Below the pieces are notes generated by a model. The model made no database searches and had not been told where the DNA came from. It saw nothing but the letters and a program-made list of their open reading frames with translations. A stretch of 64,000 bases of DNA from positions 239,463 to 303,462 of the forward strand of contig CAYGDX010000001.1 of assembly GCA_964348825.1 (NCBI GenBank), written 5' to 3'. The translations under genes and the position numbers were made by a program. Shown in pieces: positions 1-64,000 of this stretch; position 1 is the first letter of the stretch, and each line of letters starts with the position of its first letter. The DNA comes from an uncultured Gammaproteobacteria bacterium (lineage in GTDB: Bacteria > Patescibacteriota > Patescibacteriia > Veblenbacterales > UBA10138).

Positions 1-1
1 G

Positions 2-985
2 CTTGATGGAACGAATGACAAGGTGCGCCTTGGTGGTAATGCGCTACTTGGAGTGTCGCTCGCGGCGGCGCGGGCTGGCGCTGAAGTGTACGGCCTGCCT
101 TTGTATCGTTATTTACGTCAGGCCTATAGTTTAACTAATGCGCCTTACAACTTACCACTGCCGATGATGAACGTTTTAAATGGTGGGCGTCACGCTGACA
201 ATAAATTAAATGTTCAAGAATTTTTAATTATTCCGCGTGTATTGGTTAATGGTCATCCTAAAGCTTCAGAATGTTTGCGTGTTGGAGCTGAAGTTTTTCA
301 TACTTTAGGTGAGTTGTTAAGTAAACAAGGTTTGGCAGTCGGAGTTGGAAGTGAAGGTGGTTACGCACCACATATTGATTCTACTGAAAAGGCTTTAGGG
401 TTATTAGTTAAAGGTATTGAAGCGGCCGGTTATACGCCTGGGCAAGAAGTGTCACTCGGGCTCGATGTAGCGGCCGATGAATTTTGTAGTGGGGATATTT
501 ATAAATTTGAAGGTGGCACACTGGCTGCGGCGCAAATGATTACTATGTATCGCGCTTGGGCTACGCGTTTCCCACTTGTTTCTTTAGAAGATGGTTTAGC
601 GCAAGATGATTTTCAAGGTTGGCGCTCATTAACTCAAAGTTTAGGTGATAAATTATTAATTATTGGTGATGATTTATTTGCCACCAATTCTAAGCGACTA
701 CAAACTGGCTTTACTGAGCAAGCGGCTAATTCTATTTTAATCAAACCCAATCAGGTTGGTACATTATCAGAAACAATGGCCACGGTAAAATTGGCACAAG
801 AACATAGCTATTCAGTGGTAGTTTCACATCGTTCTGGTGAAACACTCGATACTTTTATTGTGGATTTGGCGGTGGCAGTGGGTGCGCCTTACCTTAAGGC
901 TGGATCAGCTTGTCGGGGTGAACGAGTAGCTAAATATAATAGGTTGATGGAGATTGAGGAAGAGTTGGCAGTAGGGAATGATTAA
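2..985 (+). CDS. eno: Enolase (phosphopyruvate hydratase), 5'-truncated by the window edge
   Basis: The frame is open from position 2. The translation contains GANAILGVSLA and the C-terminal enolase signature VSHRSGETLDTFIVDLAVA...KYNRLMEIEEEL. The listed ORF start (GTG at 23) is internal. Confidence 0.9.
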   Translation, partial: LDGTNDKVRLGGNALLGVSLAAARAGAEVYGLPLYRYLRQAYSLTNAPYNLPLPMMNVLNGGRHADNKLNVQEFLIIPRVLVNGHPKASECLRVGAEVFHTLGELLSKQGLAVGVGSEGGYAPHIDSTEKALGLLVKGIEAAGYTPGQEVSLGLDVAADEFCSGDIYKFEGGTLAAAQMITMYRAWATRFPLVSLEDGLAQDDFQGWRSLTQSLGDKLLIIGDDLFATNSKRLQTGFTEQAANSILIKPNQVGTLSETMATVKLAQEHSYSVVVSHRSGETLDTFIVDLAVAVGAPYLKAGSACRGERVAKYNRLMEIEEELAVGND

Positions 986-997
986 TAATAACAAATT

Positions 998-1244
998 GTC
1001 ATTGCGAGCGAAGCCCAAAATGGCGAAGCGAAGCAATCATTCACAAAATGACTAATTTCTAATTTCTAAAAAATCCCAAATCCCCAATTTCTAAATTTAG
1101 TTATTAGACATTAGTCATTTTTAGAAATTAGTGATTAGTGATTAGAAATTTAAATAATTTGGATTTATTTAGGATTTCGCCTGCCTGCCGGTAGGCAGGG
1201 ATTTAGTGCTTAGGATTTAAACAAATTACTTATTCTATTAAATT
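998..1244. repeat. Composite intergenic repeat: GTCATTGCGAGCGAAGC..GCGAAGCGAAGCAATC hairpin, AATGACTAATTTCTAATTTCTAAAAAATCC module, CGCCTGCCTGCCGGTAGGCAGGG palindrome, and GATTTATTTAGGATTT..TTAGGATTTAAACAAAT module ending at the gpmI start codon
   Basis: Sub-modules recur at 41887..42127 (near-identical order) and partly at 5091..5178, 10578..10778, 34080..34110, 51968..52147. Confidence 0.7.
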
Positions 1245-2813
1245 ATGTTACCGAAAAAAAATCAGTTACCCCACACCCCCCTCATTCTCGCCATTCTCGA
1301 CGGTTGGGGTATTGCGCCAACTCCGCGCCGTGATGACCCTACGCAAACAGCTCGCTTACCATTTTTCAAATCGCTACTTAAAAATTATCCGAGCGCTACT
1401 TTAAAAGCGAGTGGTGCTGAAGTTGGGTTACCTAAAGGTCAAGACGGTAATTCTGAAGCTGGTCACCTTAATTTAGGCGCCGGAAGAATTGTAGAACAAG
1501 ATGCGGTATATATTTCACGTAGCATTAAAGATGGAACTTTTTTAAAAAATTCTGCTTTAATGCAAGCCATAAATCATGTGAAAAAAAATAAAAGCGATTT
1601 ACATTTGATGGGGCTACTTTCAAACTATAATAGTGGTCATAGTGCACCTGATCATTTGCAAGCACTTTTAAAATTAGCCGCCCAAAATAAAGTTAGTAAG
1701 GTTTTTCTTCATTTGTTTACTGATGGACGTGATTCACCAAAATACGACGCTGTAAAACTAATTGGCGAAGTTAAAAAGAGATTTAAAAATGGTGAAAAAA
1801 TTGCCAGCCTAGTTGGTAGGTTGTATGGTATGGATCGGAAAAAAGAATGGTCTCGTACGGAATTAACTTATAAATTACTTACACAGGGTGAAGGGATTGC
1901 CGAAACTGAGGCAGAATCCGCACTTCGCCACGCTTATAATAGAGGAGAAAGCGATGAATTTGTTAGTCCAATAGTTATCACCGATGAACATCATAAACCT
2001 TTAGGATTAATAAAAGATAATGATGCAGTGATATTTTTCAATTTACGGTCTGATCGAGCTCGGCAACTAGCTAAGCCATTTGTGCAAGATAAGTTTGAAA
2101 AATTAAATACTGGCGCGTTTACACGTCAGCCAAAATTAAAAAATTTATGTTTTGTGGCTTTAACTGATTTTGGTCCGGACCTTGGGAATATATATACCGC
2201 TTTTCCGAGTCGTGACGTTACCGATACTTTTACAGCTACGCTTAAAAATTCACGTCAACTTTATATTGCAGAAAGTGAAAAATTCGCGCACGTAACTTAT
2301 TTCTTTAATGGTGGGTATGATCAACCAATAGCGGGTGAGAAAAGAATTATGGTGCCATCGCATAACGTATCATCTTATGATCTTGTGCCGGGTATGCAAT
2401 CAATTAAAATTACGAATTTGGCAATTAAATCACTAAATAAATTTGATGTTGTTGTGATTAATTTAGCAAGTGCTGATATGGTTGGTCACACTGGAAATTT
2501 TAAGGCCTGCGTATTCGCGCTCGAAGTAATTGATGAATGTTTGTCTAAATTGGCTGGAGCAGTAAAGAAAAAAAATGGCACATTAGCAATAGTAGCTGAC
2601 CATGGTAATGTGGAAGAAACTGTAAATCTAAAAACCGGTGAAATAGATACCGAACATTCTACCAATCCAGTACCATTTATATTATTTAATAATAGTTTGC
2701 ATGGCAAAAAGTTTGTTAAAAAGTCGGGTGTACTAGGTGATGTAGCGCCAACTCTTTTGGATTGGTTAGGAGTTGATAAACCAAAATTAATGACGAGGAA
2801 GAGTTTGTTGTAA
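1245..2813 (+). CDS. gpmI: 2,3-bisphosphoglycerate-independent phosphoglycerate mutase, copy 1
   Basis: Contains ILDGWG, GNSEAGHLNLGAG (catalytic Ser), HVTYFFNGG, ADMVGHTG and ADHGN motifs. Length 522 aa. Confidence 0.9.
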   Translation: MLPKKNQLPHTPLILAILDGWGIAPTPRRDDPTQTARLPFFKSLLKNYPSATLKASGAEVGLPKGQDGNSEAGHLNLGAGRIVEQDAVYISRSIKDGTFLKNSALMQAINHVKKNKSDLHLMGLLSNYNSGHSAPDHLQALLKLAAQNKVSKVFLHLFTDGRDSPKYDAVKLIGEVKKRFKNGEKIASLVGRLYGMDRKKEWSRTELTYKLLTQGEGIAETEAESALRHAYNRGESDEFVSPIVITDEHHKPLGLIKDNDAVIFFNLRSDRARQLAKPFVQDKFEKLNTGAFTRQPKLKNLCFVALTDFGPDLGNIYTAFPSRDVTDTFTATLKNSRQLYIAESEKFAHVTYFFNGGYDQPIAGEKRIMVPSHNVSSYDLVPGMQSIKITNLAIKSLNKFDVVVINLASADMVGHTGNFKACVFALEVIDECLSKLAGAVKKKNGTLAIVADHGNVEETVNLKTGEIDTEHSTNPVPFILFNNSLHGKKFVKKSGVLGDVAPTLLDWLGVDKPKLMTRKSLL

Positions 2814-3004
2814 GTCAATAGCAAATGGCAAATAAAAATGTCATACCGGCTATTGAGCTTGAATCTAGAAAGTAATTGTTTAGAATCACGAATTAAGAAT
2901 CAAGAATCACGAATTTTAGTAGTACTTATCTTGATTCGTTATTCCTGATTCGTGATTCGGGACAATTTGAATTTATAAAAAACTTTTAGTATTACTAAAT
3001 AATT

Positions 3005-4585
3005 ATGTCTGCGAATCCTTTGATTAAACCAGTTGTTCTAATAATCTTAGATGGTTGGGGTGTGGCGCCTCCATCGCGTGGTAATGCGATTACGCAAAGT
3101 GCTACACCAGTATATAAAAAATTAATTACTACTTACCCAACTGTTACTGTACAAGCGGCTGGCGAATCAGTGGGATTACCGTGGGGTGAAATGGGTAATA
3201 GTGAAGTTGGCCACCTCGCGATTGGTTCGGGAAAAATTTTATATCAAGATTTGCCGCGAATTACACGGGCGATTTTGAATAAATCATTTTTTACTAACCA
3301 GGCCTTAGTAGATATTTGTACTAAAGTGAAAGCCGCAGGAAGCGCGCTTCATATTTTAGGTTTGGTTTCAAATGGTGGTGTGCATAGTTCAGTTGAACAT
3401 TTATATGCCACCTTAGAATTAGCTAAAGCACAGGGAGTGAATAACGTTTTTGTACACGCAATTTTAGATGGTCGTGATGTAGTTTTTAATTCGGGTCAGA
3501 ATTTTATTCATGAACTTGAAGCAAATTTACAAAAAATTGGTGTGGGCAAGATTGCAAGTGTATGCGGTCGTTTTTATGCGATGGATCGTGATAACCACTG
3601 GGATAGAATTCAGGCCGCTTATCAAGCCATGGCAAATGGAGTGGGTAAATCAGCTGAGTCCGCGAATGCAGCGATTACCGCTTCATACGAAGCTCGTGTT
3701 TACGATGAAGAATTAGTGCCAACTGTAATCACCTTGGGCGGCAGTCCAATTGGTAAAATACAAAATGGTGATGGTATAATATTTTTTAATTTTAGATCAG
3801 ATCGCGCTCGTCAGTTAACATATGCGTTTACTAAGTCAGAATTTGATAAATGGCCAAGGCCTAAATTAGAACTGGCTGGTTTTGTTACTATGACTGAATA
3901 TGAAAAAGGGTTGGAAGTAGCAGTGGCTTTTCCACCCGAAGTGGTTGATTGGCCACTCGCGCGAGTTTTATCAGAAGCTGGACTCAAACAATTACATTTA
4001 GCTGAGACCGAAAAATACGCGCATGTTACCTATTTCTTTAATGGTGGTCGCGAGCAAGTTTATCCAGGTGAGGATCATATTTTAGTTCCTTCACCAGTGG
4101 TGTCATCTTATGACCAAAAACCATTAATGTCAGCGCGCGGCATAACTGATAAATTATTACACGAGCTGTCACTTAATTCCTATGATTTTTATGTGTTAAA
4201 TTATGCTAATGCCGATATGGTGGGGCACACAGGTAATTTACCGGCTACTGTAAAAGCTGTGGAATTTTTGGATCAATGTTTGGGTGAAGTAGTAGCGGCG
4301 ACATTAGAGGTTGGTGGCGCAGTTTTTATTACCGCTGATCACGGCAATGCTGAAGGAATGATAAATAATCAAACCGGTGAAATTGATAAAGAGCATTCAA
4401 ATACGCCAGTACCGTTTATTATGATAGCGCGAGAGCTTGAAGGTAAAACTATAAGCAGTAGTCACACTTCTGAAGATTTAAGTCGGCTTACACCATCGGG
4501 TGTATTATCCGACGTTGCCCCCACGATTTTGAAAGTGATGGGATTGCCTAAACCTGCTGAAATGACAGGGCAGAGTCTTTTGTAA
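3005..4585 (+). CDS. gpmI: 2,3-bisphosphoglycerate-independent phosphoglycerate mutase, copy 2 (tandem paralogue)
   Basis: Contains ILDGWG, GNSEVGHLAIGSG, HVTYFFNGG, ADMVGHTG and ADHGN motifs. Length 526 aa. Clearly diverged from copy 1. Confidence 0.9.
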   Translation: MSANPLIKPVVLIILDGWGVAPPSRGNAITQSATPVYKKLITTYPTVTVQAAGESVGLPWGEMGNSEVGHLAIGSGKILYQDLPRITRAILNKSFFTNQALVDICTKVKAAGSALHILGLVSNGGVHSSVEHLYATLELAKAQGVNNVFVHAILDGRDVVFNSGQNFIHELEANLQKIGVGKIASVCGRFYAMDRDNHWDRIQAAYQAMANGVGKSAESANAAITASYEARVYDEELVPTVITLGGSPIGKIQNGDGIIFFNFRSDRARQLTYAFTKSEFDKWPRPKLELAGFVTMTEYEKGLEVAVAFPPEVVDWPLARVLSEAGLKQLHLAETEKYAHVTYFFNGGREQVYPGEDHILVPSPVVSSYDQKPLMSARGITDKLLHELSLNSYDFYVLNYANADMVGHTGNLPATVKAVEFLDQCLGEVVAATLEVGGAVFITADHGNAEGMINNQTGEIDKEHSNTPVPFIMIARELEGKTISSSHTSEDLSRLTPSGVLSDVAPTILKVMGLPKPAEMTGQSLL

Positions 4586-4613
4586 TTCAAAATGCAAAAA
4601 TCAAAATGAAAAA

Positions 4614-5036
4614 TTGAGGAATTATAAAATAAATTTTATTTTTTTAAATAATATGAAACTCCATCATGTCGCAATAACAGTTAAGGATTTACCAACCTCC
4701 GTTTCTTTTTATGATGGTATTTTTGGTTTTAAAGAAATAAATCGTTTTCGTCGTGATGACATGTGTGCAACTGCACTTTGGTTACAAGGTGAAAATATAA
4801 TTATTGAACTTTGGCAATTTGACTCGTTAAATGAAGGAACAAGAGAAGATTTGTCGTTTACGGGTTTAAAACATATAGCTTTTACCGATTCTGATCCTGA
4901 ATTGCTTCGTAAAATATTTATTGATAAGGGTGTAAGTTGTAGTCCACTTAACAAAGGATCAAGTGGCGGATTGTATTTCTTTTTGTCTGACCCCGACGGA
5001 AATCAAATAGAAATTTATAAACCACCTAAAATATAA
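4614..5036 (+). CDS. VOC/glyoxalase-fold protein (lactoylglutathione lyase-like); the true start may be the internal Met near 4653 (MKLHHVAI)
   Basis: HHVAITVKDL...FY N-terminal VOC beta-alpha-beta motif. About 125-140 aa. Confidence 0.6.
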   Translation: MRNYKINFIFLNNMKLHHVAITVKDLPTSVSFYDGIFGFKEINRFRRDDMCATALWLQGENIIIELWQFDSLNEGTREDLSFTGLKHIAFTDSDPELLRKIFIDKGVSCSPLNKGSSGGLYFFLSDPDGNQIEIYKPPKI

Positions 5037-5090
5037 TAATTTTAGATTATTATCATTCTCTAATTCGCGCGAATAGGCGAATAGTGAAAT

Positions 5091-5178
5091 AGATTTGGAA
5101 TTTAGATATTTTTGATTTATTTAGGATTTTGATATTCGCCTGCCTGCCGGTAGGCAGGGATTTAGGATTTAAGAATTT
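5091..5178. repeat. Upstream repeat module: GATTTATTTAGGATTT + CGCCTGCCTGCCGGTAGGCAGGG palindrome + TTAGGATTTAA, abutting the mutM start codon
   Basis: The same module is seen at 1150..1244 and 41991..42127. Confidence 0.7.
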
Positions 5179-6039
5179 ATGCCTGAATTGCCTGAAGTAG
5201 AAACAATCAAACGCGATTTATCTGAGCATTTAATCAATAAGAAAATTATTGATTTTGTTTGTACACAGAAAAGTTTATTACGTTCGCCTTTAACTTTGTT
5301 TAAGCGCGTTTTAGTTGGCGCAACAGTAAAATTAGTTAATCGTCGTGCCAAACTTTTGTATTTTGAATTGTCTGGTAGTTATTATTTGTTAATTCATTTA
5401 AAAATGACAGGACAATTAGTGTATAGTACGTCGCGCGGTAAACTAGAGGTTGGTGGTCATCCAATCGATAATATAAAAGATATTCCCAATCGCTTTACGT
5501 ACATAACTTTAGTTTTTAAAGATGGCGGCAAATTATTTTTTAATGATGTGCGGAAGTTTGGCTACTTCCAGATGGCAAGTAAAAATGAATTATTAAAAAT
5601 TTTAAGTAAGTATGGGCCAGAACCATTATCAAATAATTTTAATTTAAATATTTTTAAGCAAAATTTAAAACGTCGTGCGCGCACTACGATTAAGGCGGCT
5701 CTACTTGATCAGTCAATTGTGGCGGGCTTAGGAAATATTTATGTAGACGAGAGTTTGTTTGTGTCTGCGGTAAGACCTAATCGACGTACTAATAGTTTGA
5801 GTAATATTGAAAAAATTAAATTATATAAGGCGATTAAATTAGTTTTAAATAAGGCAGTAAAGAGGCGTGGCACATCTTTTAATTCTTATCGTGATGGCTT
5901 GGGGCGTAAGGGAACTTATTGGGAAGCTAGATTAGTTTACGGGCGCAATGGCGAGAAGTGTTTAAAATGTGATACAGTAATTAAGAAGATGGTGGTAGCA
6001 GGGAGGGGAACGCATTATTGTCCGAAATGTCAGAAGTAA
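5179..6039 (+). CDS. mutM: Formamidopyrimidine-DNA glycosylase
   Basis: N-terminal MPELPEVETI (catalytic Pro2/Glu3). C-terminal zinc finger CLKCDTVIKKMVVAGRGTHYCPKC. Confidence 0.92.
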   Translation: MPELPEVETIKRDLSEHLINKKIIDFVCTQKSLLRSPLTLFKRVLVGATVKLVNRRAKLLYFELSGSYYLLIHLKMTGQLVYSTSRGKLEVGGHPIDNIKDIPNRFTYITLVFKDGGKLFFNDVRKFGYFQMASKNELLKILSKYGPEPLSNNFNLNIFKQNLKRRARTTIKAALLDQSIVAGLGNIYVDESLFVSAVRPNRRTNSLSNIEKIKLYKAIKLVLNKAVKRRGTSFNSYRDGLGRKGTYWEARLVYGRNGEKCLKCDTVIKKMVVAGRGTHYCPKCQK

Positions 6040-6135
6040 ATTTAAAAATTAAAAATCAAAAATAAAAATGACAAATTAAAATTTAAAATTTTTACATTGT
6101 CATTTTGATATTTACATTTTACATTTTGATTTATT

Positions 6136-6657
6136 ATGTCCGATGCTTCGTTAGTACAAATTTTATATAATTTTTCTTCATCTAATGATTATATTAGGTG
6201 GCTAGTAGTGTTTTGCGCTACTTACTTAATCTGGTTCTTAGTCGCTTGGTTTGGTATATTTTTTATTTGGCATAAAAAGTCGGGCGTAAAAGAATTTTGT
6301 TTGTTGGTACTGGGAGGAACTTTTGGATACTTAATAAATAATTTAATCGCGCGAATTTGGTTTCGTCCGCGGCCATTTGTTACTTTGGAATTAACTCCAA
6401 TCGTAAATGCTTTGGCCAGTAAATCGTTTCCGTCGGATCACGCGATGCTAGCATTTTTTGTGGCTACGCTTTTATATAAACATAAATCAAATTGGTGGTG
6501 GGCTTACTTGCTTGCTATGACTATCGCAATTGGTAGGGTAGCGGCAGGTGTTCATTATCCGACCGATATATTGGCGGGTGCTTTTGTTGGGGTATTTTTT
6601 GGTATAATAATAACTAAGATTGAAAAGTTAATAAAGTTAAAATGGAATAATCAATAA
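6136..6657 (+). CDS. PAP2-family phosphatase (undecaprenyl-diphosphatase/BcrC-like membrane protein)
   Basis: PAP2 motifs FRPRPF, SFPSDHA and GVHYPTDILAG. Multiple TM helices. Confidence 0.8.
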   Translation: MSDASLVQILYNFSSSNDYIRWLVVFCATYLIWFLVAWFGIFFIWHKKSGVKEFCLLVLGGTFGYLINNLIARIWFRPRPFVTLELTPIVNALASKSFPSDHAMLAFFVATLLYKHKSNWWWAYLLAMTIAIGRVAAGVHYPTDILAGAFVGVFFGIIITKIEKLIKLKWNNQ

Positions 6658-6828
6658 GTTATTTTTTAAGTTTCATTGCTCTAATATTAGCCACTTTTTC
6701 CACAGGTGAGCTAATTTTTTATTTGTTGACTTATAATCTTATTTATAGTAAGGTTGGGTTGGTTTTAAACAAAAAAAGAACCTTAAAAATTAAAAAAATA
6801 CTTATCTAATAACGAATAGAGGTCTAAC

Positions 6829-9327
6829 ATGAAGATCAGAAAAATTATCTTGTTATTGTTTTTATTGTTGATTATAACCACATTTTCTTCGTACAGGTTT
6901 ATCTCAATTGAGCAAGGACAGGGTGAAGAATTCACAGAATCAAAATCATTTGTTCTTTTTCAACCTTTTGTTGATTCAAAATATTCCCCAATGGAGGTTA
7001 ATTTATTATTAGCTGTTTTGGGAATAGCCGTTTCAGCTCTACTTTATGCTTTTTTTCTATCTAGGAAGGTCAAAGCGTGTGATAAGGGAACAAAAAAAAT
7101 GCAAGACATAGCTCTGGCAATTCGTGAAGGATCTAATTCTTATTTACGAGTACAATTTAAACGGATTTGGCCACTCATAATAATTATCACTTTGGTTTTG
7201 TTCTTTACTTACACAGGAGATACAAATGCTTTTCGGTGGGGTCGATCTCTTGCGTTTCTTGTTGGAGCATCCTTTAGTTTTTTGGTTGGCTTTGTTGGCA
7301 TGCGTTTGGCTACTGAAGGTAATTTACGTGTAGCAGCCGCGGCCATGAAAGGTTACGGAAAAGCTATGACAATTGGCTATCGTACCGGCACAGTTACTGG
7401 AATGTTAACCGATGGGCTTGGTCTACTTGGTGGAACTTTAATTTTTCTACTGTATGGTGAACAGGCCTACGAAGCTTTACTGGGTTTTGGTTTTGGAGGA
7501 ACTTTAATCGCACTCTTTATGAGAGTCGGTGGGGGAATTTATACTAAGGCCGCTGATGTTGGAGCTGATTTGGTTGGTAAGATAGAAAAAGATATACCAG
7601 AAGACGATCCAAGGAATGCTGCTACAATTGCTGATAATGTAGGAGATAATGTTGGCGATTGTGCTGGTATGTCGGCTGATATTTTTGAGAGCTATGAAGT
7701 TACTATGGTTGCAGCTATGATTTTAGGATTAGCAACTTTTGGTCACAAGGGGGTGATTTTTCCTTTGTTGGTTCGCGGTATCGGTGTGGTAGGATCAATG
7801 ATTAGTACTTATACAGTAAGAGCTGGTGTCAATGATTCTTCTGACAAAGCTTTAAGAAGCGTGCATCGTGGTTTTTGGATTGGGTCGTTTATAAGTATTG
7901 TTGGATTTTTTACCTTAGGATATTTCTATCTTCATTTTGATACTGCTTATTTATTAGCCAATCCAATGTCGGTCGCAGGTTTTCCAGCGGGTAACCCCGA
8001 TACCTTACCAATATTTTTTAATTTAGGTATTTCTGGACTTGATTTACGCCCAGCTTTTACTTGTCTTATTGGTGTATTTATGGCCATTGGTTTGAACAAA
8101 GTAACCAGTTACTACACTCATACTGGACATAAGCCAGTGAAATCGCTCGTTGAGTCGTGTAACACTGGACATGCTACCAATATTATTCAAGGATTTGCAG
8201 TTGGTTATGAAAGTACGGTAGCGTCTTTGGTAGTTATTGCTGTGGCAATTATTATTTCAGTTGTAATTTATGCTGGCACACCACCTTTATTTGTGGCTTA
8301 TGGAATTGCTATGACTGGTATTGGTATGTTGACCCTTACAGGTAATACGATTTCCATGGACGTGTTTGGGCCAGTGGCAGATAACGCTAATGGTATTGGA
8401 GAAATGGGATATAATCAGAAAGAAATGGATGAAACGAATCACGGTAGTTATAAGCGTGCCCGCCAAATCCTAGCTGATCTTGATGCGGTTGGTAATACAA
8501 CTAAAGCAGAAACAAAAGGTATTGCTATCGGCTCGGCTGTAATTGCGGCAGTATCTTTGTTTGCTAGTTTTATAGCTGTGATTGCCGTTGGAAGTGAAGA
8601 TAAAATTTCACTGATGACGGTAATACAATATACCGTTGAAGCTGGTAAGCTTACCTTTGCAGATCCAATTGTATTTGTTGGATTTCTTATTGGTGGGGCC
8701 GTGCCATTTTTATTTAGTAGTATGTTGATTAGGGCAGTTGGTAGAGCAGCGTCTTATATTGTTAAAGAATGTCGGATGCAGTTTCGTGATCCAGATATTT
8801 GGGAAGGAAAGAAAAAGCCTGATTATGGTCGTGTTGTAAATATTTGTACTAATGCGGCTCAGAAAGAATTAATTGGTCCGGGGTTGTTGGCAATTTCAGC
8901 GCCACTGCTAGTTGGTTTTTTGCTTGGACCGTATGCCCTCGGTGGATTTTTAGCCGGTATGATTTTAGTTGGTCAACTCTTGGCTGTATTTATGTGTAAT
9001 TCAGGAGGGGCTTGGGATAATGCGAAGAAAATGATTGAAGACGAGCCAATAACTGAAAACACTGGTAAAGGTAGTGATAAACACAAAGCGTCAGTAACCG
9101 GTGATACAGTTGGAGATCCATTGAAAGATACAGCTGGTCCAGCTATTAATCCATTAATCAAAGTAATGAATATGGTGGCATTGTTAAGTCTTATTGGGGT
9201 GTTGAATTATAATTTATTTACACCACGCATTCCAGGGTCATACTCTATTGCTTTATTTGTTATTATTGCAGCTATTTCAGCTATAGGTTGGGCTGTCTGG
9301 CGAAGTAAAAAAGAAAATGGTAATTAA
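6829..9327 (+). CDS. hppA: Membrane-bound proton/sodium-translocating pyrophosphatase
   Basis: Contains GDNVGDCAGMSADIFESYEVT, NSGGAWDNAKK and GDTVGDPLKDTAGPAINP signatures. The 832 aa include about 50 extra N-terminal residues before the MEVNLLLAV segment. Confidence 0.92.
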   Translation: MKIRKIILLLFLLLIITTFSSYRFISIEQGQGEEFTESKSFVLFQPFVDSKYSPMEVNLLLAVLGIAVSALLYAFFLSRKVKACDKGTKKMQDIALAIREGSNSYLRVQFKRIWPLIIIITLVLFFTYTGDTNAFRWGRSLAFLVGASFSFLVGFVGMRLATEGNLRVAAAAMKGYGKAMTIGYRTGTVTGMLTDGLGLLGGTLIFLLYGEQAYEALLGFGFGGTLIALFMRVGGGIYTKAADVGADLVGKIEKDIPEDDPRNAATIADNVGDNVGDCAGMSADIFESYEVTMVAAMILGLATFGHKGVIFPLLVRGIGVVGSMISTYTVRAGVNDSSDKALRSVHRGFWIGSFISIVGFFTLGYFYLHFDTAYLLANPMSVAGFPAGNPDTLPIFFNLGISGLDLRPAFTCLIGVFMAIGLNKVTSYYTHTGHKPVKSLVESCNTGHATNIIQGFAVGYESTVASLVVIAVAIIISVVIYAGTPPLFVAYGIAMTGIGMLTLTGNTISMDVFGPVADNANGIGEMGYNQKEMDETNHGSYKRARQILADLDAVGNTTKAETKGIAIGSAVIAAVSLFASFIAVIAVGSEDKISLMTVIQYTVEAGKLTFADPIVFVGFLIGGAVPFLFSSMLIRAVGRAASYIVKECRMQFRDPDIWEGKKKPDYGRVVNICTNAAQKELIGPGLLAISAPLLVGFLLGPYALGGFLAGMILVGQLLAVFMCNSGGAWDNAKKMIEDEPITENTGKGSDKHKASVTGDTVGDPLKDTAGPAINPLIKVMNMVALLSLIGVLNYNLFTPRIPGSYSIALFVIIAAISAIGWAVWRSKKENGN

Positions 9328-9350
9328 AAATAATTAATAAAAAAGTAATT

Positions 9351-9391
9351 CTACCGAATCGGTCTTTATGACGGTTCGGTATTTTTTTTAT
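9351..9391 (+). terminator. Rho-independent terminator after hppA
   Basis: TACCGAATCGG...CGGTTCGGTA stem followed by a T8 tract. Confidence 0.7.
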
Positions 9392-9495
9392 TAAAAATAA
9401 CCATAAAGCGGAATTATTTTAATTGTTAAGTTTGAATAACGTAATTGTTCAACTAGTTGATTGTTTGTCTAATGGCGTTACGGTAAAATTAATGT

Positions 9496-10572
9496 ATGAA
9501 AATTGTTATTTTAGCTGGTGGTGGTGGTACAAGGCTTTGGCCTTTGTCGCGAGTGGGCAGCCCCAAACAAGCCCAACCATTTTTAGACAGTCAAACATTA
9601 TTAGAACACACTTGGGCTAGGTTGCGTAATGGTTTTTCGGCATCTGATATTTTTGTCGCCACCACAGCCGCACAAGTTAAAATTATTAAGAAACAGTTGC
9701 CAGAGTTATTAAATGGCAATTTAATTATTGAGCCGATGGCGCGCAACACCGGACCAGCGGTAGCTCTGGCCACTTTGGTGATTAACCAATCGTATCCTGG
9801 TGAGGCAGTGGTAACGGTTAATAGTGATCATTATATTAAAAATGAAGACCAGTTTATAAAAGTTTTGAAAAATGGTGAAAAAGTAATAAGAAAAATATCT
9901 AATGAGTTGATTTTATTTGGCATCAAGCCATCTTACCCCGAAATTGGTTATGGTTATATTAAATTAAGTAAGTTAATTACGAAGTTGTCTAATCAATCAA
10001 TATATCAAGTAGGTGAGTTTGTCGAAAAGCCAAGAATAAACAAAGCCAAGCGATTGCTGGTAGGAGGTAGGCATTTATGGAATTCCGGTATGTTTTTGTT
10101 TTATCCCGAAATTTTATTTAAGCTACTTGAGGTTAATTGTCCTTTATTTTATAAAAATTTAAAGAAAATCAAATTGATTAAACAAAAAAATGGGGCATTT
10201 ACGGTATCGCCTAGTTCTTATTTAAAATTAGATAGTAAATCATTTGATTATTTACTAGTGGAGAAGTTAAAAAATTTAGCGGTAATGCCGATGAATATAG
10301 AATGGGCTGACGTTGGTCACTTCCGTACTATTTATGATATTTTGTCAGTCGGCAAGAATAGTAATGTAGTTAAGGGTAAAACTATTAGTTACAATTCGCG
10401 TGGTAACCTAATTTATTCTTTGTCTAATAAGTTAATCGCCACTGTGGGCGTTAATGATTTAGTAATTGTAGATACAGGTGATGCAATGTTGGTTTGTCAT
10501 AAAGATAAGACGCAGGAAGTTAAGCAGGTAGTGGAAGAGATAAAACGGCAAGGGCTTGGTAGGTATTTATAG
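9496..10572 (+). CDS. Sugar-1-phosphate nucleotidyltransferase (mannose-1-phosphate guanylyltransferase-like, lacking a cupin domain)
   Basis: N-terminal MKIVILAGGGGTRLWPLSR G-x-G-T-R-L nucleotidyltransferase motif. Length 358 aa. Confidence 0.8.
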   Translation: MKIVILAGGGGTRLWPLSRVGSPKQAQPFLDSQTLLEHTWARLRNGFSASDIFVATTAAQVKIIKKQLPELLNGNLIIEPMARNTGPAVALATLVINQSYPGEAVVTVNSDHYIKNEDQFIKVLKNGEKVIRKISNELILFGIKPSYPEIGYGYIKLSKLITKLSNQSIYQVGEFVEKPRINKAKRLLVGGRHLWNSGMFLFYPEILFKLLEVNCPLFYKNLKKIKLIKQKNGAFTVSPSSYLKLDSKSFDYLLVEKLKNLAVMPMNIEWADVGHFRTIYDILSVGKNSNVVKGKTISYNSRGNLIYSLSNKLIATVGVNDLVIVDTGDAMLVCHKDKTQEVKQVVEEIKRQGLGRYL

Positions 10573-10577
10573 TAGAT

Positions 10578-10778
10578 TGTCATTCCCGTGAATCCGCCAT
10601 CCGCCAACTGGTCGGAGGCGGAGGGAATCTAGAAACAAATCGTTTAAATCCTAAATCCGAATATTTAAATCCTAAATAAATCCCAATGACCAAAATCCAA
10701 AAAAGTTTAAAACATTTGAATTTAGAATTTTTGATTTATTTTGGATTTCGGATTTAGTGCTTAGGATTTAAAACAATT
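10578..10778. repeat. Composite intergenic repeat: TGTCATTCCCG-(inserted CCGCCATCCGCC..GGCGGAGG hairpin)-GGAATCTAGAA, then an AT-rich TTTGATTTATTTTGGATTTCGGATTTAGTGCTTAGGATTTAAAACAAT module ending at the mltG start
   Basis: Same family as 1003..1244, 43422..43483 and 51968..52147. Confidence 0.7.
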
Positions 10779-11798
10779 ATGTCTCATAAAATTATTTACA
10801 TATTAAAACGCCTAGTAATTATTTTAATACCTTTAGTTGCTATATTTACTCTTTGGCAATTTTTTTCGCCGGTAAGTAATTCAAATCAAGTAATAAATAT
10901 TCCAAATGGTGCTAGCGCTAAGCAAGTGGGGCAGATGCTCAAAGATAAAAATTTAATTCGTAGTGAATTTTGGTTTGAAGTGTGGGTGCGATTATCTGGC
11001 AACCAAAAGAATTTTGTAATGGGTGAGTATCTGATAGAACCAAAACAAAGTTTAGTAAATTTAATTTCTTATTTAACTGGTAGTGCTCAAGCGAACAACG
11101 AAGTAGTGGTAAAAATAATTGAAGGGTGGAGTTTGCGTGAGGTGGGGGAATACTTAAAAGCTAATAAAATTTTATCAGATGACTTCACTAAATTTATAAA
11201 GAATGAAAAATTATTTAATAATTTAGCGCCCCAAGAATTAAAAGAGTTGTTGGGTAATAAATTGCCAGCAACTTTAGAAGGATATTTATTTCCTGATACT
11301 TACCGTCTTTATAAAAATTCAAGCAGTGCTGAATTAATAAAAAAAATGTTGAATAATTTTGTTACCAAGTTTGATAAAAATTGGAAGGTTGAATTACAAA
11401 AAAATAATCACACCGTAAACGAGGCGGTAATTTTAGCCAGCATAGTGGAAAGGGAAGTGCGAGGTGATTCAGATAGAAGTATGGTAGCCGATATTTTTTG
11501 GCGGCGTTTAAAAATTGGCATGGCTTTGCAAGCTGACTCAACGGTTAATTATGTCACTGGTAAAAATACGCCACGCGCCTTACTCTCAGATTTAGAAATT
11601 AATTCACCTTACAACACTTACAAATGGCGCGGCCTGCCACCTGCTCCAATTAGCAACCCAAGTTCAAGTTCTATCAAGGCAACTGTGTATCCAAGTGCAA
11701 ATGATTTTTGGTATTTTTTAACCACCCCTGAGGGTAGGGTAATTTACTCTAAAACTTTTACTGAGCACGTTAAAGCTAAGAGGAAATATTACCTATAG
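10779..11798 (+). CDS. mltG: Endolytic murein transglycosylase MltG/YceG
   Basis: N-terminal TM helix and the YceG signature LEGYLFPDTY. Length 339 aa. Confidence 0.85.
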   Translation: MSHKIIYILKRLVIILIPLVAIFTLWQFFSPVSNSNQVINIPNGASAKQVGQMLKDKNLIRSEFWFEVWVRLSGNQKNFVMGEYLIEPKQSLVNLISYLTGSAQANNEVVVKIIEGWSLREVGEYLKANKILSDDFTKFIKNEKLFNNLAPQELKELLGNKLPATLEGYLFPDTYRLYKNSSSAELIKKMLNNFVTKFDKNWKVELQKNNHTVNEAVILASIVEREVRGDSDRSMVADIFWRRLKIGMALQADSTVNYVTGKNTPRALLSDLEINSPYNTYKWRGLPPAPISNPSSSSIKATVYPSANDFWYFLTTPEGRVIYSKTFTEHVKAKRKYYL

Positions 11799-11926
11799 TT
11801 TAGTTTGTAACATGCCAGATGACGGAGCAATTAGTTAATATTATTTATCAATCCGATAGTTATCCGATGTGGAGCCCATAGATTTTCCAATGATATTTCT
11901 CTGACACATTATGGGGGTGAACATCC

Positions 11927-11979
11927 CGCACCAGAGCACCAATTAGTGCAATCATAAATCAAATGGTGCTCTTGGTGCG
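11927..11979. other. Inverted repeat (15-bp arms CGCACCAGAGCACC / GGTGCTCTTGGTGCG, 24-nt spacer) downstream of mltG, with no T-tract
   Basis: Read directly. Lacks the U-run of an intrinsic terminator. Confidence 0.5.
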
Positions 11980-12055
11980 TGGATGGTATTGTATAGATTG
12001 AAATTTTAATAGTAGTTTTTTGTAAACTAGTGTCTATCCGATACTAGTTTTTTAG

Positions 12056-12084
12056 TTGACAGAATCGAAAATCTGTGCTAATAT
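12056..12084 (+). promoter_or_regulatory. Near-consensus sigma70-type promoter of the giant ORF (TTGACA-17 bp-TAATAT)
   Basis: TTGACA at 12056..12061, a 17-nt spacer, then TAATAT at 12079..12084. This lies about 75 nt upstream of the ATG at 12158. Confidence 0.7.
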
Positions 12085-12157
12085 ATAGATAACGATACAG
12101 TATCGGATAATATATCGGATACAAAATCGCCTAAAATAAACAAAAAAACAAAAATAT

Positions 12158-15100
12158 ATGAATCCAGTTGAACCTGGGAGTGTTGTAAAATCAACTTCCC
12201 AAGACAACTTAATAAGTACGCCTTCTGACCAAGAATTAATTTCTTTGGCTGAGGCCGCAAAGCTTACCCCATATAGTCAGGAGTATATTTCACTCTTGGC
12301 TAGACGGGGTAAGCTTTTAGCTTGGAAAAAAGGACGCAACTGGTGTACGACTCGCGAGGCGGTACAAAGTTATCTTGATAAACAAACTAAAGATGCTGCC
12401 GAAAAATTAGAACGTCATCAAGTTGTATTAGAATCATCTAAACCAGAAATCAAAGAAGTTAAACCCGGGATTATTTTGTCTCCAGAACAATTACTCCCAG
12501 TTGCAGAAATAAAAGTAGCAACTCCAATTGTTTCAGAAATTAAAGTTAGTCCCGAAATAAAACCAGAAGTGCCTGTGGTTATCCCAGTTGAAAAAGTTGC
12601 TACAGCAGAAAGTTCAGCGGTGCTTGCGGCGCGAGAAATTGCGAATGTGCTCGGAGAAACTTTGGGTGCTAGGTTTGATAGTATCAAACAAGAATTAAAA
12701 CAAGTGAACGAACAAGTAAGTAGATCAGTGCCGGCTTATGCTACACCAGTTCCGTCAGCGGTAGTTGTTAAACAAAATAAAATAAAATCGCACTGGTTTT
12801 ATTTGGCATTATTTTTAATTGCGGTGCCAGTAATTATTTTTAGTTTAACGCAAGGGTTGGCCGAAGATGCGCCAGGCAAACTTTTGGCGTCACTAAAAAA
12901 TGCTTGGACACTTGATGGCCACCGTGCTGGCACCGAAGCCAATGAAGTTTTAATTTTAAATGAAGCTGGAAATATTTCTATCAAAGGTCATATTGAAACT
13001 CAAGGTCAACTTCGCTCGTACGCGCGCGACGGCATCGCGCCAATCGTAGTTGACTCAACAACTAAAATTGAAAAATTAAATGCCGATGCAATTGATGGCT
13101 ATTCTAGTGAGCAATTTAATTTAGCCTTCATCACTAAGCAAGGTAATGTAACGAGTGATGATGTTTACTTAAAAGGTAAGGTAGAAGTTGGACAAATTTT
13201 AGAAGTGAAAGGAGCTACCAAACTTTTGGATGAGTTATTAGTTGGCGGAGGTTTAGGTGTGTGGGGTAAATCTTTTTTTCATAACGATGTGGCAGTGGAT
13301 GGTAAAGTTGATGTTAGTAAATCGCTGGCTGTAAAAAAAGATATTACCGCGGGTGGCAATGTAGTCGCTCAAAATAAAGTAGTGGCAGAAAAAGGTTTGG
13401 AAACTGGTGGTGATATAGTGACCAACAACAATGATATATTTTTGGGTAGCGGTACAATTATTAAAGAAGGTAAAGAATTAATTAAAAATTTAAATGCGGA
13501 GTATTGGAATGGGCAAGCCGCTTCAGATTTTAATTTGGATATGATTACCGACAACGGTGCGGTAACTGATAACCAAATTACTGTGGGTGGAATTAATTCT
13601 ACTGGTACATCTCGCTTCACTGGTCGCACTGAATTACTTGGTGAGACAGTAATTGGTAATTTAGAATCATTAACAGTAAACGGTAAAACTAATTTAAGAA
13701 ATACAGATGTTTCAGGAACTTTGGCGGTGGCTGGTCATGGTTTGTTTTCCAGTTTAGGTGTAGCGGGTAGTGCCGGCGTAATAAATTTATCTTCTAAAGA
13801 ATTTTCTACCACCAACGCTTCAATTGGTGGTAGCTCTAGTAATACTTTGGCGGTAGCGGCTTCATCAACTTTTTCTGGACCAATTAGTGCATCAAATAGT
13901 GTGAGTTTAACTTCAGCTACACCAGCTATTTCAACTAGCGCTGGTGATTTGGTTTTACAATCAAAAGGCGCAACGACTACCGCGAATGTACAAATTGGTG
14001 TGGGTGGCGATGGTTCAACTACGCCTGATCTTTTAGTGCTTGATGTAAAATCTGACGCTACTGATCCAACCGGTACCGATGGCGCAATGTACTACAATAC
14101 TTCAACTGATAAATTCCGTTGTTATGAAAATGCCGCTTGGACTGATTGTGTAGGTGCGGGTGGTGGCGGAGGCTCGACTTTGCAAGCCGCTTACGTTTCC
14201 GGTAATACAATAAGCACCACCACCGATGATGGTGATTTAGCTGTTACTTTGGCCGACACTACTACTGATCGAAATTTTACTGTGACAATTGCCGATGGTG
14301 CGACTGGCACGGTTTCTATTTCTCGAGCCGATGGTGCGGGCACAAGTGACCCATCTCAACTTTTGTTACTTGATAATTTAGATACTAATCGTTCTATAGC
14401 TGATGGTCTTAAAATTCAATCGGCCGCTGGTTTAATAGTTGACGGTATTGATGTATCAGATGCGGAACTTACCAATGCTCTTAATGTTGGTGATAATATT
14501 ATCGCCGGCACCACGGCTGAAATTAATTTTAGTAATTTTGATTTGGCAACTTCCGGTAATATTCAAGTGGCGGCGGGAGTGGGGCTTGATACTAATGGCG
14601 CCGGCAGTTTAACGCTCGGTGTTTCAAACGCCACCACGATTGATATCGCTGGTGGATCTTCTTCCACTGGCTGTACTATTACGAATGCGACTGGTAGTTT
14701 AGTATGTTCCGGAATAAATAGCACTCCAGTTGGGGCAACGTCACCAAGCACTGGTGCTTTTACAACTTTATCGTCAACTGGCGCTACTACTTTAGGAAAT
14801 AATTCTTCAACTGTTGCGGTTGATACTACATCTTGGGATATTTCTTCAGCCGGTGCAATTTCTGGTTTAACAGGATTAACTGTTGCTTCAGGTACGGTTT
14901 CATTGCCTAATGGACAAATCGATAATTCTGAATTAGCTAATTCAACTATTACTTTTGCTGGCGACACTGGTTCTTCAACTACCGCCTTAGGCGCAACTCG
15001 TACGATTGCTGGTGGTGGTGGTTTGACTTCAGCTGATAATAGTTCAGGAACTTTAACTTTAGCAGTTGGAGCTGGCACCGGTATTACTGTTAATGCTGAT

Positions 15101-18100
15101 GATTTAGCTGTTAATCAATCAACTGCTTTTGCTTGGACTGGTCAACAATCTTGGACTGCTACAGTTACAGCCACTGGCGCTTTAGGAGATTTTAATCCGA
15201 CTTTGGGCAATGATACAGATGTTGATACAGTAGCCGGCATTCAAATTGATGCTACTTCAGCTGCCACTGGCGACGCTGATAATTTTTATGGTTTAAATAT
15301 TACTTTGGCTTCAGCCGATGCGACAGTCAATGAGCGAGCAATTGAAATTGGTTCAGGTTGGGATTCAGCTTTATCTGTTGGCGGCTCTTCAATTATTAAT
15401 GGTTCAGGTGTTTTACAATCCGCTGGACTTTCTGGTACTTATTCAAATGCCTTAACTTTATCATCAGCTACTAATTCTATTACCGCTGGCACTTTAATTG
15501 TGGGAGCGGATACTGTAACTGATTTAACTGGTACAGGACTTCAAGTAGTGGCCAATGCTTTGCAAGCTACTTTGGGTACAGATATTACTTCATCTGAAAT
15601 TGCTGATGATAGTATTATGAATGTAGATATTAATTCAGCGGCCGCAATTGCTTTTTCCAAATTAGCCGCGCTGACCTCCGGCAACATTTTAGTGGGCAAC
15701 GGTTCTAATGTAGCAACTAGTGTAGCGATGAGCGGTGATGTGTTAATTTCCAATGCGGGTTTAACAACTATCCAACCTGATGCAGTGGTTTTGGCGACTG
15801 ATACTTCAGGCAGTTATATTGCTACCATTGCCGGAAGCACTCAAGTTGGCGTATCTGGTTCAGGTTTAGAAAATGCGGCAGTATCACTCTCTATTAATAA
15901 TGATTCAATTGGCGATACTCAATTAGCTTTTGATACAGGTCAAACTTTAACTACTACCGCTACGCCACAGTTTGCGCGACTTGGTGTGGGGGTAGCGGCC
16001 GACGCAACTAATATTTTAACTGCCACTTCTACTTCAACTACTGATTTAAGTAAGGTCTTAAATATTTCTCACACTGGCGCCATTACTGGCACTGGTTATG
16101 CTAGTTATTTTTCTAAAACTGGGGCATCCACCACTAATGTTGGTTTATATTCAACTGCTTCGGGTGCTAGTAATAATTACGCCGCGGTTTTTGAGGCGGG
16201 CAATGTTGGTATTGGTGATACAACTCCCAGTTCAAAATTAGAAATTGGCGATGGCACAGATTCATTACAAATTTCAACAGTTGGTGATTTAACTTTTGTG
16301 GATGCTGACGGCGCGGCTTCAATTACTGGTCCAGCCGGCGGCGCTTTAACTATCGCTAGTGGCGCTTCGCAGGCTTTAACTTTAACTGGTAACGCCGCTT
16401 CTATTTGGGATATTGGTGCTAATGTTTTATCTTTGCAAACTACTAACAATGGTGCGATTACTACTGGCACTGGACTTTTAACTTCGGGTGGTAATATAAC
16501 TTTTTCTGGAACTTCTGCGCGCACAATCACTGGACCAAATACTGGCGCCGCCGCGGCCTTAACTTTAACTACCACTGGCAATGGTTCAGGATTAAAATTA
16601 ACTAGCGCGGCTGGGGCCTCTGGCAATTCAGGCGCCATTACTTTGCAAAGTGGTGATACTGCTACTTCCGGAACTTCAGGTGCTATCACAATTGATTCTG
16701 GTGCTGGTGTAACTGCGAATGGTGTGATTACTATTGGTACGACCAACGCACCAACTACTACAATTGGTGGTTGTACTTTTGATCGTGTGGCTGGCAGTAT
16801 GAGTTGTTCGGGAGCAGTTGGTGGTGGTACTGGTACACAAGGTTATTGGAATCGTAGTGGTACAACTTTAAGTCCAGCTACTGCTGGTGATTCTGTTTCA
16901 ACTTCCGGTGCAATTTCTACCACTGGTACTGGCGCTGTTACTTCAGCTGGTACTTTAACTGCTTCAGCCGATTTCACTGCCAATGGTAATGTTCAATTGG
17001 GTGACAACACGGCTGATACTTTAACGATTTATCCAACCGCTTGGACTGCCACGCCAACTATTTCCGGACTTATCACAGCTACTTCTGGAATAACGTCTAA
17101 TGGTACGGCGACTTTTAATACTAACACTAATTTTACTCTAGCTGGTGCTGAAAATGTTTCTCTCACTAACACTACCGCTTCGGCTGATCAATTATCACTC
17201 GCTGTTTCCGGTGTGACCACTGATGCAGTGGATGGTTTAGCTATTGCCTTTACCCAAGCTGACGATGCTGATGCCGCTGATACTAATGCCGCACTTAATA
17301 TTAGTTTAACTTCTTCTTCCACTGACGCTGATACTTTGTATGGTATCAACTTGTCTAACATCACAGCTGGTACAGCAAATGAATACGCCATCAATATTGG
17401 TACAGGTTATGATCGAGGTATTAACTTAGGCGCTAACTCAATTGTTGGTTCAACTGGTATTATTGATTACACTAATTTTGATGTTGATGCTTCTGGCAAT
17501 GTTACTGTTGCCGGCGACTTGGCTGTTAATGGTGGCAATGTTAACTTTGGTGCTACCACTACAATTGGTGATGGTGGCGATGCTTTAACTATTGATTCTA
17601 ATGGAACTTTAACTATTAGTGACGCTACTGTTACTGGTTCCGGCGCTTTAACAGTTACACCAGCTGCGGCGTCCGCTTTGACTTTAGGTACCACTGGTGT
17701 GGGCAACACTACTTCTATTACTTTAGCCACTGACTCAACTGGTGATGCTGAAGTGGTTTTGCCAACTGGTTCGGTTTCTGGTACAGAAATTTTAGATGAC
17801 ACAGTTGTCCTCACTACTGACACAGCTGGTGATTATGTGGCTTCAATTACCGCTGGCGGTGGTTTAACCGGTACAACTTCAGGTGAAGGTTCAACTCCAA
17901 CTCTGGCGGTTGGTGCTGGCACTGGTATTACAGTTAATGCTGATGACGTGGCAATCAATCAAGACACTTCTTTTACTTGGACTAATTCTCACGCCTTTAC
18001 TCTAGCTGGTGCTGAAAATGTTTCTCTCACTAACACTACCGCTTCGGCTGATCAATTATCACTCGCTGTTTCCGGTGTGACCACTGATGCAGTGGATGGT

Positions 18101-21100
18101 TTAGCTATTGCCTTTACCCAAGCTGACGATGCTGATGCCGCTGATACTAATGCCGCACTTAATATTAGTTTAACTTCTTCTTCCACTGACGCTGATACTT
18201 TGTATGGTATCAACTTGTCTAACATCACAGCTGGTACAGCAAATGAATACGCCATCAATATTGGTACAGGTTATGATCGAGGTATTAACTTAGGCGCTAA
18301 CTCAATTGTTGGTTCAACTGGTATTATTGATTACACTAATTTTGATGTTGATGCTTCTGGCAATGTTGATGCCTTAGGTACTCTTACCGCAGGTTCCGCA
18401 AATGAAGTACTTACTTTATCAACTGGCAAAATTGATGCTGACGCTATTACTTTAGCTGCCTCTGGTACTACTGGTTCTACTTCAAGTCGTTCTGGACTTC
18501 AAACTAGTTCTGACGGTTTAACGCTTTTAATGGGTTGTGCTGATGGCCAACTTTTGGAGTGGACTGATGCTAGTGGTTGGGCTTGTGCGGCAGACGATAC
18601 TGGTAGTAGTGGAGCTAGCGTGGAAGAAGGTGACAGTGCGGCTGTGGCGGCTTTATCTGTTCTTGATTTCTTAGCCGCAGATTTTGTAGTATCAGAAAGT
18701 CCAGCCAATGAAGCTAATGTGAGTATTGATTATCCAAATTCTGGCATTACCCGCAAAGCTCAAGCTGAAACAATTTCTGGTGGTTGGACATTTAATACTG
18801 CCGCCACTACTTTCACCACCGCCATAAATGCTAATGGTGGTATTACCACTACCACCGCTGATCAAAATTTAGCTTTTTCAGCTAATGGCGGCGGCGATTT
18901 TGTTTTCAATGTTGATAGCGGTACTTTTGTTTCTATTACTGGAACAGCTGACGGTGAAAGCGCCTTAACCATTGCGGCTGGCAACCTTACTCTAACCGAT
19001 GGCGACCTAGCTGTTTCCGCTGGCGATTTCAACGTCAATCTCGACGACGGCGACACAGTTAATATCGATGGCGATGCCACACCAACCGCTGATTTATTAA
19101 AACTTGGCAATGGTGATACCTCCGCGACTGATGATGTTGATGCTTTGCAAATTACTTTTGCTACGAGTGGTGCCTCAGGTAATTTAATTGATCTTAGTCC
19201 AACTTTTGCGGATTCTGATGCTGGAAACTCAGCCGAAACTTGGAATGCTGTTAATGTTAATGCTTTTACCGTCACCCAAAATGATTCAGGTGGTGCCATC
19301 ACTGGTGTAGTCAATGGTTTTAATTTAGGCAACCTCACAGAATCTCCAACTGGTGATGATGCTATTACTTCTACGGCAATTAAACTTGGAACAGGTTGGG
19401 ATTATATTTTTGATACAGCTGGGTTTGATGTGTTAGGCGCTACTGGTGCTACCACTATTACTGGTAGTGGTGATGGTACTGACGCTTTAACTTTAACTGC
19501 TGGTGATATTTTAGTTACTAATGGTGACCTTGATTTATCAGGTGGCGATTTTAATGTTATTTTGGATGCGGGTGATGGCGTGAACATTACTAAAGGTGCC
19601 GCGCCAACTGTTGATGTATTTTCAATCAATGGCTCAACTTCAACTACTGATGGTGTGGACGGTTTGCAATTAACATTTGGTGTTTCCGCCGCTTCCGGCA
19701 ATGTGATTGATATTACGCCAAGTTATACTGATGCCACAGCTGGTGCTACTTCAGAGACATACAACATTATTGACGTCGATGCTTTTACCGCCACCCAAAA
19801 TGCCACTGGTGACACTGGTTTAATAAATGGTTTAGCGATTGGTGCCTTAACTCAAACTGAAACCGCTGGCGCTTTAACGGCTTATGCTTTAAATATTGGT
19901 TCTGGTTGGGATAGTGTTTTGCGGGTGAATGGTACGGAAGTTGTTGACGCTTCTGGTAACGTGCCGGTAGCTAGAATTAATGGCACCCTCTTTACAGTTC
20001 AAGGTGACAATGCCGCTGGTCGCGCTATAACTCAAGGCAATACTTTAACTATTGCTGGTGGTACTAATTTAACTAGTGTAGATGCCGATACAGATACTGT
20101 TACTATCAACCTTGATGATTCAATTACTCTAGCTGGTGACCTAACAGTGCAAGGTCAGAATGTTAATTTTGATAATGCCACTGATATTGATATTGATGAT
20201 AACACTGCTTCGTCATTTACCATTTCTGAGGGCGCTAATAATTATTTCTTAATTACCACTACTAATGATAGTGAAGTAGTAACTTTAAATTTACCAGCTG
20301 GCGGCGCTACTTCTTTAACTGGCAATCTTTTTACTTCTGACATTGTAAAAACTATTAATATTGGTACTGGCACGGCGGCTGACACTATTAATTTAGGTAC
20401 TGGTACTACTAATCCTGATGCTATAAATATTGGCACTACTGATACTGTTGCTCATGTGATAAGAATTGGTGATAATACTGGTGCCTCTTCTTCTGACATA
20501 GCTATTGCTGACGCACAATGGAGTATAACTACCGCCGGTCTCATCACCACGGCCGATAATTTAGCGGTGAATGGTGGAGATATAACAACAACTGCCACTG
20601 ATCCAAATATTTTTAATACTGGTACAATATCTACTATAGATATTGGCGCTACCGTAACTGGCAACATTACTTTTTCTAATGGCTCTGGTTCTAGTGGTTG
20701 TACTATTGATGGTTCTGGTAACTTAGCTTGTGCAGGTACTATCACTGGTTCAACTTCTGGCGCGCAAGGTTATTGGACTCGTACTAGCACAACATTATCT
20801 CCTACCAACGCCGGCGATAGTATTGATATGCCTTCCGGTACTGGTGTATTTACCCAAACTTACGCTCCAGCCGGCACTACCGTGGCCGCTACTGGTGCGA
20901 CTTTTATTCCAACGTTTGGTGTGCACGCGGATAATCAGACTTTGGTTGGTGTAGCAATTAATCCAGTTACGAATTCCAATGATGACACTGGTGATATTTT
21001 AAATGCTTTAAGTATTGGCACTATCAATGCCACCTTGGCAAGTGAGCGCGCCATTTATATTGGCACGAGTTATGATACTGATTTAGTGTTTGGCGATACT

Positions 21101-24100
21101 ACACCAGTCGTAACTTTTGGTGATGGCGGCAACTTAACTTTCACCGATGGCACTAATACTTTACTCACTTTAACTGACGGTGGAACAGTTGGGAATTTAA
21201 GTGTCAGTGGCGACGTTACTACTACTGGCGATGTGGCGATAAATGGTGGCAATCTAAATTTTGGTGCGGCGACTACGATTGGTGATGGCGGCGATACAAT
21301 TGCTTTTAGTTTGAAAGATAATTCAGCTGATGCTTTAGATGTTCAACAAAGTACTAACAATTACATAAACATCAACACTTCTGATGGTAATGAAAATATT
21401 GCTCTTTCTACTTTACGTCAAACTGGTGGTGATGCTATTTCATTACTTGGTGATTCAATTACGACCGGTACAGCAGTTGGTGTTTCAGCTGATGTTATAA
21501 CCACTGGTGTGGCTTTAGATATTTCTTCAATTTCAACTGTGGCTAGTTCAGCCGATTTAATTCAAGTTGATCACACTGCGACTTATGTTACAACAGTTGC
21601 TAATTCCGGTAATTTACTTGATTTATCACGCGCTTTAACTACTAACACTGGTGGCGCTTTAACTAATAGTGGCGCAGTTGCTACTATCACTTCCAATTGT
21701 ACTCAAACCGCCGGTACTTGTACTGATACCGCAAACATTTTATCACTTACTCAAAGTTATGCTTCAGCTTCGGGAGCAGTTATTAAAACTTCCAATGCTG
21801 GTACGGGTGTTGATATTGAATTAGATAATGCCGAAACAATTGATAACTCTGTCAACGGTACAATCAATCTTGGCACCACAACTTTTAAACTTACTGGCGG
21901 TACCACCATTGTGTCTGATCAAGCTACAGTGGCTTTACTTGATTCTACCACCACCACTATTAATTTTGGTTCAGCCGCCACGGCTGTTAACTTAGCTGAT
22001 GCTGCTATCACTGGCACAATTGATATTGGCGGTGTGACAGCTGATGGCGCTTCAACTATTAATATTGCGACCAACTCTACTTCATCTGATACTTTAGTCA
22101 TTGGCAACTCTAACGCTTCTACTTTAGTTACTTTAACAGGTGGTGATGATTGGTCCATTTCTAATACTGGTGTACTTACATTAGATGGTACAACTTTAGA
22201 CATCAACTCACTTGATTTTGTTGGCGCTGGTACTTTTACTTCAGGTGCGGCAACTAATTTAACTTTAACTCCCGGTACCACTGGTGACTTAGTATTTTCG
22301 ACTGACGCTGATACCACTGCTACATTTTCTGGTTCAGCTGATGGCACAGCTAATGTTATTTTAACAGCTGGTGATTTAACTCTCACTGATGGCGATCTGG
22401 CTGTATCAGCTGGTGATTTCAATGTGACTTTAGATGCTGGTGATGGTGTGACGATTACTAAGAATGCAGTGCCAACGGTTGATATATTTACCATTTCCAA
22501 TACTGGGCAAGGTATCACTACCACTGATGGTGTAGATTCACTGGCTTTAACTTACGTACAAGCTACTAATGCCGCGGCAGTAGCTGGCTCTGCTTTAGAT
22601 ATTTCTGTTACTCAATCCGGTGATGCTTCGGATACGATTCGTGGTATTAATATCAATAATATTACTGGCGGTTCTTCTACCGAAACTGCTTTATCAATTG
22701 GTTCAGGTTGGGACACTGACTTAGCTTTTGTTGATACTTCACCAACTGTAACTATTGGTGGTGGTGGCACTATCACTTTCACTGATGGTACCAACACATT
22801 GTTTAGTATTGCTGATGCCGGTACAACTGGAAATGCTACAACGACTGGCAACTTAGCAGTTAGTGGTGGCGATATTACCACTGGCGCCGCAACGTTTAAT
22901 TTCGTGGCTGGAACAACCACTCTTAATTTAGCCGGCGGTTCTGGTTCCACTGGTTGTACGGTTGATGGTTCAGGCAACCTTACTTGTACTGGTGCAATTA
23001 CGGGTTCAGCTTCTGGTGCGCAAGGTTATTGGACTAGAACTGACAATATTTTAACTGCCACCAATGCCAATGATATTTTATCATTACCTTCTAATGACGC
23101 TGATTCACCAGTACTTAATTTGGCTTCTTCCGCTATCACTGCCAATGGCACAGCTTCTTTAAATCAAGCGGTGACAGTTAGTTCATCCGCCGCCGGTGTA
23201 ACAGCTTATGGTTATAAATTAGCTCTAACTAATAATCCATCTACCAATGCCAATACTTTATATGGTGAATATATTTCTTTTACTGATGCTGGATCGCTAG
23301 CTAATACTGTAACTGGACTTTATGTTGATGCCACCACTGCTAATGCTTCGGATACTACTTATTCAGGGGTTTTTACCGGTGGTAATTTTGGTATTGGTGA
23401 TACAAGTCCAGCTGCTTTATTAACAGTTGGTAGTGGTGATTTATTTCAAGTAGATTCTTCTGGTAATGTTACGGCTGTTGATTTAGCCGTGAATGGTGGA
23501 GATATTACTGGTGCTACCACTATGAACGTCTTTAACACTTCAACCACTATTAATTTAGCCGATGCCGCTATTACTGGCACGATTGATATTGGTGGTGTAT
23601 CAACTAATGGTACAACTACAGTTAATATTGCAACTGAAGGCACCTCAGCTGATGTTATTACAATTGGCAATTCTAATGCTTCCTCAACTGTTGCGATTAC
23701 TGGCGGCAATGACTGGTCAATTGCTGCTAATGGTAATTTTGTTACCTTAGGAACTTTAACTGCTGGCTCAGGTGCGGAAGTTATTACTTTGTCAACCGGT
23801 AAAATTGATGCCGATGCTATTAGTTTAATGACTGCTACGAATGGTGTTGGCACTACTTCAACTGCCTCGGGTTTGGAAGTAGTGAGTGACAAATTATCAT
23901 TATTGCAAGGTTGTACTGATGCTTATATTTTAAAGTGGGAAGAAGATACAGATACTTGGGATTGTGCGGCAGATGCCACTGGCGGTGGAGCAGGTAGTTT
24001 GCAAGGCGCTTATGATGGTACAAATACTATTACGACTTCAGATAATCGTGACATTGCTTTTACTTTGGCCGATACCAACTTAACCAACACCACGCCAGAT

Positions 24101-27100
24101 GCTAATGATTCTGATTTTACTGTGACTACTGCTTCAGGTAGTACCAGTGAAACAAAAATTATTTTAGCTGATGGTGTTGGTACAGTATCGCCAACAGAAT
24201 TGTTATTAATTAATAACGCGGATACTTCAGGCAATACTTTGGCTAATGGTATTACCGTTAGTTCCGCTGGTTCAGCCATCACCACAGGTATTAATTTAAC
24301 TGATGCGGATTTAGTAAATGCAATTAGTGTAGATGCCAATACTATTTTAGGCACCACTGGTGATATAAATTTTACAAATTTTGATGTTACAGGTTCAAGT
24401 GGTGATGTTGTAACCGGAGGTGATGTGGCAGTGAATGGTGGAGACATTACTGGCGCCACCACTATGAATGTTTTTAATACTTCAACCCTCATTAATTTAG
24501 CCGATTCCGCAATTACTGGCACGATTGATATTGGTGGGGTAACGGCCGATGGTGCAACTACCATTAATGTGGCCACTCATTCAACTTCAGCCGATGTAAT
24601 AACAATAGGTAATTCCAATGCTTCAACTACAGTGGCGATTACTGGTGGTGATGATTGGGCAATGGCCGCCACTGGTGTACTCACTATGTCAGCTTCCGCC
24701 GCCGCTACCACTGCGATAGTTATTACTGATACTGATTATACTAACGCTTTATCTATTGGTGATAATATTATTACCGGTACAACCTATAGTTTAGTTGGCA
24801 CATCGGCAACTATTGATTTTTCCGAATTTGATGTAGCCGCCGCTACCGGCGCTATTACTATCAACGATGATGGGGATGCTGGAAATATTTCTATTGAAGG
24901 CACGGTGCTGGATATTAACTCACTTGATTTTGTCGGCGCGGGCACTTTAACTTCCGCAGCGACTACGAATTTAACTTTTACTCCTGGTACCACTGGTGAT
25001 TTAGTATTTTCCACCGATGCTGACACCACCGCCACCTTTAGTGGTTCAGCTGAAGGTACAGCTAATGTTATTTTAACGGCTGGTGATTTAACTTTGACCG
25101 ATGGTGATTTAACATTATCAGGTGGTGAAATAGCTGCGACTTCAGATGATGCCACTGGTACAAATTTTAATTTTACTACTGGCGCATTAACTTCTGGTAC
25201 AGGTTTGGCAGTGGCCACCACTGGTGCTGTGGCTACGGCTTACACTGGCGATGTGATTAATGGTAGTTTTACACAGACCGTAACATCGGGTACGCCATTT
25301 AACAATACTGGCAATGTACTTGACATTTCTCGTGCTTTAACTATTAATCAAGCAGCCGGTGATACAGTCACACAAAGTGGTGCCCTAGTTAGTTTTACTT
25401 CAACTCTAGCGGCCGGTGGTGCGGGAGGTACTTTAGCTGATTCGTCAAATATTTTAGCTTTAGCTCAAAGTTGTGGCGGCGGTTTCTCTTGTACCGGCGC
25501 AGTATTAGGTATTACCAATGCTGGTACAGGTAGCGCTATTGCAATAGGTGCTATGTCAGCAAGTAGCGCCACTACCTCAGTCGCTAGTATTGATATTGGT
25601 GCTATTACTACAACCAACATAACTACTTCTACTGGTTTGAAAATTGGAGCTTTATCTGGTACGGGTACTACTGGTTATGGAATTGATATAGCTGGTATTA
25701 CAAAAACTGGTACTACAGCTACTGCTATTAACATTGGCGCTATGTCAGGCGCTGCCACTACTAACACTGGTATAGCAATTGGCAATCTATCAGCCGGTAC
25801 CACTTCTAATGGTATTACTATCGGAACTAATTCTTCAGCAACTTCAAAAGGTATCACTATCGGAGCAATGACTGGCGCCACTACTAACACTGGTATTGAT
25901 ATTGGCAACATTAGTACTGGTACCACTTCCAAAGGTATTAACATTGGGACTTTAGCTGGCATCAATGGCGGTACTGTCACTGGCATAGCTATCAGCACTA
26001 TGTCTGGTGCCGCTACCACCACTTCGGCTACTAGTATTGATATTGGTGCTATTACTACAACCAACATAACTACTTCTACTGGTTTGAAAATTGGAGCTTT
26101 ATCTGGTACGGGTACTACTGGTTATGGAATTGATATAGCTGGTATTACAAAAACTGGTACTACAGCTACTGCTATTAACATTGGCGCTATGTCAGGCGCT
26201 GCGACAACAAATACTGGGATCGCTATTGGAAATTTATCAGCTGGTACAACTTCCAAAGGTATTACTATTGGTACTAATTCTTCAGTTACCGCCACCGGTC
26301 TAGATATTGGTGCTTTATCTGGCACCACAGCTAATATTGGGGTGAAGGTGGGAGCTATTTCAGGAGCTAGTGGCACAGGAACAGGTCTTGATATTGGAGC
26401 TTTTACTAATACTGGCGCTACTCAATATGGAGTCAATATTGGAGCTTTTTCAGGAACACATGCGGCAGGAGGAGGAACCACTGCTGGAATTAATATTGGG
26501 AATATTTCTTCAGCAGGAACTACTTCATCAAATTATGGAATTCAATTAGGAACAATGACTGGTGGTACCACTGCAAATTATCAAATTAGTACTGGTATCT
26601 TAACTTCAGCTACCACCACAACTAATGCTCAAATTAATTTAGGTGGGGTGGTCACAACCGGTGGTACTACTAATTATGGTATCAATGTGGGGGCACTCTC
26701 TGGCACTGGTACCACTAACTATGGAATAAATGTTGCTGCATTGACATCTGTTGGAACTACAAATTATGGGTTAAATGTTGGTGGCGCGACTGGAGCGGCT
26801 ACTACTAATTATGGCGTGTTTGTTGGTGCAGTAACTGGAGCTTCCACCAATATTAGTTTGGCCTTTGCCAAAGAAAATGCACATACTATTAAAGTTTTAG
26901 ATAGTACAACTGCTGATACTGTAGGCGGTGCCTTAAGTATTACTGCTGGCGCCGCGGCAAATAGTACATCTACCGCTCGAGCTGGTGGGGCTATTACCCT
27001 AACAGCTGGAGCTGGTGCGGCAAATAGTAGCGCTACTACTGGTCAAACAGCCGGTGCGGGTGGAGCACTTAATATTAATACTGGAAATGGTGGTAATGAA

Positions 27101-29863
27101 ACTGGTAATGCAGCCGTTGTTTTAAATGGTGGTGCAGGTGGCGCAATAACAATTGATTTAGGTGACGGAGGATCACCATCTGGTTTAAGTACAGCTGGCT
27201 CAACTGGTAATGGTGGTGTTGGTGGGGCATGGTCATTAACTTCTGGTGCTGGTGGGGCTGTAACTAATGTTAGCAATCTTGTTCCAACTAGAAATGGCGG
27301 TGATAGCGGATCTATAAGTTTAATTACTGCTACTGGTGGTGAAACTAGTTGTTCTGCCTGTTCACCTAACTCAGCACAAACATTTATTGGTGGAGCCGCT
27401 GGGAATATTAATCTTACTGGTGGTACGGGTGGTGCGGCATTTATGTCTTCTGACGCCGGTGGAACACAATCATATACTGGTGGAGATGGCGCTACTATTA
27501 ATATAACAGCAGGAACTGGTGGAGCCGCATCTACTACTTCTGCAGATACAAATGTTGGTGGTGCAGGTGGAGCTCTTTCTTTTTCTGCTGGTGCTGGCGG
27601 AGCCGCTACAAATGGTACTGATACTGGTGGGGCGGGTGGCGACGTCACAATAAATGCCGGTGATGCAGGCAATGGTGATGGGAATGTTGACGGCGGAGAT
27701 GTCACTATTTATGGTGGCAATGCAGATGGCAGTGGTGTTGATGGAGATGTTATCCTTGCCTATACTGGTGCGGCTGTACAAGGAAATGTTGGTATTGGTA
27801 CTAGTACAACAACAATTCAAGCTACTGCAGGTTATGCAGGTCTCCATGTTAATGGATTAGTGAGAATTATAAATCCACAAGGTACAACTACCGCACCTAC
27901 TCTCGCTAACGAAGGTGAACACGCTTTTGCCACTGTTAGTGCTGTTGAACGTATGTATGTTTGGATTAATGGAGCTCGTAGATATTTTAACCGTACCGGT
28001 TCAGCTGACTTTTCAGAATTTGTTATAAAACAAGATGTTGTATCGTCTATTGTACCAGGTGATGTGGTTACTTATTTAGATTCTTCTACACCACGAGCTG
28101 GTATAATATTAGCAACTAACAATAATGGTGGGCGTGTGATGGGTGTGGTTTCAGCTGGTGGTACCCGTTATAATGATGATGAAGGTGAGGGTTTGCGTGG
28201 TGATGATCCAAATTACGCCAACGTTGGTATGCTTGGTCACGTGCCAGTGAAAGTCAATTTAGGAAATGGCCCGATTGTGCCAGGTGATTATTTGGTGCCA
28301 TCATCAACTGCTGGTGTGGCAATGAAATCGCCTAACGAAGCTGGGGTAATGATTGGTTTTGCTATGGAGAGTTACGATGGTAGCGATGCTGATGGTCAAA
28401 TTATGATGTTTGTAAGCCCTGGTTTCTATGATCCAAATGCTAATACATATTTCTCTAAATCTGGTGGTGAAGTATTAGGTAGTATGAAAGTTGTATCTTC
28501 TGGTACGCCGATGGAAATTAATTTAACTGGCTCCACCGATATAAATGCAGTGCGGAATATTTTTGAGGCGAAGTTAAATGGTGAAATGAAATTTCAGATT
28601 TTGGAGACGGGTGATGCAACATTATCTGGTAAGTTGAATGCGGGTTCACTCAAAACAATTGCGCAAGCCGAAATTGGTGGTGATTTGGAATTGTCTGGCG
28701 ATTTCAAAGTTGGTGGTTTAGTACGCTTGGATAGAAATGGTAATTTGAAAAATATTACATCTGTTCAGGTTGTCTCAAGCGTGAATGCGGATGGTAGTAT
28801 CACGCTTGGAACTATTCCATCGACATCAGTTGGTTCGTCTGTATCTATCGCGCAAACTTCCGCTGATCCTATTTCCGCTACACGCGCGGCGTTGGCTTTA
28901 TCTTCGGCTGGTACATCGGCATCTGATTATCTTATTTATTCAGAGCCATTCCAAGTTACTTATGATGGCCGGGTGAAGAGTAAGAGTTTGGAGGTTAAAG
29001 AAAGTGTGTTAGTTGGTGGTGATAATGTTACTTCAGGTAATTTGATTTCGGGTAAAGTAGGGGATAGTTTTAGTGGATTGCTCGTGAAGTTTACAAACAG
29101 TTCAGGTAAATCATTATTCTCAATTGATGGCAGTGGGTTACTGGTGGTGGATGCAGTTAAAACTCGCGCGATTGTGATTGATAATACTGACCAGCCGCGC
29201 GCCACAATTGGTAGTGCGGTGGTACCAGCACAAAGTTTGGTGATCACAGTGACTGCGCCTGAAGTGCGACCTGGTATGAAAATTTTCATCACACCTAAAA
29301 TTGCTATTTCACAATCACTGGCTGTAACAAATATTGAGCAGGGGAGTTTCACAGTTTCCTTGGCTCATCGTTCGGCTTCGGATGTGCCATTTGATTGGTG
29401 GTTGGTTGACGTGACTAATCCATCATTTACAGCTTCATCACAAGTAGTTGATTCTGGTAATGGTGGAAATAGTAATGAGCAGGGGAATGGAGGCAATAGT
29501 GTGTTGCCAACAGATAACACCCAACCGACAACCAACAACACTGTTGAGCCAGTAGCAAGTAATGAGCCAGTAGTTGATTCAACTCAACCAGTGGCGAGTG
29601 GTACGCCAGTTGCGCCAACTACAGTTCAGCCAACTGCTAGTGTTGAGCCAACCTCAACTGAATCACAGCCCGTTGCTTCTACTACCACCGAACCAGCGCC
29701 AACCACTGCTCCCATCACCGTTACCGATTCAACCCCAGTCGCTTCGGTCAGCACACCAAGCGCACCAGAACCAACCCCAAATTCAACTTCAACCACTACT
29801 ACCACCACCGAACCAATTGTAAACAACACTCCCACTGTCCAAGCCAGCATAGTAGCGGAATAA
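12158..29863 (+). CDS. Giant (5,901 aa) repetitive surface protein, built from an N-terminal cytoplasmic excisionase-type HTH (about aa 20-75), a K/E/P/V-rich linker, one TM helix (about aa 212-232), about 5,500 aa of Thr/Gly/Ala/Ser/Asn-rich tail-fibre-like repeats, and a C-terminal Pro/Thr/Ser-rich low-complexity tail
   Basis: A single 17,706-nt open frame. The HTH segment LISLAEAAKLTPYSQEYISLLARRGKLLAWKKGRNWCTTREAVQSYL matches the HTH_17 pattern. The TM segment is HWFYLALFLIAVPVIIFSLT. Recurring unit-ending motifs are AI-x-IGSGWD/AINIGTGYD, LTLTDGDLAVSAGDFNV and LNADAIDG..SEQF. About 16-aa IG/SG solenoid-like repeats occur at aa 4450-4800, Gly-rich GGAGG repeats at aa 4960-5200, and GNVGIGTSTT..LHVNG near the C-terminus. 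Confidence 0.85.
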   Translation: MNPVEPGSVVKSTSQDNLISTPSDQELISLAEAAKLTPYSQEYISLLARRGKLLAWKKGRNWCTTREAVQSYLDKQTKDAAEKLERHQVVLESSKPEIKEVKPGIILSPEQLLPVAEIKVATPIVSEIKVSPEIKPEVPVVIPVEKVATAESSAVLAAREIANVLGETLGARFDSIKQELKQVNEQVSRSVPAYATPVPSAVVVKQNKIKSHWFYLALFLIAVPVIIFSLTQGLAEDAPGKLLASLKNAWTLDGHRAGTEANEVLILNEAGNISIKGHIETQGQLRSYARDGIAPIVVDSTTKIEKLNADAIDGYSSEQFNLAFITKQGNVTSDDVYLKGKVEVGQILEVKGATKLLDELLVGGGLGVWGKSFFHNDVAVDGKVDVSKSLAVKKDITAGGNVVAQNKVVAEKGLETGGDIVTNNNDIFLGSGTIIKEGKELIKNLNAEYWNGQAASDFNLDMITDNGAVTDNQITVGGINSTGTSRFTGRTELLGETVIGNLESLTVNGKTNLRNTDVSGTLAVAGHGLFSSLGVAGSAGVINLSSKEFSTTNASIGGSSSNTLAVAASSTFSGPISASNSVSLTSATPAISTSAGDLVLQSKGATTTANVQIGVGGDGSTTPDLLVLDVKSDATDPTGTDGAMYYNTSTDKFRCYENAAWTDCVGAGGGGGSTLQAAYVSGNTISTTTDDGDLAVTLADTTTDRNFTVTIADGATGTVSISRADGAGTSDPSQLLLLDNLDTNRSIADGLKIQSAAGLIVDGIDVSDAELTNALNVGDNIIAGTTAEINFSNFDLATSGNIQVAAGVGLDTNGAGSLTLGVSNATTIDIAGGSSSTGCTITNATGSLVCSGINSTPVGATSPSTGAFTTLSSTGATTLGNNSSTVAVDTTSWDISSAGAISGLTGLTVASGTVSLPNGQIDNSELANSTITFAGDTGSSTTALGATRTIAGGGGLTSADNSSGTLTLAVGAGTGITVNADDLAVNQSTAFAWTGQQSWTATVTATGALGDFNPTLGNDTDVDTVAGIQIDATSAATGDADNFYGLNITLASADATVNERAIEIGSGWDSALSVGGSSIINGSGVLQSAGLSGTYSNALTLSSATNSITAGTLIVGADTVTDLTGTGLQVVANALQATLGTDITSSEIADDSIMNVDINSAAAIAFSKLAALTSGNILVGNGSNVATSVAMSGDVLISNAGLTTIQPDAVVLATDTSGSYIATIAGSTQVGVSGSGLENAAVSLSINNDSIGDTQLAFDTGQTLTTTATPQFARLGVGVAADATNILTATSTSTTDLSKVLNISHTGAITGTGYASYFSKTGASTTNVGLYSTASGASNNYAAVFEAGNVGIGDTTPSSKLEIGDGTDSLQISTVGDLTFVDADGAASITGPAGGALTIASGASQALTLTGNAASIWDIGANVLSLQTTNNGAITTGTGLLTSGGNITFSGTSARTITGPNTGAAAALTLTTTGNGSGLKLTSAAGASGNSGAITLQSGDTATSGTSGAITIDSGAGVTANGVITIGTTNAPTTTIGGCTFDRVAGSMSCSGAVGGGTGTQGYWNRSGTTLSPATAGDSVSTSGAISTTGTGAVTSAGTLTASADFTANGNVQLGDNTADTLTIYPTAWTATPTISGLITATSGITSNGTATFNTNTNFTLAGAENVSLTNTTASADQLSLAVSGVTTDAVDGLAIAFTQADDADAADTNAALNISLTSSSTDADTLYGINLSNITAGTANEYAINIGTGYDRGINLGANSIVGSTGIIDYTNFDVDASGNVTVAGDLAVNGGNVNFGATTTIGDGGDALTIDSNGTLTISDATVTGSGALTVTPAAASALTLGTTGVGNTTSITLATDSTGDAEVVLPTGSVSGTEILDDTVVLTTDTAGDYVASITAGGGLTGTTSGEGSTPTLAVGAGTGITVNADDVAINQDTSFTWTNSHAFTLAGAENVSLTNTTASADQLSLAVSGVTTDAVDGLAIAFTQADDADAADTNAALNISLTSSSTDADTLYGINLSNITAGTANEYAINIGTGYDRGINLGANSIVGSTGIIDYTNFDVDASGNVDALGTLTAGSANEVLTLSTGKIDADAITLAASGTTGSTSSRSGLQTSSDGLTLLMGCADGQLLEWTDASGWACAADDTGSSGASVEEGDSAAVAALSVLDFLAADFVVSESPANEANVSIDYPNSGITRKAQAETISGGWTFNTAATTFTTAINANGGITTTTADQNLAFSANGGGDFVFNVDSGTFVSITGTADGESALTIAAGNLTLTDGDLAVSAGDFNVNLDDGDTVNIDGDATPTADLLKLGNGDTSATDDVDALQITFATSGASGNLIDLSPTFADSDAGNSAETWNAVNVNAFTVTQNDSGGAITGVVNGFNLGNLTESPTGDDAITSTAIKLGTGWDYIFDTAGFDVLGATGATTITGSGDGTDALTLTAGDILVTNGDLDLSGGDFNVILDAGDGVNITKGAAPTVDVFSINGSTSTTDGVDGLQLTFGVSAASGNVIDITPSYTDATAGATSETYNIIDVDAFTATQNATGDTGLINGLAIGALTQTETAGALTAYALNIGSGWDSVLRVNGTEVVDASGNVPVARINGTLFTVQGDNAAGRAITQGNTLTIAGGTNLTSVDADTDTVTINLDDSITLAGDLTVQGQNVNFDNATDIDIDDNTASSFTISEGANNYFLITTTNDSEVVTLNLPAGGATSLTGNLFTSDIVKTINIGTGTAADTINLGTGTTNPDAINIGTTDTVAHVIRIGDNTGASSSDIAIADAQWSITTAGLITTADNLAVNGGDITTTATDPNIFNTGTISTIDIGATVTGNITFSNGSGSSGCTIDGSGNLACAGTITGSTSGAQGYWTRTSTTLSPTNAGDSIDMPSGTGVFTQTYAPAGTTVAATGATFIPTFGVHADNQTLVGVAINPVTNSNDDTGDILNALSIGTINATLASERAIYIGTSYDTDLVFGDTTPVVTFGDGGNLTFTDGTNTLLTLTDGGTVGNLSVSGDVTTTGDVAINGGNLNFGAATTIGDGGDTIAFSLKDNSADALDVQQSTNNYININTSDGNENIALSTLRQTGGDAISLLGDSITTGTAVGVSADVITTGVALDISSISTVASSADLIQVDHTATYVTTVANSGNLLDLSRALTTNTGGALTNSGAVATITSNCTQTAGTCTDTANILSLTQSYASASGAVIKTSNAGTGVDIELDNAETIDNSVNGTINLGTTTFKLTGGTTIVSDQATVALLDSTTTTINFGSAATAVNLADAAITGTIDIGGVTADGASTINIATNSTSSDTLVIGNSNASTLVTLTGGDDWSISNTGVLTLDGTTLDINSLDFVGAGTFTSGAATNLTLTPGTTGDLVFSTDADTTATFSGSADGTANVILTAGDLTLTDGDLAVSAGDFNVTLDAGDGVTITKNAVPTVDIFTISNTGQGITTTDGVDSLALTYVQATNAAAVAGSALDISVTQSGDASDTIRGININNITGGSSTETALSIGSGWDTDLAFVDTSPTVTIGGGGTITFTDGTNTLFSIADAGTTGNATTTGNLAVSGGDITTGAATFNFVAGTTTLNLAGGSGSTGCTVDGSGNLTCTGAITGSASGAQGYWTRTDNILTATNANDILSLPSNDADSPVLNLASSAITANGTASLNQAVTVSSSAAGVTAYGYKLALTNNPSTNANTLYGEYISFTDAGSLANTVTGLYVDATTANASDTTYSGVFTGGNFGIGDTSPAALLTVGSGDLFQVDSSGNVTAVDLAVNGGDITGATTMNVFNTSTTINLADAAITGTIDIGGVSTNGTTTVNIATEGTSADVITIGNSNASSTVAITGGNDWSIAANGNFVTLGTLTAGSGAEVITLSTGKIDADAISLMTATNGVGTTSTASGLEVVSDKLSLLQGCTDAYILKWEEDTDTWDCAADATGGGAGSLQGAYDGTNTITTSDNRDIAFTLADTNLTNTTPDANDSDFTVTTASGSTSETKIILADGVGTVSPTELLLINNADTSGNTLANGITVSSAGSAITTGINLTDADLVNAISVDANTILGTTGDINFTNFDVTGSSGDVVTGGDVAVNGGDITGATTMNVFNTSTLINLADSAITGTIDIGGVTADGATTINVATHSTSADVITIGNSNASTTVAITGGDDWAMAATGVLTMSASAAATTAIVITDTDYTNALSIGDNIITGTTYSLVGTSATIDFSEFDVAAATGAITINDDGDAGNISIEGTVLDINSLDFVGAGTLTSAATTNLTFTPGTTGDLVFSTDADTTATFSGSAEGTANVILTAGDLTLTDGDLTLSGGEIAATSDDATGTNFNFTTGALTSGTGLAVATTGAVATAYTGDVINGSFTQTVTSGTPFNNTGNVLDISRALTINQAAGDTVTQSGALVSFTSTLAAGGAGGTLADSSNILALAQSCGGGFSCTGAVLGITNAGTGSAIAIGAMSASSATTSVASIDIGAITTTNITTSTGLKIGALSGTGTTGYGIDIAGITKTGTTATAINIGAMSGAATTNTGIAIGNLSAGTTSNGITIGTNSSATSKGITIGAMTGATTNTGIDIGNISTGTTSKGINIGTLAGINGGTVTGIAISTMSGAATTTSATSIDIGAITTTNITTSTGLKIGALSGTGTTGYGIDIAGITKTGTTATAINIGAMSGAATTNTGIAIGNLSAGTTSKGITIGTNSSVTATGLDIGALSGTTANIGVKVGAISGASGTGTGLDIGAFTNTGATQYGVNIGAFSGTHAAGGGTTAGINIGNISSAGTTSSNYGIQLGTMTGGTTANYQISTGILTSATTTTNAQINLGGVVTTGGTTNYGINVGALSGTGTTNYGINVAALTSVGTTNYGLNVGGATGAATTNYGVFVGAVTGASTNISLAFAKENAHTIKVLDSTTADTVGGALSITAGAAANSTSTARAGGAITLTAGAGAANSSATTGQTAGAGGALNINTGNGGNETGNAAVVLNGGAGGAITIDLGDGGSPSGLSTAGSTGNGGVGGAWSLTSGAGGAVTNVSNLVPTRNGGDSGSISLITATGGETSCSACSPNSAQTFIGGAAGNINLTGGTGGAAFMSSDAGGTQSYTGGDGATINITAGTGGAASTTSADTNVGGAGGALSFSAGAGGAATNGTDTGGAGGDVTINAGDAGNGDGNVDGGDVTIYGGNADGSGVDGDVILAYTGAAVQGNVGIGTSTTTIQATAGYAGLHVNGLVRIINPQGTTTAPTLANEGEHAFATVSAVERMYVWINGARRYFNRTGSADFSEFVIKQDVVSSIVPGDVVTYLDSSTPRAGIILATNNNGGRVMGVVSAGGTRYNDDEGEGLRGDDPNYANVGMLGHVPVKVNLGNGPIVPGDYLVPSSTAGVAMKSPNEAGVMIGFAMESYDGSDADGQIMMFVSPGFYDPNANTYFSKSGGEVLGSMKVVSSGTPMEINLTGSTDINAVRNIFEAKLNGEMKFQILETGDATLSGKLNAGSLKTIAQAEIGGDLELSGDFKVGGLVRLDRNGNLKNITSVQVVSSVNADGSITLGTIPSTSVGSSVSIAQTSADPISATRAALALSSAGTSASDYLIYSEPFQVTYDGRVKSKSLEVKESVLVGGDNVTSGNLISGKVGDSFSGLLVKFTNSSGKSLFSIDGSGLLVVDAVKTRAIVIDNTDQPRATIGSAVVPAQSLVITVTAPEVRPGMKIFITPKIAISQSLAVTNIEQGSFTVSLAHRSASDVPFDWWLVDVTNPSFTASSQVVDSGNGGNSNEQGNGGNSVLPTDNTQPTTNNTVEPVASNEPVVDSTQPVASGTPVAPTTVQPTASVEPTSTESQPVASTTTEPAPTTAPITVTDSTPVASVSTPSAPEPTPNSTSTTTTTTEPIVNNTPTVQASIVAE
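17132..17503 (+). repeat. Intragenic direct repeat copy A (372 bp, apparently nucleotide-identical to 17996..18367; 864-bp period)
   Basis: The protein segment FTLAGAENVSLTNT...FDVDASGNV is duplicated exactly. The antisense ORFs 17188..17394 and 18052..18258 translate identically. Confidence 0.85.
17996..18367 (+). repeat. Intragenic direct repeat copy B
   Basis: See copy A. Confidence 0.85.
25586..25757 (+). repeat. Intragenic direct repeat (about 172 bp identical, then diverging; 447-bp period), copy A
   Basis: AGTATTGATATTGGTGCTATTACTACAACCAACATAACTACT...GCTATGTCAGGCGCTGC recurs at 26033. Confidence 0.8.
26033..26204 (+). repeat. Intragenic direct repeat, copy B
   Basis: See copy A. Confidence 0.8.
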
Positions 29864-29902
29864 ATTTTTGTTACAATTTTTATATTTATATACAATTTTA
29901 AT

Positions 29903-29944
29903 TCCGTCGTCACAAATGTCCGGCCGGACATTTGTGACGACGGA
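29903..29944. promoter_or_regulatory. Perfect 42-bp palindrome TCCGTCGTCACAAATGTCCGG|CCGGACATTTGTGACGACGGA between the giant ORF stop and the PaaX-like gene start
   Basis: Read directly. There is no loop and no T-tract. It may be an operator or a bidirectional terminator. Confidence 0.6.
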
Positions 29945-29966
29945 GTAATTAGATTATAATATAACT

Positions 29967-30509
29967 ATGATTAAAAAGAATGAATCAGTAACTCACTTCG
30001 TGTTAAAGTCGTTGGCTGTGGTTGGCAGTATCACAGTAGATTTTTATACTTGGACGAATGATTTACGACGTTGGCAGTACCATTATGAAAGTAATCGTGA
30101 GTGGAAAAATTATTTAAAATATATTAAGGATAAAAATAGATCACGTAAATTATTACATAATTTAAAAAGAAGAAATTATATTAAGATTAATAAAATAGGT
30201 AACAGGGTTATAATTAGTTTAACTGATAAAGGTAAAATGGCAGCACTTAAAAATAGTTTATTACAAACTAAAAAGATGTCAGATAAATATACTGTAGTAA
30301 TTTTTGATATTCCCGAAACAGCACGCTTAGCCAGAGTATTATTTAGAAAATTATTAAAAGAAGCTAGCTTTAAAAAATTACAACAAAGCGTGTGGATATC
30401 AAATTGTGATGCCCATGATATCATGATTAAATTTATTAAAGAGCAAAAAATAGATAAATGGGTTAACGTATTTTATGCTACCGATTTGTTCAAGAAGTTG
30501 AATTTGTAA
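29967..30509 (+). CDS. PaaX-family-like small regulator (N-terminal wHTH-like region plus a C-terminal Cas2-fold/PaaX_C-like segment)
   Basis: The C-terminal YTVVIFDIPETARLARVLFRKLLKEASFKKLQQSVWIS fits the Cas2/PaaX_C pattern (YDIPE...R..L.K.L...GF..LQ.SVW). Length 180 aa, Lys-rich. Confidence 0.5.
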   Translation: MIKKNESVTHFVLKSLAVVGSITVDFYTWTNDLRRWQYHYESNREWKNYLKYIKDKNRSRKLLHNLKRRNYIKINKIGNRVIISLTDKGKMAALKNSLLQTKKMSDKYTVVIFDIPETARLARVLFRKLLKEASFKKLQQSVWISNCDAHDIMIKFIKEQKIDKWVNVFYATDLFKKLNL

Positions 30510-30520
30510 TCGTTATCTAA

Positions 30521-30547
30521 TTATATCCGGCCGGACATTTATAGAGA
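30521..30547. repeat. Partial copy of the right half of the 29903..29944 palindrome (ATCCGGCCGGACATTTATAGAGACGGA) just after the PaaX-like stop
   Basis: About 22 of 27 positions match. With the full palindrome it flanks the 543-bp gene. Confidence 0.55.
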
Positions 30548-30596
30548 CGGAGATGATAATTGTTTTTTTAATTAAAATGTTGTGGATAGGTGGGTG

Positions 30597-30624
30597 TTGA
30601 CAGGTTTTTATAGTTTGGTATACT
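30597..30624 (+). promoter_or_regulatory. Sigma70-type promoter of the rplJ-rplL operon (TTGACA-16-TATACT)
   Basis: TTGACA at 30597..30602 and TATACT at 30619..30624. Confidence 0.65.
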
Positions 30625-30833
30625 AGTTTTACAACTTAAATCGCCACAGACAGTAGGTGTCCCATGTTCATCGGACTTAAGCTCAAAAAGGCCTGCCGAG
30701 GTAAGTAGTCAAGAGTCATAATTTTTGACTGATAGCTTATTATCTGTGGGTTAACCACAGTTTTTTTATTTAGAATTCGGTTGCTTTAGCAACCACCCAC
30801 CAAATCGGCGGGTAAAAGCGGGACTTTTATTTT
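30625..30833 (+). promoter_or_regulatory. rplJ 5' leader (candidate L10(L12)4 autoregulatory leader) with an internal hairpin plus U-run
   Basis: About 200-nt structured UTR. CTGTGGGTTAACCACAG is followed by TTTTTTTATTT. A GGTTGCTTTAGCAACC hairpin lies just before the RBS region. Confidence 0.45.
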
Positions 30834-31358
30834 ATGGCTAAATCAAAACAAGCAAAAGGTGAATTATTGAATAGTTTAACTAGTTTACTTAAAAAAGCTA
30901 AATCGTTGGTATTTGCTGATTATACAGGTTTGACAATGAAAGATATGCAGGAGTTGCGTCGAGCAATGAGAGCTCGGGGCGTAGAATATGAAGTAACTAA
31001 AAAAACTTTACTTCGCAAATCACTTGAATCAGCTAATATAACTTCGGTCGATGTGGATAGTTTACAAGGCATGGTCAGTGTGGCCGTAAGCGATAGTGAT
31101 GAAATAGAGCCAGCCAAGCAAGTGGTAGAATTTGCTAAAACTCATGACAAATTTAAATTACTTGGCGGTTTCATTGCCGGAGATTTTTATGGGGCTAGTC
31201 AAGTATCAGAATTAGCTAAATTACCAAGTAAAGATGTATTGCTGGCTAGAGCAGTTGGCGCAATTAAATCACCATTATCTGGATTTGTATCGGTGCTTAA
31301 AGGTAATTTGCGTGGGTTGGTACAGGTACTTTCAGCAATTAGTTCTGAAAAAAAATAA
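30834..31358 (+). CDS. rplJ: 50S ribosomal protein L10
   Basis: 174 aa with typical L10 N-terminal region, followed by rplL. Confidence 0.9.
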   Translation: MAKSKQAKGELLNSLTSLLKKAKSLVFADYTGLTMKDMQELRRAMRARGVEYEVTKKTLLRKSLESANITSVDVDSLQGMVSVAVSDSDEIEPAKQVVEFAKTHDKFKLLGGFIAGDFYGASQVSELAKLPSKDVLLARAVGAIKSPLSGFVSVLKGNLRGLVQVLSAISSEKK

Positions 31359-31401
31359 TTTATTTTATATCTAAATTTTATTAATAATTATCTATAATTA
31401 T

Positions 31402-31809
31402 ATGTCTGACGAAAAGAAAGATGTAGTAGTGCCAGAGAAGTTCAAATCGCTAGTTAGCGAAATTGAAAAACTCTCGGTGCTTGACCTCGCTGAGCTCGTA
31501 AAAGTGCTCGAAGAAAAATTTGGTGTTTCAGCCGCTGCGCCTATGATGATGGCTGCCGGCCCAGCCGCCGCTGCTCCAGCCGCCGCTGCGGAAGAGAAAA
31601 CCAGTTTCAATGTGGAATTAACCGAAGCTGGTGCCAACAAAATTGGTGTAATTAAGGCCTTACGCGAAGTTACTGCTTTGGGTCTTAAAGAAGCCAAAGA
31701 TTTAGTTGACGGTGCGCCAAAAATGGTAAAAGAGGGTGCCACCAAAGAAGAAGCCGAGACTATGAAAAAGAAAATTGAAGAAGCTGGCGGCAAAGTTACC
31801 TTAAAGTAA
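31402..31809 (+). CDS. rplL: 50S ribosomal protein L7/L12
   Basis: Ala-rich hinge [13 protein letters not shown] and the C-terminal domain [38 protein letters not shown]. Confidence 0.95.
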
Positions 31810-31828
31810 ATTCGAATATAAAAATAAA

Positions 31829-31868
31829 AATCACCTCCGATATTACTCGGAGGTGATTTTTTGTTTTT
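31829..31868. terminator. Bidirectional intrinsic terminator between rplL (+) and the convergent gene 31876..34002 (-)
   Basis: Stem ATCACCTCCG/CGGAGGTGAT with an 8-nt loop. It is flanked by an A-run upstream and TTTTTTGTTTTT downstream. Confidence 0.8.
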
Positions 31869-31875
31869 AATTTAT

Positions 31876-34002
31876 TTAACGTGTAAATTCGGGTAAGTAT
31901 AATTGATAAATATTTAGACCGTCTAAAAGATAAAGATTTTTTTCAGTGTCGATACTTATGTCGTAAATTATTGGTAAATATGGAAAAGTTATTTGAGCCA
32001 CTAATCGTGCATTTTTGTCTAGTATCACCAAACGTTTAGTTTTTTGATTAATTAAATAAAGATAATCTGATTCAGAGAATGTTTTAATAAAGTCAATTTT
32101 GGATAGCGGTGGGTTAATAGTTGGTAAATTAAAATTTTTTTTATTACCCAAAACGTATTTTTGTATGGCACTACTAGTTGCGGTATAAATTGTGCCGTCG
32201 ATTGTTAGGCTCGTAGCTTCGTTTAAAGTAGGATCATTATTTTTTAACCAGCGGGTGGGGGTAGTTACCCCAGTTATTTTATCAGTGCTAACACGGAAAA
32301 TAAAGCGTGGATTTTCGGCTAAGAAATAAAATTTATTATCGAAGGATCCGCCGCCTACAATCTTAGGTAAATTTTTTAACACTTGATAGGTTTGAGTGAG
32401 TGGGTCAAACAAATAGTTAGTGGAATCAGTTTTAATAATAATTTTATCGTTTAAGTTGTAAATAGATTTAAGTGGCTCGTGAAGTTCTAATTTTTTTTGT
32501 TTAATAACTGCTCGATTTAAATTTAATTCAGCAGTTTCTCCAGCACGACTGAATATTAAATTATTATTTTTGTTGAATACAAAATTTGTCCATATGTCAC
32601 CATTATTAAGTTGGGGCAGGGTAAGCCATGTGATGGGTTGATTAATTTCAAATAAACGATCAATTCTTTGGGCGAGAATTTTAAAACTATTTTGCCAAGC
32701 TTTGATTGATTCAATTTTATAGTGCGTGGCAGAAATTTCGGCTAGTAAATTATTACTTTGATTGAGTAGATCGCGCGCTTTTTGATCATTGTGATAAATT
32801 AAAGCAGCCTCGATTTCCGTTTGTGTAGAAGTTAATTTAGTTATAATATTATTTAATTTTTCATTTTCTTTGATTGTAGTTTGACGTTTGCCGATGCTAA
32901 CTATACTTTGCGAAAAAACTATTATTAAAATGGCTGCTAAAATTAGCAACACCTTTTTACCAGTGGGAAGTTTTTGAAAGTGACCCAATTTATTTTCTAA
33001 ATAAAAACTAGCAAAAGTTTTAGCCGATTCAGGGCTTTTAAGCCAAGCTAATTGATTTTTTTTATTACGCCAAAAGCGGCCAGTTTTTGTCCAAATTGTA
33101 ACCGGAGTTTTAATTTTAATGCTGGTTTTTTCTGGCGCAGAAGTGGCTGGGGGTGGAGTTTTGGTTAATACACCTTCTACTTTTGTGAAATTTTTAGTTG
33201 GCGTTATAACGTCGGTTTTGCCTTGTTTAGAGTTTGATTGGTTAAAAATATTTTGAAATTTTGGCCAAAATTTCGGCTTGAGTAAAAGTGAAGTTTTGTT
33301 TTGGGTTGATAACAATTTTTCGACTGAAGCGGCGGTGCCAATAATATTTTGCTCAGCGGTAGATTGTACTGCAATTATGCCAAGTGGCGGATGGTGTATA
33401 ATTTGTGAGGTAGTGCGTTCAATTTCACGAAGTGATAATCCTGGTACTTGATTATTAAAGATTTTCTTTAGTTTGTCGGGAGGATAAAAATCAAATAAAT
33501 TACTACTCAGGAGTAGAAAATTATCACCTTCTTCAAGTTGTCCTGAGCTTAATTCTTGGAAAGATATTTTAGTTGTAGTTTTGGGGCGAGTTTGATTTAA
33601 AAAATTTATATTACTGCCGCTTACTACCAAAGCACTGAGTCGGCCAACAATAGAAAGAACTAGGGAATGATTTTTAACTAGCGCTAAACCTAGTGAACAA
33701 CGTGGTGCCAGTGGATTACCGAGTAGTAGGCCAGCTTGCTCGAGAACTTCATTCATTTCTAAAAGAATAGATTCAAGTTTGGTTTCTAATGTTTGATTTG
33801 GTTTTATTTCATTTCGACTCGCCTCTATTATTTTATTAATATCAGCTAAAAATTTTACTCTGGTTTGTGGACTAAGATTAAGTTCAGCTAAAAATAATAA
33901 TGTATCTCCAGCTCCAGGTATCACTTGAGTAATCACTTGAGTATCACGAGTGGGTAGAGCGAGGGAAGCGATTTTGGTTGATTTTGGTGTAGTGTCTGAC
34001 AT
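31876..34002 (-). CDS. Hypothetical single-pass membrane protein. It has an N-terminal cytoplasmic domain (about 210 aa), a Pro/Thr-rich linker, a TM helix near aa 355-375, and a C-terminal extracellular domain (about 330 aa, possibly beta-propeller-like).
   Basis: 708-aa ORF. The TM segment is VLLILAAILIIVFSQSIVSI. No confident family assignment could be made. Confidence 0.5.
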   Translation of the reverse strand: MSDTTPKSTKIASLALPTRDTQVITQVIPGAGDTLLFLAELNLSPQTRVKFLADINKIIEASRNEIKPNQTLETKLESILLEMNEVLEQAGLLLGNPLAPRCSLGLALVKNHSLVLSIVGRLSALVVSGSNINFLNQTRPKTTTKISFQELSSGQLEEGDNFLLLSSNLFDFYPPDKLKKIFNNQVPGLSLREIERTTSQIIHHPPLGIIAVQSTAEQNIIGTAASVEKLLSTQNKTSLLLKPKFWPKFQNIFNQSNSKQGKTDVITPTKNFTKVEGVLTKTPPPATSAPEKTSIKIKTPVTIWTKTGRFWRNKKNQLAWLKSPESAKTFASFYLENKLGHFQKLPTGKKVLLILAAILIIVFSQSIVSIGKRQTTIKENEKLNNIITKLTSTQTEIEAALIYHNDQKARDLLNQSNNLLAEISATHYKIESIKAWQNSFKILAQRIDRLFEINQPITWLTLPQLNNGDIWTNFVFNKNNNLIFSRAGETAELNLNRAVIKQKKLELHEPLKSIYNLNDKIIIKTDSTNYLFDPLTQTYQVLKNLPKIVGGGSFDNKFYFLAENPRFIFRVSTDKITGVTTPTRWLKNNDPTLNEATSLTIDGTIYTATSSAIQKYVLGNKKNFNLPTINPPLSKIDFIKTFSESDYLYLINQKTKRLVILDKNARLVAQITFPYLPIIYDISIDTEKNLYLLDGLNIYQLYLPEFTR

Positions 34003-34268
34003 TTGATACGGAGTGTAAAATTTAGATAATTTAAAATTAAAAAATTAAAATGCAAAATGATAAATTGAAATTTAAAATTTTGGATTTATTTAGGATTTAG
34101 AAATTAGTATTTCTGATTTAATAATTATAGTTTATTGCTTAACGAATGTGTTAATAATTTACACTTACCCTAAGTTATTTGGTTGAGCTCGTTATTTTCC
34201 ACATTTGCTTATTCAGCACTATTCTATTATACTATAAAGCGTCACTTAAAGTAATATCATATTGATTT

Positions 34269-34832
34269 ATGCTTGAGCAATTATTTGGTTCACGAACGCG
34301 AGTTAAATTACTGCGTTTATTTTTAACTAATCCAACCACTTCTTACTTTGTACGTGAGTTAACTCGTAAGATTGATGAACAGCTTAATTCTGTGCGTCGA
34401 GAGTTAGCTAATTTAGCAGGGCTTGGAGTGCTAACAACCAACGATCAGTCAGATAAAAAGTATTATCAACTGAACAACAAATTTGTACTAGCTGAAGAAC
34501 TGAAAAATTTATTAGTTAAATCTCAGTTACTAGTGGAAGAAGATCTAATTAAACGCCTTAAGGCCGCGGGTAAAATAAAATTACTAGTGCTTACTGGATT
34601 ATTTACTGGTGCTAAGCAATCGGCCACCGATATTTTAGTGGCTGGCAAAGTAGATCATGGTTTGGTGGTGCGGGCTGTGGAACGTTATCAACGTGAAGTA
34701 GGGCGGGAATTAAATTTTACAATTCTTTCGGTGCGCGAATATAAAGAGCGTCATAATTTAGGAGATAAATTTTTGTTAACAATTATGAATGGTCCTAAAT
34801 TGGTAGTGCTAGATGAAACGGCAAACGATTAA
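34269..34832 (+). CDS. Winged-helix transcriptional regulator-like protein
   Basis: N-terminal RTRVKLLRLFLTNP...VRELTRKIDEQLNSVRRELANLAGLGVL wHTH pattern. Length 187 aa. Confidence 0.5.
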   Translation: MLEQLFGSRTRVKLLRLFLTNPTTSYFVRELTRKIDEQLNSVRRELANLAGLGVLTTNDQSDKKYYQLNNKFVLAEELKNLLVKSQLLVEEDLIKRLKAAGKIKLLVLTGLFTGAKQSATDILVAGKVDHGLVVRAVERYQREVGRELNFTILSVREYKERHNLGDKFLLTIMNGPKLVVLDETAND

Positions 34833-34835
34833 TGT

Positions 34836-35726
34836 ATGGAAAATTTTAATTCTTTGTTTATAGCGCTGGCGGCTTTACTTTGGAGCAGTGATTCACTGTT
34901 CCGTTTTTCTTTACTTAAAGATTTGTCGCCGTGGGCGATAGTGTTAGGCGAGCATGTCCTCGCCTTAGTTTTTGTGGGGCCGATTTTATGGCGCGAGCGA
35001 ATGGCACTTTTAATATTAAATAAAAAACAGTGGGGATCTTTAATATTTATTGGTGTGGGTGCCTCGGCGCTCGCCACACTTGCTTTTACCACTTCGTTTT
35101 CCTATATTGGCCCCTCAGTTGCTATTTTACTTCAAAAAACACAACCATTTTTCACTTTTATTTTAGCTTGGTGGTGGTTGAAGGAAACGTTGCCTAAAAA
35201 ATTTGGTTGGTGGGCAGGGCTGGCCATCGTCGGTGCTTATTTAGTTTCGTTTCCAGAAATTATTCCGCAGTTTAGCTTATATCAAAATGGTGGATGGGGG
35301 ATTATTTTGGCTTTAGTAGCTGCGGCATTGTGGGGTAGCGCTACAGTATTTGGTCGTACCTTGGTTAATACTTTGCCTTATCCACTAGTAACCGCTTTAA
35401 GATTTATAATTGCCTTACCAGTGCTTGTGGTTTTGCTTTTTGTGTATGGTGGGGGAATTTCAGCTTATTCAGGTTTATCAATTCAAGATTTATTGTATTT
35501 GATAATAATAATGCTCGGGCCCGGTTGGGGTGCAATGTATTTGTATTACAAAGGATTAAAATTTACACGCGCTTCCGTTTCGGCAATTTTAGAGCTTACT
35601 TGGCCAGTAGCGGCGGTAATTTTGAACTGGATTTTCTTAGATGAAAAATTAATGTGGCTGCAAATTGTGGGCGGACTTGCCCTAATTTTGGCGGCTAGTA
35701 AATTAACCGTATGGAAAAAAGATTAG
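34836..35726 (+). CDS. DMT-superfamily (EamA-like) transporter
   Basis: About 10 predicted TM helices arranged as two EamA-like halves. Length 296 aa. Confidence 0.7.
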   Translation: MENFNSLFIALAALLWSSDSLFRFSLLKDLSPWAIVLGEHVLALVFVGPILWRERMALLILNKKQWGSLIFIGVGASALATLAFTTSFSYIGPSVAILLQKTQPFFTFILAWWWLKETLPKKFGWWAGLAIVGAYLVSFPEIIPQFSLYQNGGWGIILALVAAALWGSATVFGRTLVNTLPYPLVTALRFIIALPVLVVLLFVYGGGISAYSGLSIQDLLYLIIIMLGPGWGAMYLYYKGLKFTRASVSAILELTWPVAAVILNWIFLDEKLMWLQIVGGLALILAASKLTVWKKD

Positions 35727-36199
35727 ATACATATAAGACGTCATCCTCGCGAAAGCGGGGATCCAGTAAAAATAATCAAGTTATATCGGTTCTGGATTCC
35801 CGCCTCCGCGGGAATGACAGTTGGTTTTTATTTTTGTCAGTGGATCGTGAACGGACTTTATTTTTGGCCGCAGTTGATAGCCAAGGTAATTTCGTCAAAA
35901 CTAAAATAATTAAGCATGGCGGTAATACAGAAAAACTTTTACCACAAATTATTAAATTTATTAATCAGGTATGGGGGAATGGTCTTCCAACCGGTTTGAT
36001 AGTGTCATTACCCAAAGATTTAAGTTTTACCCAAGCGCGGCTTATTTGCGCGGTTGGCAATGTTCTTTCTTATGGTTGGCAAATAAAAGTTTGCCGCCTG
36101 TCAATATTTGATTGGGGTGTTAAAACCATTTCTCTAAAGCGTTTAAAGTGGCAAAGTATGATTAAGGTAGAGTATTATGGTCCGGGAGTGGGTGGTTGA
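35711..36199 (+). CDS. TsaB/YeaZ-like (inactive Kae1 paralogue) N-terminal-domain protein. The real start is probably downstream of the repeat element, around 35835-35870.
   Basis: LFLAAVDSQGNFVKT...SLPKDLSFTQARLICAVGNVLSYGW resembles the TsaB pattern (laiDTS..., GPGSFTGlRig). The first 40 codons of the listed ORF lie inside a repeat. Confidence 0.4.
   Translation: MEKRLDTYKTSSSRKRGSSKNNQVISVLDSRLRGNDSWFLFLSVDRERTLFLAAVDSQGNFVKTKIIKHGGNTEKLLPQIIKFINQVWGNGLPTGLIVSLPKDLSFTQARLICAVGNVLSYGWQIKVCRLSIFDWGVKTISLKRLKWQSMIKVEYYGPGVGG
35740..35818. repeat. Inverted pair of GTCATCCTCGCGAAAGCGGGGATCCAG / CTGGATTCCCGCCTCCGCGGGAATGAC hairpin elements (MITE-like)
   Basis: Two hairpin-repeat copies in opposite orientation about 25 bp apart. 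They overlap the annotated 5' end of the next ORF. Confidence 0.7.
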
Positions 36200-36246
36200 C
36201 AATTTTAGTAGTTTTACAGTAAGATGTAGAAAATAAAATAATAAGT
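36196..36246 (+). promoter_or_regulatory. Candidate promoter (TTGACA-18-TAAGAT) containing the shared motif TAAGATGTAGAAAATAAAATAA
   Basis: The motif recurs at 37129..37151 upstream of the next gene. Confidence 0.45.
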
Positions 36247-36285
36247 TAAATAATGATTTTCTTTAACAATGTAGGAATATAAACA

Positions 36286-37110
36286 ATGAATTGTCCAAAA
36301 TGTAATGAGGGAATTATTATGGTGACAGCTGGGGTCTGTACTTGCGGGCATCATATGTTAGTTTGCAACAAATGCTTTTCGATTTTTGGTGTTGAATGTG
36401 GACCGCCATTTGGCCCTGAAAAACTTCCACCAGACTTTCCTATAGTATTTAATGAACAAATGACTAGGATAGCAAAAGAAGATGTAGAAGAATCGGGGGT
36501 AATTTTACCAGATGCATTTGGTATTTTGTTTACGGTAGAAGATTTTAAAGCTAAGGGTTGTCAATGGCCAAAAACAGAAACCAAAAAGAAAATCAAGTTG
36601 GCAGTTTTTATTGCCACTTGGTTTTATTCAGGATTAATTCCGCCATTCAGTTTAAAAGGGATGGCCGGTACTTATGGTAGTTTTTTTAGCATTCCGTTAG
36701 TGTTTGGCGCTTTATGGATGGCAAATAATATTTGGTCAGGAATATACCTTGCTATATTTATGACTATTTATTTTTTGGGGCTTAAATTTGTTCCTAAGGC
36801 AGAGATCGAGTTGGGTCCCAGAGCTGATTGGCATGGTAAAATTAAGAGTCGTGATCAAAATCAAATAGTTATTGATGAAACTTGGGGGATGTTAACAACT
36901 TTTTACCCTTTTGTACCTCATCACCAACCAATTTGGTTAGTATTATTGGTAGGATTTATTCTATTCCGCATTTTTGATATTATTAAAATACCGCCGACTG
37001 GATATTTTGATAGGAAAAAATCTGCCGCAGGAGTAATGATGGATGATTTTGTCGCTGGTATTTACGCCTTGATTTGTATGCAAATACTGATAATATTCTT
37101 CAATCTTTAA
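36286..37110 (+). CDS. Zinc-ribbon domain fused to a phosphatidylglycerophosphatase A (PgpA)-like membrane domain
   Basis: The N-terminal Cys cluster is CPKCNEGIIMVTAGVCTCGHHMLVCNKC. The C-terminal segment IVIDETWGM...AAGVMMDDFVAGIYA matches the PgpA pattern. Confidence 0.6.
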   Translation: MNCPKCNEGIIMVTAGVCTCGHHMLVCNKCFSIFGVECGPPFGPEKLPPDFPIVFNEQMTRIAKEDVEESGVILPDAFGILFTVEDFKAKGCQWPKTETKKKIKLAVFIATWFYSGLIPPFSLKGMAGTYGSFFSIPLVFGALWMANNIWSGIYLAIFMTIYFLGLKFVPKAEIELGPRADWHGKIKSRDQNQIVIDETWGMLTTFYPFVPHHQPIWLVLLVGFILFRIFDIIKIPPTGYFDRKKSAAGVMMDDFVAGIYALICMQILIIFFNL

Positions 37111-37128
37111 ACACCTGTCCGTTTAATA

Positions 37129-37151
37129 TAAGATGTAGGAAATAAAATAAC
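37129..37151 (+). promoter_or_regulatory. Second copy of the TAAGATGTAGGAAATAAAATAA motif, about 60 nt upstream of the 37199 gene
   Basis: 21 of 22 positions identical to 36220..36241. Confidence 0.45.
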
Positions 37152-37198
37152 AAATAAATCACAATTTATAAAAATAATTCTTTAATAAAGAGGTTAAA

Positions 37199-37714
37199 AT
37201 GTCAGATAACAAATTTGATGTCAGAGTGTTTATGCGTTCAATCACTTTGAATGTAGTGATTCCTGAGCTACATGTTTGGGAGTTTATGGGTCAATTTGGT
37301 GAAAATTTTGCCACAACAAATTTTGAAGGTGGTGGCAAGCAGGTTAAAGCAGTTGATAATTATTACAATCATCCTAATGGTTGGCACGTAATCGTGACTG
37401 TATCTGAGCATGAGGAATTTAAGTTTTATCAATTTTTAAGTGCTTTTTGTCATAGTAAAAAAATTATTTTCCGTGGGGCTGAACAACCGGAGTTCGACGT
37501 AAACTATTTAGCTTATAATAATCTTCGTTCAGATCAAAATTGGCTTAGTGAACATCAAGGTATGTGGGTGGTTTTTGCTGATGGAGAATTAATTACTAGG
37601 GCAAACGAACACGAAGAGGCATTAAAACAATCGCATGCACTCCATCCGGAAGGCGGTAGGTTCTGTACAAAAGTTCAGACCATTGAAGAGGATGAAGTAA
37701 TCCCAATGCCGTAG
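37199..37714 (+). CDS. Hypothetical protein (C-terminal segment weakly DUF5678-like)
   Basis: 171-aa ORF. GMWVVFADGELITRANEHEEALKQ resembles the DUF5678 core. Confidence 0.4.
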   Translation: MSDNKFDVRVFMRSITLNVVIPELHVWEFMGQFGENFATTNFEGGGKQVKAVDNYYNHPNGWHVIVTVSEHEEFKFYQFLSAFCHSKKIIFRGAEQPEFDVNYLAYNNLRSDQNWLSEHQGMWVVFADGELITRANEHEEALKQSHALHPEGGRFCTKVQTIEEDEVIPMP

Positions 37715-37829
37715 TTAAAAGATTAGTGTAAAAAGAAAAAATATTAGTTTCTCAAACCAAATCCTAAGTTTCACACGGGTTTGGTTTTTTATTTCTTTAA
37801 AATTTGTCATTTTGGAGGAAATATATTGT

Positions 37830-37945
37830 AATAAGTGGATAACTAGGGTTTGACAGTGGTAATTGGGTGGTGTAAAATGGTATTACAGTGGTATAAAGTG
37901 GATAAAAGTGGGGATAAGTTAGAATTAGGTGGATAAGTGAGTGAT
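37830..37945 (+). promoter_or_regulatory. Helically phased array of seven or more (A)AGTGG(A/G)TAA repeats upstream of mraZ. Either a candidate MraZ operator or DnaA-box-like sites. It overlaps a TTGACA-17-TAAAAT promoter (37850..37878).
   Basis: GTGG starts at 37835, 37856, 37867, 37888, 37898, 37908 and 37929. The spacings are 21, 11, 21, 10, 10 and 21 bp, all in one orientation. Confidence 0.55.
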
Positions 37946-38136
37946 AAATAATAATTGATTGTCATGAGTTTGGTGGGAAAGGACTGATAATCTGTGTAAA
38001 ATCACTAATAACTAATGTCTAATTCCTAAAAAATCCTCTCGCTACGCGAGATCTGGCGTAGCCACGACAAATTCCCAAATTTAGTTATTTTTAGAAATTA
38101 GTCCGCCAGCTGGCGGATTAGAGATTAGAAATTTAC

Positions 38137-38574
38137 GTGCCTATGTTCATTGGTGAATATCATCATGCTTTAGATGACAAGGGGCGATTAGCTTTTCCCG
38201 CTCGTTTTCGGGCTGATTTTAAAGGTGGGGCAGTGGTTACCCGTGGGCTTGATAATTGTTTATTTGTTTATACGAAAAAAGCTTGGGAAGAACTGGCGAC
38301 CAAATTATCCAAATTACCACTCGCTCGCGCCAATACTCGCGCCTTTGCTCGTTTGATGCTGGCAGGTGCAATGGAAATTGAAATAGATAATCAAGGTCGG
38401 GTACTGGTACCAGATTATTTACGAGAGTTTGCTAAAATTAAACGTCAAGTAGTAGTGGCGGGCGTGTATGACCGTTTAGAAATTTGGGATGAAAAGGCCT
38501 GGGATGGTTATCGCAAAAATTCTGAAAAATCAAGCACTGATATTGCGGAGGCATTAGGAGAGCTGGGAGTTTAG
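38137..38574 (+). CDS. mraZ: Transcriptional regulator MraZ
   Basis: MFIGEYHHALDDKGRLAFPARFR, with a second DxxxR-type repeat. Length 145 aa. The start may be the second Met. Confidence 0.9.
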   Translation: MPMFIGEYHHALDDKGRLAFPARFRADFKGGAVVTRGLDNCLFVYTKKAWEELATKLSKLPLARANTRAFARLMLAGAMEIEIDNQGRVLVPDYLREFAKIKRQVVVAGVYDRLEIWDEKAWDGYRKNSEKSSTDIAEALGELGV

Positions 38575-38600
38575 TTTTTAGTTCTTTTCCAAATAGGTTT

Positions 38601-39518
38601 ATGGAACATATTTCAGTATTACTCGCTGAAGCAATAAATTTTTTATCGCCCCGCGCTAATCAGAATTTTATAGATGCCACTTTAGGAGGTGGCGGCCACG
38701 CTTACGAAATATTAAAACGTACCGGGCCGCACGGACATTTACTTGGTTTTGATAAAGATGAATCGGCTATATTGCGTGCTAAGGAAAAATTAAAAGAATT
38801 TGGTGCGCGTTTTCAGGTTGTAAATAGTTCATATTCAGAGTTAGCTAAGGTGGCTGATAAAATAAAGCCGGTTGCTGGCATAATTTTTGATTTAGGATTT
38901 AATTCTTGGCAATTGCAAGATGGCGAACGTGGATTTTCTTGGCAGCAACCAGGAGCGCTTGATTTAAGATATGATACAAAAATTGGCCAACCAGCTTATG
39001 AATTGTTAAATACATTGTCGGTTGATGAACTCACTCAAATTTTTAAAGATTATGGTGAAGAGCCACAAGCTAAAAAAATTGCGAAAGCAATTGTGGAGCA
39101 GAGAATTTTACAAAAATTTTACACCACCGCTGATTTATTAACAATTATTAGTCGAGTGAAAAGTAGTGGTAAGCGTTCACTACCACCGGCTACACTGGTT
39201 TGGCAAGCTCTGCGTATAGTAGTGAATCATGAGTTAGAAGAGTTAACAGAAACCTTGCCAAAGGCACTTTCGTTACTTGCGACGGGCGGCCGTATGGTTG
39301 TTATAAGTTTTCATTCGGGTGAAGATAGAATTGTTAAAGATTTTTTTAAAACTGAATCACGTGATTGTTTGTGCCCACCCCAGTTTCCCAAATGTATTTG
39401 TGGGCATAAGGCCAGTTTAAAAATTATTACCCCTAAACCTATTACACCTGAATCAGATGAATTAATAAATAACCCAAGGTCAAGAAGTGCGAAGATGCGT
39501 GTTGCAGAAAAGATATAG
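38601..39518 (+). CDS. rsmH: 16S rRNA (cytosine1402-N4)-methyltransferase RsmH
   Basis: HISVLLAEA...DATLGGGGHA and the C-terminal NPRSRSAKMRVAEK motif. Confidence 0.92.
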   Translation: MEHISVLLAEAINFLSPRANQNFIDATLGGGGHAYEILKRTGPHGHLLGFDKDESAILRAKEKLKEFGARFQVVNSSYSELAKVADKIKPVAGIIFDLGFNSWQLQDGERGFSWQQPGALDLRYDTKIGQPAYELLNTLSVDELTQIFKDYGEEPQAKKIAKAIVEQRILQKFYTTADLLTIISRVKSSGKRSLPPATLVWQALRIVVNHELEELTETLPKALSLLATGGRMVVISFHSGEDRIVKDFFKTESRDCLCPPQFPKCICGHKASLKIITPKPITPESDELINNPRSRSAKMRVAEKI

Positions 39519-39666
39519 TGTGTCTAGAAATTTAATAATTAAAACTAATTTTATTAATTTTAACATTATGTTTCGAATCTAGAATCTCGAATTTAGAATT
39601 TAGATAAGTATAACTAAAATTCTAGATTCTATATTCTAGCTTCTAACTTCTAAAACAAACATACAT

Positions 39667-40005
39667 ATGGTTTTCTCACCTGCCAAATGGGCTGCGCCCA
39701 CTAATAATAATTATTCACCACGTAGTCGCTTTCGTGGCCTGTTAACATTTGGTGCTTTGGGTTTAAGTGTTGTTATATATTTAGTGTTAGTTGGGTCAAT
39801 TAGCACAACTGGTTATGAAATTAGAAGTTTAGAAAAAACAGCGGCGAGTCTCCGTACCGAAGCTGAACGTTTGCAAGTAGAATCAGTAAAATTGCAAGCA
39901 CTTAATCAATATGAAAATAAAGCCCAAGTGGTTGGTTTTGTAGCAGTTGATAAAATTGAATATTTGAGTTCTACCGCCACTGTTTCTGATGTAGCAGTGA
40001 GGTAG
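39667..40005 (+). CDS. ftsL: FtsL-like cell-division protein (small bitopic coiled-coil protein)
   Basis: 112 aa with a single TM helix and a coiled-coil, located between rsmH and ftsI. Confidence 0.6.
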   Translation: MVFSPAKWAAPTNNNYSPRSRFRGLLTFGALGLSVVIYLVLVGSISTTGYEIRSLEKTAASLRTEAERLQVESVKLQALNQYENKAQVVGFVAVDKIEYLSSTATVSDVAVR

Positions 40006-40114
40006 TTTGGCCACTAGTTTTTAGTCAATAGTTCCTAGATTTATCTAGTGGCTAGGAACTAGGAATGAGTGGCTGAAACTTGGTTTTTCATCAATACTTA
40101 ATAAACTGCCAGTT

Positions 40115-41857
40115 ATGCCGCAAATACCAGAGAAAATTTTTCAATCCAGACTAGCTTTAGTGCGTCTGGCTTTTTTTATTGGTTTTGCTGTTATAATTTT
40201 ACGTTTATTTGAAGTGCAGGTGATTGATCAATCACTTTACGCGGCACTTGCTTCTAATCAACACGATATTCTGGCGGAACTTTTTCCGGAGCGGGGTAAT
40301 ATTTTAACTCGTGATACTTTAAGTGATAGTGGTGTTTACCCAGTGGCGGTGAATCGAAAATTATGGCAAGTTTATGCTGTACCACGTGATGTTACTGATG
40401 CTTTGGACGCGGCTACTAAATTATCACCGATTTTGGGATTACCCAGTGAAGAAATTCTAGTTCGTTTAACTTTTGACCCAACTGATCCTTATGAACCGCT
40501 AGCCCGCGAACTAAGTGATGAAGCGGCCGAGCAAATTAAAAATCTAGCTTTGTCTGGTATAAAAACCGCGCCGGAAACTGTGCGGTTTTATCCTGAAGCT
40601 GAACTTTATTCACAAATTTTAGGGTTTATTGGATTTGCCGATGATAAGAAAGTTGGGCGTTATGGTGTAGAACAATATTTAGAAGAAATTTTGGCTGGGG
40701 CGCCTGGCAAATTAATTTCGGAAAAAGATCCGGGTGGACGATTAATTATGTCGGCCTCACGTTCAATTGTGCCAGCTGTTGCGGGGGCTGACGTTGTTTT
40801 AACAATTGATAAAAATATTCAATTTCAAAGTTGCAGGGCGCTAGCTATGGCGGTAAAAAAGCATGAAGCACTTGGCGGCAGTGTGCTAATTATAAATCCC
40901 AAAGATGGCGCCATACTAGCACTTTGCTCAATACCTTCGTTTGATCCCAATAATTATCGGGGGGTTTCAGACATTGGTCGTTTTTTAAATCCGATAAGTT
41001 CAACTGCTTATGAAATTGGTTCGGTATTTAAACCAATTACTATGGCGCTCGCACTTGATGCGAGTAAAGTAACCGCTGACACAATTTATGAAGATACTGG
41101 CAGTGTGGTATTTGGTCCTGATGTTATAAAAAATTCTGATAGCAAGGCAAATGGCACGCAGACAATGACTCAGGTGTTGGAAAAATCACTTAATACTGGC
41201 GCAATTTTTGCAATGAGATCTGTGGGTAAAAAAGTATTTAGCGAGGGCGTAAAAAATTTTGGATTTGGTGATGTTACAGGCATTGAATTACCACACGAAT
41301 CAGCGGGTAATATAAAATCTTTAAATGAAAAGCAAGAAATTTATTTCGCTACTGCTTCATTTGGTCAAGGTATTACTGCTACGCCACTGCAAATGGTACA
41401 GGCCTTTGGCGCGATTGCAAACAAGGGTAAATTAATTCGACCACATTTAATTTCAGAGATTCGTTATGAAGGTGGTAAGACGGTTATAACAGAACCAACT
41501 TTGGTACGCCAAGTTATTAAACCAGAAACAGCTACTACGCTAGGCGCCATGCTAGTTTCAGTGGTCGAAAATGGTCATGGTAAACGTGCGGGTGTGCCGG
41601 GGTATTATGTAGCTGGCAAAACTGGTACGGCTGAAATTTCTTTATCTGGTGGTGGTGGTTATGAAAAGCATAAAAATATTGGCACTTTTATTGGTTTTGC
41701 GCCTTTAAATGATCCTAAATTTGTGATGATTACAAAAATTGTTGAACCACAGGGGTTAGTTTTCGCCGAAAGTTCAGCCGCACCGCTATTTGGCGAATTA
41801 GCGAAATATCTGCTACAGTATTACCAAGTTCCGCCAGAACGGAAAGTAGGGAAGTAG
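40115..41857 (+). CDS. ftsI: Class B penicillin-binding protein (FtsI/PBP2-type transpeptidase)
   Basis: Contains an SxxK motif (GSVFKP), SxN (KSLNTG) and KTG (AGKTGTAE). It has an N-terminal TM helix. Confidence 0.88.
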   Translation: MPQIPEKIFQSRLALVRLAFFIGFAVIILRLFEVQVIDQSLYAALASNQHDILAELFPERGNILTRDTLSDSGVYPVAVNRKLWQVYAVPRDVTDALDAATKLSPILGLPSEEILVRLTFDPTDPYEPLARELSDEAAEQIKNLALSGIKTAPETVRFYPEAELYSQILGFIGFADDKKVGRYGVEQYLEEILAGAPGKLISEKDPGGRLIMSASRSIVPAVAGADVVLTIDKNIQFQSCRALAMAVKKHEALGGSVLIINPKDGAILALCSIPSFDPNNYRGVSDIGRFLNPISSTAYEIGSVFKPITMALALDASKVTADTIYEDTGSVVFGPDVIKNSDSKANGTQTMTQVLEKSLNTGAIFAMRSVGKKVFSEGVKNFGFGDVTGIELPHESAGNIKSLNEKQEIYFATASFGQGITATPLQMVQAFGAIANKGKLIRPHLISEIRYEGGKTVITEPTLVRQVIKPETATTLGAMLVSVVENGHGKRAGVPGYYVAGKTGTAEISLSGGGGYEKHKNIGTFIGFAPLNDPKFVMITKIVEPQGLVFAESSAAPLFGELAKYLLQYYQVPPERKVGK

Positions 41858-41886
41858 TAAATAGCAGGAAAGCTTGGTAGCACGTA

Positions 41887-42127
41887 GTCATTGCGAGCGA
41901 AGCCCCAAAAGGCGAAGCGAAGCAATCTCTCAAAAAAAACTAATGACTAATTTCTAATTTCTAAAAAATCCTAAATCCTAATATCTAATTCCCTGCCTAC
42001 CGGTAGGCAGGCCAAATAAATCTTAAAATCCTAATACTTAAAAAATAAACTTTTTTGATTTATGATTTGGGATTTATTTAGGATTTCGGATTTAGAAATT
42101 AGGATTTAAACAAATATTAGATATTTT
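41887..42127. repeat. Composite intergenic repeat, near-duplicate in architecture of 998..1244 (GTCATTGCGAGCGAAGC hairpin, AATGACTAATTTCTAATTTCTAAAAAATCC, CCCTGCCTACCGGTAGGCAGG, GATTTATTTAGGATTTCGGATTTAGAAATTAGGATTTAAACAAAT)
   Basis: Read directly. Ends at the murF start. Confidence 0.75.
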
Positions 42128-43414
42128 ATGCTTCGTTTTATTATCAAACACGTCTTACGTTTACTGGCGCGGTGGACTATAAAAAAGTACCATCCCCGTA
42201 TCGTTGGTATTACTGGTTCAGTGGGAAAAACTGGTACCAAAGAAGCAGTGGCGCAAGTTCTCTCCACCAAATTTAAAGTTGGGCAAACTCCAAAAAATTT
42301 AAATAATGAAATTGGTTTACCGCTTGCAATTTTGCGCGAACACGATTCGGGTTACAGTAATTTATTTTTATGGTTGGGAATTATTAGTCGCGCTATTAAA
42401 AATTTAATTATTACGCGTGAAAGTTTCCCTGAGGTATTGGTGCTCGAATACGGCGTAGATCACAAAGGAGATATTGATTATTTAGTTAAAATAGCGCGGC
42501 CGGAAATTGCGATAGTTACTGCGGTTTCTCCGACTCATTTGGAATTTTTAGGTACAGTGGAAGATGTAGCGCGAGAAAAAGGTAAATTGGTTAAAGCACT
42601 GCCTCCAAGCGGTGTGGCTATTTTATCAGCCGATGACGCGCGGGTTTTAAATATGGAAAATTTAACTCGTGCTCGTGTGATTACTTATGGTTTAAGTGAT
42701 AAGGCAGATATAAATGGTGCAAATATAACTTTAAATTGGGCCAACGATACTTGGCCACGTGGTATTATCTTCAAGCTTAATATTCAAGGCAAAAGTTTGC
42801 CGATTTTTATTCCCAGTGTGGTTGGCAATCCACCAGTGACAGTTACTTTGGCGGCGGTGGCTTGTGCTATCGCTATGGATATTTCAATTTTAAATATTAA
42901 TGATGTATTGCAAAAAATGCCATTACCGCCCGGGCGACTGCGGCTTATTTCCGGCATTAAAAATAGTTTATTGATTGATGATACTTATAATTCATCCCCG
43001 CGCTCCGCTGGCGAAGCGCTCCAAGCTTTATCGTTAATAGAGCCAAAAAATTTTGGTAAGCGTTTTGCGGTTTTAGGTGATATGCTTGAGCTTGGCAAAC
43101 AAAGTGAAAAATTACATCGCGAAATTGGAAGTCAGGTAGCTAATTTGCCAATTGATTATTTGGTAGCGGTGGGTGCTCAGGCGAGGCATTTTATTCACGG
43201 CGCGGTGGAGGGCGGTTTCAGTCAAGACCATACTTTTCATTTTGATAAAAGTGAGCAAGCAGGAAAATTTATACAAGATAAAATGGGGGAGGGTGATGTG
43301 ATTTTAATTAAGGGTTCGCAAGGCGTAAGATGCGAAAAAATTACTAAAGAATTAATGGCCGAGCCAGCACGGGCGAAGGAATTGCTCGTTCGACAATATA
43401 GTCCTTGGATTTAA
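42128..43414 (+). CDS. murF: UDP-N-acetylmuramoyl-tripeptide--D-alanyl-D-alanine ligase (short form)
   Basis: Mur-ligase P-loop GITGSVGKTGTKE and the MurF C-terminal signature IDDTYNSSPRSAGEAL. Confidence 0.8.
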   Translation: MLRFIIKHVLRLLARWTIKKYHPRIVGITGSVGKTGTKEAVAQVLSTKFKVGQTPKNLNNEIGLPLAILREHDSGYSNLFLWLGIISRAIKNLIITRESFPEVLVLEYGVDHKGDIDYLVKIARPEIAIVTAVSPTHLEFLGTVEDVAREKGKLVKALPPSGVAILSADDARVLNMENLTRARVITYGLSDKADINGANITLNWANDTWPRGIIFKLNIQGKSLPIFIPSVVGNPPVTVTLAAVACAIAMDISILNINDVLQKMPLPPGRLRLISGIKNSLLIDDTYNSSPRSAGEALQALSLIEPKNFGKRFAVLGDMLELGKQSEKLHREIGSQVANLPIDYLVAVGAQARHFIHGAVEGGFSQDHTFHFDKSEQAGKFIQDKMGEGDVILIKGSQGVRCEKITKELMAEPARAKELLVRQYSPWI

Positions 43415-43421
43415 CCTTTAT

Positions 43422-43483
43422 TGTCATTCCCGTGGCGTGTCCTGCCGTAGCTTTACGCGAAGGAGGAAGGCGGGAATCCAGAA
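43422..43483. repeat. GTCATTCCCG...CGGGAATCCAGAA hairpin repeat with an expanded loop
   Basis: Family member. See 51968..51997 for the minimal copy. Confidence 0.7.
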
Positions 43484-43504
43484 ATTAAAATTAAGTATTT
43501 TTTA

Positions 43505-43680
43505 TTTTGTTACTTTTTATAAAGTAACACAAAATCGCCGCCTCGGTCTTCGGGTTTGAACAGTGCTCGTCAAACGAGCTAGTTCGGCCTATGCACAGCG
43601 ACCACAACACGGCCTCACCGGACGCTCGTTTGCCTTGCGCTCTGTACAAACCCTACGACAGGGCGGCACAACGCCAAAAT
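43505..43680 (+). ncRNA. Candidate structured ncRNA (GC-rich island in AT-rich DNA), identity unknown, possibly 6S-like. Strand uncertain.
   Basis: About 140 nt at about 60% GC. There is long-range 5'/3' complementarity (GGTTTGAACAG with CTGTACAAACC; CGCCGCC with GGCGGC) and an internal GCTCGTCAAACGAGC hairpin. A perfect GTTACTTTTTATAAAGTAAC hairpin lies at 43505. Confidence 0.35.
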
Positions 43681-43857
43681 TTAATTTATAATTATTTGAA
43701 CTTTATTGGGATTTGGGGCTTGGAACTTGGGGATTTAAAACCCATTGACTTTTATTGATTTTTAACTTATTTTTACAAAGCCATTTGCTAATAGCTATAG
43801 GCTATCTCGTAAAGAGACACGTGGGTCTCCACGAGACCTTTACGGGTTTACCAACAT

Positions 43858-43932
43858 GCCGCCTTCGTCTAGTGGCTAGGACACGTGGTTCTCATCCACG
43901 CAACAGGAGTTCGATTCTCCTAGGCGGTACCA
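43858..43932 (+). tRNA. tRNA-Glu (anticodon CUC) with encoded CCA
   Basis: Manual cloverleaf: acceptor GCCGCCT/AGGCGGT, D stem GTCT/GGAC, anticodon stem CGTGG/CCACG with loop TTCTCAT, T arm AGGAG-TTCGATT-CTCCT, discriminator A, CCA. Confidence 0.8.
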
Positions 43933-43975
43933 CAAATGGGTAATTCAAATGTGGATTGCCCATTTGTGGTATTAT
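43931..43975 (+). terminator. Hairpin (10-bp stem CACAAATGGG/CCCATTTGTG) overlapping the tRNA-Glu 3' end. Either a terminator or an attachment-site-like structure.
   Basis: Read directly. Followed by AT-rich sequence. Confidence 0.4.
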
Positions 43976-44048
43976 AAATAGAGAATCGAAGGGCACAATA
44001 AAAATGTAAACTGCTTTCATTTTTATTAACACCAGTTCGTATTATTAA

Positions 44049-44645
44049 ATGGATTATATGTCTTTGGAGTCAAAAATAAGATTAATTACTAATAGTGACG
44101 ACCATAAATTTTATACCTACTATTTTAAGAATAATAGTGCTAAATGGAACCAATTTTGTGCTGCTTTGGATGTAATAGGAGATTCAGAGCTTGCTATTAA
44201 TGAATTTATTTTAAATGGTACGGGATCTGGAAGACTAGGAAAGAAATATCTTAATTTATACGGAATTTTTCAGGCTACGTATATTCAACAAGATGCTATT
44301 GAGACTTTGTATAAAATAGTGAAGCATTCATTCAAAAATAATAAACTGAAAGTTTTTGAAAAGTATAAAGGAAAAAATTGGGATGAATTAAGGAATTATA
44401 GAAATCTGACCGTGGGACATCCTACAAAATGTGAGACTTTTGAAAAAGGAAAAACAAAAAATACTTTTATTGTTCGATCAACTTTGGGTTCCGGAGGTAG
44501 TTTTCAAATTTTAATTTGCGATGATAAGCAAAAAGTTTTTAAATATGTGGATATAAAAAATTTAATTGCTTGCTATCTTTTGGATGTTGAGTATATTATT
44601 GCTGATATTGAGATATCTCTCAATTTTATCAAAGAAAGTTTATAA
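44049..44645 (+). CDS. Hypothetical HEPN-like protein (candidate MAE_28990-type HEPN nuclease)
   Basis: 198 aa. Carries an Rx4-6H-type motif, ELRNYRNLTVGHP. AT-rich relative to neighbouring genes. Confidence 0.4.
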   Translation: MDYMSLESKIRLITNSDDHKFYTYYFKNNSAKWNQFCAALDVIGDSELAINEFILNGTGSGRLGKKYLNLYGIFQATYIQQDAIETLYKIVKHSFKNNKLKVFEKYKGKNWDELRNYRNLTVGHPTKCETFEKGKTKNTFIVRSTLGSGGSFQILICDDKQKVFKYVDIKNLIACYLLDVEYIIADIEISLNFIKESL

Positions 44646-44650
44646 GTTAT

Positions 44651-46609
44651 ATGAAAAAAATATTTTTAGTTATAATTTTTGGCATTTTAACATTTTCGGG
44701 ATTTATATTTTTACCGAAATTTGTTTATGCTGCAGATTCAACCCCGATCATAAGTTCTATAACACCTGTGACGCTTCATTATTATGATGAGGCAGAAATC
44801 ATAGGAACTGGATTCGGTAATGATAGAACAAGAGGTGGTGTTGATTGGGCGGGTACAGGTGCTGGAAGTTACAGTTTGGCGGTTGACTCATGGACTGACA
44901 CAAAAATTAGTATAAGGATTAATCAGGAATTTCCAGGTAATCCGTATGGATCACATGGCATTATAGTTCGCACAGATAATGCTAATGGTGGGAATAATTA
45001 CAGCAATTCGTTTATCGTTAATGTAGAGAAGTCTTTGTGTGATCCGAAAAACTGGTCTTGTGGCACTTGGAGTGCTTGCACTGCCGCTGGTCAACAAACA
45101 CGCTCCTGTAATAAGGCACTTATTTGTGAAGGATCTATTACATCACCGCTGACGATTCAAAATTGCACCTATACACCACCCGCATGTACTTTTAGTGATT
45201 GGCAATGTGATGCTTGGAATGAGTGTTCTGTTAATGGTTTGCAAACTAGAAAATGTGATTTAAAGTATGGTGATAAAAATTCATCATCACCTGTATGTCA
45301 AGGTGGTGTAGCATCACCACCAACCACTCAATCATGTACATATATTCCCCCTGCTCCAACTTGCAATGCCGATACATGGACTTGTGGTGGTTGGAACGCT
45401 TGTTCGATTTATGGTTTGCAAACTAGAAATTGTAGTAAGGTTTTTGATTGTTCAACAGTTAACACGCAGTCCCCACTAACATCACAAAGTTGTACACCAC
45501 CATCTGTTTATCAACTACCACCACCAAGTTGTAATTCAGATACATGGACTTGTGGCGATTGGAATACTTGCTCACTTTCAGGAATACAAAATAGAAGTTG
45601 TAGAAAAACTTTTGATTGCTCAAGCGTAGAAACAGCGCCACCAACAACTGATCAGTATTGTGAGGTGCCTAATAGACCAACACAACAAGTACCTCAAAAT
45701 AGTGTTGATGAAATTTCAAATCAAGATATAATAATTAAATCTACTGTTAAACTTTTATGTCCTGTTGATACACAAAGAGCTAGCCAAGGATCAGGTACTG
45801 TTATTGATTCTAATGGAACTATTTTGACCAACAAGCATGTTATTGCCGGGACGTTGGGTTGTTTAGTTGGATTTATTAATGACTTTAATGATGAGCCATA
45901 TTTTGGAGAAAGACATATAGCAGATATTGTAAAAATATCGCCTAACCAAGATATCGCTATTTTAAAGATTAGAAATCCCCAAAATCGAAAACTCACTTAT
46001 GTTGATATAAATAGGGGTTATGGAAATTTGCGATTAGGAACCCAAATTATGACTTATGGTTATCCAGCAAGATTTGGTGATAATTTAACCTACACTAGTG
46101 GTGATTTTAGTGGTAAAGAGGGTGTTTATTTAAAAACAACGGCCATACTTGAATATGGAAATTCTGGTGGTGGCGCTTATCTTAAAGATGGAACATATAT
46201 AGGCATACCTTCCGCTGTAAAAGATGGAAAATTAAATTCACTAGGTTTAATACTTTCCTTGAATACAATTAAGGCGTGGATGGGTAATTATAGTGTTGCC
46301 ACCGGACCAACGAATAATAATTATTCAAGGGTTGCTGCTTTGGAAGATATAGATTTAAAAAAGCTTGGCTCATTAAAATTATTTATTCCTAATGCAAACA
46401 CTAAGAGTGTAGTTATTCCGCCTACAACAAATAAAAATACACAAAAAATTAAAGAACAACCAAAAATTAAACCAACGCAAAAAGAATCAACTATTATAGA
46501 ACCTATTAATACAGATCAAAAAATAAATCCCGAACTAAATAATTCAAAACCATTAGAGCCAGTAAAAAAAGTAAAATGGTATAAAAAGGTGTTTAATTGG
46601 TTTAAATAA
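44651..46609 (+). CDS. Secreted multidomain trypsin-like serine protease. It has a signal peptide, an N-terminal beta domain, four or five Cys/Trp-rich TSP1-like repeats, an S1 protease domain and a Lys-rich C-terminal tail.
   Basis: Signal peptide MKKIFLVIIFGILTFSGFIFLPKFVYA. Repeat pattern C..xW.C.xW..C...G.QTR.C. Catalytic triad context: His in TNKHVIAG, Asp in DIAILKI, Ser in GNSGGGAY. Confidence 0.75.
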   Translation: MKKIFLVIIFGILTFSGFIFLPKFVYAADSTPIISSITPVTLHYYDEAEIIGTGFGNDRTRGGVDWAGTGAGSYSLAVDSWTDTKISIRINQEFPGNPYGSHGIIVRTDNANGGNNYSNSFIVNVEKSLCDPKNWSCGTWSACTAAGQQTRSCNKALICEGSITSPLTIQNCTYTPPACTFSDWQCDAWNECSVNGLQTRKCDLKYGDKNSSSPVCQGGVASPPTTQSCTYIPPAPTCNADTWTCGGWNACSIYGLQTRNCSKVFDCSTVNTQSPLTSQSCTPPSVYQLPPPSCNSDTWTCGDWNTCSLSGIQNRSCRKTFDCSSVETAPPTTDQYCEVPNRPTQQVPQNSVDEISNQDIIIKSTVKLLCPVDTQRASQGSGTVIDSNGTILTNKHVIAGTLGCLVGFINDFNDEPYFGERHIADIVKISPNQDIAILKIRNPQNRKLTYVDINRGYGNLRLGTQIMTYGYPARFGDNLTYTSGDFSGKEGVYLKTTAILEYGNSGGGAYLKDGTYIGIPSAVKDGKLNSLGLILSLNTIKAWMGNYSVATGPTNNNYSRVAALEDIDLKKLGSLKLFIPNANTKSVVIPPTTNKNTQKIKEQPKIKPTQKESTIIEPINTDQKINPELNNSKPLEPVKKVKWYKKVFNWFK

Positions 46610-46611
46610 TT

Positions 46612-47229
46612 ATGTCTTCATTTTTAAATAATTTAAATTGGCGGTTTGCGACCAAGAGATTTTTGGCTGATAAAAAAATTAGCCAAGATGGTTTTAATAA
46701 AATTTTAGAAGCGGTTCGTTTGGCGCCGACTTCTTTAGGTTTACAACCATTTCATGTTTTGGTGGTTAATAGCCAAGCGGTTAAGGCCAAATTATATCCA
46801 GTATCAAATGAACAACCACAAGTATTAGAGGCCGAATACTTGTTGGTTTTTTGTGCTCGGCTGGATATACTAGAGCAAATAGAAAAATATGTGGCCGAAG
46901 GTAAGAAAGTAAACCCAGCTGATACGGAACGTTTAGAAAAATTTAAAATTGCACGACAGGAATTTTTTAAAAATAAAACAGTAGATGAAATTTTAAATTG
47001 GAGTGCACGGCAGGCCTATTTAGCGCTCGGGTTTGCCTTGGCGGCTTGTGCGGAGCTTAAAATAGATTCCTGCCCAATGGAAGGATTTGAAAAGGAAAAA
47101 GTAGATGAGGTTTTGGAATTACCATCGTATTTGAAATCGCTGGCATATTTAGCGATTGGTTATCGGGCTGAGGAGCCAGCCCGCGATAAAGTTCGTTTAC
47201 CTGAAAATAATTTATTTACCCAATTATAA
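46612..47229 (+). CDS. Nitroreductase-family protein
   Basis: WRFATKRFL...AVRLAPTSLGLQPFHVLVV nitroreductase N-terminal pattern. Length 205 aa. Confidence 0.7.
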   Translation: MSSFLNNLNWRFATKRFLADKKISQDGFNKILEAVRLAPTSLGLQPFHVLVVNSQAVKAKLYPVSNEQPQVLEAEYLLVFCARLDILEQIEKYVAEGKKVNPADTERLEKFKIARQEFFKNKTVDEILNWSARQAYLALGFALAACAELKIDSCPMEGFEKEKVDEVLELPSYLKSLAYLAIGYRAEEPARDKVRLPENNLFTQL

Positions 47230-47324
47230 CAACATTCTCACATTCTCAAGAATGTTGGAATGTTATCCAAACGGCTAAGAGTGTCGTTTTTTTGTTTTTA
47301 GTTTAATATGATAGAATAAACATT

Positions 47325-48509
47325 ATGAATACTTATTCAGCTCTTAAAAATAATATCTGGAAATTATATATAGTTATTGGTTTGCGGTGGTTTATGATAA
47401 TAATGCCGATTATTGTTTTGTTTTACAATAGTATCGGGCTTGCTTTGCGTGAAGTATTTTTAATTCAAGCGGTTTTTTCAGCTACGATTGTAATACTTGA
47501 AATTCCCTCTGGTTATTGGGCAGATGTTTTTGGTCGACGTAAATCAATTATTATTGGTATGTGTTTGGCGGTTTTAGGAATGGCGATTTATTCAGTGTCA
47601 TATGATTTTTATAGCGTACTAATTGCCGAAATTATTTTAGGTGTGGGTGCGAGCTTTGTTTCTGGTGCGGATTCGGCCATGCTTTATGATAGTTTAGTAG
47701 AAATTAATAAAATAGAAAATTATAAAAAAGTGCAAGGTCGGCTTCATGCGGTAGAAAATTTTTCGGAAGGTTTGGCGGCGGTACTAGCTGGTTTTTTGGC
47801 AGTAATTGGTTTACGACTGCCACTTTATATAGAAACAATTGCTTTTATAGTAGCTCTACCATTTGCCTTTAGTTTAGTAGAGCCAGCGCGTCAAGCAATA
47901 AATAAAACATCATCATACGCCCGCGAGATGATGAAGATAATAAAATTTGCCTTGCACGAACACAAAGAATTAAAATGGCTGATTATTTATTCAGCTGTAA
48001 CCGGCGCTACTACTTTTACTTTTGTTTGGTTTGTTCAGCCCTACTGGTCGCAAATAGGATTGCCTTTACCGTGGTTTGGAATTTTGTGGGCGGTACTTCA
48101 ATTTAGCGTGGGGTTATTTTCTTGGGTAGCTGGTTGGTATGAAAATAAAATGGGTCGAAAATTTGTATTAGTTAGTTTTATTTTTATAGCGGCGGCGGCG
48201 TATTTGGGTATGGGGCTTATCCAAAGTTTGTGGGGGATGATTTTTATGTTACTACCGTATTTTGTACGCGGGATAAATAAACCTTTAATTAGTGATTATG
48301 TGAATAAAATAATTTCTTCGGAGTCGCGCGCGACAGTTTTATCAATTAAAAATTTAGGTAGTCGGATTATTTTTGTAATTGTTGGTCCACTGGCGGGCTG
48401 GGTGAGTGATGTGTATTCTTTATCAACCGCCTTGCTTTTATGTGGCACTTTATTTTTGATTTTAGGATTGGGCTCGCTTTTCTTTTTACATAAACATAAT
48501 GGGTTGTAG
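47325..48509 (+). CDS. MFS-type transporter
   Basis: 394 aa with about 12 TM helices, arranged as two six-helix halves. Confidence 0.65.
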   Translation: MNTYSALKNNIWKLYIVIGLRWFMIIMPIIVLFYNSIGLALREVFLIQAVFSATIVILEIPSGYWADVFGRRKSIIIGMCLAVLGMAIYSVSYDFYSVLIAEIILGVGASFVSGADSAMLYDSLVEINKIENYKKVQGRLHAVENFSEGLAAVLAGFLAVIGLRLPLYIETIAFIVALPFAFSLVEPARQAINKTSSYAREMMKIIKFALHEHKELKWLIIYSAVTGATTFTFVWFVQPYWSQIGLPLPWFGILWAVLQFSVGLFSWVAGWYENKMGRKFVLVSFIFIAAAAYLGMGLIQSLWGMIFMLLPYFVRGINKPLISDYVNKIISSESRATVLSIKNLGSRIIFVIVGPLAGWVSDVYSLSTALLLCGTLFLILGLGSLFFLHKHNGL

Positions 48510-48525
48510 CTTTGAGAATAAAAAA

Positions 48526-48597
48526 TATCATTCCCTTGAAAAAGGGAATCCAGAAGAGTTTAATGAGTTGTGGATTCCCGCCTTCGCGGGAATGACA
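48526..48597. repeat. Inverted pair of hairpin repeats (TCATTCCCTTGAAAAAGGGAATCCAG and TGGATTCCCGCCTTCGCGGGAATGACA)
   Basis: Same family as 35740..35818. Confidence 0.7.
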
Positions 48598-48602
48598 AGG
48601 TA

Positions 48603-50015
48603 TTATATAATTTTTTTCACTGCTTCAATTAAGCTCGGTGAGTTATAATATTGCAGTAATTGCTCCGCCCAGTTTTTATCATCTAACTTGATATCTGGCT
48701 CTATACCGCGGCCTTCAATTGGTTGGCCATCGTCGCGTAAGGTTACCGCGCGTACAATCAAAGCCGAGAAAGTTTCATCTTCTGAAATTTTGGTGCGGAG
48801 TGGAAAAAAGTTTTCCACTGTACCTTGCCCACGTGTACTAGTACCAAGTACTACACCTAAATTAAAGCGTTTTAAAGCGGTGGCAAAAATTTCAGCCGAC
48901 GAGGCAGTATTTTTATCAACTAAGGCCACAATTTTCGTAAATTTATCAAGCCCAATTAATTTGTCGGTTTTAGTGCGATAGCTTTCTGGTTCGCCTTGTT
49001 TAAAATAATCATAAGCATATTGATTCTGTCCTAACCAAAAACCTAAAAGGTAAGGTAAGGTTTCTACTGCGCCACCAATATTACCGCGTAAATCAATTAT
49101 CATTGAGCTATTATTGGGCATAGTGGCGGTACCAGAAATATTTTCTTTAAATTCATCAAGGAAAGTAGGGGAGATTTGTTTGAATTTAAAATAGATAATA
49201 TCACTGGCTAATTCTTTTTTATCAATACTTGGCTCAGCGCCAGTTTTATCATAACGAGCTTTTTTGTCGACTTCGCTAAGTGTAGCGAAAGCGCGACTTA
49301 AATCTTTTTTAGTCGCCTCAGCCTCAGGACCAGTTTTATTTAGTAATTCCTGATTTTTAGCTTCGTAAGCTTTTTTAATCTCAGTTTCTGATGCTTGGCT
49401 TGATACACCCAGCACTTTATATAAATCAGCTGATTTATCAATGCCCGCCACTTTGTTACGCAAATCTTTCTCGGCTTTTTGGCTATATAAACGACTGCGT
49501 CCAGCAGGTGTTAAATTGGCTAGCACTAAATCACTGATAGTAACCACGAAATCCCTTTTTTTGTCAGCATCAATTTTATCAATTTCGCGCGTTAAGAGTT
49601 CTGTTAAAGTAGCGCGTGATGGTTTATTTAATGTTTGCGGTTGACCCGAGGCCTTTTCTAAAGCCAGTTTGTAAAGATTAATTAATTTATCGTCATCCAC
49701 CTTTTCCCAATAATTAGCTTGAATTTGCTCATACAGTTCCATTAGGAAAGCGGTGTGCGGTGCTGTAATTTTATTAGCCGACTGGGTGGCTGATTTTTTA
49801 GGTGCTAGAGCAAAACCAAGGCCTGTACCAGCAACAAACATTGCTAGTAAAATAAGAAGGGCCGCATAAATTTTTCGGCGATTAAAATCTTTGTCGTAAT
49901 TTTCCCGCGCACCAGACCCGATATTTTTCGGGACGGTACGGGGCTCCGTGTTGGGTTGTATCATAAAATAATTATAGCATAGTAATTTGGGATTTGCTTG
50001 TGGATAGGTTGACAA
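48603..50015 (-). CDS. S41-family C-terminal processing peptidase-like protein with an N-terminal TM helix and a J-domain-like segment lacking HPD
   Basis: Peptidase motif IIDLRGNIGGAVE and a TASSAEIFA Ser region. The central region DLYKVLGVSSQASETEIKKAYEAKNQELLNKTG is J-like but has no His-Pro-Asp. Confidence 0.65.
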   Translation of the reverse strand: MSTYPQANPKLLCYNYFMIQPNTEPRTVPKNIGSGARENYDKDFNRRKIYAALLILLAMFVAGTGLGFALAPKKSATQSANKITAPHTAFLMELYEQIQANYWEKVDDDKLINLYKLALEKASGQPQTLNKPSRATLTELLTREIDKIDADKKRDFVVTISDLVLANLTPAGRSRLYSQKAEKDLRNKVAGIDKSADLYKVLGVSSQASETEIKKAYEAKNQELLNKTGPEAEATKKDLSRAFATLSEVDKKARYDKTGAEPSIDKKELASDIIYFKFKQISPTFLDEFKENISGTATMPNNSSMIIDLRGNIGGAVETLPYLLGFWLGQNQYAYDYFKQGEPESYRTKTDKLIGLDKFTKIVALVDKNTASSAEIFATALKRFNLGVVLGTSTRGQGTVENFFPLRTKISEDETFSALIVRAVTLRDDGQPIEGRGIEPDIKLDDKNWAEQLLQYYNSPSLIEAVKKII

Positions 50016-50037
50016 AGTATATAAGTAGTGCTATACT
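50009..50037 (+). promoter_or_regulatory. Consensus-like promoter (TTGACA-17-TATACT) not followed by an ORF
   Basis: TTGACA at 50009..50014 and TATACT at 50032..50037. Confidence 0.55.
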
Positions 50038-50043
50038 TTAATT

Positions 50044-50198
50044 GTTAAAAGCTGACTGTGAATGGGGGTCTACAGAGAATGTTCAGGGTACTGTAAGGCT
50101 CGTGCTAATTGGCGCGGTTCATACACTCTCTTTGCTTGAATACCACTATTTTGGTCCCTTCAAGCCTTCTCGCCTCCATCCAGAGTCGGCTTTTTTGT
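50044..50198 (+). ncRNA. Candidate small RNA (about 155 nt) running from the promoter to a weak hairpin plus T6 terminator. 5' and 3' ends are complementary.
   Basis: The 5' GACTGTGAATGGGGG pairs with the 3' CCTCCATCCAGAGTC at about 12 of 15 positions. The transcript ends in AAGCC..GGCTTTTTTG. No coding potential. Confidence 0.35.
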
Positions 50199-50365
50199 TT
50201 AGATAAATAATGTTATAATGTAAGGAGTAAAAGTTAATATATAAATAAAAAATTTATTAAATTGCATAATTCCCAAATCCCAAGATCCAATCCCCAAGTA
50301 GTGCAAAATATAGTTTACTAAATTTTGGGAATTGGGATTTGGGTCTTGGGGATTTATAGTTTCTT

Positions 50366-51955
50366 ATGTCTACTCAAGATGATACAAAATCCATAATTGC
50401 CGGTGCGATTACTAAGAGCACCATAGTAGTTGGTGTTTTTTCAGTGTTGTCGCGCCTGTTAGGTTTGGTGCGTGATCGCTTGCTCGCCTCAAATTTTGGC
50501 GCAGGGCAAGTGCTCGATGCTTATTACGCGGCTTTTAAAATTCCCGATTTCTTTTTTAATTTATTAGTACTTGGAGCGATATCGGCCGCTTTTATTCCAG
50601 TTTATATTAAAATTAAACAAAAAGATGTTACGCAGGCACTTAATTTAAGTTCGGCCTTGATAAATGCCTTGAGTTTGTTGCTACTGATTATTGGAGTAGT
50701 GTGTTTTATTGCCGCGCCACAATTAGTAAGTATACTCACACCAGGGTTTAACAATGAAACAATGGCGCTAACAATTACTTTCACCAGAATAATGTTACTC
50801 GCGATGGTGATTTTTGGTGTTTCCAATGTTCTCGGTAGTTTATTGCAAGCCGAACGTAAATTTGTTAGTTTTGCGGCCGCGGCTCTTGGCTATAATTTAG
50901 GTATAATTTTAGGAATAATTTTGATTGTACCGCTCTATGGTCCAATTGGATTGCCAATTGGGGTGGTGTTTGGAAGTTTACTTCATTTGTTAATTCAAAT
51001 ACCTGAAGTGCGTAAAATTGGCTTTAAATTTAAAATAATACTTTGGCAATCTTGGCTAGATTTAAAAAATGTTAGTCGTTTGATTATGGGGCGTACGGTG
51101 GGGTTGGCCGCTTCTTCTTTAGAACAAGTGATTACGGCTGGTTTTATTTCCACCATGAGTGTGGGAAGTTTGGCGGCTTATAATTTAGCACTTAACTTAC
51201 AAAGTTTTCCGATTAATGTATTTGGTGTGTCGCTCGCCGTCGCCATTTTTCCAGTAATTTCCGAAGCGGCCGCTTTAAATAATCATGAGGAATGCGCCAC
51301 GCATTTTAAACAAGGTATTCGCCGCATTTTATTTTTTGTACTACCACTTGCGATTTTATTTTTAGTTTTGCGCGCCCAAATCGTGCGGGTGGTTTTGGGG
51401 GCTGGTATGTTTGATTGGGATGATACCATTCGCACCGCCAACATTTTAGGATTTTTAGCGTTAGCTATGATATCAGATAGTTTGCTACCACTTACCGCTC
51501 GCACTTTTTACGCCTTTCACGATACTAAAACTCCAGCCGCAACTGCAGTTATTTCAGTAATAGTTAATGTCATACTTTTAATTTCTTTACGCTCGTTTGG
51601 TTTAACTGGTGTGGGTATAGCTTATTTAATTTCACGTTTGGTTAATATTGGGTTACTTTTTTCTTATTTAGGTAAAAGATTGAATTCGCTTGGGCTTGAT
51701 TATATAATGGCAGGAGTAAAAGTTTTTGTGCCGATTGCTTTGGTTTCAGGGGCCGCTACTTATGGTATGCTTCACGTACTCGCGCCGCTGGTGGATATGA
51801 AAACATTTTGGGGTATTTTTGTGCAAGGCGGAGTTGCTGGTTTAGTCGGCGTGGCAAGTTATTTAATTTTAACTACTTGGGCCAAGCTACCAGAGGTGGA
51901 TTTTATGAAGAAGTGGGTGGGGGTGGTGGTTAAGAAGAGTAAGAGTGTGGAGTGA
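50366..51955 (+). CDS. murJ: Lipid II flippase MurJ
   Basis: SRLLGLVRDRLLASNFGAG...DAYYAAFKIPDFFFNLL MurJ N-terminal signature. About 14 TM helices. Length 529 aa. Confidence 0.88.
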   Translation: MSTQDDTKSIIAGAITKSTIVVGVFSVLSRLLGLVRDRLLASNFGAGQVLDAYYAAFKIPDFFFNLLVLGAISAAFIPVYIKIKQKDVTQALNLSSALINALSLLLLIIGVVCFIAAPQLVSILTPGFNNETMALTITFTRIMLLAMVIFGVSNVLGSLLQAERKFVSFAAAALGYNLGIILGIILIVPLYGPIGLPIGVVFGSLLHLLIQIPEVRKIGFKFKIILWQSWLDLKNVSRLIMGRTVGLAASSLEQVITAGFISTMSVGSLAAYNLALNLQSFPINVFGVSLAVAIFPVISEAAALNNHEECATHFKQGIRRILFFVLPLAILFLVLRAQIVRVVLGAGMFDWDDTIRTANILGFLALAMISDSLLPLTARTFYAFHDTKTPAATAVISVIVNVILLISLRSFGLTGVGIAYLISRLVNIGLLFSYLGKRLNSLGLDYIMAGVKVFVPIALVSGAATYGMLHVLAPLVDMKTFWGIFVQGGVAGLVGVASYLILTTWAKLPEVDFMKKWVGVVVKKSKSVE

Positions 51956-51967
51956 GAGTTTTAATAG

Positions 51968-52147
51968 TTGTCATTCCCGCGGAGGCGGGAATCCAGAATG
52001 TCTAATGACTAATTTCTAATATCTAAAAATCACCAAGATTCAAATCCCAATTCCTAAAATTTTTAATTCTAGCTTCTAACTTCTAGATTCAAAACATTTT
52101 TTATTTGAAATTAAAAAAGTTATCTAAATTAAGTTATTAATTATTTC
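51968..52147. repeat. Composite intergenic repeat (minimal hairpin TGTCATTCCCGCGGAGGCGGGAATCCAGAA + AATGTCTAATGACTAATTTCTAATATCTAAAAATC + TCTAGCTTCTAACTTCTAGATTC-type module)
   Basis: Read directly. Family members at 1003, 10578, 43422 and 41887. Confidence 0.7.
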
Positions 52148-53947
52148 ATGTCTGATTTAAACATCCGTAACTTCTGCATTATCGCTCACATTGATCACGG
52201 GAAATCAACTCTCGCGGATCGGTTTTTGGAAATTACTGGCACAGTAGCAAAGCGCGAAATGCGCGAGCAACTGCTTGACCAAATGGATTTAGAACGAGAG
52301 CGGGGCATTACCATTAAACTTCAACCAGTAGAAATGCATTGGCGAGGGCATCAATTAAATTTAATTGATACGCCAGGCCACGTGGATTTTACTTATGAAG
52401 TATCGCGTAGCTTAGCTTGTGTGGAAGGCGCTATTTTATTGGTTGATGCCACCCAAGGTATTCAAGCTCAAACACTAGCTAATCTAGAACTCGCTCGTGC
52501 GCAAAATTTAGTTATTATTCCAGTGATAAATAAACTTGATTTACCGGCCGCGCGGCCCGATGAAGTAGCCGAAGAAGTTGGTGATTTGTTAGGTATAGAT
52601 CCACAAGAGGTTTGGCGCGTATCGGCTAAATCGGGTGCGGGTGTAGCTGAAGTGCTTGATGCAATAATAAAATTAGTACCGCCACCGTCTTTGGTTAATA
52701 ATAAAATTGCGGCGCGAGCTTTGATTTTTGATTCGCGTTATGATGATTACCGCGGTGTAGTAGCGGCGATTAGGGTATTTGAAGGAGCGCTTGCGACCGG
52801 ACAAAAATATCGTCTCTTAGGTAGTGGTGCGACTGGTGAAATATTAGAAGTGGGAAAATTTGTACCACAAGCTAAAATTGTGCCCTCACTTTCGGCTGGC
52901 GAAATTGGTTATGTGGTTACGGGTCTCAAAGATATTCGATTGGCGCGGGTGGGTGATACTTTAGCGATCGGTGAAGGGCAGGAATTACTTGCTAGTTATA
53001 AAGAAGTAGTGCCAATGGTTTACGCTGGGCTATATCCATCAAGTGGTGATGACGCCGAAGAACTACGCGAGGCCTTGCAGAAATTAAAATTAAATGATGC
53101 TAGTTTGCAATTTGAAGGCGAGCATTCACCAGCGCTTGGTTTTGGTTTTCGTTCTGGATTTTTAGGATTACTTCATTTGGATATTACGCGTGAGCGATTA
53201 CTGCGTGAATATAAGTTGGAGGTTATTGTAACTACACCCTCAGTCGCTTATGAAGTTGATTTAACTAGTGGTGAGTCAATTGTAGTTCATAGTGCTTTAG
53301 AACTTCCTTCGCCTGATCGCGTTAAGGAAATTCGCGAACCAGTTGTAAAAGTGGATATTGTAACACCGTCTGAATATTTGGGCAGTATTATGAAAGTTGC
53401 TCAGGATTTCAGAGGTATTTATTTAAATACTTCTTACTTGGGCGCAGAAAACAAAAATCGGCGGGCGATTTTACATTATCATTTGCCACTTAATTCTATT
53501 TTGGTTAATTTTTATGATCAAATAAAAAGTAATAGTTCGGGCTATGCTTCGCTCGGGTATGAATTTTTGGAATATCAGCCGTGCGCGGTGCGAGTGCTTG
53601 ATATTTTAGTGGCTGATGAAATTGTTTCACCACTGGCCACAATTGTTTATATTGATGAGGCGTACCGACGCGCGCGAGTGATTGTTTCTAAACTAAAAGA
53701 TTTGTTGCCACGGCAAATGTTTGAAGTAAAAATTCAAGCGGCTTTGGGTGGAAAAATTGTGGCCTCAGAAAAAATATCAGCTATGCGAAAAGATGTATTA
53801 AAACGGGCTTCATCGGGTGGTGATGTTACTCGTAAGCGAAAATTATTAGAAAAACAAAAAGCCGGCAAAAAACGAATGCGGCTTCAAGGTAAGGTAGATA
53901 TTCCACCCGAGGCATATTTGGCTTTGGTGAGTCGCGAAGACGATTAA
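52148..53947 (+). CDS. lepA: Elongation factor 4 (LepA)
   Basis: NIRNFCIIAHIDHGKSTLADR G1 motif, DTPGHVDF, and the LepA-specific C-terminal domain. Length 599 aa. Confidence 0.93.
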   Translation: MSDLNIRNFCIIAHIDHGKSTLADRFLEITGTVAKREMREQLLDQMDLERERGITIKLQPVEMHWRGHQLNLIDTPGHVDFTYEVSRSLACVEGAILLVDATQGIQAQTLANLELARAQNLVIIPVINKLDLPAARPDEVAEEVGDLLGIDPQEVWRVSAKSGAGVAEVLDAIIKLVPPPSLVNNKIAARALIFDSRYDDYRGVVAAIRVFEGALATGQKYRLLGSGATGEILEVGKFVPQAKIVPSLSAGEIGYVVTGLKDIRLARVGDTLAIGEGQELLASYKEVVPMVYAGLYPSSGDDAEELREALQKLKLNDASLQFEGEHSPALGFGFRSGFLGLLHLDITRERLLREYKLEVIVTTPSVAYEVDLTSGESIVVHSALELPSPDRVKEIREPVVKVDIVTPSEYLGSIMKVAQDFRGIYLNTSYLGAENKNRRAILHYHLPLNSILVNFYDQIKSNSSGYASLGYEFLEYQPCAVRVLDILVADEIVSPLATIVYIDEAYRRARVIVSKLKDLLPRQMFEVKIQAALGGKIVASEKISAMRKDVLKRASSGGDVTRKRKLLEKQKAGKKRMRLQGKVDIPPEAYLALVSREDD

Positions 53948-54267
53948 GTTAAAAATTCAATGATGGGGCGATGGTTAAAATTACCATAGCGAGGGCTACG
54001 ATAATGCTGATTATAACCCAGGTTTTTTCCTGCCAAGAACGTTTGGACATAGTGATGTGATATAATAATGGTAGAGTTTTAACTAATTTATAGTATAACC
54101 TTTTTGATAAAGTTTTGATAGTGTGCAATAAGAATATAGAATTTAGAAGTTAGAATCTCGGATATTTTTGTAATTTCTAGATTCTATATTCTAGCTTCTA
54201 GATTCGCAACAATAATAGTCGCATTAACACTAAGTAATTATTTTAGTAGATTATTTATTCAGAAAAA

Positions 54268-54651
54268 ATGCCTAATAACGAATCCAATTTCTGGTCAATT
54301 GTTACTTCACGGATTTTTTTTACGGTTGCTTTAATCGCAACCGTGGCTTTGGTTTTTGGTATTGTCAAAAGCGCCATTCGTAAGGCCGAAGTATCTAAGC
54401 AAATTCAAGGCCTGCGCTCTGATATTCGAAGTTTGGAAAGTCGGAATGAGCAGTTGGCGCGCTTGATTGATTATTTTAAAACCGACGAATTTAAAGAACG
54501 AGAAGCGCGCTTGCGTTTAGGTTTACAAAAGCCAGGGGAGCAGGTAACAATTATTCCTGGGGTAGAAGATAATAAAAACGAACCCGCGCCGGTTAATACT
54601 CAGGAGAATAGACCCAACTGGCGGAAGTGGTTTGATTATTTTTTTAATTAA
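54268..54651 (+). CDS. ftsB: Septum-formation initiator FtsB/DivIC-like protein
   Basis: 127 aa with an N-terminal TM helix, a coiled-coil, and the motif EAR.RLGLQKPGEQV. Confidence 0.6.
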   Translation: MPNNESNFWSIVTSRIFFTVALIATVALVFGIVKSAIRKAEVSKQIQGLRSDIRSLESRNEQLARLIDYFKTDEFKEREARLRLGLQKPGEQVTIIPGVEDNKNEPAPVNTQENRPNWRKWFDYFFN

Positions 54652-54676
54652 TGTAAAATGCGGGCATGGTAGTTGT

Positions 54677-54750
54677 GCGGGTATCGTATAGTGGTAGTAC
54701 GCGACCTTCCCAAGGTTGTGGCACGGGTTCGATTCCCGTTACCCGCTCCA
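54677..54750 (+). tRNA. tRNA-Gly (anticodon CCC)
   Basis: Acceptor GCGGGTA/TACCCGC, anticodon loop TTCCCAA, T arm ACGGG-TTCGATT-CCCGT, CCA encoded. Confidence 0.8.
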
Positions 54751-54753
54751 TAG

Positions 54754-54829
54754 GCCGAAGTAGCTCAGTTGGTAGAGCAGCGCATTCGTAACGCGCAGGT
54801 CGCGAGTTCGATCCTCGCCTTCGGCTCCA
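54754..54829 (+). tRNA. tRNA-Thr (anticodon CGU)
   Basis: Acceptor GCCGAAG/CTTCGGC, D arm GCTC-AGTTGGTA-GAGC, anticodon loop TTCGTAA, T arm GCGAG-TTCGATC-CTCGC, CCA encoded. Confidence 0.8.
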
Positions 54830-54832
54830 TGT

Positions 54833-54872
54833 AAAAATCACTTTCATAGTAATGAAGGTGATTTTTACTTTT
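54833..54872 (+). terminator. Intrinsic terminator after the tRNA-Gly/tRNA-Thr pair
   Basis: AAAATCACTTTCAT...ATGAAGGTGATTTT stem followed by TTTTACTTTTT. Confidence 0.65.
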
Positions 54873-54906
54873 TCCACAATCATTTTTATGGTATAATAAT
54901 TTAGCT

Positions 54907-55593
54907 ATGTCTTTAATTGAATTTCGCAATGTGGCTAAGTACTATCCGGGTAGTGTAGTGGCGCTTAAGGATATTAATTTAAATATTGATGCTGGAGAAT
55001 TTGTTTCTATTGTCGGCCAAAGTGGTACTGGTAAAACCACTTTGGTTAAATTGTTAATTGCTGAAGAATTATCATCGGAAGGGCGAATTATAGTGGGTGG
55101 TTGGGATGTTACTCGTTTAAAATCACGCGAAGTACCAATTTTGCGCAAGCAAGTGGGCGTGGTCTTCCAAGATTTCAAACTATTACCGCGTAAAACTGTG
55201 TATGAAAATGTAGCTTTTGCGGTGGAAGTTTCAGGTGAATCAGATGAGCAAGTACAAAGCGTAGTACCTCATGTTTTAAAAATAGTGGGCTTAGAGCACA
55301 AGGCCGATCGCTTTCCACACGAACTTTCGGGTGGTGAGCAACAACGAGTGGTAATCGCACGTGCGCTGGTGCATCGACCTAAAATTTTAGTGGCCGATGA
55401 GCCAACTGGTAATTTGGATTCTATTAATACCGCGGAAGTAATAGATATTTTAAAAAAAATTAATGAGCTTGATACCACGGTTATTTTGGTTACGCATAAT
55501 AAAGAAGTAGTGAATGCTTTAAAGCGTCGGGTGGTGGTGATGGAAAAAGGCAGTATAGTTTCCGATCAAAAGAAGGGAAGATATCTTTTGTAA
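54907..55593 (+). CDS. ftsE: Cell-division ATP-binding protein FtsE
   Basis: Walker A GQSGTGKTTL, ABC signature LSGGEQQRV, Walker B ILVADEPTGNLD. Adjacent to ftsX. Confidence 0.88.
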   Translation: MSLIEFRNVAKYYPGSVVALKDINLNIDAGEFVSIVGQSGTGKTTLVKLLIAEELSSEGRIIVGGWDVTRLKSREVPILRKQVGVVFQDFKLLPRKTVYENVAFAVEVSGESDEQVQSVVPHVLKIVGLEHKADRFPHELSGGEQQRVVIARALVHRPKILVADEPTGNLDSINTAEVIDILKKINELDTTVILVTHNKEVVNALKRRVVVMEKGSIVSDQKKGRYLL

Positions 55594-55657
55594 AATTCGA
55601 ATATCGAAATTCGAAATCTGAAATTTTTTTGTTCTAGTGTTCTAATGATCTAATGTT

Positions 55658-56575
55658 ATGATTCTAGTTTCCATCAAACGTATATTCATTTTTGCCCTCC
55701 AAAATTTTTGGCGGAATATTTGGTTATCGGTTGTTACCGTTACCATTATGATTTTGTGTTTGTGGTCAATAGTTTTGCTTGGAGTTTTAAATGCAGTTTC
55801 GCAAGAAGCCCTTGCCAAACTCGCTGAAAAAATTGATATTGCGGTATATTTAAAACCAGATTTAAAATCTGAGCAAGTGGAAAATATGAGAGTGGATTTA
55901 GCTAAACTACCCACTGTTAAAAAATTAGAAGTTATAACTGCCGATGAAGCGATTAAACGTTTTCAAGACAAACACGAAGGCAATGCCGCTATTAAACAAT
56001 CGCTACTAGATTTAAAAAATAATCCGTTTGGTGCCACCATCATTATTAAAGCTGGCAATGAAGAAGGTTATAATAAAATTTTAACAGCGCTGGAGGGTAG
56101 TCGCTTTAAACCATTTATCCAATCAGCTAAGTTTGATGATTATCGGCGGGTGATAAAAGAAGTCGGCACGTGGGTGACAAAATTAAAAAATATCGCTGGT
56201 GGATTCAGCTTGTTTTTCTTATTGATTACACTGCTCGTGGTATTTAATACTATTCGTATGAATATTTATACGCACCGTGAAGAAATTGCTATTATGCGGC
56301 TGGTAGGAGCAAGTAGTTGGTTTATTCGCGCACCGTTTTTAGTGGAGGGTGTTATTTATGCCGCGCTTGCCACGTTACTTACGGCGGCTATATTTTTTCC
56401 ATTACTTTCTGCGGCTCAGCCGTATGTAGATGCTTTTTTGGGTGGACTAACAGTTGATTTGGTAAGTTATTTTAAAGCGCAATCAGTATTCTTTTTTGGT
56501 TGGCAGTTCGTTGGTGCTTCAGTTTTGAGTATTTTAGCAAGTACAGTGGCGATGAGAAGGTATCTTAAGGTTTAA
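55658..56575 (+). CDS. ftsX: Cell-division permease FtsX
   Basis: 305 aa with four TM helices and a large periplasmic loop. Located directly downstream of ftsE. Confidence 0.85.
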   Translation: MILVSIKRIFIFALQNFWRNIWLSVVTVTIMILCLWSIVLLGVLNAVSQEALAKLAEKIDIAVYLKPDLKSEQVENMRVDLAKLPTVKKLEVITADEAIKRFQDKHEGNAAIKQSLLDLKNNPFGATIIIKAGNEEGYNKILTALEGSRFKPFIQSAKFDDYRRVIKEVGTWVTKLKNIAGGFSLFFLLITLLVVFNTIRMNIYTHREEIAIMRLVGASSWFIRAPFLVEGVIYAALATLLTAAIFFPLLSAAQPYVDAFLGGLTVDLVSYFKAQSVFFFGWQFVGASVLSILASTVAMRRYLKV

Positions 56576-56658
56576 TTTGTATCACTAGAACATCAGATCA
56601 TTAGAACATAAAAACAAAAAATTAAAATGCCCTAGTGTTTTAATGTTAAAGTGTTATT

Positions 56659-57021
56659 ATGATTAATTTTACTACCAAACATTGTGTTCCTTGCGAAGGT
56701 GGAGTTGAGCCACTTGCGCCCGCTAAAGTGCAGGAATATTTATCCGCTGTTACAGGTTGGGAAGTTTTAGCGGACAATAAAAAAATCTGGCGGGAAATTA
56801 TTTTTAAAGATTTTGTGACGGCGATTAGCTTTATTAATAAGGTAGCGACTTTAGCGGAAAGTGAAGGCCATCATCCCGATTTACATTTAACTAGTTGGAA
56901 TCATCTTAAAGTAGAATTATGGACACACGCGATTGGTGGGCTCTCAGATAACGACTTTATTCTCGCAGCGAAAATAAACTCCCTAAACCAAACCCTTGAC
57001 GATGGAGGTAAGAAAGTATAA
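56659..57021 (+). CDS. Pterin-4a-carbinolamine dehydratase
   Basis: EGHHPDL motif. Length 120 aa. Confidence 0.8.
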   Translation: MINFTTKHCVPCEGGVEPLAPAKVQEYLSAVTGWEVLADNKKIWREIIFKDFVTAISFINKVATLAESEGHHPDLHLTSWNHLKVELWTHAIGGLSDNDFILAAKINSLNQTLDDGGKKV

Positions 57022-57105
57022 AATCTAGTAGTTAAAAATGTGACTCAAATCCAATTTTATATTACTTAATGTTCTAATGATTTAGTGTTTAAGTGATAAT
57101 TTTAT

Positions 57106-57179
57106 TGGGGGATCGTCTAACGGTAGGACATCGCCCTTTGAAGGCGAGTATCATGGTTCGAATCCATGTCCCCCAGCCA
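57106..57179 (+). tRNA. tRNA-Gln (anticodon UUG)
   Basis: Acceptor TGGGGGA/TCCCCCA (U1:A72), D arm GTCT-AACGGTA-GGAC, anticodon stem TCGCC/GGCGA with loop CTTTGAA, T arm CATGG-TTCGAAT-CCATG, CCA encoded. Confidence 0.8.
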
Positions 57180-57210
57180 GCTCGTGTTATTACGAGATGC
57201 ATAAAAAATT

Positions 57211-58008
57211 ATGGAAATAAGATTTGATAAATTTGAAGAACAAGTTTTTCTAAATACTGTATTAATTGAAAATTTGACTGATGGTGAATTTGGCACGGGT
57301 TTTTTAGTTCTTAAACCGTCTGTAGAAGGAAAGCAAAAAATTCTATTATTTTCTAATAAACATGTTTTTTGGGGTAAAAAAGATAAAGATAATCCTGAAG
57401 CCAAAAAGTCACTTAGAATTACTTTACATAAAAGAAATGAAGATGATACGTACACACTAGGTAATATTCAAACTTTTCCTGGTGAGCTTGGGCGCAAAAT
57501 GCCTGGTTATTACGAACACCCAAATACAGCAGTAGATATTGCTTGTATTAATATTTCTGATCTTGCAAATAAGGGAGTCAAACTTAATATAAATGGTTTA
57601 GATATAGAACAATTTACTGCTTTTAAAAGAGAAAAGCTGTATGCTGGTATGAATGTAGTTTTTGTAGGATATCCTTCTGGTTTTTATGATAAGAAAAATT
57701 TTTTGCCAGTAATGCGTTCTGGAACAATAGCAAGTATTCCTATGGTAGATTTTAATGGAGAACCAAAAGTTTTACTAGACGCACAAATTTTTCCAGGATC
57801 AAGCGGAAGTCCGGTCTTTGCTTCAATAGAAGGTAAATATAATCTTTTGGGAATAGTCAGTGATGGTATTCATAAAAATCTTGATTTTGTTGAGATAGAA
57901 AAAGCGACTGAGCCTATTAAAGAGAAAGTTAATATTCCTCGTGAATGGATAGGGTTAGGTATGTTGTTTACAAGTGAGATGATTAAAGAAGTATACGACA
58001 TGGCATAA
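57211..58008 (+). CDS. Trypsin-like (S1/Trypsin_2-type) serine protease with no signal peptide
   Basis: His in LLFSNKHVFWG, Asp in AVDIACINI, Ser in FPGSSGSPVFA. Length 265 aa. Confidence 0.7.
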   Translation: MEIRFDKFEEQVFLNTVLIENLTDGEFGTGFLVLKPSVEGKQKILLFSNKHVFWGKKDKDNPEAKKSLRITLHKRNEDDTYTLGNIQTFPGELGRKMPGYYEHPNTAVDIACINISDLANKGVKLNINGLDIEQFTAFKREKLYAGMNVVFVGYPSGFYDKKNFLPVMRSGTIASIPMVDFNGEPKVLLDAQIFPGSSGSPVFASIEGKYNLLGIVSDGIHKNLDFVEIEKATEPIKEKVNIPREWIGLGMLFTSEMIKEVYDMA

Positions 58009-58048
58009 GCTATTATTATAAGACTAAAATCCTACAAAAAAAACAACC

Positions 58049-58519
58049 ATGAAAACAAAAGATACTAAAGAATTTTTTGAAACACTTGGAGAAATTTGGC
58101 GCGATATAACCTTAATTGAGTTTTTAATGCGTGGCGCTTTAACCCAAAAAGAAGGTGATGTAAATAAATGGCCCAAACCTCCGTATAATAAAGGGAAAAT
58201 TTATAATGAGTACCCAAAATCATTTTCATATACTTATTTTAGTGACGTTGCCCAAGAGTTCAATAAAAAATTTCCAAAACTTACCATTCCTCAGGAATTA
58301 ATTGATCTAAGAAATGCTATGGCACATGGATTCATTTCAGAAATTAACTACAGTGGAATAGATGAAGTTGTTAAATTTAGAAAACAAAAAGATGGTACAC
58401 TTTTAGTAGAGTTTTCTATGACACTTGAACAAAAAAGAATAAGACAAATTCGACAATCTCTCAAAGAATTGCGACAACATATAATGTTAGTAGCAGCAGA
58501 TAAGCTCAAAGTTAAATAA
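58049..58519 (+). CDS. HEPN-domain protein (Abi_2/AbiD-like Rx4H motif)
   Basis: ELIDLRNAMAHGF has R-x4-H in an RNxxAH context. Predicted all-alpha. Length 156 aa. Confidence 0.5.
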   Translation: MKTKDTKEFFETLGEIWRDITLIEFLMRGALTQKEGDVNKWPKPPYNKGKIYNEYPKSFSYTYFSDVAQEFNKKFPKLTIPQELIDLRNAMAHGFISEINYSGIDEVVKFRKQKDGTLLVEFSMTLEQKRIRQIRQSLKELRQHIMLVAADKLKVK

Positions 58520-58600
58520 TTAAGTGCTCGAGACGCGCCCTTTTGATATAATAAAAGTCTTAAAAATGACCTTATTAAACATCATTTTAGTATTTAAATT

Positions 58601-59272
58601 ATGCAACCTAAACACATCATTATATTCTCTCACGGGTTTGGGGTGCGGTATGATGATAGGGGACTTTTAGATGATTTAGCTTCGGCGTTTCCTGAGGCAG
58701 AATCAATTTTGTTTGATTATTTTATTGTAGATGAAGTGAATCACACTCTAACCATTACACCACTTAGTGAGCAAGTAAAAATGTTGAATAATGTGATAAA
58801 TAAAGCACGGGAGAATAATCCAGAAGCGGTAATAGATTTAATTGGCCATTCACAAGGTACAGTAATTGCGGCGCTCGCTAAACCAACCGGAATTAGAAAA
58901 TCAATTATGACAGCTCCGGTATTTGATATGAGAATAGAACGAACGATTGAGCGTCATACCAAAAATCCGGGTTCAGAAATAAATTTAAATGGCCTTTCAA
59001 AGCTTAGACCACTGGATGGTTATACTAGAATTGTGCCAGCCGAATATTGGAATGAGCGTAAAAATTTGCCACCTACTTTTAGTTTATATAATGAATTTGC
59101 TAAGCACACTGAATTGATAATGATAAACGCTAAACAAGATGATGTTATAGGTAGTGCAGATTTGACAGGATTAAGTTCAGATATTAAAGTTATAGCTCTA
59201 GATGGCGACCACGGTTTTCACGATGTCGCTCGCGCCGGCCTTAAACTAAAAGTTATAGAGTTACTTAAATAA
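58601..59272 (+). CDS. Alpha/beta-hydrolase-fold protein
   Basis: IIIFSHGFG oxyanion region and GHSQGT nucleophile elbow. Length 223 aa. Confidence 0.65.
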   Translation: MQPKHIIIFSHGFGVRYDDRGLLDDLASAFPEAESILFDYFIVDEVNHTLTITPLSEQVKMLNNVINKARENNPEAVIDLIGHSQGTVIAALAKPTGIRKSIMTAPVFDMRIERTIERHTKNPGSEINLNGLSKLRPLDGYTRIVPAEYWNERKNLPPTFSLYNEFAKHTELIMINAKQDDVIGSADLTGLSSDIKVIALDGDHGFHDVARAGLKLKVIELLK

Positions 59273-59332
59273 TATTTAAATAAATCAAAAAAATAAACAA
59301 TTAATCAAAAATCAAAACAATAGGAGTCAACA

Positions 59333-59632
59333 ATGTACTTTGAAACAATTGCCCCGATATTTTTTATTATTGAAATTTTTTTAGTGATGATGATTTTTGC
59401 TTCCGCAATGAAAAATACAGTAGTTGCTAAGCACAAAACACGAAAAAATTTCTTTATTTTGAGCTGTGTAATAGCAATTAATCTTTTGGTAGCACTAATA
59501 CTGGGGAAGCCGGCACAATTATCTCCCGCTTTGTTTTGGGGATTTTTTGTTTTCGCCGCGGCGATATGCGCAGTATGTTTTTTACTAAGTAAATCGTATA
59601 AGGCAGAAATTCGCATACCGGAATTGAGTTAA
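59333..59632 (+). CDS. Small hypothetical membrane protein (overlaps the antisense ORF 59305..59616; strand choice uncertain)
   Basis: 99 aa with three hydrophobic helices. Confidence 0.3.
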   Translation: MYFETIAPIFFIIEIFLVMMIFASAMKNTVVAKHKTRKNFFILSCVIAINLLVALILGKPAQLSPALFWGFFVFAAAICAVCFLLSKSYKAEIRIPELS

Positions 59633-59710
59633 TAATTAAAAAATTATAACACAAAAAACACTTACTTTTGTATTTAGTAAGTGTTTTATTTTTAAGAGTC
59701 ACTTTTTAGT

Positions 59711-60244
59711 TTATTTGGCGTTGGCACGTTCAAATAGTAATCCTGAACTCGCAAATAGTACCGCAAAAATGGAATTGACAACAAACACGCCGATAACTCC
59801 TGCATTGCCCCAGCTAATTTCTGATGAGATAATTAGCGCAACCACGGGAACAAGGAATTGGATAAGTGCCACCGCAAACAATGTAAGTGCCATTCCGCGT
59901 GGCTTGAAACGCGAGAGTAACGAACCAATGACCCCAATAGCCGGTACTACCCAATACATCAAATTTACAGGGTTGTTTTCACTTCCAATAATACCAACCG
60001 CGCCACTGACCCAACCTAAAAATAGCATTCCTACAAGCCCGAGCACAAAAGCGAAACGGTACGCACTGTCATGCTTTTTTAGCCATTGCCACAATTCATA
60101 GGTGCCACCAATGGCTAGTAGTATTATGCTGTAAGCAACAGCTTCGTTCCATTGTACTTCATTTGTGAATTGCAGCGCCACCGGTAGCATTAATATAAGT
60201 GCTAAAGTGATAATCCATACAATTCGTCTCATAGTGTTTTGCAT
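59711..60244 (-). CDS. Hypothetical polytopic membrane protein
   Basis: 177 aa with five or six TM helices. Preferred over the overlapping plus-strand ORF 59715..60101. Confidence 0.45.
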   Translation of the reverse strand: MQNTMRRIVWIITLALILMLPVALQFTNEVQWNEAVAYSIILLAIGGTYELWQWLKKHDSAYRFAFVLGLVGMLFLGWVSGAVGIIGSENNPVNLMYWVVPAIGVIGSLLSRFKPRGMALTLFAVALIQFLVPVVALIISSEISWGNAGVIGVFVVNSIFAVLFASSGLLFERANAK

Positions 60245-60297
60245 AGTGATAATTTTATATAATATATCCGAATATGATGAGTTTTGCCAATGTATGC

Positions 60298-60726
60298 TTA
60301 TTCTTCTATTGCCTCAATACCTTGTTCTTTAAGTTTGGCTAAATTATCTTTCATTTCTTTGACTTGTTCTGGTGAGTGTCCTTGCCAAATAGTAATTTCG
60401 CCAACAACCTTAAATGGATATTTTGAACGATATGACTTTGTTGGATTACCGGGAAATTTTTTGTCGGTTAAATTGGGGTCATTTTCAATTGGGCCTGTTG
60501 GTTCTACTAAATATATTCTTTCACGCCCTTCACCCAAAGCTAGTTCAGCTCCCCAAATCGCGGCATCTAAAGTGGCAGTGAGATAGATATATTTTGCTTT
60601 TTTATTTTGTCCATAGTTCGAGTTAAGACCAACTTCAATAAAGTGGCCGATCTTTAAGTTAACCTTTGTGCCGTGGAAGTATGTTTGAGCAAATGGACTT
60701 TGAGCAGGTTCATTTGATTTATTCAT
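60298..60726 (-). CDS. arr: Rifampin ADP-ribosyltransferase (Arr)-family protein
   Basis: YFHGTKVNLKIG, YIYLTATLDAAIWGAELA, LVEPTGPIENDPNLTDKKFPGNPTKSYRS and IWQGHS segments match the Arr pattern. Length 142 aa. Confidence 0.7.
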   Translation of the reverse strand: MNKSNEPAQSPFAQTYFHGTKVNLKIGHFIEVGLNSNYGQNKKAKYIYLTATLDAAIWGAELALGEGRERIYLVEPTGPIENDPNLTDKKFPGNPTKSYRSKYPFKVVGEITIWQGHSPEQVKEMKDNLAKLKEQGIEAIEE

Positions 60727-60907
60727 ATTGTTGAATTATAAAATCTCTTAGGATAAAAATTTATTTTGCATAGCTTTTTGGTATTATCTGGAGTTGGGAT
60801 TGAAATTTGAGTGAAACTGAATATGTTGTGTCAGGTGATGTTTATCCTAACGTGCTATAGATATTTTCTCTTTGTAAAAATTCGTAACTGGCGGCTGTTT
60901 TTGATTT

Positions 60908-61267
60908 TTAATTAGTCGTCATTGACTTAGGATTAGGACCATATTTATTATCTAATGGATCACTGTTGGTAAGTGTCAAAACTAAAAGCCAAATGGAACC
61001 GATTAGGGGAATTAAAGATATTAATAACATCCAGCCACTTTTTCCAACATCATGCAATCTTCTTACTGAAACTGCTAAGCTGGGAATAAATATTCCCAAA
61101 CTGTAAAGAACAATAATAATATTTTTATCATCACCAATTACGGCGCTGATAATACCAAGCACAATACTCACAATAAGATTAAACAAAACAAAATACCAAT
61201 ATTCTGCTCTGCGAGCGCGCCCCTCAAATACTGCATAGTTTTTTAAAACTGCTAGATAGTAGTTCAT
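60908..61267 (-). CDS. DUF805-family inner-membrane protein
   Basis: FEGRARRAEYW...VSVRRLHDVGKSGW signature. Confidence 0.75.
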   Translation of the reverse strand: MNYYLAVLKNYAVFEGRARRAEYWYFVLFNLIVSIVLGIISAVIGDDKNIIIVLYSLGIFIPSLAVSVRRLHDVGKSGWMLLISLIPLIGSIWLLVLTLTNSDPLDNKYGPNPKSMTTN

Positions 61268-61367
61268 ATTTATTTGAGTTATATAATTAAAATTAAAAGT
61301 CAGTTTAAGGGTATCATAAATAGCGTCAATTCACTAGTGTTTAGGGTTTTTGTGCTATAATTAAATC

Positions 61368-62774
61368 ATGAAGCTTACATTTTATGGCGCGGCGGGGGAG
61401 GTGACTGGATCTAAGCATTTGCTAGAGGTTGGGGATAGTAAAATACTACTTGATTGTGGTATGTTCCAAGGTCGTCGCGCGTTGACACGGGAAAAAAATA
61501 AAGAGTTGCCATTTGCCGCTACTAATATATCCGCTGTAGTTTTGTCGCACGGACATTTTGATCATTGTGGATTACTTCCACTCTTAGTTAAAGAAGGATT
61601 CAAGGGGCGGATTTTTGCCTCGCCTGCCACAATCGATGTGGCTTATTGGATTATGCGCGATGCGGCATATTTACAAATGCAAGATGCGTTCTATATGAAT
61701 CGCCATAAAATTGAGGGAGCAGAATTAGCTGAACCACTCTATACTATTGATGATGTAGAAAAAACTATGAAATTATTTACGCCAGTTAATTACGCGCGCG
61801 TTTCTCCAGTTTGGACAAAAATTGCGCCAAATGTGAATATTAAATTTTACGATGCCGGACATATTTTAGGATCGGCTATTACAGTTTTAAATTTAAAAGA
61901 AGGTGAACGTACCATAAATTTAGTGTTTAGTGGCGATGTGGGGCAAACCAATACACCACTTTTACCTGATCCAGAAATACCAACTGAAGCGGCTGAGGTT
62001 TTAATTTTAGAAAGTACTTATGGTGGTCGTAATCACGGTACCATTACTGAAGCAAAGAATGTTTTAATTGCTATTATAAAACAAGCAATTAATAAACGTA
62101 GCAAAATAATTGTGCCGGCTTTTGCACTTGGTCGCACGCAGGAATTAATTTACATACTACATGAAATTTTTAGAGATAACAGAGAGTTATGTTTGCCGGT
62201 TTATTTAGATTCACCGCTAGCGGCTGAGCTAACTGAAGTTTTTATAAAACACGATGATTGTTTTGATGCTACCGCGCGTCAAGAATTTTTAAACAAAGGT
62301 GTCAATCCATTATTATTTAATAATTTACGTACCGTAGCATCGGTTGAGGAATCAAAATTATTAAATACAATGGCTGGGCCATTGATAGTAATATCATCTT
62401 CTGGTATGTGTGAAGGTGGTCGAATTTTACATCATTTGAAAAACGGTTTAAGTAATCCCAATAATTTTGTTTTGATTACTGGCTTCCAAGCTGAACATAC
62501 TTTAGGTCGACGACTGGTGGAAGGAGTAAAAGAAGTAAAAATTTTTAATGAAATTTTTGAGGTACGGGCGAAAATTGAGGTGTTAAATGAACTCTCAGCT
62601 CACGCTGATCAAAATCAATTATTAAATTTTGCTGGGAGTATTAAAGATCTACAAAAAATTTATTTAGTGCACGGTGAATCCAAGCAAGCTGAAGAATTAA
62701 AAATAATTTTAAAAAATAGTTTAAATAATACGGAAGTTGTGGTGGCGCAGAGTGGCCAATGTGTGGTATTATAA
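61368..62774 (+). CDS. MBL-fold beta-CASP ribonuclease (CPSF/RNase J-like)
   Basis: HGHFDHCG (HxHxDH) motif, Asp/His motifs, and the C-terminal HADQNQLLNF beta-CASP His motif. Length 468 aa. Confidence 0.75.
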   Translation: MKLTFYGAAGEVTGSKHLLEVGDSKILLDCGMFQGRRALTREKNKELPFAATNISAVVLSHGHFDHCGLLPLLVKEGFKGRIFASPATIDVAYWIMRDAAYLQMQDAFYMNRHKIEGAELAEPLYTIDDVEKTMKLFTPVNYARVSPVWTKIAPNVNIKFYDAGHILGSAITVLNLKEGERTINLVFSGDVGQTNTPLLPDPEIPTEAAEVLILESTYGGRNHGTITEAKNVLIAIIKQAINKRSKIIVPAFALGRTQELIYILHEIFRDNRELCLPVYLDSPLAAELTEVFIKHDDCFDATARQEFLNKGVNPLLFNNLRTVASVEESKLLNTMAGPLIVISSSGMCEGGRILHHLKNGLSNPNNFVLITGFQAEHTLGRRLVEGVKEVKIFNEIFEVRAKIEVLNELSAHADQNQLLNFAGSIKDLQKIYLVHGESKQAEELKIILKNSLNNTEVVVAQSGQCVVL

Positions 62775-62783
62775 ATATATAAA

Positions 62784-64000
62784 TATGAACACAAAAATCA
62801 TCTTTGTTAGTGTGTGTTTTTTAATGTTGAGCCAAACTGTGGCTGCGCAAACTGTTGATAATTCCACACCAATTACATCACCCAATCCTGTTTTAAACGA
62901 TACTCCGGTGTTAGCGCCTAAGCCATCGCTTCTTTTAGCTTTTAAAAAAGGGCGCGATTTGTTGTACGAGCAAATGGAAGCGGAATCAGCTAAAAAGTTT
63001 GTGCCGAAAATTGTTACAAATAAAGATGTTTCACTTGAGGCCACTCTAGCTATTTGGGATGAACTGACAGATAACATTACCTTAGTTCGAGTTTTGAAAA
63101 ATAAAAAAACAGTTGATGTGTTATCAGCCACTGATTATAAAATAAAATTAAAACGTAATAATGGCGTGAATAGTGAATTTGATATAATCTCCGCGCCTAC
63201 GGCCCACGTGGTGGCTATAAGGCATCCAATTTTTGTTAGTGTTGGTACAACCAAACGTCCGCGGTACAAGCTGGAAGATGTAGTATATGTGCCTTATAGC
63301 GATGATTTAGCTACACCCGAAGTCGTGGCAGAGGGGATGAAATATTTAGATAAAAATATTAAAGCGGTTTATGGTGAATTAAATAATAATAAAATAAAAT
63401 CACGCGCTTTCCCGAATAAATTGTTAGCCGAAGTAATTGATCCGACAGTAGTTAAATCAATTATTGCTATTGAGCATGTTAGTGCTGATACACTAATCAG
63501 AGGCGAGGCTGATGTTTATTTACGAGAACTATTTGTAATTTTAGCGGCCAATCAAAATCAGGCCTATGCTTTTTCTAGGTCTTCGGCGCGGGCTTTTGGT
63601 TTAGTGCAATTTATTCCCAACACATATCAACAGTTGCGTAGGATTCGTCCAGATTTATTACTGCCAGCTGATTTTGAACAAGGTATGAGTGACCCGTATA
63701 TGGCTATAAAAGCCGAAGTAGCACTTTTGGATCATAATTTAGAATTACTACCAAAAAGTATTCGGCTTACTTACGTTTCCGATCCTAAAAGTTTAGGCAG
63801 TTATTTGGCGGCGATTTATAATGGTGGGCCATCACGAGTGCGTAAAGCGATTTCAGTGTGGGGTGAAGATTGGGCCGATGATCATGTGGCGGCCGTAAAC
63901 AGGCTTAAGCAAGAAGAAAAAGAAATAAAAGCTGAAATTATTAAAATTAATAAAAAATTAAAGCAAAAAAATTTAGATGCTAAAACTATACGCGGTTTAA
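62784..64000 (+). CDS. Secreted protein truncated at the 3' window edge (missing from the ORF track, which has no stop). It has a signal peptide and a possible transglycosylase-like segment.
   Basis: ATG at 62784. The frame is open to position 64000 by manual codon reading. MNTKIIFVSVCFLMLSQTVAAQ is a signal peptide. ARAFGLVQFIPNTYQ loosely resembles the SLT GLMQ.P.T motif. Confidence 0.45.

What the first reader, a model, noticed from the sequence alone, without database searches (positions are those of the whole stretch)
12158..12850. Excisionase-type HTH fused N-terminally, on the cytoplasmic side, to the giant surface protein
Residues about 25-72 (LISLAEAAKLTPYSQEYISLLARRGKLLAWKKGRNWCTTREAVQSYL) align position by position with the HTH_17/excisionase DNA-binding consensus (L.v.EaA.lLgvS..TIyrli.rG.lpa.kiGrrwri.r.dl..fl). 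The only TM helix follows about 140 residues later. This places a DNA-binding domain in the cytoplasm, tethered to a 5.6-k-residue extracellular fibre. That topology is reminiscent of ToxR/CadC-like membrane one-component regulators. It suggests the fibre could transduce contact or tension to transcription, or autoregulate.
Basis: partly seen in the sequence, partly recalled or inferred. Interest (0 to 1): 0.65.

Follow-up and report, generated by a model that had tools for sequence, protein, structure and literature searches.

The report
Giant surface protein with self-regulating HTH
A 5,901-residue surface protein of an ultra-small (Patescibacteria) bacterium starts with a real DNA-binding domain on the inside of the membrane. 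Its probable binding sites sit on the gene's own promoter, so the protein most likely controls its own production.

Summary
Residues 27-76 of the 5,901-aa ORF (12158-29863) form an excisionase/MerR-type winged helix (HTH_17 E 9e-6, just under Pfam's cut-off). The AlphaFold model has pLDDT 93, and its best structural matches are TraN, BldC, Xis, RdfS and RacA. One TM helix follows at aa 213-231, and charge bias places the N-terminus in the cytoplasm.

The module is a family trait. HTH, linker, single TM and a conserved juxtamembrane domain occur together in more than 100 Patescibacteria protein clusters, some reaching 7,920 aa.

The new result is an operator. This includes unrelated Fic-HTH genes in archaea and Chloroflexota. 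Density is about 100-fold above flanking DNA (P about 5e-53).

Seven genes with a changed recognition helix (NYLNVLIHR) carry a different repeat instead (7/7 versus 0/32).

In the window the array covers about +1 to +30 of a TTGACA-17-TAATAT promoter.

Best reading: a membrane-tethered, self-regulating transcription factor built into a giant surface fibre, probably a repressor. Contact or tension sensing is untested. It is not a ToxR/CadC family member. I file it as a new variant of the known transmembrane-regulator class.

The parts
12158..29863 (+). Giant ORF, 5,901 aa. Predicted type II (N-in, C-out) single-pass membrane protein with a Thr/Gly/Ala/Ser-rich ectodomain of about 5,670 aa.
   Evidence: Its C-terminal 260 aa are homologous to the C-terminus of P0013, the giant protein of the syntenic locus L033.
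12236..12385 (+). Excisionase/MerR-type winged helix-turn-helix (aa 27-76). The recognition helix is SQEYISLLARRG and the wing is AWKKGRNW.
   Evidence: HTH_17 and TIGR01764 matches just below their cut-offs. 54 of 65 relatives hit HTH_17. AF2 pLDDT 92.8. Foldseek top hits are TraN, BldC, Xis, RdfS and RacA. Residues Y39, Y43, L47, R49, W62 and Y72 are nearly invariant and K57 is invariant across 65 family members.
12440..12607 (+). Low-complexity Pro/Glu/Lys/Val-rich spacer (about aa 95-150). It is variable or absent in orthologues and is read as a flexible tether.
   Evidence: alignment A1. The HTH-to-TM distance is 46-303 aa across the family, median 138.
12605..12727 (+). Conserved amphipathic helix (about aa 150-190; LAAREIANVLGETLGARFDSIKQELKQV). 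A possible cytoplasmic coiled coil.
   Evidence: conserved in A1/A2. Predicted helix 150-190 in a low-confidence model.
12794..12850 (+). The single transmembrane helix (aa 213-231), with invariant Pro224.
12887..13087 (+). Juxtamembrane extracellular domain (aa 244-310; KNAWTLDGH..NEVLILNEAGNISIKGHIETQGQLRSYARDG.APIVVDS). It is the best-conserved segment among the close orthologues (alignment A2) and is not in Pfam.
12056..12084 (+). Sigma-70-type promoter: TTGACA, 17 bp, TG-extended TAATAT.
   Evidence: The same arrangement is conserved in 10 orthologous loci.
12092..12122 (+). Proximal operator array aCGATAcagTATCGGATAataTATCGGATAc. Half-sites run GATA-N3-TATC-N1-GATA-N3-TATC-N1-GATA with a 12-bp period. 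It lies at about +1 to +30 of the predicted start site and 37-66 bp before the ATG.
12024..12050 (.). Upstream site TATCCGATA (12035-12043) inside an 11-bp-arm palindrome, just 5' of the -35 box.
11848..11869 (.). Distal pair of sites, ATCCGATA (11851-11858) and TATCCGAT (11861-11868), about 300 bp upstream of the ATG.

Best explanation
The first ~76 residues of the giant protein form a functional excisionase/MerR-type winged-helix DNA-binding domain. The domain stays in the cytoplasm. A spacer of about 137 residues and one TM helix tie it to a surface fibre of about 5,670 residues. The domain recognises TATC-S-GATA sites arrayed on and around the gene's own promoter. Because the proximal array covers the predicted transcription start (about +1 to +30), occupancy most likely represses transcription. 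Each finished or nascent protein adds one cytoplasmic HTH, so the cell would 'count' how much of this very costly protein it has made and shut the promoter accordingly.

Shown here by computation: the fold, the topology bias, the family-wide architecture, the co-occurrence of HTH type and motif, and their co-variation.

Inferred: physical binding, the sign of regulation, and whether the HTH acts while membrane-tethered or after release.
For: (1) Fold. HTH_17 and TIGR01764 are the only profile hits. AF2 gives pLDDT 92.8. All top structural neighbours are dsDNA-binding excisionase/MerR wHTH proteins.

(2) Topology. There is a single TM and a positive-inside bias, both in the window and in 96 of 108 relatives.

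(3) Conservation. A profile search of 1.84 billion representatives gives 108 hits at E<=1e-30. Of 159 proteins analysed, 108 have the order HTH-TM-juxtamembrane domain. Sizes reach 7,920, 6,605, 6,480, 6,452, 5,746 and 5,120 aa.

(4) Operator. The 8-mer TATCGGAT/ATCCGATA lies within -250..+100 of the frame opening in 31 of 33 loci that encode this HTH type. Density is 4.9 per kb there against 0.048 per kb elsewhere in the same loci (binomial P about 5e-53). In the 64-kb window the only cluster is at this promoter.

(5) The only thing shared by the giant genes (Patescibacteria) and the Fic-HTH genes (Micrarchaeota, Bathyarchaeia, Chloroflexota) is the HTH, which is C-terminal in Fic. Both carry the motif at their promoters. 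In the Micrarchaeota Fic loci it flanks a TTTAAATA TATA-like box.

(6) Co-variation. Seven loci whose helix reads [SP][QR][NA]YLNVLIHR have TATCTTATC/TATCATGATA/GATAAGATA arrays and never TATCGGAT. The main class shows the reverse (31/32 and 0/32 against 0/7 and 7/7; Fisher 5e-7 and 6.5e-8). A third helix type (YKVTYLSLLVQR, L028) has neither motif.

(7) Position. In 11 loci of the window's clade the array follows TTGACA-17-TAnnnT by about 7 bp.

(8) Precedents. BldC is a monomeric MerR/Xis-like wHTH that binds arrays of direct repeats cooperatively (PMC5859096). Single-pass transmembrane transcription regulators are widespread (PMC10269533).
Against: There is no experimental binding data.

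The window's HTH_17 and TIGR01764 scores fall just below the curated cut-offs. Foldseek E-values are only about 0.02, as expected for a 60-residue domain. A PDB sequence-profile search found nothing.

The loci are not phylogenetically independent, so the P values overstate the evidence.

In other Patescibacteria clades a small MerR-like gene lies near the HTH gene (L023, L025, L029, L030, L031, L036); it is divergently oriented and adjacent in the four loci with gene calls (L029-L031, L036). A TrpR-like gene does so in L032, L034 and L035. These could be the true motif binders there.

The proximal array is in the transcribed leader, so an RNA-level role is not formally excluded for this clade.

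The sign of regulation is inferred from position only.
Confidence: 0.65

Rival explanations
1. The TATC-S-GATA array is bound by a different, soluble regulator. The N-terminal HTH has another job, for example general nucleoid or chromosome anchoring to the membrane as with RacA.
For: Small MerR-like genes (71-82 aa) lie next to HTH-TM giant genes in six loci of other clades. TrpR-like genes lie next to the variant-class genes. RacA-DNA is among the structural neighbours.
Against: No such small regulator gene lies in the 64-kb window, in L001-L010, or in the archaeal and Chloroflexota Fic loci, yet the motif is present there. The motif tracks the recognition-helix type of the fused HTH. Outside promoters of HTH genes the motif is at about chance density (0.048 per kb), unlike dispersed anchoring sites.
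Confidence: 0.12
2. The N-terminal ~235 residues act as a giant cleavable leader. Signal peptidase cuts after the TM (a candidate small-residue site is G-L-A|E-D at aa 233-237) and frees the fibre. The HTH-TM stub, or an HTH released from it by intramembrane proteolysis, then reports completed secretion events to the promoter.
For: The GLA[DE]D motif directly after the TM is conserved in close orthologues, and Pro224 inside the TM is invariant. A signal peptidase I (Peptidase_S26) gene lies immediately upstream of the 7,920-aa relative in L031. This reading is compatible with all the operator evidence.
Against: The hydrophobic stretch is about 19 residues, more like an anchor than a cleavable h-region. 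The motif after the TM is not conserved in distant relatives. No cleavage-site predictor was available. The S26 adjacency is a single locus.
Confidence: 0.15
3. Binding of the tethered HTH to its own promoter serves localisation rather than repression. It holds the 17.7-kb gene at the membrane (transertion), so that the huge nascent chain is inserted next to existing copies. It could even activate transcription.
For: Membrane-bound regulators VtrA/VtrC and VtrB capture their target locus at the membrane and localise expression and assembly (PMC9977878). Sites exist both upstream of the -35 box (12035, 11851/11861) and downstream of the -10 box, which is compatible with looping or capture.
Against: The best-conserved sites overlap the predicted start site, a classic repressor position. 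The soluble Fic-HTH proteins use the same promoter-site arrangement without any membrane.
Confidence: 0.12
4. One reading: the fibre transmits contact or tension across the membrane and changes HTH activity, as in a ToxR/CadC-like one-component sensor.
For: The architecture is that of a single-pass transmembrane transcription regulator (PMC10269533). A conserved juxtamembrane domain and a conserved cytoplasmic helix flank the TM.
Against: Nothing in the sequence data speaks to signal transmission. The same HTH and operator work in soluble Fic proteins. The long, variable, low-complexity spacer between TM and HTH (46-303 aa) is poorly suited to conformational coupling.
Confidence: 0.08
5. The HTH is a protein-interaction or structural module that does not bind DNA, as the RodZ HTH binds MreB. 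The upstream repeats are unrelated.
For: RodZ shows that an N-terminal HTH before a single TM need not bind DNA (established knowledge, not tested here).
Against: The HTH is of HTH_17 type, not XRE type. The motif-HTH co-occurrence and co-variation would then be coincidental. The conserved basic residues of the helix and wing (R49, K57, R60) are typical of DNA contact.
Confidence: 0.04

Closest known systems
Transmembrane transcription regulators (TTRs; ToxR, CadC, TcpP, VtrA/VtrB) as surveyed by Demey et al. 2023 (PMC10269533)
   Same: A cytoplasmic N-terminal DNA-binding domain, one TM helix and an extracytoplasmic C-terminal part in a single polypeptide. DNA is presumably bound from the membrane.
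   Different: The DNA-binding domain is excisionase/HTH_17 type, not the OmpR-type winged helix of ToxR/CadC. The extracytoplasmic part is a structural fibre of about 5,670 residues rather than a small sensor domain. The inferred target is the gene's own promoter. The paper does not mention HTH_17, Patescibacteria or giant proteins.
BldC of Streptomyces (MerR/Xis-like monomeric wHTH; PMC5859096; PDB 6ama, 6amk)
   Same: The same small beta-alpha-alpha-beta-beta-alpha fold (rmsd 1.5 A over 49 residues). Its targets are arrays of short repeats at promoters.
   Different: BldC is a free 68-residue protein that regulates other genes. Here the domain is the N-terminus of a membrane-anchored giant and appears to be dedicated to its own gene.
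Excisionases / recombination directionality factors (Pukovnik Xis 4j2n, RdfS 8dgl; TIGR01764)
   Same: Fold and profile similarity. Both bind repeated sites.
   Different: No integrase domain in the ten neighbouring genes scanned; the locus lies among housekeeping genes. Attachment sites and mobile-element borders were not searched for. The domain is fused to a surface protein.
TraN of Enterococcus plasmid pIP501 (4p0z), with tandem excisionase-like domains
   Same: It is the best structural match. Its tandem arrangement parallels the 2x and 3x HTH paralogues of this family.
   Different: TraN is a soluble cytoplasmic type IV secretion accessory protein.
RacA of Bacillus subtilis (5i44)
   Same: A MerR-like wHTH that links DNA to a membrane-proximal site.
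   Different: RacA is soluble. It reaches the pole through DivIVA and binds many dispersed sites near the origin. Here the sites cluster at one promoter.
Fic-HTH proteins of Micrarchaeota, Bathyarchaeia and Chloroflexota (P0005-P0011; L011-L027)
   Same: The HTH is 52-67% identical and carries the same LTPYSQEYLSLLARRG helix. The same TATC-S-GATA sites lie at their own promoters.
   Different: The HTH is C-terminal, the proteins are soluble and about 310 aa long, and the partner domain is Fic (PF02661).

Membership tests
Pfam HTH_17 (PF12728) / TIGR01764 excisionase-type DNA-binding domain | Profile score at or above the curated cut-off | tested here: inconclusive
   The window scores 22.7-26.3 bits against a cut-off of 27 (E 9e-6 to 1.2e-4) and covers profile positions 2-50 of 51. 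TIGR01764 scores 25.5 against 28.8. 54 of 65 family relatives match HTH_17 at E<=0.01, the best at 2.9e-9, and no other family is hit.
Pfam HTH_17 (PF12728) / TIGR01764 excisionase-type DNA-binding domain | Winged-helix fold beta1-alpha1-turn-alpha2-beta-hairpin wing-alpha3 | tested here: met
   The AF2 model has pLDDT 92.8 with elements E9-11, H12-17, H23-31, E37-40, E43-47 and H48-62. The Foldseek top hits are TraN, BldC, Xis and RdfS.
Pfam HTH_17 (PF12728) / TIGR01764 excisionase-type DNA-binding domain | Sequence-specific dsDNA binding | not testable with these tools
   The support is indirect only: promoter-motif co-occurrence (31 of 33 loci) and helix/motif co-variation.
Excisionase / recombination directionality factor (functional class) | Partner integrase and attachment sites in a mobile element | tested here: not met
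   The ten neighbours scanned include YceG, GDP-mannose pyrophosphorylase, H+-PPase, a PaaX-like protein and ribosomal protein L10, and none has an integrase domain. Attachment sites were not searched for. Synteny is conserved in L033.
ToxR/CadC family | OmpR-type winged-helix DNA-binding domain (Trans_reg_C) | tested here: not met
   Pfam scans of aa 1-250 and of the whole protein return only HTH_17.
Transmembrane transcription regulators (TTR class as defined in PMC10269533: a DNA-binding domain plus at least one TM region) | A DNA-binding domain and a TM region in one polypeptide | tested here: met
   HTH at aa 27-76 and TM at aa 213-231.
Transmembrane transcription regulators (TTR class as defined in PMC10269533: a DNA-binding domain plus at least one TM region) | Regulates transcription while membrane-bound, in response to an extracytoplasmic signal | not testable with these tools
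   No data. Release by proteolysis cannot be excluded.
RodZ-like morphogenetic proteins | XRE-type HTH (HTH_25 or similar) before a single TM, binding MreB | tested here: not met
   No XRE-type profile is hit. The domain is HTH_17 type. MreB binding is not testable.
Patescibacteria 'HTH-TM-juxtamembrane domain' large or giant surface proteins (unnamed family delineated here) | N-terminal SQEYLSLLAR-type HTH, a single TM 46-303 aa later, then the GHIETxGQxRS...APIVVDS domain | tested here: met
   The window protein has all three in order, as do 108 of 159 analysed relatives.

The most novel reading that the evidence does not exclude
The HTH works co-translationally and in cis. It is the first part of the protein to leave the ribosome, while the remaining ~17.5 kb of the gene is still being transcribed. 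It binds the operator 40-300 bp from its own start codon. When the TM segment inserts, the gene becomes tied to the membrane insertion site. The promoter would then stay shut and the locus stay membrane-tethered until the fibre is completed or diluted. This would be a built-in 'one at a time' gate and transertion device for giant proteins. More broadly, the HTH plus TATC-S-GATA operator would be a portable self-regulation cassette that has moved between bacterial giant adhesins and archaeal Fic proteins.
Probability: 0.12. Interest if true: 0.85.

Novelty: new variant of a known kind. Interest (0 to 1): 0.62.

Why it matters
Patescibacteria (CPR) are mostly uncultured, and their regulators and giant surface proteins, the likely tools for attaching to hosts, are almost entirely uncharacterised. 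This work yields a concrete and cheaply testable regulator-operator pair. The protein fragment is aa 1-90. The DNA is a 30-bp duplex. A natural specificity control is the NYLNVLIHR helix with its GATAAGATA sites.

The work also shows that a whole family of the largest CPR proteins carries its own transcription-factor domain. This extends the transmembrane-regulator concept to structural giants that appear to meter their own synthesis.

The same HTH-operator pair in archaeal Fic proteins points to a mobile autoregulatory cassette shared across domains of life.

Tried and rejected
A first AF2 run on aa 1-311 with only 5 sequences gave pLDDT 45 and was not used for fold claims.

PDB sequence searches gave nothing meaningful. 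The single sequence hit only spurious BLIP-II repeats, and the 65-sequence profile gave no hit at E<=1.

A tblastn of the HTH against the whole window found no second copy.

An Rfam scan of 11700-12300 gave only sub-threshold chance hits, so no known leader RNA is present.

Pfam finds no domain in the remaining 5,800 residues.

Literature searches for HTH_17 plus transmembrane, and for CPR giant proteins, found no description of this architecture.

The look-up of P0112 (3x HTH) found no contig.

An alternative downstream start that would remove the HTH was considered. The only in-frame candidate, TTG at Leu30, would cut the domain, and the in-frame HTH is conserved in more than 100 relatives, so this was rejected.

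An RNA-level role for the repeats was considered and judged unlikely. The sites occur in both orientations and, in the Micrarchaeota Fic loci, flank a TATA-like box upstream of the gene.
Full report
**1. What is in the sequence**

The window (38% GC) carries a 17,706-nt ORF at 12158-29863 on the + strand. ATG 12158 is the first start codon after the in-frame stop. Its neighbours are housekeeping genes. Upstream lie an H+-pyrophosphatase, a GDP-mannose pyrophosphorylase-like gene and YceG/MltG. Downstream lie a PaaX-like gene and ribosomal protein L10. The closest relatives are all from Patescibacteria metagenome-assembled genomes. The same order, ManC-YceG-giant-...-L10-L12, recurs in L033.

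The protein has 5,901 residues, and 51% of them are Thr, Gly, Ala or Ser. Pfam recognises nothing in it except the N-terminal HTH.

**2.

- **Profile matches.** Residues 28-76 match HTH_17 end to end (profile positions 2-50 of 51). The E-value is 9e-6 to 1.2e-4 and the score 22.7-26.3 bits, against a cut-off of 27. They also match the TIGR01764 excisionase domain at 25.5 bits against a cut-off of 28.8.
- **Family support.** These scores are just sub-threshold, but 54 of 65 homologous segments match HTH_17 and no other family, the best at 2.9e-9.
- **Fold.** With that 65-sequence alignment, AlphaFold2 gives a confident model (pLDDT 92.8) with the excisionase/MerR topology beta-alpha-alpha-beta-beta-alpha.
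- **Structural neighbours.** The best Foldseek matches in the PDB are TraN, BldC-DNA complexes, mycobacteriophage Pukovnik Xis, RdfS and RacA-DNA, followed by MerR-family N-domains. Probability is about 1.0, TM 0.64-0.68 and rmsd 1.5 A over 49 residues. E-values are only about 0.02, as expected for a 60-residue query.
- **Membrane segment.** The only strongly hydrophobic segment of the whole protein is aa 213-231.
- **Topology.** The N-terminus has no signal-like stretch. The flank before the TM is Lys-rich and the flank after it is acidic. Across 108 relatives the N-side flank averages 3.5 K+R against 1.8 on the C-side, and its net charge is higher in 96 of 108. An N-in, C-out orientation is therefore well supported, though not proven.

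**3. It is a family trait, not a one-off fusion**

The word-indexed search with aa 1-260 found only four close homologues, all cut by contig ends. It also found, unexpectedly, Fic-domain proteins whose C-terminal HTH carries the same LSLAEAAKLTPYSQEYLSLLARRG sequence.

A profile of aa 1-311 searched against 1.84 billion cluster representatives gave 2,971 hits at E<=1e-3 and 108 at E<=1e-30. I analysed 159 proteins: the listed hits, the proteins and the window protein.

- 108 have the same order: an N-terminal HTH, a linker of 46-303 aa, one TM helix, then a highly conserved juxtamembrane domain (GHIETxGQxRS...APIVVDS).
- Lengths reach 7,920, 6,605, 6,480, 6,452, 5,746 and 5,120 aa.
- A second group has two or three tandem copies of the HTH before a TM helix and other ectodomains.

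Some giant relatives end in a Peptidase_S74 (tail-fibre chaperone) domain or contain LVIVD repeats. This supports the 'fibre' description. The window protein shares its C-terminal domain with P0013.

**4. The operator**

The 360-bp region upstream of the ORF holds a TG-extended sigma-70-type promoter, TTGACA-17-TAATAT, at 12056-12084. Directly after it comes aCGATAcagTATCGGATAataTATCGGATAc at 12092-12122. A further TATCCGATA at 12035 lies inside a palindrome just 5' of the -35 box. Two more copies lie at 11851 and 11861. TATC-S-GATA is a 9-bp near-palindrome. Half-sites alternate with a 12-bp period.

- **Conservation in orthologues.** In ten orthologous loci the same promoter-plus-array arrangement is conserved, although the proteins are only 44-86% identical and the surrounding non-coding DNA is not alignable.
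- **Distant giants.** Distant giants have the motif too: L029, L030 and L036 exactly, and L031 and L033 with one mismatch per 9-mer. It is often arranged as inverted pairs.
- **Fic-HTH genes.** The Fic-HTH genes of Micrarchaeota, Bathyarchaeia and Chloroflexota also carry it. In the Micrarchaeota loci the sites flank a TTTAAATA TATA-like box.
- **Statistics.** The 8-mer is found within -250..+100 of the frame opening in 31 of 33 loci. Density there is 4.9 per kb, against 0.048 per kb (about chance) in the remaining 310 kb. The binomial P is about 5e-53, with the caveat that the loci are related.
- **Specificity within the window.** In the 64-kb window the only other copy is a single 8-mer inside a coding region.

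**5. Co-variation**

Three family members with a different recognition helix (S[QR][NA]YLNVLIHR in P0106 and P0053; IPRNYLNVLIHR in P0090) lack TATCGGATA. They instead have arrays of TATCTTATC, TATCATGATA and GATAAGATA, or CCATATCATGATATGG. These again lie directly after a TTGACA promoter.

A targeted metagenome scan for that helix returned four more loci. All have the variant repeats and none has TATCGGAT; in three (L038-L040) they directly follow a TTGACA promoter.

| Helix class | Loci with TATCGGAT | Loci with variant motif |
|---|---|---|
| Main (SQEYLSLLAR type) | 31 of 32 | 0 of 32 |
| Variant (NYLNVLIHR type) | 0 of 7 | 7 of 7 |

Fisher's exact test gives 5e-7 and 6.5e-8. A further helix type (YKVTYLSLLVQR, L028) has neither motif and shows TGATAAT repeats instead.

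The HTH is the only element common to giant genes and Fic genes, and the DNA motif tracks its helix. The simplest explanation is therefore that the HTH binds the motif, which amounts to autoregulation.

**6. Mechanism**

Most likely the HTH, held in the cytoplasm by the TM helix through a long and partly low-complexity spacer, binds the array. In the window's clade the array overlaps the predicted transcription start. Occupancy there would block initiation or promoter clearance, which gives negative feedback on a protein that costs 5,901 residues per copy.

There are precedents for both halves of the model. BldC is a monomeric MerR/Xis-like wHTH that multimerises on repeat arrays (PMC5859096). 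Transmembrane transcription regulators are widespread, and most are single-pass (PMC10269533).

Three points remain unresolved:

- **The sign of regulation.** A positive 'gene capture' or transertion role, as with VtrA/VtrB (PMC9977878), is possible.
- **Tethered or released.** A small-residue GLA|ED site follows the TM in close orthologues. A signal peptidase gene abuts the 7,920-aa relative.
- **Other regulators.** Small MerR-like or TrpR-like neighbours seen in other clades may share the sites.

Nothing supports or refutes sensing of contact or tension.

**7. Comparison with known systems and novelty**

By the working definition of Demey et al. (a DNA-binding domain plus a TM region) this is a transmembrane transcription regulator. 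It is not a ToxR/CadC family member, because the DNA-binding domain is of the wrong type. It is not an excisionase in function, because no integrase or mobile element is present. It is not RodZ-like.

I found no description of this architecture in the searchable literature. The source databases call the proteins hypothetical.

Four things are new:

- an HTH_17-type transmembrane regulator is the standard N-terminus of a large family of Patescibacteria giant surface proteins;
- its operator can be read from comparative genomics;
- helix and operator co-vary;
- the same HTH-operator pair occurs on archaeal and Chloroflexota Fic proteins.

I rate this as a new variant of a known kind. Interest is moderate to high, because it gives a directly testable regulator-operator pair in an organism group with almost no characterised regulation.

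Noticed in passing
window 29901-29942: A perfect 42-bp palindrome (TCCGTCGTCACAAATGTCCGG|CCGGACATTTGTGACGACGGA) lies between the giant gene's stop codon and a TATAAT box in front of the PaaX-like gene at 29967. It has no T-run and is unrelated to the TATC-S-GATA motif. It may be the operator of the PaaX-like regulator or an unusual terminator.
   Followed up: partly
L011-L027 (Micrarchaeota, Bathyarchaeia, Chloroflexota contigs); P0005-P0011: Fic-domain proteins of about 310 aa carry a C-terminal HTH that is 52-67% identical to the giant protein's N-terminal HTH. The same TATC-S-GATA sites lie at their promoters. In the Micrarchaeota loci the sites flank a TTTAAATA box. This suggests a self-regulation cassette shared across bacteria and archaea.
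   Followed up: partly
L029 2285-2509(-), L030 1276-1491(-), L031 835-1083(-), L036 754-966(-); also L023, L025: A conserved small MerR-type gene (71-82 aa; LTPLTVRNWDxKGKL) lies divergently upstream of HTH-TM giant genes in several Patescibacteria clades. It is absent from the window and from its close orthologues' flanks. It may be a second regulator of the giant genes.
   Followed up: partly
L032 1444-1752, L034 647-961, L035 923-1228; L034 1281-1493, L038, L039: Variant-helix family members are preceded by a TrpR/YerC-like gene (101-104 aa). A small single-TM ORF of about 70 aa often lies between the repeat-bearing promoter and the HTH gene, which suggests a small operon.
   Followed up: no
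P0091, P0096, P0112-P0158: Many paralogues have two or three tandem copies of the same HTH before a single TM helix, with ectodomains that lack the juxtamembrane domain. One of them has 4,310 aa (P0118, L036). The tandem copies echo the repeated operator sites.
   Followed up: partly
window 12887-13087 (aa 244-310): The extracellular juxtamembrane segment (KNAWTLDGH...NEVLILNEAGNISIKGHIETQGQLRSYARDGxAPIVVDSxTKIxNLNAD) is nearly invariant among the close orthologues and better conserved than the HTH. It has no Pfam model and its function is unknown. An NLNA-type motif recurs later in the fibre (NLNAEYWNG at about aa 455).
   Followed up: no
L031 1114-1647; L029 and L031 giant genes: A signal peptidase I (Peptidase_S26) gene lies directly upstream of the 7,920-aa relative. 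The relatives P0023 and P0101 end in a Peptidase_S74 (tail-fibre intramolecular chaperone) domain, and P0027 and P0101 contain LVIVD repeats. The window protein shows none of these by Pfam.
   Followed up: no
window 11933-11972: A 12-bp-arm hairpin (AGAGCACCAATT...AAATGGTGCTCT, 16-nt loop) lies in the yceG-giant intergenic region, between the distal and proximal motif sites. There is no Rfam match. It may be the yceG terminator or part of the regulatory region.
   Followed up: partly
window 9496-11798 and L033 1-1796: Conserved synteny, ManC-like nucleotidyltransferase then YceG/MltG then the giant gene and later L10/L12, is shared between the window and a 3,593-aa orthologue. The giant gene therefore sits in a stable chromosomal position next to cell-wall genes.
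   Followed up: partly

Follow-up and report, generated by a model that had tools for sequence, protein, structure and literature searches.

The closest described counterpart of the protein considered here is PaaX of Escherichia coli and Pseudomonas (PDB 8a39, 3l09), a phenylacetyl-CoA-responsive regulator of ~316 aa in which an N-terminal winged helix is followed by a PaaX_M domain and by the effector domain PaaX_C. In E. coli, PaaX uses a 39-bp inverted-repeat operator, TGATTC-N27-GAATCA, and represses its own promoter Px by steric hindrance (PMC9493321). The operator consists of two hexamers and an unconstrained middle. Palindromes on both sides of a gene are found in REPtrons, in which a RAYT gene is flanked by REPs. 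AspA of the Sulfolobus plasmid pNOB8 (PDB 5k1y), a winged-helix centromere-binding protein, recognises a palindrome that precedes its own operon.

Here we analyse a locus in a 64-kb stretch of DNA (64,000 nucleotides, hereafter the window) from an uncultured member of the CPR/Patescibacteria, bacteria with tiny genomes and few recognisable regulators. A preliminary description of this DNA had reported a long palindrome beside a gene for a PaaX/Cas2-fold protein, and had suggested an autoregulatory operator pair or an inserted cassette linked to the giant gene next to it. As in PaaX, a winged helix precedes PaaX_M, but the protein has 180 aa and lacks PaaX_C, and its putative sites are contiguous palindromes, perfect in most cases and built around a conserved GC core. 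Also unlike PaaX, no paa genes are adjacent, the sites lie on both sides of the gene and the family is multi-copy in CPR genomes. Judged against the general description of REPtrons, the likeness lies in a gene bracketed by two palindrome copies, in variants peculiar to each paralog and in solo copies near gene ends; the REP/RAYT system differs in its HUH/Y1 transposase, its imperfect, bulged palindromes and its tens to hundreds of copies per genome, whereas the palindromes described here are perfect, loop-less and, in the DNA scanned, of very low copy number, with solo examples in metagenomes. Neither the protein family nor its palindromes were found described in the searchable literature, which covers few subscription journals.

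Results

The regulator gene lies on the plus strand at positions 29967..30509, and its open reading frame, profile searches and an AlphaFold model (pLDDT 78) agree on a two-domain protein of 180 residues. Residues ~1-100 form the N-terminal winged helix, in which the recognition helix is predicted at 56-68 and the wing is a beta-hairpin (72-85). It has a Pfam match to PF22665 (28.2 bits, cutoff 27), and over residues ~25-105 its profile resembles AspA and MarR/ArsR-type winged helices; AspA is the best PDB profile match at a marginal E of 9e-4, but has no Cas2-like domain, and parA/parB neighbours are absent here. The C-terminal domain (residues 103-172), a Cas2-like ferredoxin fold, matches Pfam PaaX_M (PF20803) at E 1.4e-13, with 51.1 bits against a cutoff of 24 and profile positions 3-72 of 83 covered. 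The Pfam matches included neither the PaaX N-terminal model nor PaaX_C, the protein stopping at residue 180, and the PaaX equivalog model TIGR02277 scored 19.5 bits against a cutoff of 264.55.

Matches to Cas2 are confined to the C-terminal domain or to part of a model. TIGR01573 (Cas2) scored 26.1 bits against a cutoff of 24.5 over model positions 1-49 of 96 only, and PADLOC Cas2 models matched the protein at E ~1e-6. Foldseek returned E. coli PaaX (8a39) first and then many Cas2 chains for the C-terminal domain (8q2n, 5zyf and 5xvo, each at probability 1.0 with an rmsd of ~3.5 Å over ~80 residues). The domain shares with Cas2 the ferredoxin-like fold, the Asp of the beta1 'FDIP' motif and a 'QxSVW' motif; invariant residues include D114, P116, R123, R127, Q139, S141 and W143, and D114, the Cas2 motif Asp, is invariant across 22 sequences. 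Pfam, NCBIfam and Foldseek found only the wHTH and PaaX_M/Cas2 domains in the protein, and no HUH Y1 transposase fold. By profile and predicted structure the protein is a 'mini-PaaX', composed of a winged helix and a Cas2-like PaaX_M domain without PaaX_C, and the PaaX/Cas2 fold proposed earlier is upheld by the agreement of the PaaX_M profile, the TIGR01573 score and Foldseek. It differs from Cas2 in its fusion to a wHTH and in having neither cas1 nor an array: a CRISPR-like array of spaced direct repeats was not found in the 64 kb, nor were cas genes in the gene tables of L001-L006 and L208. This agrees with the previous judgement that a true Cas2 role is unlikely.

The upstream palindrome, U, occupies 29903..29944 without strand polarity, 40 nt past the giant-ORF stop codon and 22 nt ahead of the regulator ATG. 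It reads TCCGTCGTCACAAATGTCCGG·CCGGACATTTGTGACGACGGA (dots separate the arms) and is loop-less, its two 21-nt arms being 100% complementary; position and perfection are exactly as first described. In each arm the core (ATGTCCGG·CCGGACAT) is accompanied by an A/T spacer and by the distal box CGTCGTCAC, and the centre reads TGTCCGG·CCGGACA. With up to three mismatches allowed, the arm sequence occurs at a single location within the 64 kb, with 0 matches in shuffled sequence, and the 16-nt core ATGTCCGGCCGGACAT occurs only in U and in the downstream site D (expected, 0.04). U does not have the hallmarks of an intrinsic terminator (GC-rich stem, loop of 3-8 nt, 3' U tract), its A/T tract lying inside the stem. 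A terminator scan of the window did not call it because it has neither a loop nor a T tail, in line with the preliminary remark that it is unlike a standard intrinsic terminator.

D lies directly after the stop codon (30507-30509), at 30510..30551, again without strand polarity, and was delimited from the sequence, a repeat search and the ortholog L001. The recurrence of the right arm of U had been placed at 30521..30547; the copy is real, although 4 nt further on, with ATCCGGCCGGACATTTATAGAGACGGA at 30525-30551, and the repeat search aligned 30523-30552 with 29916-29945 at 83% identity. Its description as a half-copy does not stand. The right arm, CCGGACATTTATAGAGACGGA (30531-30551), is well kept, and the left arm, TCGTTATCTAATTATATCCGG (30510-30530), is degenerate, 14 of its 21 positions being complementary by hand count. 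The conserved core, ATATCCGG·CCGGACAT, starts 14 nt past the stop codon and has an A/G asymmetry identical to that in L001, where a palindrome with 19-nt arms and one mismatch occupies the same position. Since 30510-30530 is a degenerate left arm, D is, to judge from its sequence, what erosion has left of a second complete palindrome, one still present in the ortholog. The predicted fold of D is no better than that of shuffled sequence (z +0.47), compared with -37.4 kcal/mol (z -9.4) for the RNA fold of U.

Palindromes accompany the gene family beyond the window. Among 30 non-redundant close homolog loci from CPR genomes, 28 carry palindromes of 30-52 bp, mostly perfect, within 250 bp of the gene; the long family-type palindrome is upstream in 19, downstream in 24, on both sides in 15 and on at least one side in 28. 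Both the ortholog L001 and the paralog L004 have palindromes on each side, with the core TATGTCCGG·CCGGACATA in common and different outer arms. At five loci (L023, L029, L030, L035 and L044) the upstream site is no more than a core of 14-18 bp, 8-95 bp before the start codon, and in distant members of the Daviesbacteria type, ordinary imperfect palindromes precede the start by 0-30 bp. The downstream palindrome lies between convergent genes at ~20 of 33 loci, and long upstream palindromes are found also in divergent intergenic regions.

In the ~525 kb of surrounding DNA, only ~33 other perfect palindromes have arms of at least 10 nt, and almost all of these are unrelated stem-loops; 2-3 extra palindromes are of the family type. 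Solo palindromes emerged from a metagenome scan, in which 16 of the ~30 long core-bearing sites with enough flanking DNA had no family gene. They lie mostly nearer a 3' end than the next start codon; 12 are in tandem, 4 in convergent and 0 in divergent contexts, and 10 of the 12 in tandem are nearer the end of the upstream gene. The lack of divergent solos (0 of 16) is weak evidence because CPR genomes are strongly co-directional. A dispersed repeat, which would have spoken against a link to this gene, is thus partly what was found, with about half of the long core palindromes gene-less, but the association with the gene is still very strong. The view that the palindromes are tied to the gene and are not a generic repeat is strengthened by their presence at 28 of 30 loci and by a core that tracks the protein subclade. 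Two other candidates were discarded: a pair of identical core-bearing palindromes 1.3 kb apart (L096) belongs to an unrelated invertible phage tail-fibre region on a contig of 54% GC, and an Rfam 'MIR6274' match on the downstream palindrome of L004 is a meaningless hairpin match.

Cores are specific to subclades: TGTCC(G/A)G·, TGTACGA·TCGTACA, TTCAACGA·, TGACGA·TCGTCA and GTCCGA·TCGGAC. In a Mantel-type test, the distances of both protein domains correlated with core distance (rho 0.43-0.52, reached by 0 of 300 permutations), a correlation that may reflect shared descent rather than direct readout; distal boxes were tracked weakly by the wHTH (rho 0.19) and the spacer by neither domain. In the syntenic relative L208, whose protein is 41% identical, the core has changed to ATGCG·GT·CGCA. 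Pairing persists to 18-19 nt on either side of the centre and falls to background beyond that, giving a family-wide span of 36-38 bp. Positions 11-18 of the arms use all four pair types, and the outer arms vary freely yet symmetrically. Where the two palindromes of a locus differ, the difference is almost always mirrored on both arms (5/5 in L004, 4/4 in L015 including AAAA to TTTT, 3/3 in L020 and 2/2 in L028), and the L004 palindromes show a symmetric 1-nt indel. Because mismatches have no G.U bias (8 G.T against 11 A.C on the sense strand), the A/T tract beside the core is found in either orientation and sites occur in divergent regions, the palindromes probably act at the DNA rather than the RNA level. 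Symmetry at freely varying positions is not required of a simple operator and is not explained by protein contacts alone; we attribute it to arm-to-arm templating by quasi-palindrome template switching or to an added need for hairpin or cruciform potential.

A promoter-like site on the plus strand, TTGTGA-17 nt-TATAAT (29932..29960, 10/12 consensus matches), overlaps U. The -35-like TTGTGA falls within the right arm and the -10-like TATAAT ends 6 nt ahead of the ATG, which implies a leaderless mRNA or one with a very short leader; no Shine-Dalgarno sequence was found within 10 nt of that ATG. Such sites are consensus matches only and weak evidence in this AT-rich DNA, where 8 were found against 4.9 +/- 2.3 in shuffles.

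The giant ORF (12158..29863, plus strand, 5901 aa) abuts U with its 3' end. Its conserved C-terminal ~480 aa are 47-64% identical to the C-terminal regions of L010, L014, L016, L207 and L208, and no Pfam domain was found in its last 953 aa. In other CPR lineages, giant or large proteins sharing this C-terminus also have a family gene and its palindrome as neighbours: the family gene borders on the 3' end of such a homologous giant gene in the window and at five other loci, co-directionally in the window, L001 and L208 and convergently in L010, L014 and L016. Other paralogs have gyrA, ftsH, surface-protein or further genes beside them; the suspected tie to the giant gene thus has some support but is not general, and the giant ORF is context, not demonstrably part of the gene-palindrome unit.

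The idea of an inserted cassette, also raised in the preliminary description, received no direct support. Recent horizontal insertion was rejected: the GC content of the regulator gene is low (0.27), yet its GC3 of 0.249 is inside the genome range of 0.17-0.41, and the low GC therefore reflects amino-acid composition. Phage origin was likewise rejected, relatives not being found in viral_contigs. L208 keeps the order giant gene, PaaX_M gene, rplJ, its L10 being 61% identical. L207 has an SLT gene in place of the family gene, followed by an ordinary GC-hairpin and T-run terminator and no solo palindrome (L10 of L207 and L208, 61-62% identical); both the giant gene and the family gene are missing from L210, and L209 is cut off. 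This empty-site test by rplJ synteny found no excision scar, in a comparison that offered no close relative. Small genomes carry several members of the family, each paralog with its own palindrome arms; the complete Daviesbacteria chromosome CP066688, for instance, has three paralogs (L045, L058 and L082). Recent transposition is argued against by the divergence of arms between copies of one genome and by the age of the paralogous proteins, P0004 of the window genome being 83% identical to P0003 of another genome. Paralog B lies ~270 bp from a partial match to tmRNA, a classical integration hotspot.

Discussion

The 42-bp palindrome and its diverged copy are probably the cognate sites of a dimeric PaaX-like autoregulator, with U most likely the DNA site and autoregulatory operator of the 180-aa protein. 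The Cas2-like domain would serve as the dimerisation core, as in PaaX, and a symmetric dimer would cover ~36-42 bp of duplex, which is also the span of the operator of E. coli PaaX. Within the site, the protein would read the conserved GC core at the centre, and the A/T spacers and lineage-specific distal boxes would lie in the outer arms. As U overlaps the -35 element and spacer of the putative promoter of the gene itself, its occupancy would block RNA polymerase, with negative autoregulation as the outcome, like that of PaaX at Px. At the level of sequence, U lies over TTGTGA-17-TATAAT, and the family-wide span of 36-38 bp compares with the 39 bp of TGATTC-N27-GAATCA. That PaaX repressors use long palindromic operators, as had been assumed, is confirmed by the 39-bp inverted repeat and self-repression of the E. 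coli protein (PMC9493321).

The site past the stop codon would be a second binding site for the same protein. It is not the second member of a promoter operator pair, as had been proposed, because downstream sites usually lie between convergent genes. Most likely it would form a protein roadblock or an insulator behind the 3' end of a gene that often runs antiparallel to its neighbours, or would be a partner for DNA looping. Downstream sites are commoner than upstream ones (24 against 19 of 30), which speaks against a pure operator.

Another explanation, which we regard as unlikely, is a structure-specific, selfish or recombining unit, in which the protein would recognise hairpins or cruciforms, and possibly nick them through its Cas2-like domain, and gene and palindromes would form a REPtron- or cassette-like element. 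Because the flanks are direct and inverted repeats of each other, such a unit could invert or excise, and solo palindromes would have been left behind or seeded elsewhere. The bracketing of the gene by palindrome copies parallels that of RAYT genes by REPs; covariation between the arms is perfect at unconstrained positions and extends to symmetric indels and A/T flips; several paralogs with their own arms share small genomes; and solo palindromes are about as numerous as gene-linked ones. The same reading would accommodate a gene that meets the giant-gene 3' end in either orientation, by lineage, the tmRNA match near paralog B and the invariant D114. It is difficult to reconcile with the absence of a recombinase or HUH domain, with the scarcity of copies (0 others in 64 kb and 2-3 family-type extras in ~525 kb), with diverged arms within genomes and ancient paralogs, and with native GC3 and the absence of relatives from viral contigs. 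The locus is, moreover, syntenic in L208 despite only 61% identity in L10, and L207 carries its SLT gene without a solo scar. The one-sided A/G asymmetry of the D core is kept in both the window and L001, which argues against rapid homogenisation of the arms. The most far-reaching form of this idea seems to us slightly more doubtful still: a CPR-wide hairpin or cruciform recognition system, in which a wHTH-Cas2-like protein would bind, and perhaps cut or resolve, extruded palindromes, the unit would flip or excise, and solo sites would be targets or scars.

It is improbable that the palindromes are hairpins at the RNA level, that is, terminators or mRNA-stabilising stem-loops that work at gene ends without the protein. 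U would then serve the giant gene and the downstream site the regulator gene, and the link to the gene family would follow from the local layout of gene ends. The very stable fold of U, its position as the sole hairpin after the giant ORF, the preference of downstream and solo sites for 3' ends and an A-tract/T-tract layout resembling a bidirectional terminator in L010, L016 and L028 are all consistent with such hairpins. A terminator would not, however, keep its tip across CPR classes or vary it with the subclade of a neighbouring protein. The T tract is on the wrong side at many sites (TTTTTGTCC...GGACAAAAA: L017, L020 D, L025, L029, L030 and L034), wobble tolerance is absent, and the long upstream palindromes in divergent regions have nothing to terminate. 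Relatives use ordinary GC-hairpin and T-run terminators, and other genes in the ~525 kb are without such palindromes. With a T tract of variable side, no G.U bias and a core conserved across classes, an intrinsic terminator or RNA hairpin was rejected as the main explanation.

A true CRISPR-associated Cas2 or a functionless chance palindrome can be given almost no weight, since the TIGR01573 score just above its cutoff, the PADLOC matches and the NCBI name 'CRISPR-associated endonuclease Cas2' for P0011 and P0014 are set against a match to only the first half of the model, fusion to a wHTH, PaaX_M as the better match, no spaced repeats in 64 kb and a giant protein and rplJ in place of cas neighbours, and since chance is excluded by 0 shuffle matches and by recurrence in dozens of loci.

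Short proteins of the wHTH-Cas2-like type form a large family (4555 representatives of 50%-identity clusters at E<=1e-10), whose members now carry the label hypothetical, 'PaaX' or, wrongly, 'Cas2', a recurrent mis-annotation that is corrected here. Its putative lineage-specific cognate sites would offer a handle for regulon prediction in uncultured bacteria, and the protein may be a compact natural model for a PaaX-type dimer reading a ~40-bp site. With two-sided sites, solos and strict arm symmetry, the family also lends itself to a tractable test of what maintains long perfect palindromes, selection for structure or templated mutation. Should autoregulation be all that the system does, the result would be useful, though ordinary. 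A hairpin-recognition system, if true, would amount to a REPtron-like design with a Cas2-fold protein in place of an HUH transposase, possibly relevant to the first association of Cas2 with palindromic CRISPR repeats.

The regulator gene has the giant protein, rplJ and rplL as neighbours, and paa genes are not next to it. Beyond D, all on the plus strand, lie a strong promoter-like site, TTGACA-16-TATACT (30597-30624, 11/12 matches), the leader of ribosomal protein L10 (30626-30777; 51.9 bits for Rfam RF00557, gathering score 44) and rplJ (30834-31358), which this leader precedes. All of these are at least 46 nt beyond the eroded D and outside the palindrome unit, and a terminator of the ordinary GC-hairpin and T-run type is found at 30744-30760. 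On the other side of the gene, the AT-rich spacer between the giant ORF and U contains another promoter-like match (29868-29896), from which transcription would begin at the first base of U.

Results

The palindromes flanking the 180-aa gene

The giant ORF (5901 aa, 12158-29863) and the 180-aa ORF (29967-30509) are separated by a perfect, loop-less palindrome of 42 bp, TCCGTCGTCACAAATGTCCGG|CCGGACATTTGTGACGACGGA (29903-29944), lying 40 nt past the giant-ORF stop and 22 nt ahead of the ATG of the smaller gene. Past the smaller gene its right half recurs in diverged form: a repeat finder gave 30523-30552, with 83% identity to 29916-29945. The perfect palindrome named in the preliminary description was therefore recovered, and so was the downstream recurrence of its right arm, at 30525-30551 and hence 4 nt from the start first assigned. 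Its reading as a half-copy did not hold: a left arm, though degenerate, is present at 30510-30530, which separates the stop codon from the core of the downstream element, so that this element as a whole (30510-30551) is what erosion has left of a palindrome and no designed half-site. With up to three mismatches allowed, the 16-nt core ATGTCCGGCCGGACAT occurs in two places only in the 64 kb, namely the two palindromes, where 0.04 would be expected. The upstream palindrome folds as RNA at -37.4 kcal/mol (z -9.4 versus shuffles); for the downstream one z is +0.47, no gain over shuffled sequence. The -35-like hexamer of a promoter-like TTGTGA-17-TATAAT falls within the right arm of the upstream palindrome, and its -10 ends 6 nt ahead of the ATG.

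Beyond the downstream palindrome, a strong sigma-70-like promoter (TTGACA-16-TATACT, 11/12 matches, TG ahead of the -10) leads directly into an L10 leader (RF00557, 51.9 bits; promoter and leader together 30597-30777), followed by rplJ and rplL. The usual rplKA genes are not next to this rplJL operon; the giant gene and the regulator stand ahead of it. The giant ORF contains long internal near-duplications (FTLAGAENVSLTNTTASADQLSLAVSGVTTDAVDGLAIAFTQADDADAADTNAALNISLTSSSTDADTLYGINLSNITAGTANEYAINIGTGYDRGINLGANSIVGSTGIIDYTNFDVDASGNV, for example, is present twice), and no Pfam domain was found in the last 953 aa of its product.

The 180-aa protein and its family

Residues 103-172 match the Pfam domain PaaX_M ("PaaX protein central Cas2-like domain", E 1.4e-13) and residues 59-93 a Pfam winged helix. 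An AlphaFold model built on 22 homologs (pLDDT 78) has a winged helix at the N-terminus and a beta-alpha-beta-beta-alpha-beta domain at the C-terminus; in a Foldseek search of the PDB it matched E. coli PaaX (8a39) best, followed by many Cas2 chains on the C-terminal domain, which bears out the PaaX/Cas2-like fold proposed earlier. For the N-terminal domain, a profile search against PDB sequences gave weak matches to AspA and MarR/ArsR winged helices. The NCBIfam PaaX model TIGR02277 scored 19.5 bits against a cutoff of 264.55, and the effector domain of PaaX would start where the 180-aa protein ends. Since it combines a winged helix with PaaX_M but lacks that effector domain, and since no CRISPR-like array was found in the 64-kb window and no cas genes among the neighbours of the family gene, the protein is a "mini-PaaX", a winged helix with a Cas2-like dimerisation-type domain, and neither PaaX proper nor Cas2.

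The homologs come from metagenome-assembled genomes (MAGs) of Patescibacteria (CPR), a few of them labelled "Gammaproteobacteria" or plain "bacterium" in their records. GTDB species representatives hold more than 558 matching loci, often with 3-5 copies per genome, and a search of 1.84 billion representatives returned 4555 clusters at E<=1e-10, nearly all of 160-200 aa; no members were found in the viral contigs searched. NCBI records call two family proteins, P0011 and P0014, "CRISPR-associated endonuclease Cas2", probably because such proteins score just above the TIGR01573 cutoff (26.1 bits versus 24.5 for the window protein) despite the winged-helix fusion. As the gene tables of the family loci inspected contain no cas genes, this naming looks like systematic mis-annotation. 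A true Cas2, which the preliminary description had already thought unlikely, is for practical purposes excluded, only the first half of TIGR01573 being matched.

Palindromes across homologous loci

We scored palindromes within 250 bp of the gene at 30 non-redundant close homolog loci. A long family-type palindrome lies upstream of the gene in 19/30 and downstream in 24/30, on both sides in 15 and on at least one side in 28; the majority pair perfectly over arms of 14-26 nt. Beyond these, the ~525 kb examined yielded only some 33 perfect palindromes with arms of 10 nt or longer, nearly all of them common stem-loops unrelated in sequence. Two loci come from the closest other genome. The ortholog L001 keeps the order giant gene, family gene, rplJ, and the paralog locus L004 (paralog B) has another genomic context; both carry a palindrome on each side of the gene, with a common core TATGTCCGG|CCGGACATA and differing outer arms.

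The core follows the protein. TGTCC(G/A)G| marks the clade of the window protein, and Daviesbacteria-type subclades have TGTACGA|TCGTACA, TTCAACGA|, TGACGA|TCGTCA and GTCCGA|TCGGAC. The more two proteins differ, the more their cores tend to differ as well (rho 0.43-0.52 for pairwise distances; 0/300 permutations as high). L208, a relative in which gene order is unchanged, encodes a protein with 41% identity and carries the core ATGCG|GT|CGCA instead. The palindromes are thus tied to the family gene. Distant family members have ordinary imperfect palindromes 0-30 bp ahead of the start codon, and at several close members the upstream site is a 14-18-bp core only. Together these patterns point to cognate binding sites, and the comparative data would widen the operator idea from a single locus to the family.

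Six lineages (the window, L001, L208, L010, L014 and L016) have the family gene and a palindrome next to the 3' end of a giant or large gene; these large genes are homologous, with the C-terminal ~480 aa of their products 47-64% identical. The proposed tie to the giant gene is therefore more than coincidence, but because other paralogs adjoin gyrA (three loci), ftsH and other genes, it may be the inherited synteny of one paralog lineage.

Discussion

An operator bound by the family protein is the best-supported explanation of these palindromes. Among 105 metagenomic sites picked on the central 20 nt alone, and so unbiased, arm pairing runs to 18-19 nt from the centre before dropping to a 25-30% background, with 56-66% pairing overall and 71-86% beside a family gene; the site is therefore 36-38 bp. 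This span fits a PaaX-type operator: the E. coli one, TGATTC-N27-GAATCA, measures 39 bp, and PaaX, through steric hindrance, represses the promoter of its own gene (PMC9493321). By analogy, a dimer joined through the Cas2-like domains would bind the ~40-bp palindrome and, at the upstream site, compete with RNA polymerase, giving negative autoregulation. The fold, the gene-palindrome association, the shift of core between protein clades, the span and the promoter-like overlap are observed, and dimerisation, binding and repression are inferred. We found the family and its palindromes described nowhere in the searchable literature; the sites should help to annotate CPR genomes and to predict regulons in them.

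Three features exceed a textbook autoregulator. Firstly, the downstream palindrome is the more constant one, and the next gene is convergent in ~20/33 loci, so that the site lies between two 3' ends, a placement that the autoregulatory operator pair first proposed does not explain. Secondly, among long palindromes that have the family core and flanks of 700 bp or more in a metagenome scan, ~14 lie beside a family gene and 16 are solo sites, in loci without one. The latter neighbour topA, uvrC, murC, tig and TrmB-type genes, usually closer to the upstream gene's end, in 12 tandem, 4 convergent and 0 divergent intergenic regions. The palindrome is thus partly a dispersed repeat, but family genes, well under 1% of the genome, still account for about half of the sites. 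Thirdly, differences between palindromes within a locus are mirrored on both arms (L004 5/5, L014 2/2, L015 4/4, L020 3/3, L028 2/2), including AAAA to TTTT in L015 and a symmetric 1-nt indel in L004, and arm positions 11-18 use all four pair types with symmetry kept. Quasi-palindrome template switching can keep long palindromes perfect, and the symmetry would reflect either such arm-to-arm templating or selection for self-complementarity itself. The downstream core has an A/G asymmetry between its halves (TATCC versus GGACA), which is common to the window and L001, is seen again in L019 and L027, and argues against very fast homogenisation of the arms.

A mobile, REPtron-like or invertible unit would account for a gene bracketed by palindromes, paralog-specific arms, solo sites and the gene's orientation beside the giant gene, which is reversed in some lineages. 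Also in keeping with it is a partial tmRNA match close to paralog B (L004 4585-4654, RF00023, 32.5 bits against a gathering score of 47, E 7e-11); it lies ~270 bp upstream of the palindrome within a 900-bp intergenic region, where ARAGORN found no tmRNA. We nevertheless consider such a unit improbable. The protein has no recombinase or HUH domain, copy number is low, and the paralogs are ancient: P0004, the paralog in the window genome, and P0003 are 83% identical across genomes, and L001 and L004, in one genome, 84%. In addition, GC3 is native, synteny is kept in L208, and no scar is seen in L207, where the gene is missing (L10 of these two relatives 61-62% identical, 61% in L208); the inserted cassette suggested earlier has no direct support. 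A structure-specific system acting on the palindromes, a sharper form of this idea, has a modest chance.

An RNA terminator or stabiliser is disfavoured: the core is conserved across CPR classes yet shifts with the protein, many sites have the T tract on the wrong side, mismatches have no G.U bias (8 G.T versus 11 A.C), divergent regions also hold long upstream palindromes, and ordinary terminators are in use in relatives. A chance palindrome is excluded for practical purposes.

In the two paralog lineages (window, L001, L004), the Cas2-like halves are almost identical within and between genomes and the winged-helix halves differ; the paralogs L001 and L004 resemble each other more (84%) than the orthologs of the window and L001 do (78%). 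This points to gene conversion or else to a C-terminal half under very strong constraint. Many metagenome contigs (L089, L091, L096, L104, L141, L162, L188, L193, L195, L205) end within ~50 nt of a perfect palindrome, probably through assembly-graph breakage at self-reverse-complementary k-mers, and as a result MAGs may under-represent both the sites and the genes beside them. On one of them, L096 (metagenomic, 54% GC), two identical 22-bp perfect palindromes GTTATGTCCGGCCGGACATAAC (36-55 and 1328-1347) bound a 1.3-kb segment with alternative tail-fibre-like C-termini (…SSVSVPAAYALIIIKA) on both strands; the segment resembles the invertible, shufflon-type tail-fibre regions of phages, and its crossover sites would share the CPR core by chance. 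A second, unrelated palindrome family with core CCCGATGTACATCGGG occurs near family genes in two Kerfeldbacteria genomes (L018 3459-3478, L030 2483-2514). Finally, gyrA is convergent with the family gene at L015, L025 and L027, and topA lies beside three solo sites (L177, L198, L197), a recurrence that is perhaps accidental, perhaps a sign of some connection with DNA supercoiling.

Follow-up and report, generated by a model that had tools for sequence, protein, structure and literature searches.

Do a small HEPN-like protein and a trypsin-fold serine protease encoded side by side form a functional unit, and does one stretch of DNA carry that unit twice? The question is raised by the window, the 64-kb stretch that we analysed as a whole, in which ORF-A and ORF-B follow a tRNA-Glu gene and a second protease and small protein, ORF-C then ORF-D, follow a tRNA-Gln gene (Table 1). 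The initial annotation had read these adjacencies as two copies of a mobile defence or toxin module, with the gene order reversed at the second locus. All of the features that it described were found where it had placed them, although two of its measurements changed: the hairpin over the end of tRNA-Glu is present but has a stem of 22 bp instead of 10 bp, and ORF-B begins just after ORF-A, but 5 nt rather than 4 nt beyond the stop codon. The second pair is likewise present, and its two genes are separated by 40 nt. The tRNA-Glu locus belongs to a murF-tRNA-Glu-nitroreductase region. In databases, ORF-A starts at M4, which gives a protein of 195 aa.

Table 1 Coordinates of the features at the flagged locus and at the second locus
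Feature	Coordinates	Strand	Basis
tRNA-Glu, anticodon CTC	43858..43932	+	ARAGORN
Hairpin, 22-bp stem (43926-43947 / 43952-43973), 4-nt loop	43926..43973	+	Inverted repeat I2
ORF-A, 198 aa, contains ELRNYRNLTVGHP	44049..44645	+	ORF translation
ORF-A motif codons R115-x2-R118-N119-x3-G123-H124-P125, Rx5H HEPN-type	44391..44423	+	Alignment, 61 sequences
ORF-B, 652 aa, trypsin-fold serine protease	44651..46609	+	Trypsin_2 match
ORF-B Sec-type signal peptide (MKK, hydrophobic core, VYA/AD)	44651..44731	+	By eye from translation
ORF-B Cys-rich repeats x4	45038..45661	+	Regex and DNA direct repeat family D1
ORF-B Trypsin_2 domain, aa 380-519	45788..46207	+	Pfam PF13365, E 9.9e-16
tRNA-Gln (TTG)	57106..57179	+	ARAGORN
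ORF-C, 265 aa, cytoplasmic trypsin-fold protease, PDC-S45	57211..58008	+	PADLOC, Pfam
ORF-D, 156 aa, HEPN-domain protein, R88-x4-H93	58049..58519	+	Motif and HEPN fold

Low-GC accessory genes (ORF-A, ORF-C and ORF-D) lie directly 3' of tRNA genes here, as they do in tRNA-linked genomic islands. The shift to AT-rich DNA that had been described downstream of tRNA-Glu holds for ORF-A, which at 27.8% GC is the second lowest among 44 genes (mean 37.4%, s.d. 4.0), but not for ORF-B, which at 35.4% is within the ordinary range for genes of the window. The resemblance to islands ends there: the insert comprises one or two genes only, no integrase is encoded among the ORFs of the window, and tRNA-derived direct repeats or att-like repeats were not found in it, neither as a duplicated tRNA 3' end nor as flanking direct repeats. 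We therefore rejected a classical tRNA-integrated island, given the lack of an integrase and of a tRNA 3'-end repeat at the far boundary. The hairpin spans the final 7 nt of tRNA-Glu, folds as RNA at -32.4 kcal/mol (z = -7.3; none of 200 shuffles was equally stable) and occurs as a single copy in the 64-kb window. Its probable role is in processing of the tRNA 3' end or as a terminator. A scan for promoter and terminator consensus sequences gave a result that was at best equal to that of shuffles.

HEPN domains carry an Rx4-6H motif towards the C terminus of helix 3 (PMC3710099), and ORF-A has a conserved motif of this type at that position. R115, R118 and H124 never vary across an alignment of 61 homologues, and at least 90% of the sequences keep N119, G123 and P125; in the predicted structure (pLDDT 94), the motif lies where helix 109-123, which is helix 3, reaches its C terminus. 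A further feature of HEPN domains, an acidic residue conserved in helix 2, is supplied by D82 of a QQDA motif, which is conserved in at least 90% of sequences, is invariant in the 11 closest and lies within helix 63-94 of the model. The model comprises a four-helix core, with three beta strands inserted between the third and fourth helices, and HEPN toxins account for seven of its nine top Foldseek matches, none of which is significant. Profile libraries contributed little: ORF-A matched no curated HEPN profile, with Pfam empty at E <= 1, so that its earlier assignment to the MAE_28990 type has no profile support. HEPN_AbiU2 matched 1 of the 61 relatives (E 0.007), precomputed Pfam domains were absent from 82 relatives, PADLOC has no model for ORF-A, and PDB sequence-profile searches with the ORF-A and ORF-D families returned nothing meaningful. 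ORF-A is a probable HEPN protein, and the view that both small proteins are HEPN-like stands, for ORF-A by motif position and for ORF-D by its Rx4H motif and fold.

The missing HEPN profile match would also suit a helical regulatory or scaffold protein from a family outside conflict systems, in which the arginine and histidine have another role; so would the empty hhalign comparison with the ORF-D family and the ordinary metabolic or uncharacterised genes that make up most neighbours of ORF-A relatives. We consider such a protein very unlikely, because it would leave unexplained the invariant Arg and His that stand, with the Asn, at the HEPN catalytic motif position, the conserved acidic residue of helix 2, the HEPN toxins among the top Foldseek matches, and a patchy distribution over many phyla and plasmids that is accompanied by low GC and by RM, GmrSD and IS neighbours.

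A HMMER search yielded 1022 representatives of the ORF-A family from many phyla; a k-mer-seeded search had recovered ORF-A alone, and the relatives required full HMMER. Scanning genome contigs with a profile built on 11 sequences gave 80 loci, again from many phyla, of which 77 could be analysed, with neighbouring genes called as crude greedy ORFs. No protease neighbour was detected by BLASTP at any of these 77 loci and no recurrent neighbour cluster emerged from them, and no Pfam family occurred in more than 2 of 129 genes flanking ORF-A relatives. Defence genes appear sporadically (type IIG RM, HmaC, AbiLi and DUF499): one relative has a type IIG enzyme directly upstream, another has GmrSD downstream, and plasmid relatives have SIR2 and IS elements nearby. 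In most relatives, the protein continues into a conserved helical domain of about 125 aa at the C terminus; such long forms occur, for example, in Kordia algicida, Marinobacter, Shewanella and Vreelandella. ORF-A lacks this domain and is a short-form member of this large, uncharacterised HEPN-like family. The idea that short forms are split long forms, with an adjacent gene encoding the C-terminal domain, was rejected, because an HMM of the C-terminal domain matches fused long forms only. ORF-A appears to be horizontally acquired and to stand alone.

ORF-B has a different character. In addition to its signal peptide, it contains the His, Asp and Ser motifs of a trypsin-fold protease (NKH396, D434 and GNS505) in the Trypsin_2 domain (E 1e-15). 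Its N-terminal half holds Cys-rich repeats of the pattern C-x(2-4)-W-x-C-x2-W-x2-C-x3-G-x-Q-x-R-x-C, with regex matches starting at aa 130, 179, 238 and 294 and the DNA direct repeat family D1 inside them at 45206-45601. These repeats match no Pfam model; by eye, they resemble thrombospondin type 1 repeats. ORF-B shares with HtrA/DegP an alignable protease domain, the His-Asp-Ser triad and predicted export, but it scores 49 bits against a cut-off of 416, has no detected PDZ domain and has four Cys-rich repeats filling its N-terminal half. Membership of HtrA/DegP was rejected, as the likeness covers the protease domain only and lies far below the cut-off. We read ORF-B as a protease of the cell surface or the extracellular space, of a type that is characteristic of this lineage of Patescibacteria, in which a signal peptide and four Cys-rich repeats of an adhesion type precede the trypsin-fold domain. 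Its 15 homologues (46-75% identity) have upstream genes that differ from ORF-A, and no ORF-A-like gene was found upstream of them at the 15 loci wherever the upstream sequence was readable. The slot just upstream of ORF-B-type genes would be a variable one, in which the small gene differs from genome to genome and is ORF-A in this one, and the 5-nt spacing between ORF-A and ORF-B probably reflects passive co-transcription. The 64-kb window contains no XRE regulator of the kind that occurs upstream of ORF-B homologues.

The second locus encodes a protease of another kind. ORF-C matches the PADLOC family PDC-S45 over nearly its full length (E 9.9e-42, with residues 7-263 aligned to positions 15-281 of the 293 in the profile) as well as phrog_7688 (E 1.6e-39) and Trypsin_2 (Pfam, E 5.9e-11), and has the triad motifs H51, D109 and S198. 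PDC-S45 is a computational phage defence candidate only, and the label fits ORF-C but not ORF-B, which matches it at E 0.004 over only 50 residues. We take PDC-S45 to be a single-gene candidate family, from the 'S' of the naming convention. Like other members of this family, ORF-C sits in accessory or mobile DNA, and its relatives occur alone on plasmids and phages and also in RM/McrBC islands. A HEPN-like neighbour was present in one of nine PDC-S45-like plasmid or phage contexts. Scans of viral contigs with ORF-C and with the ORF-D family gave no relatives, and our literature search found nothing mechanistic on PDC-S45, on Vpar_1526 or on defence pairs of HEPN and trypsin-like proteins.

That ORF-D is a HEPN protein is well supported, by a conserved Rx4H motif and a HEPN fold, although its scores stay under the gathering threshold for RiboL-PSP and short of the cut-off for MAE_28990/MAE_18760-type HEPN (PF18737; E 0.058, 14 bits against 26.8). 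All of the relatives that we found for it, at 51-85% identity, come from Patescibacteria, and no plasmid relatives were detected. In the 10 contexts that we compared, the gene upstream of ORF-D varies and often lies within restriction-modification or defence islands; the partners include a PDC-S45 protease, a NYN nuclease, a second HEPN, a DnaJ-domain protein, Vpar_1526 and others. A PDC-S45 protease is located within three genes in 2 of the 10, one of them being the closest ORF-D homologue examined (locus L094), in which it lies two genes upstream.

These neighbourhoods speak to the proposal that a HEPN protein and a serine protease make up a mobile module. Although the two genes of each pair are neighbours on one strand, spaced closely enough to suggest operons, and each pair contains a HEPN-like small protein, the components of the pairs are not homologous: ORF-A and ORF-D have no detectable similarity (BLASTP E 2.2; hhalign probability 0.2%), and ORF-B and ORF-C (BLASTP E 0.29) have only the generic Trypsin_2 match in common. 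The pairs are thus not copies of one module, as had been supposed. The proteases also differ in predicted location, ORF-B being secreted and ORF-C cytoplasmic, which makes ORF-B ill-suited as the partner of a cytoplasmic RNase. The low GC of ORF-A, ORF-C and ORF-D would fit a mobile origin, but an integrase and att-like repeats are missing and relatives lack synteny. ORF-C does match a candidate defence family, and a PDC-S45 protease does accompany the ORF-D homologue at L094; set against these, proteases adjoin none of the 77 ORF-A loci, readable ORF-B loci lack an ORF-A-like gene, 8 of the 10 ORF-D contexts have no protease nearby, and PDC-S45-like proteases are mostly solitary. The pairing is therefore not conserved in relatives from the side of any of the four partners, an outcome that the initial annotation itself had named as refuting its reading. 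On these comparisons, the two-gene module appears largely refuted by missing synteny, and we regard it as highly improbable.

We favour as the probable reading that ORF-A and ORF-B are unrelated neighbours, that ORF-A is a stand-alone acquired HEPN-like gene and that the second locus is a separate accessory patch, in which a PDC-S45-type protease sits beside a HEPN gene whose family has many different upstream partners. Two HEPN-like/protease adjacencies beside tRNA genes within 64 kb are a striking coincidence, and a post-hoc estimate makes them unlikely under random gene placement; the accumulation of accessory genes in a few variable slots accounts for them. There may also be a loose affinity between protease and HEPN protein at the second locus, in view of L094 and of a plasmid on which a protein with RNQIEH comes after a PDC-S45-like protease.

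A narrower form of coupling would make ORF-D the constant subunit of a two-gene Patescibacteria cassette with a swappable upstream gene for an effector or sensor, so that ORF-C and ORF-D cooperate whereas ORF-A and ORF-B do not. The adjacent upstream gene is indeed co-oriented in all 10 contexts and lies 8-72 nt away in 7 of them, but the gap exceeds 200 nt in the other 3, and in locus L089 ORF-D overlaps hsdS and resembles a passenger of an operon for type I RM. ORF-D is well conserved, at 51-85% identity, across contexts that have entirely different partners; among the partners are effector-like proteins (NYN, a weak HEPN and one bearing RNNLVH), but no domain is common to them, and a shared defence-island location accounts for the pattern without functional coupling. 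As PDC-S45 is presumably a single-gene family by its name, and the sample comprises 10 contexts, we judge this cassette unlikely. Unlikely, too, is a broader version in which ORF-D is the constant subunit of a defence cassette and, in parallel, the ORF-A family is a single-gene HEPN abortive-infection system with short forms and with long forms that carry the C-terminal domain as a sensor.

If ORF-A is a stand-alone HEPN-like gene, its closest known counterparts would be the Abi-type HEPN RNases (AbiU2, AbiV, AbiJ and R-M-embedded HEPN; Anantharaman et al. 2013, PMC3710099). Like these, it is small and helical, with an Rx4-6H motif that ends helix 3, and the ORF-D family and some ORF-A relatives have the same patchy distribution, often beside R-M operons or in defence islands. 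ORF-A differs in matching no Pfam HEPN model, in using RN-x3-GH (Rx5H), in the three beta strands that come before helix 4 and, for most of its relatives, in the additional helical domain at the C terminus; ORF-D remains under the gathering thresholds for RiboL-PSP and MAE_28990. Among functionally characterised proteins, the best structural matches of both are the HEPN-MNT type II/VII toxins (PDB 5yep, 7ae2, 8xdj and 8yuf), in which the catalytic motif has the corresponding position and the four-helix fold corresponds to that of ORF-D and probably to that of the ORF-A model. However, sequence identity to these toxins is only 7-18%, they do not have the beta insert of ORF-A, and no MNT nucleotidyltransferase antitoxin gene adjoins ORF-A or ORF-D. 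By analogy with the HEPN superfamily, ORF-A most likely works as a toxin-type or abortive-infection-type RNase that forms dimers and needs no metal; it would stay inactive until it is triggered, for example by phage infection, and would then cut cellular or phage RNA. RNase activity and a defence role are inferences from this analogy.

The apparent pairing of HEPN and protease genes dissolves when relatives are inspected: adjacency in a single genome, even on two occasions, does not count as evidence for a system. For the ultra-small Patescibacteria, whose anti-phage repertoire is poorly charted, the ORF-D family adds a HEPN gene that is carried along in R-M operons and defence islands. The ORF-A family is large, spans many phyla and occurs on plasmids too, and it combines a HEPN-type motif with a HEPN-type predicted fold, yet it lies outside every profile library.

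Both tRNA-adjacent gene pairs described in the initial annotation are present: tRNA-Glu is followed by ORF-A (a small protein gene) and ORF-B (a protease gene), with 5 nt between the ORF-A stop and the ORF-B start, and tRNA-Gln is followed by ORF-C (protease) and ORF-D (small HEPN protein). The proposal that a mobile module of a HEPN gene plus a serine-protease gene occurs here twice is not supported. ORF-A and ORF-D show no similarity by BLASTP (E 2.2) or by profile–profile comparison (hhalign probability 0.2%), and ORF-B and ORF-C (E 0.29) have only a generic Trypsin_2 domain in common. The initial annotation had named absence of the pairing in relatives as a refuting outcome, and this is the outcome seen: among 80 fetched genome loci with ORF-A relatives, none of the 77 that were analysable has an ORF-B-like or ORF-C-like protease neighbour.

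Features of the two loci, of the remaining window and of homologue loci (prefix L; coordinates of the locus itself)
Feature	Position	Strand	Details
tRNA-Glu(CTC)	43858-43932		ARAGORN
Hairpin stem arms	43926-43947 / 43952-43973		
ORF-A	44049-44645		198 aa, contains ELRNYRNLTVGHP
ORF-B	44651-46609		652 aa
ORF-B Cys-rich repeats	45038-45661 (aa 130-337)		C-x(2-4)-W-x-C-x2-W-x2-C-x3-G-x-Q-x-R-x-C
tRNA-Gln(TTG)	57106-57179		ARAGORN
ORF-C	57211-58008		
ORF-D	58049-58519		
14-nt direct repeat	57092-57105 and 60245-60258		AGTGATAATTTTAT, exact
Rifampin ADP-ribosyltransferase (Arr) homologue	60298-60726	-	142 aa; Pfam Arr-ms E 8e-48
Winged-helix + PaaX central / Cas2-like protein	29967-30509	+	180 aa; PF20803 E 1.4e-13; CRISPR_Cas2 E 8e-4
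708-aa ORF	31876-34002	-	GC 33.4% (low)
XRE-type HTH regulator (65 aa, conserved), then variable small gene	L102 4326-4962; L108 76-547; L111 2179-2376; L116 989-1595		Upstream of ORF-B homologues
Type I R-M operon	L089 1384-8486		hsdM, NYN nuclease, ORF-D homologue, hsdS, 222-aa protein, hsdR
308-aa RNNLVH protein	L095 2863-3789		Directly upstream of ORF-D homologue

ORF-A has no match in Pfam, NCBIfam, PADLOC or PHROGs, and a k-mer-seeded search returned nothing beyond ORF-A itself. Exhaustive HMMER searching (E <= 1e-3) revealed a family of 1022 cluster representatives in two length classes (about 190 and about 310 aa), whose members, wherever public sources give them a name, are labelled 'hypothetical protein'; those looked up carry no Pfam domains. 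Across 61 aligned sequences, D45, G72, Q75, R115, R118 and H124 are invariant, and conservation is 90% or higher at N119, G123, P125, Q80, Q81 and D82. In the AlphaFold model (pLDDT 94), helices 30-56, 63-94 and 109-123 precede three beta strands (137-168) and a helix (169-197); helix 109-123 ends with the RN-x3-GH motif, and the helix before it contains D82. [quoted passage not shown] Foldseek returned HEPN toxins of HEPN–MNT systems as seven of the nine best PDB matches, but at E 0.4-1.9. The initial proposal that both small proteins are HEPN-like is supported in each case but to different degrees, ORF-A being a probable rather than a proven HEPN member. Most ORF-A relatives also carry a conserved acidic, helical C-terminal domain of ~125 aa (roughly aa 190-315 in long forms, L013-L088), which may be sensory or regulatory. 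Within the fetched loci, it was seen only fused to the ORF-A family, and never as a separate gene adjoining short-form members.

The 80 loci span Chloroflexota, Acidobacteriota, Nitrospirota, Bacteroidota, Pseudomonadota, Patescibacteria, Planctomycetota, Bacillota, Cyanobacteria and Methanothrix. No neighbour cluster recurs across the 77 loci; the most frequent Pfam family accounts for at most 2 of the 129 genes flanking them, and the families listed do not include Trypsin. Defence or mobile genes adjoin a minority of loci, including type IIG R-M, HmaC, AbiLi and DUF499, a type IIG enzyme 29 nt upstream in L097 and, downstream in L099, GmrSD; relatives also lie beside SIR2 and IS elements on Marinobacter plasmid pMAQU01 and, on a plasmid from Acinetobacter, beside IS elements. 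No partner of ORF-A is conserved.

ORF-B is predicted to be exported, with an N-terminus that reads by eye as Sec-type, a DegP-like protease domain, no detected PDZ domain and a Lys/Pro-rich tail. Cys-rich repeats begin at aa 130, 179, 238 and 294; the four are visible as direct repeats in the DNA, match no Pfam model and appear by eye to resemble thrombospondin type 1 repeats. None of 15 metagenomic loci with ORF-B homologues (46-75% identity) has an ORF-A-like gene (best match to the ORF-A family profile, A2 HMM, E 0.047, 5.7 bits). The position just upstream instead holds a 140-aa membrane protein, an 89-aa, 134-aa or 219-aa protein, or nothing, and four of the loci have a 65-aa XRE regulator ahead of it; the window has no XRE homologue. 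Because upstream genes differ and none is ORF-A-like, this protease family looks to have a variable upstream slot, which ORF-A occupies in this genome. Some of these loci have nearby tRNAs of assorted identities, tRNA-Glu in none.

The composition shift described past tRNA-Glu applies to ORF-A, whose GC content of 27.8% is second lowest among 44 genes (mean 37.4%, s.d. 4.0), but not to ORF-B, at an ordinary 35.4%; ORF-D (30.6%) and ORF-C (31.6%) are low too. The window's lowest value, 27.4%, belongs to the gene for the PaaX/Cas2-like protein, and the 708-aa ORF has no Pfam match at E <= 0.01. The hairpin over the tRNA-Glu end exists and is stronger than first described: its 22-bp stem (-32.4 kcal/mol, z = -7.3) is unusually long and stable, takes in the final 7 nt of the tRNA and occurs only once in the window. 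No clear U-tract was found 3' of it, and tRNA 3' processing, termination and an insertion scar are candidate roles. Neither locus has an integrase gene or a duplicated tRNA 3' end; the classical island signature is absent from both. The 14-nt direct repeat flanks 3.15 kb containing tRNA-Gln, ORF-C, ORF-D, an alpha/beta hydrolase and a membrane protein, and could be an accessory-segment boundary, a shared promoter element or chance. The Arr homologue shares the accessory stretch with ORF-C and ORF-D; such an antibiotic-modifying enzyme is unexpected in an apparent Patescibacteria genome.

ORF-C, which has no signal peptide, aligns along its full length with the PADLOC candidate family PDC-S45 (E 1e-41) and also matches phrog_7688 (E 1.6e-39); from the naming convention, we take the 'S' to mean 'single-gene'. 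PDC-S45-like proteases on plasmids and phage SfII are mostly alone; they neighbour recombinases, replication genes, a RelE/ParE pair or phage lysis genes, or are placed between type I R-M and McrBC. On Arthrobacter plasmid pHiyo8-1, the gene after one of them encodes a 355-aa protein that carries an RNQIEH motif. Defence-island co-residence fits these contexts better than an obligate pair.

ORF-D has 53 homologues, with all source names given being Patescibacteria or Paceibacterota, and R88 and H93 (LRNAMAHG) are invariant. Its model (pLDDT 89) shares with ORF-A the layout of motif helix, three strands and C-terminal helix, and sub-threshold Pfam and PADLOC matches are to RiboL-PSP, MAE_28990 and the Cas13 C-terminus. 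Across ten distinct contexts, the window included, the same-strand upstream gene changes nearly every time: the PDC-S45 protease (window), Vpar_1526 (L001), a 226-aa protein with a weak HEPN match (L004), a 181-aa protein (L006), an NYN nuclease (L089), a ResIII helicase and methyltransferase (P0009 contig), an EcoRI methylase then a 191-aa protein, with GmrSD downstream (L091), a DnaJ-domain protein in a locus where McrB-N/HNH is close by and a PDC-S45 protease is found two genes further upstream (L094), the 308-aa RNNLVH protein (L095), and an AbiU2-like HEPN, with HsdS and RhuM nearby (L122). In L089, the homologue overlaps hsdS by 4 nt, and the 222-aa protein is PDC-S32-like. In L095, where ftsEX adjoins as in the window, the homologue is 83% identical to ORF-D; the 308-aa protein combines an N-terminal HEPN-like region weakly similar to ORF-D (E 0.054) with a weak C-terminal LNS2 (HAD-like) match. 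Two of the ten contexts have a protease no more than three genes away.

The most likely overall picture is as follows. ORF-A would be a stand-alone, horizontally acquired HEPN-like gene, probably an RNase toxin or Abi gene; the site it occupies, ahead of a secreted protease typical of the lineage, would be a variable slot; and the second locus would be a separate accessory patch, combining a PDC-S45 protease with a HEPN gene independent of it. In this picture, we infer RNase activity, a role in defence and co-transcription, as distinct from results. What stays novel is a large ORF-A family without a profile model and an ORF-D family whose members may belong to cassettes in which the upstream partner is swappable.
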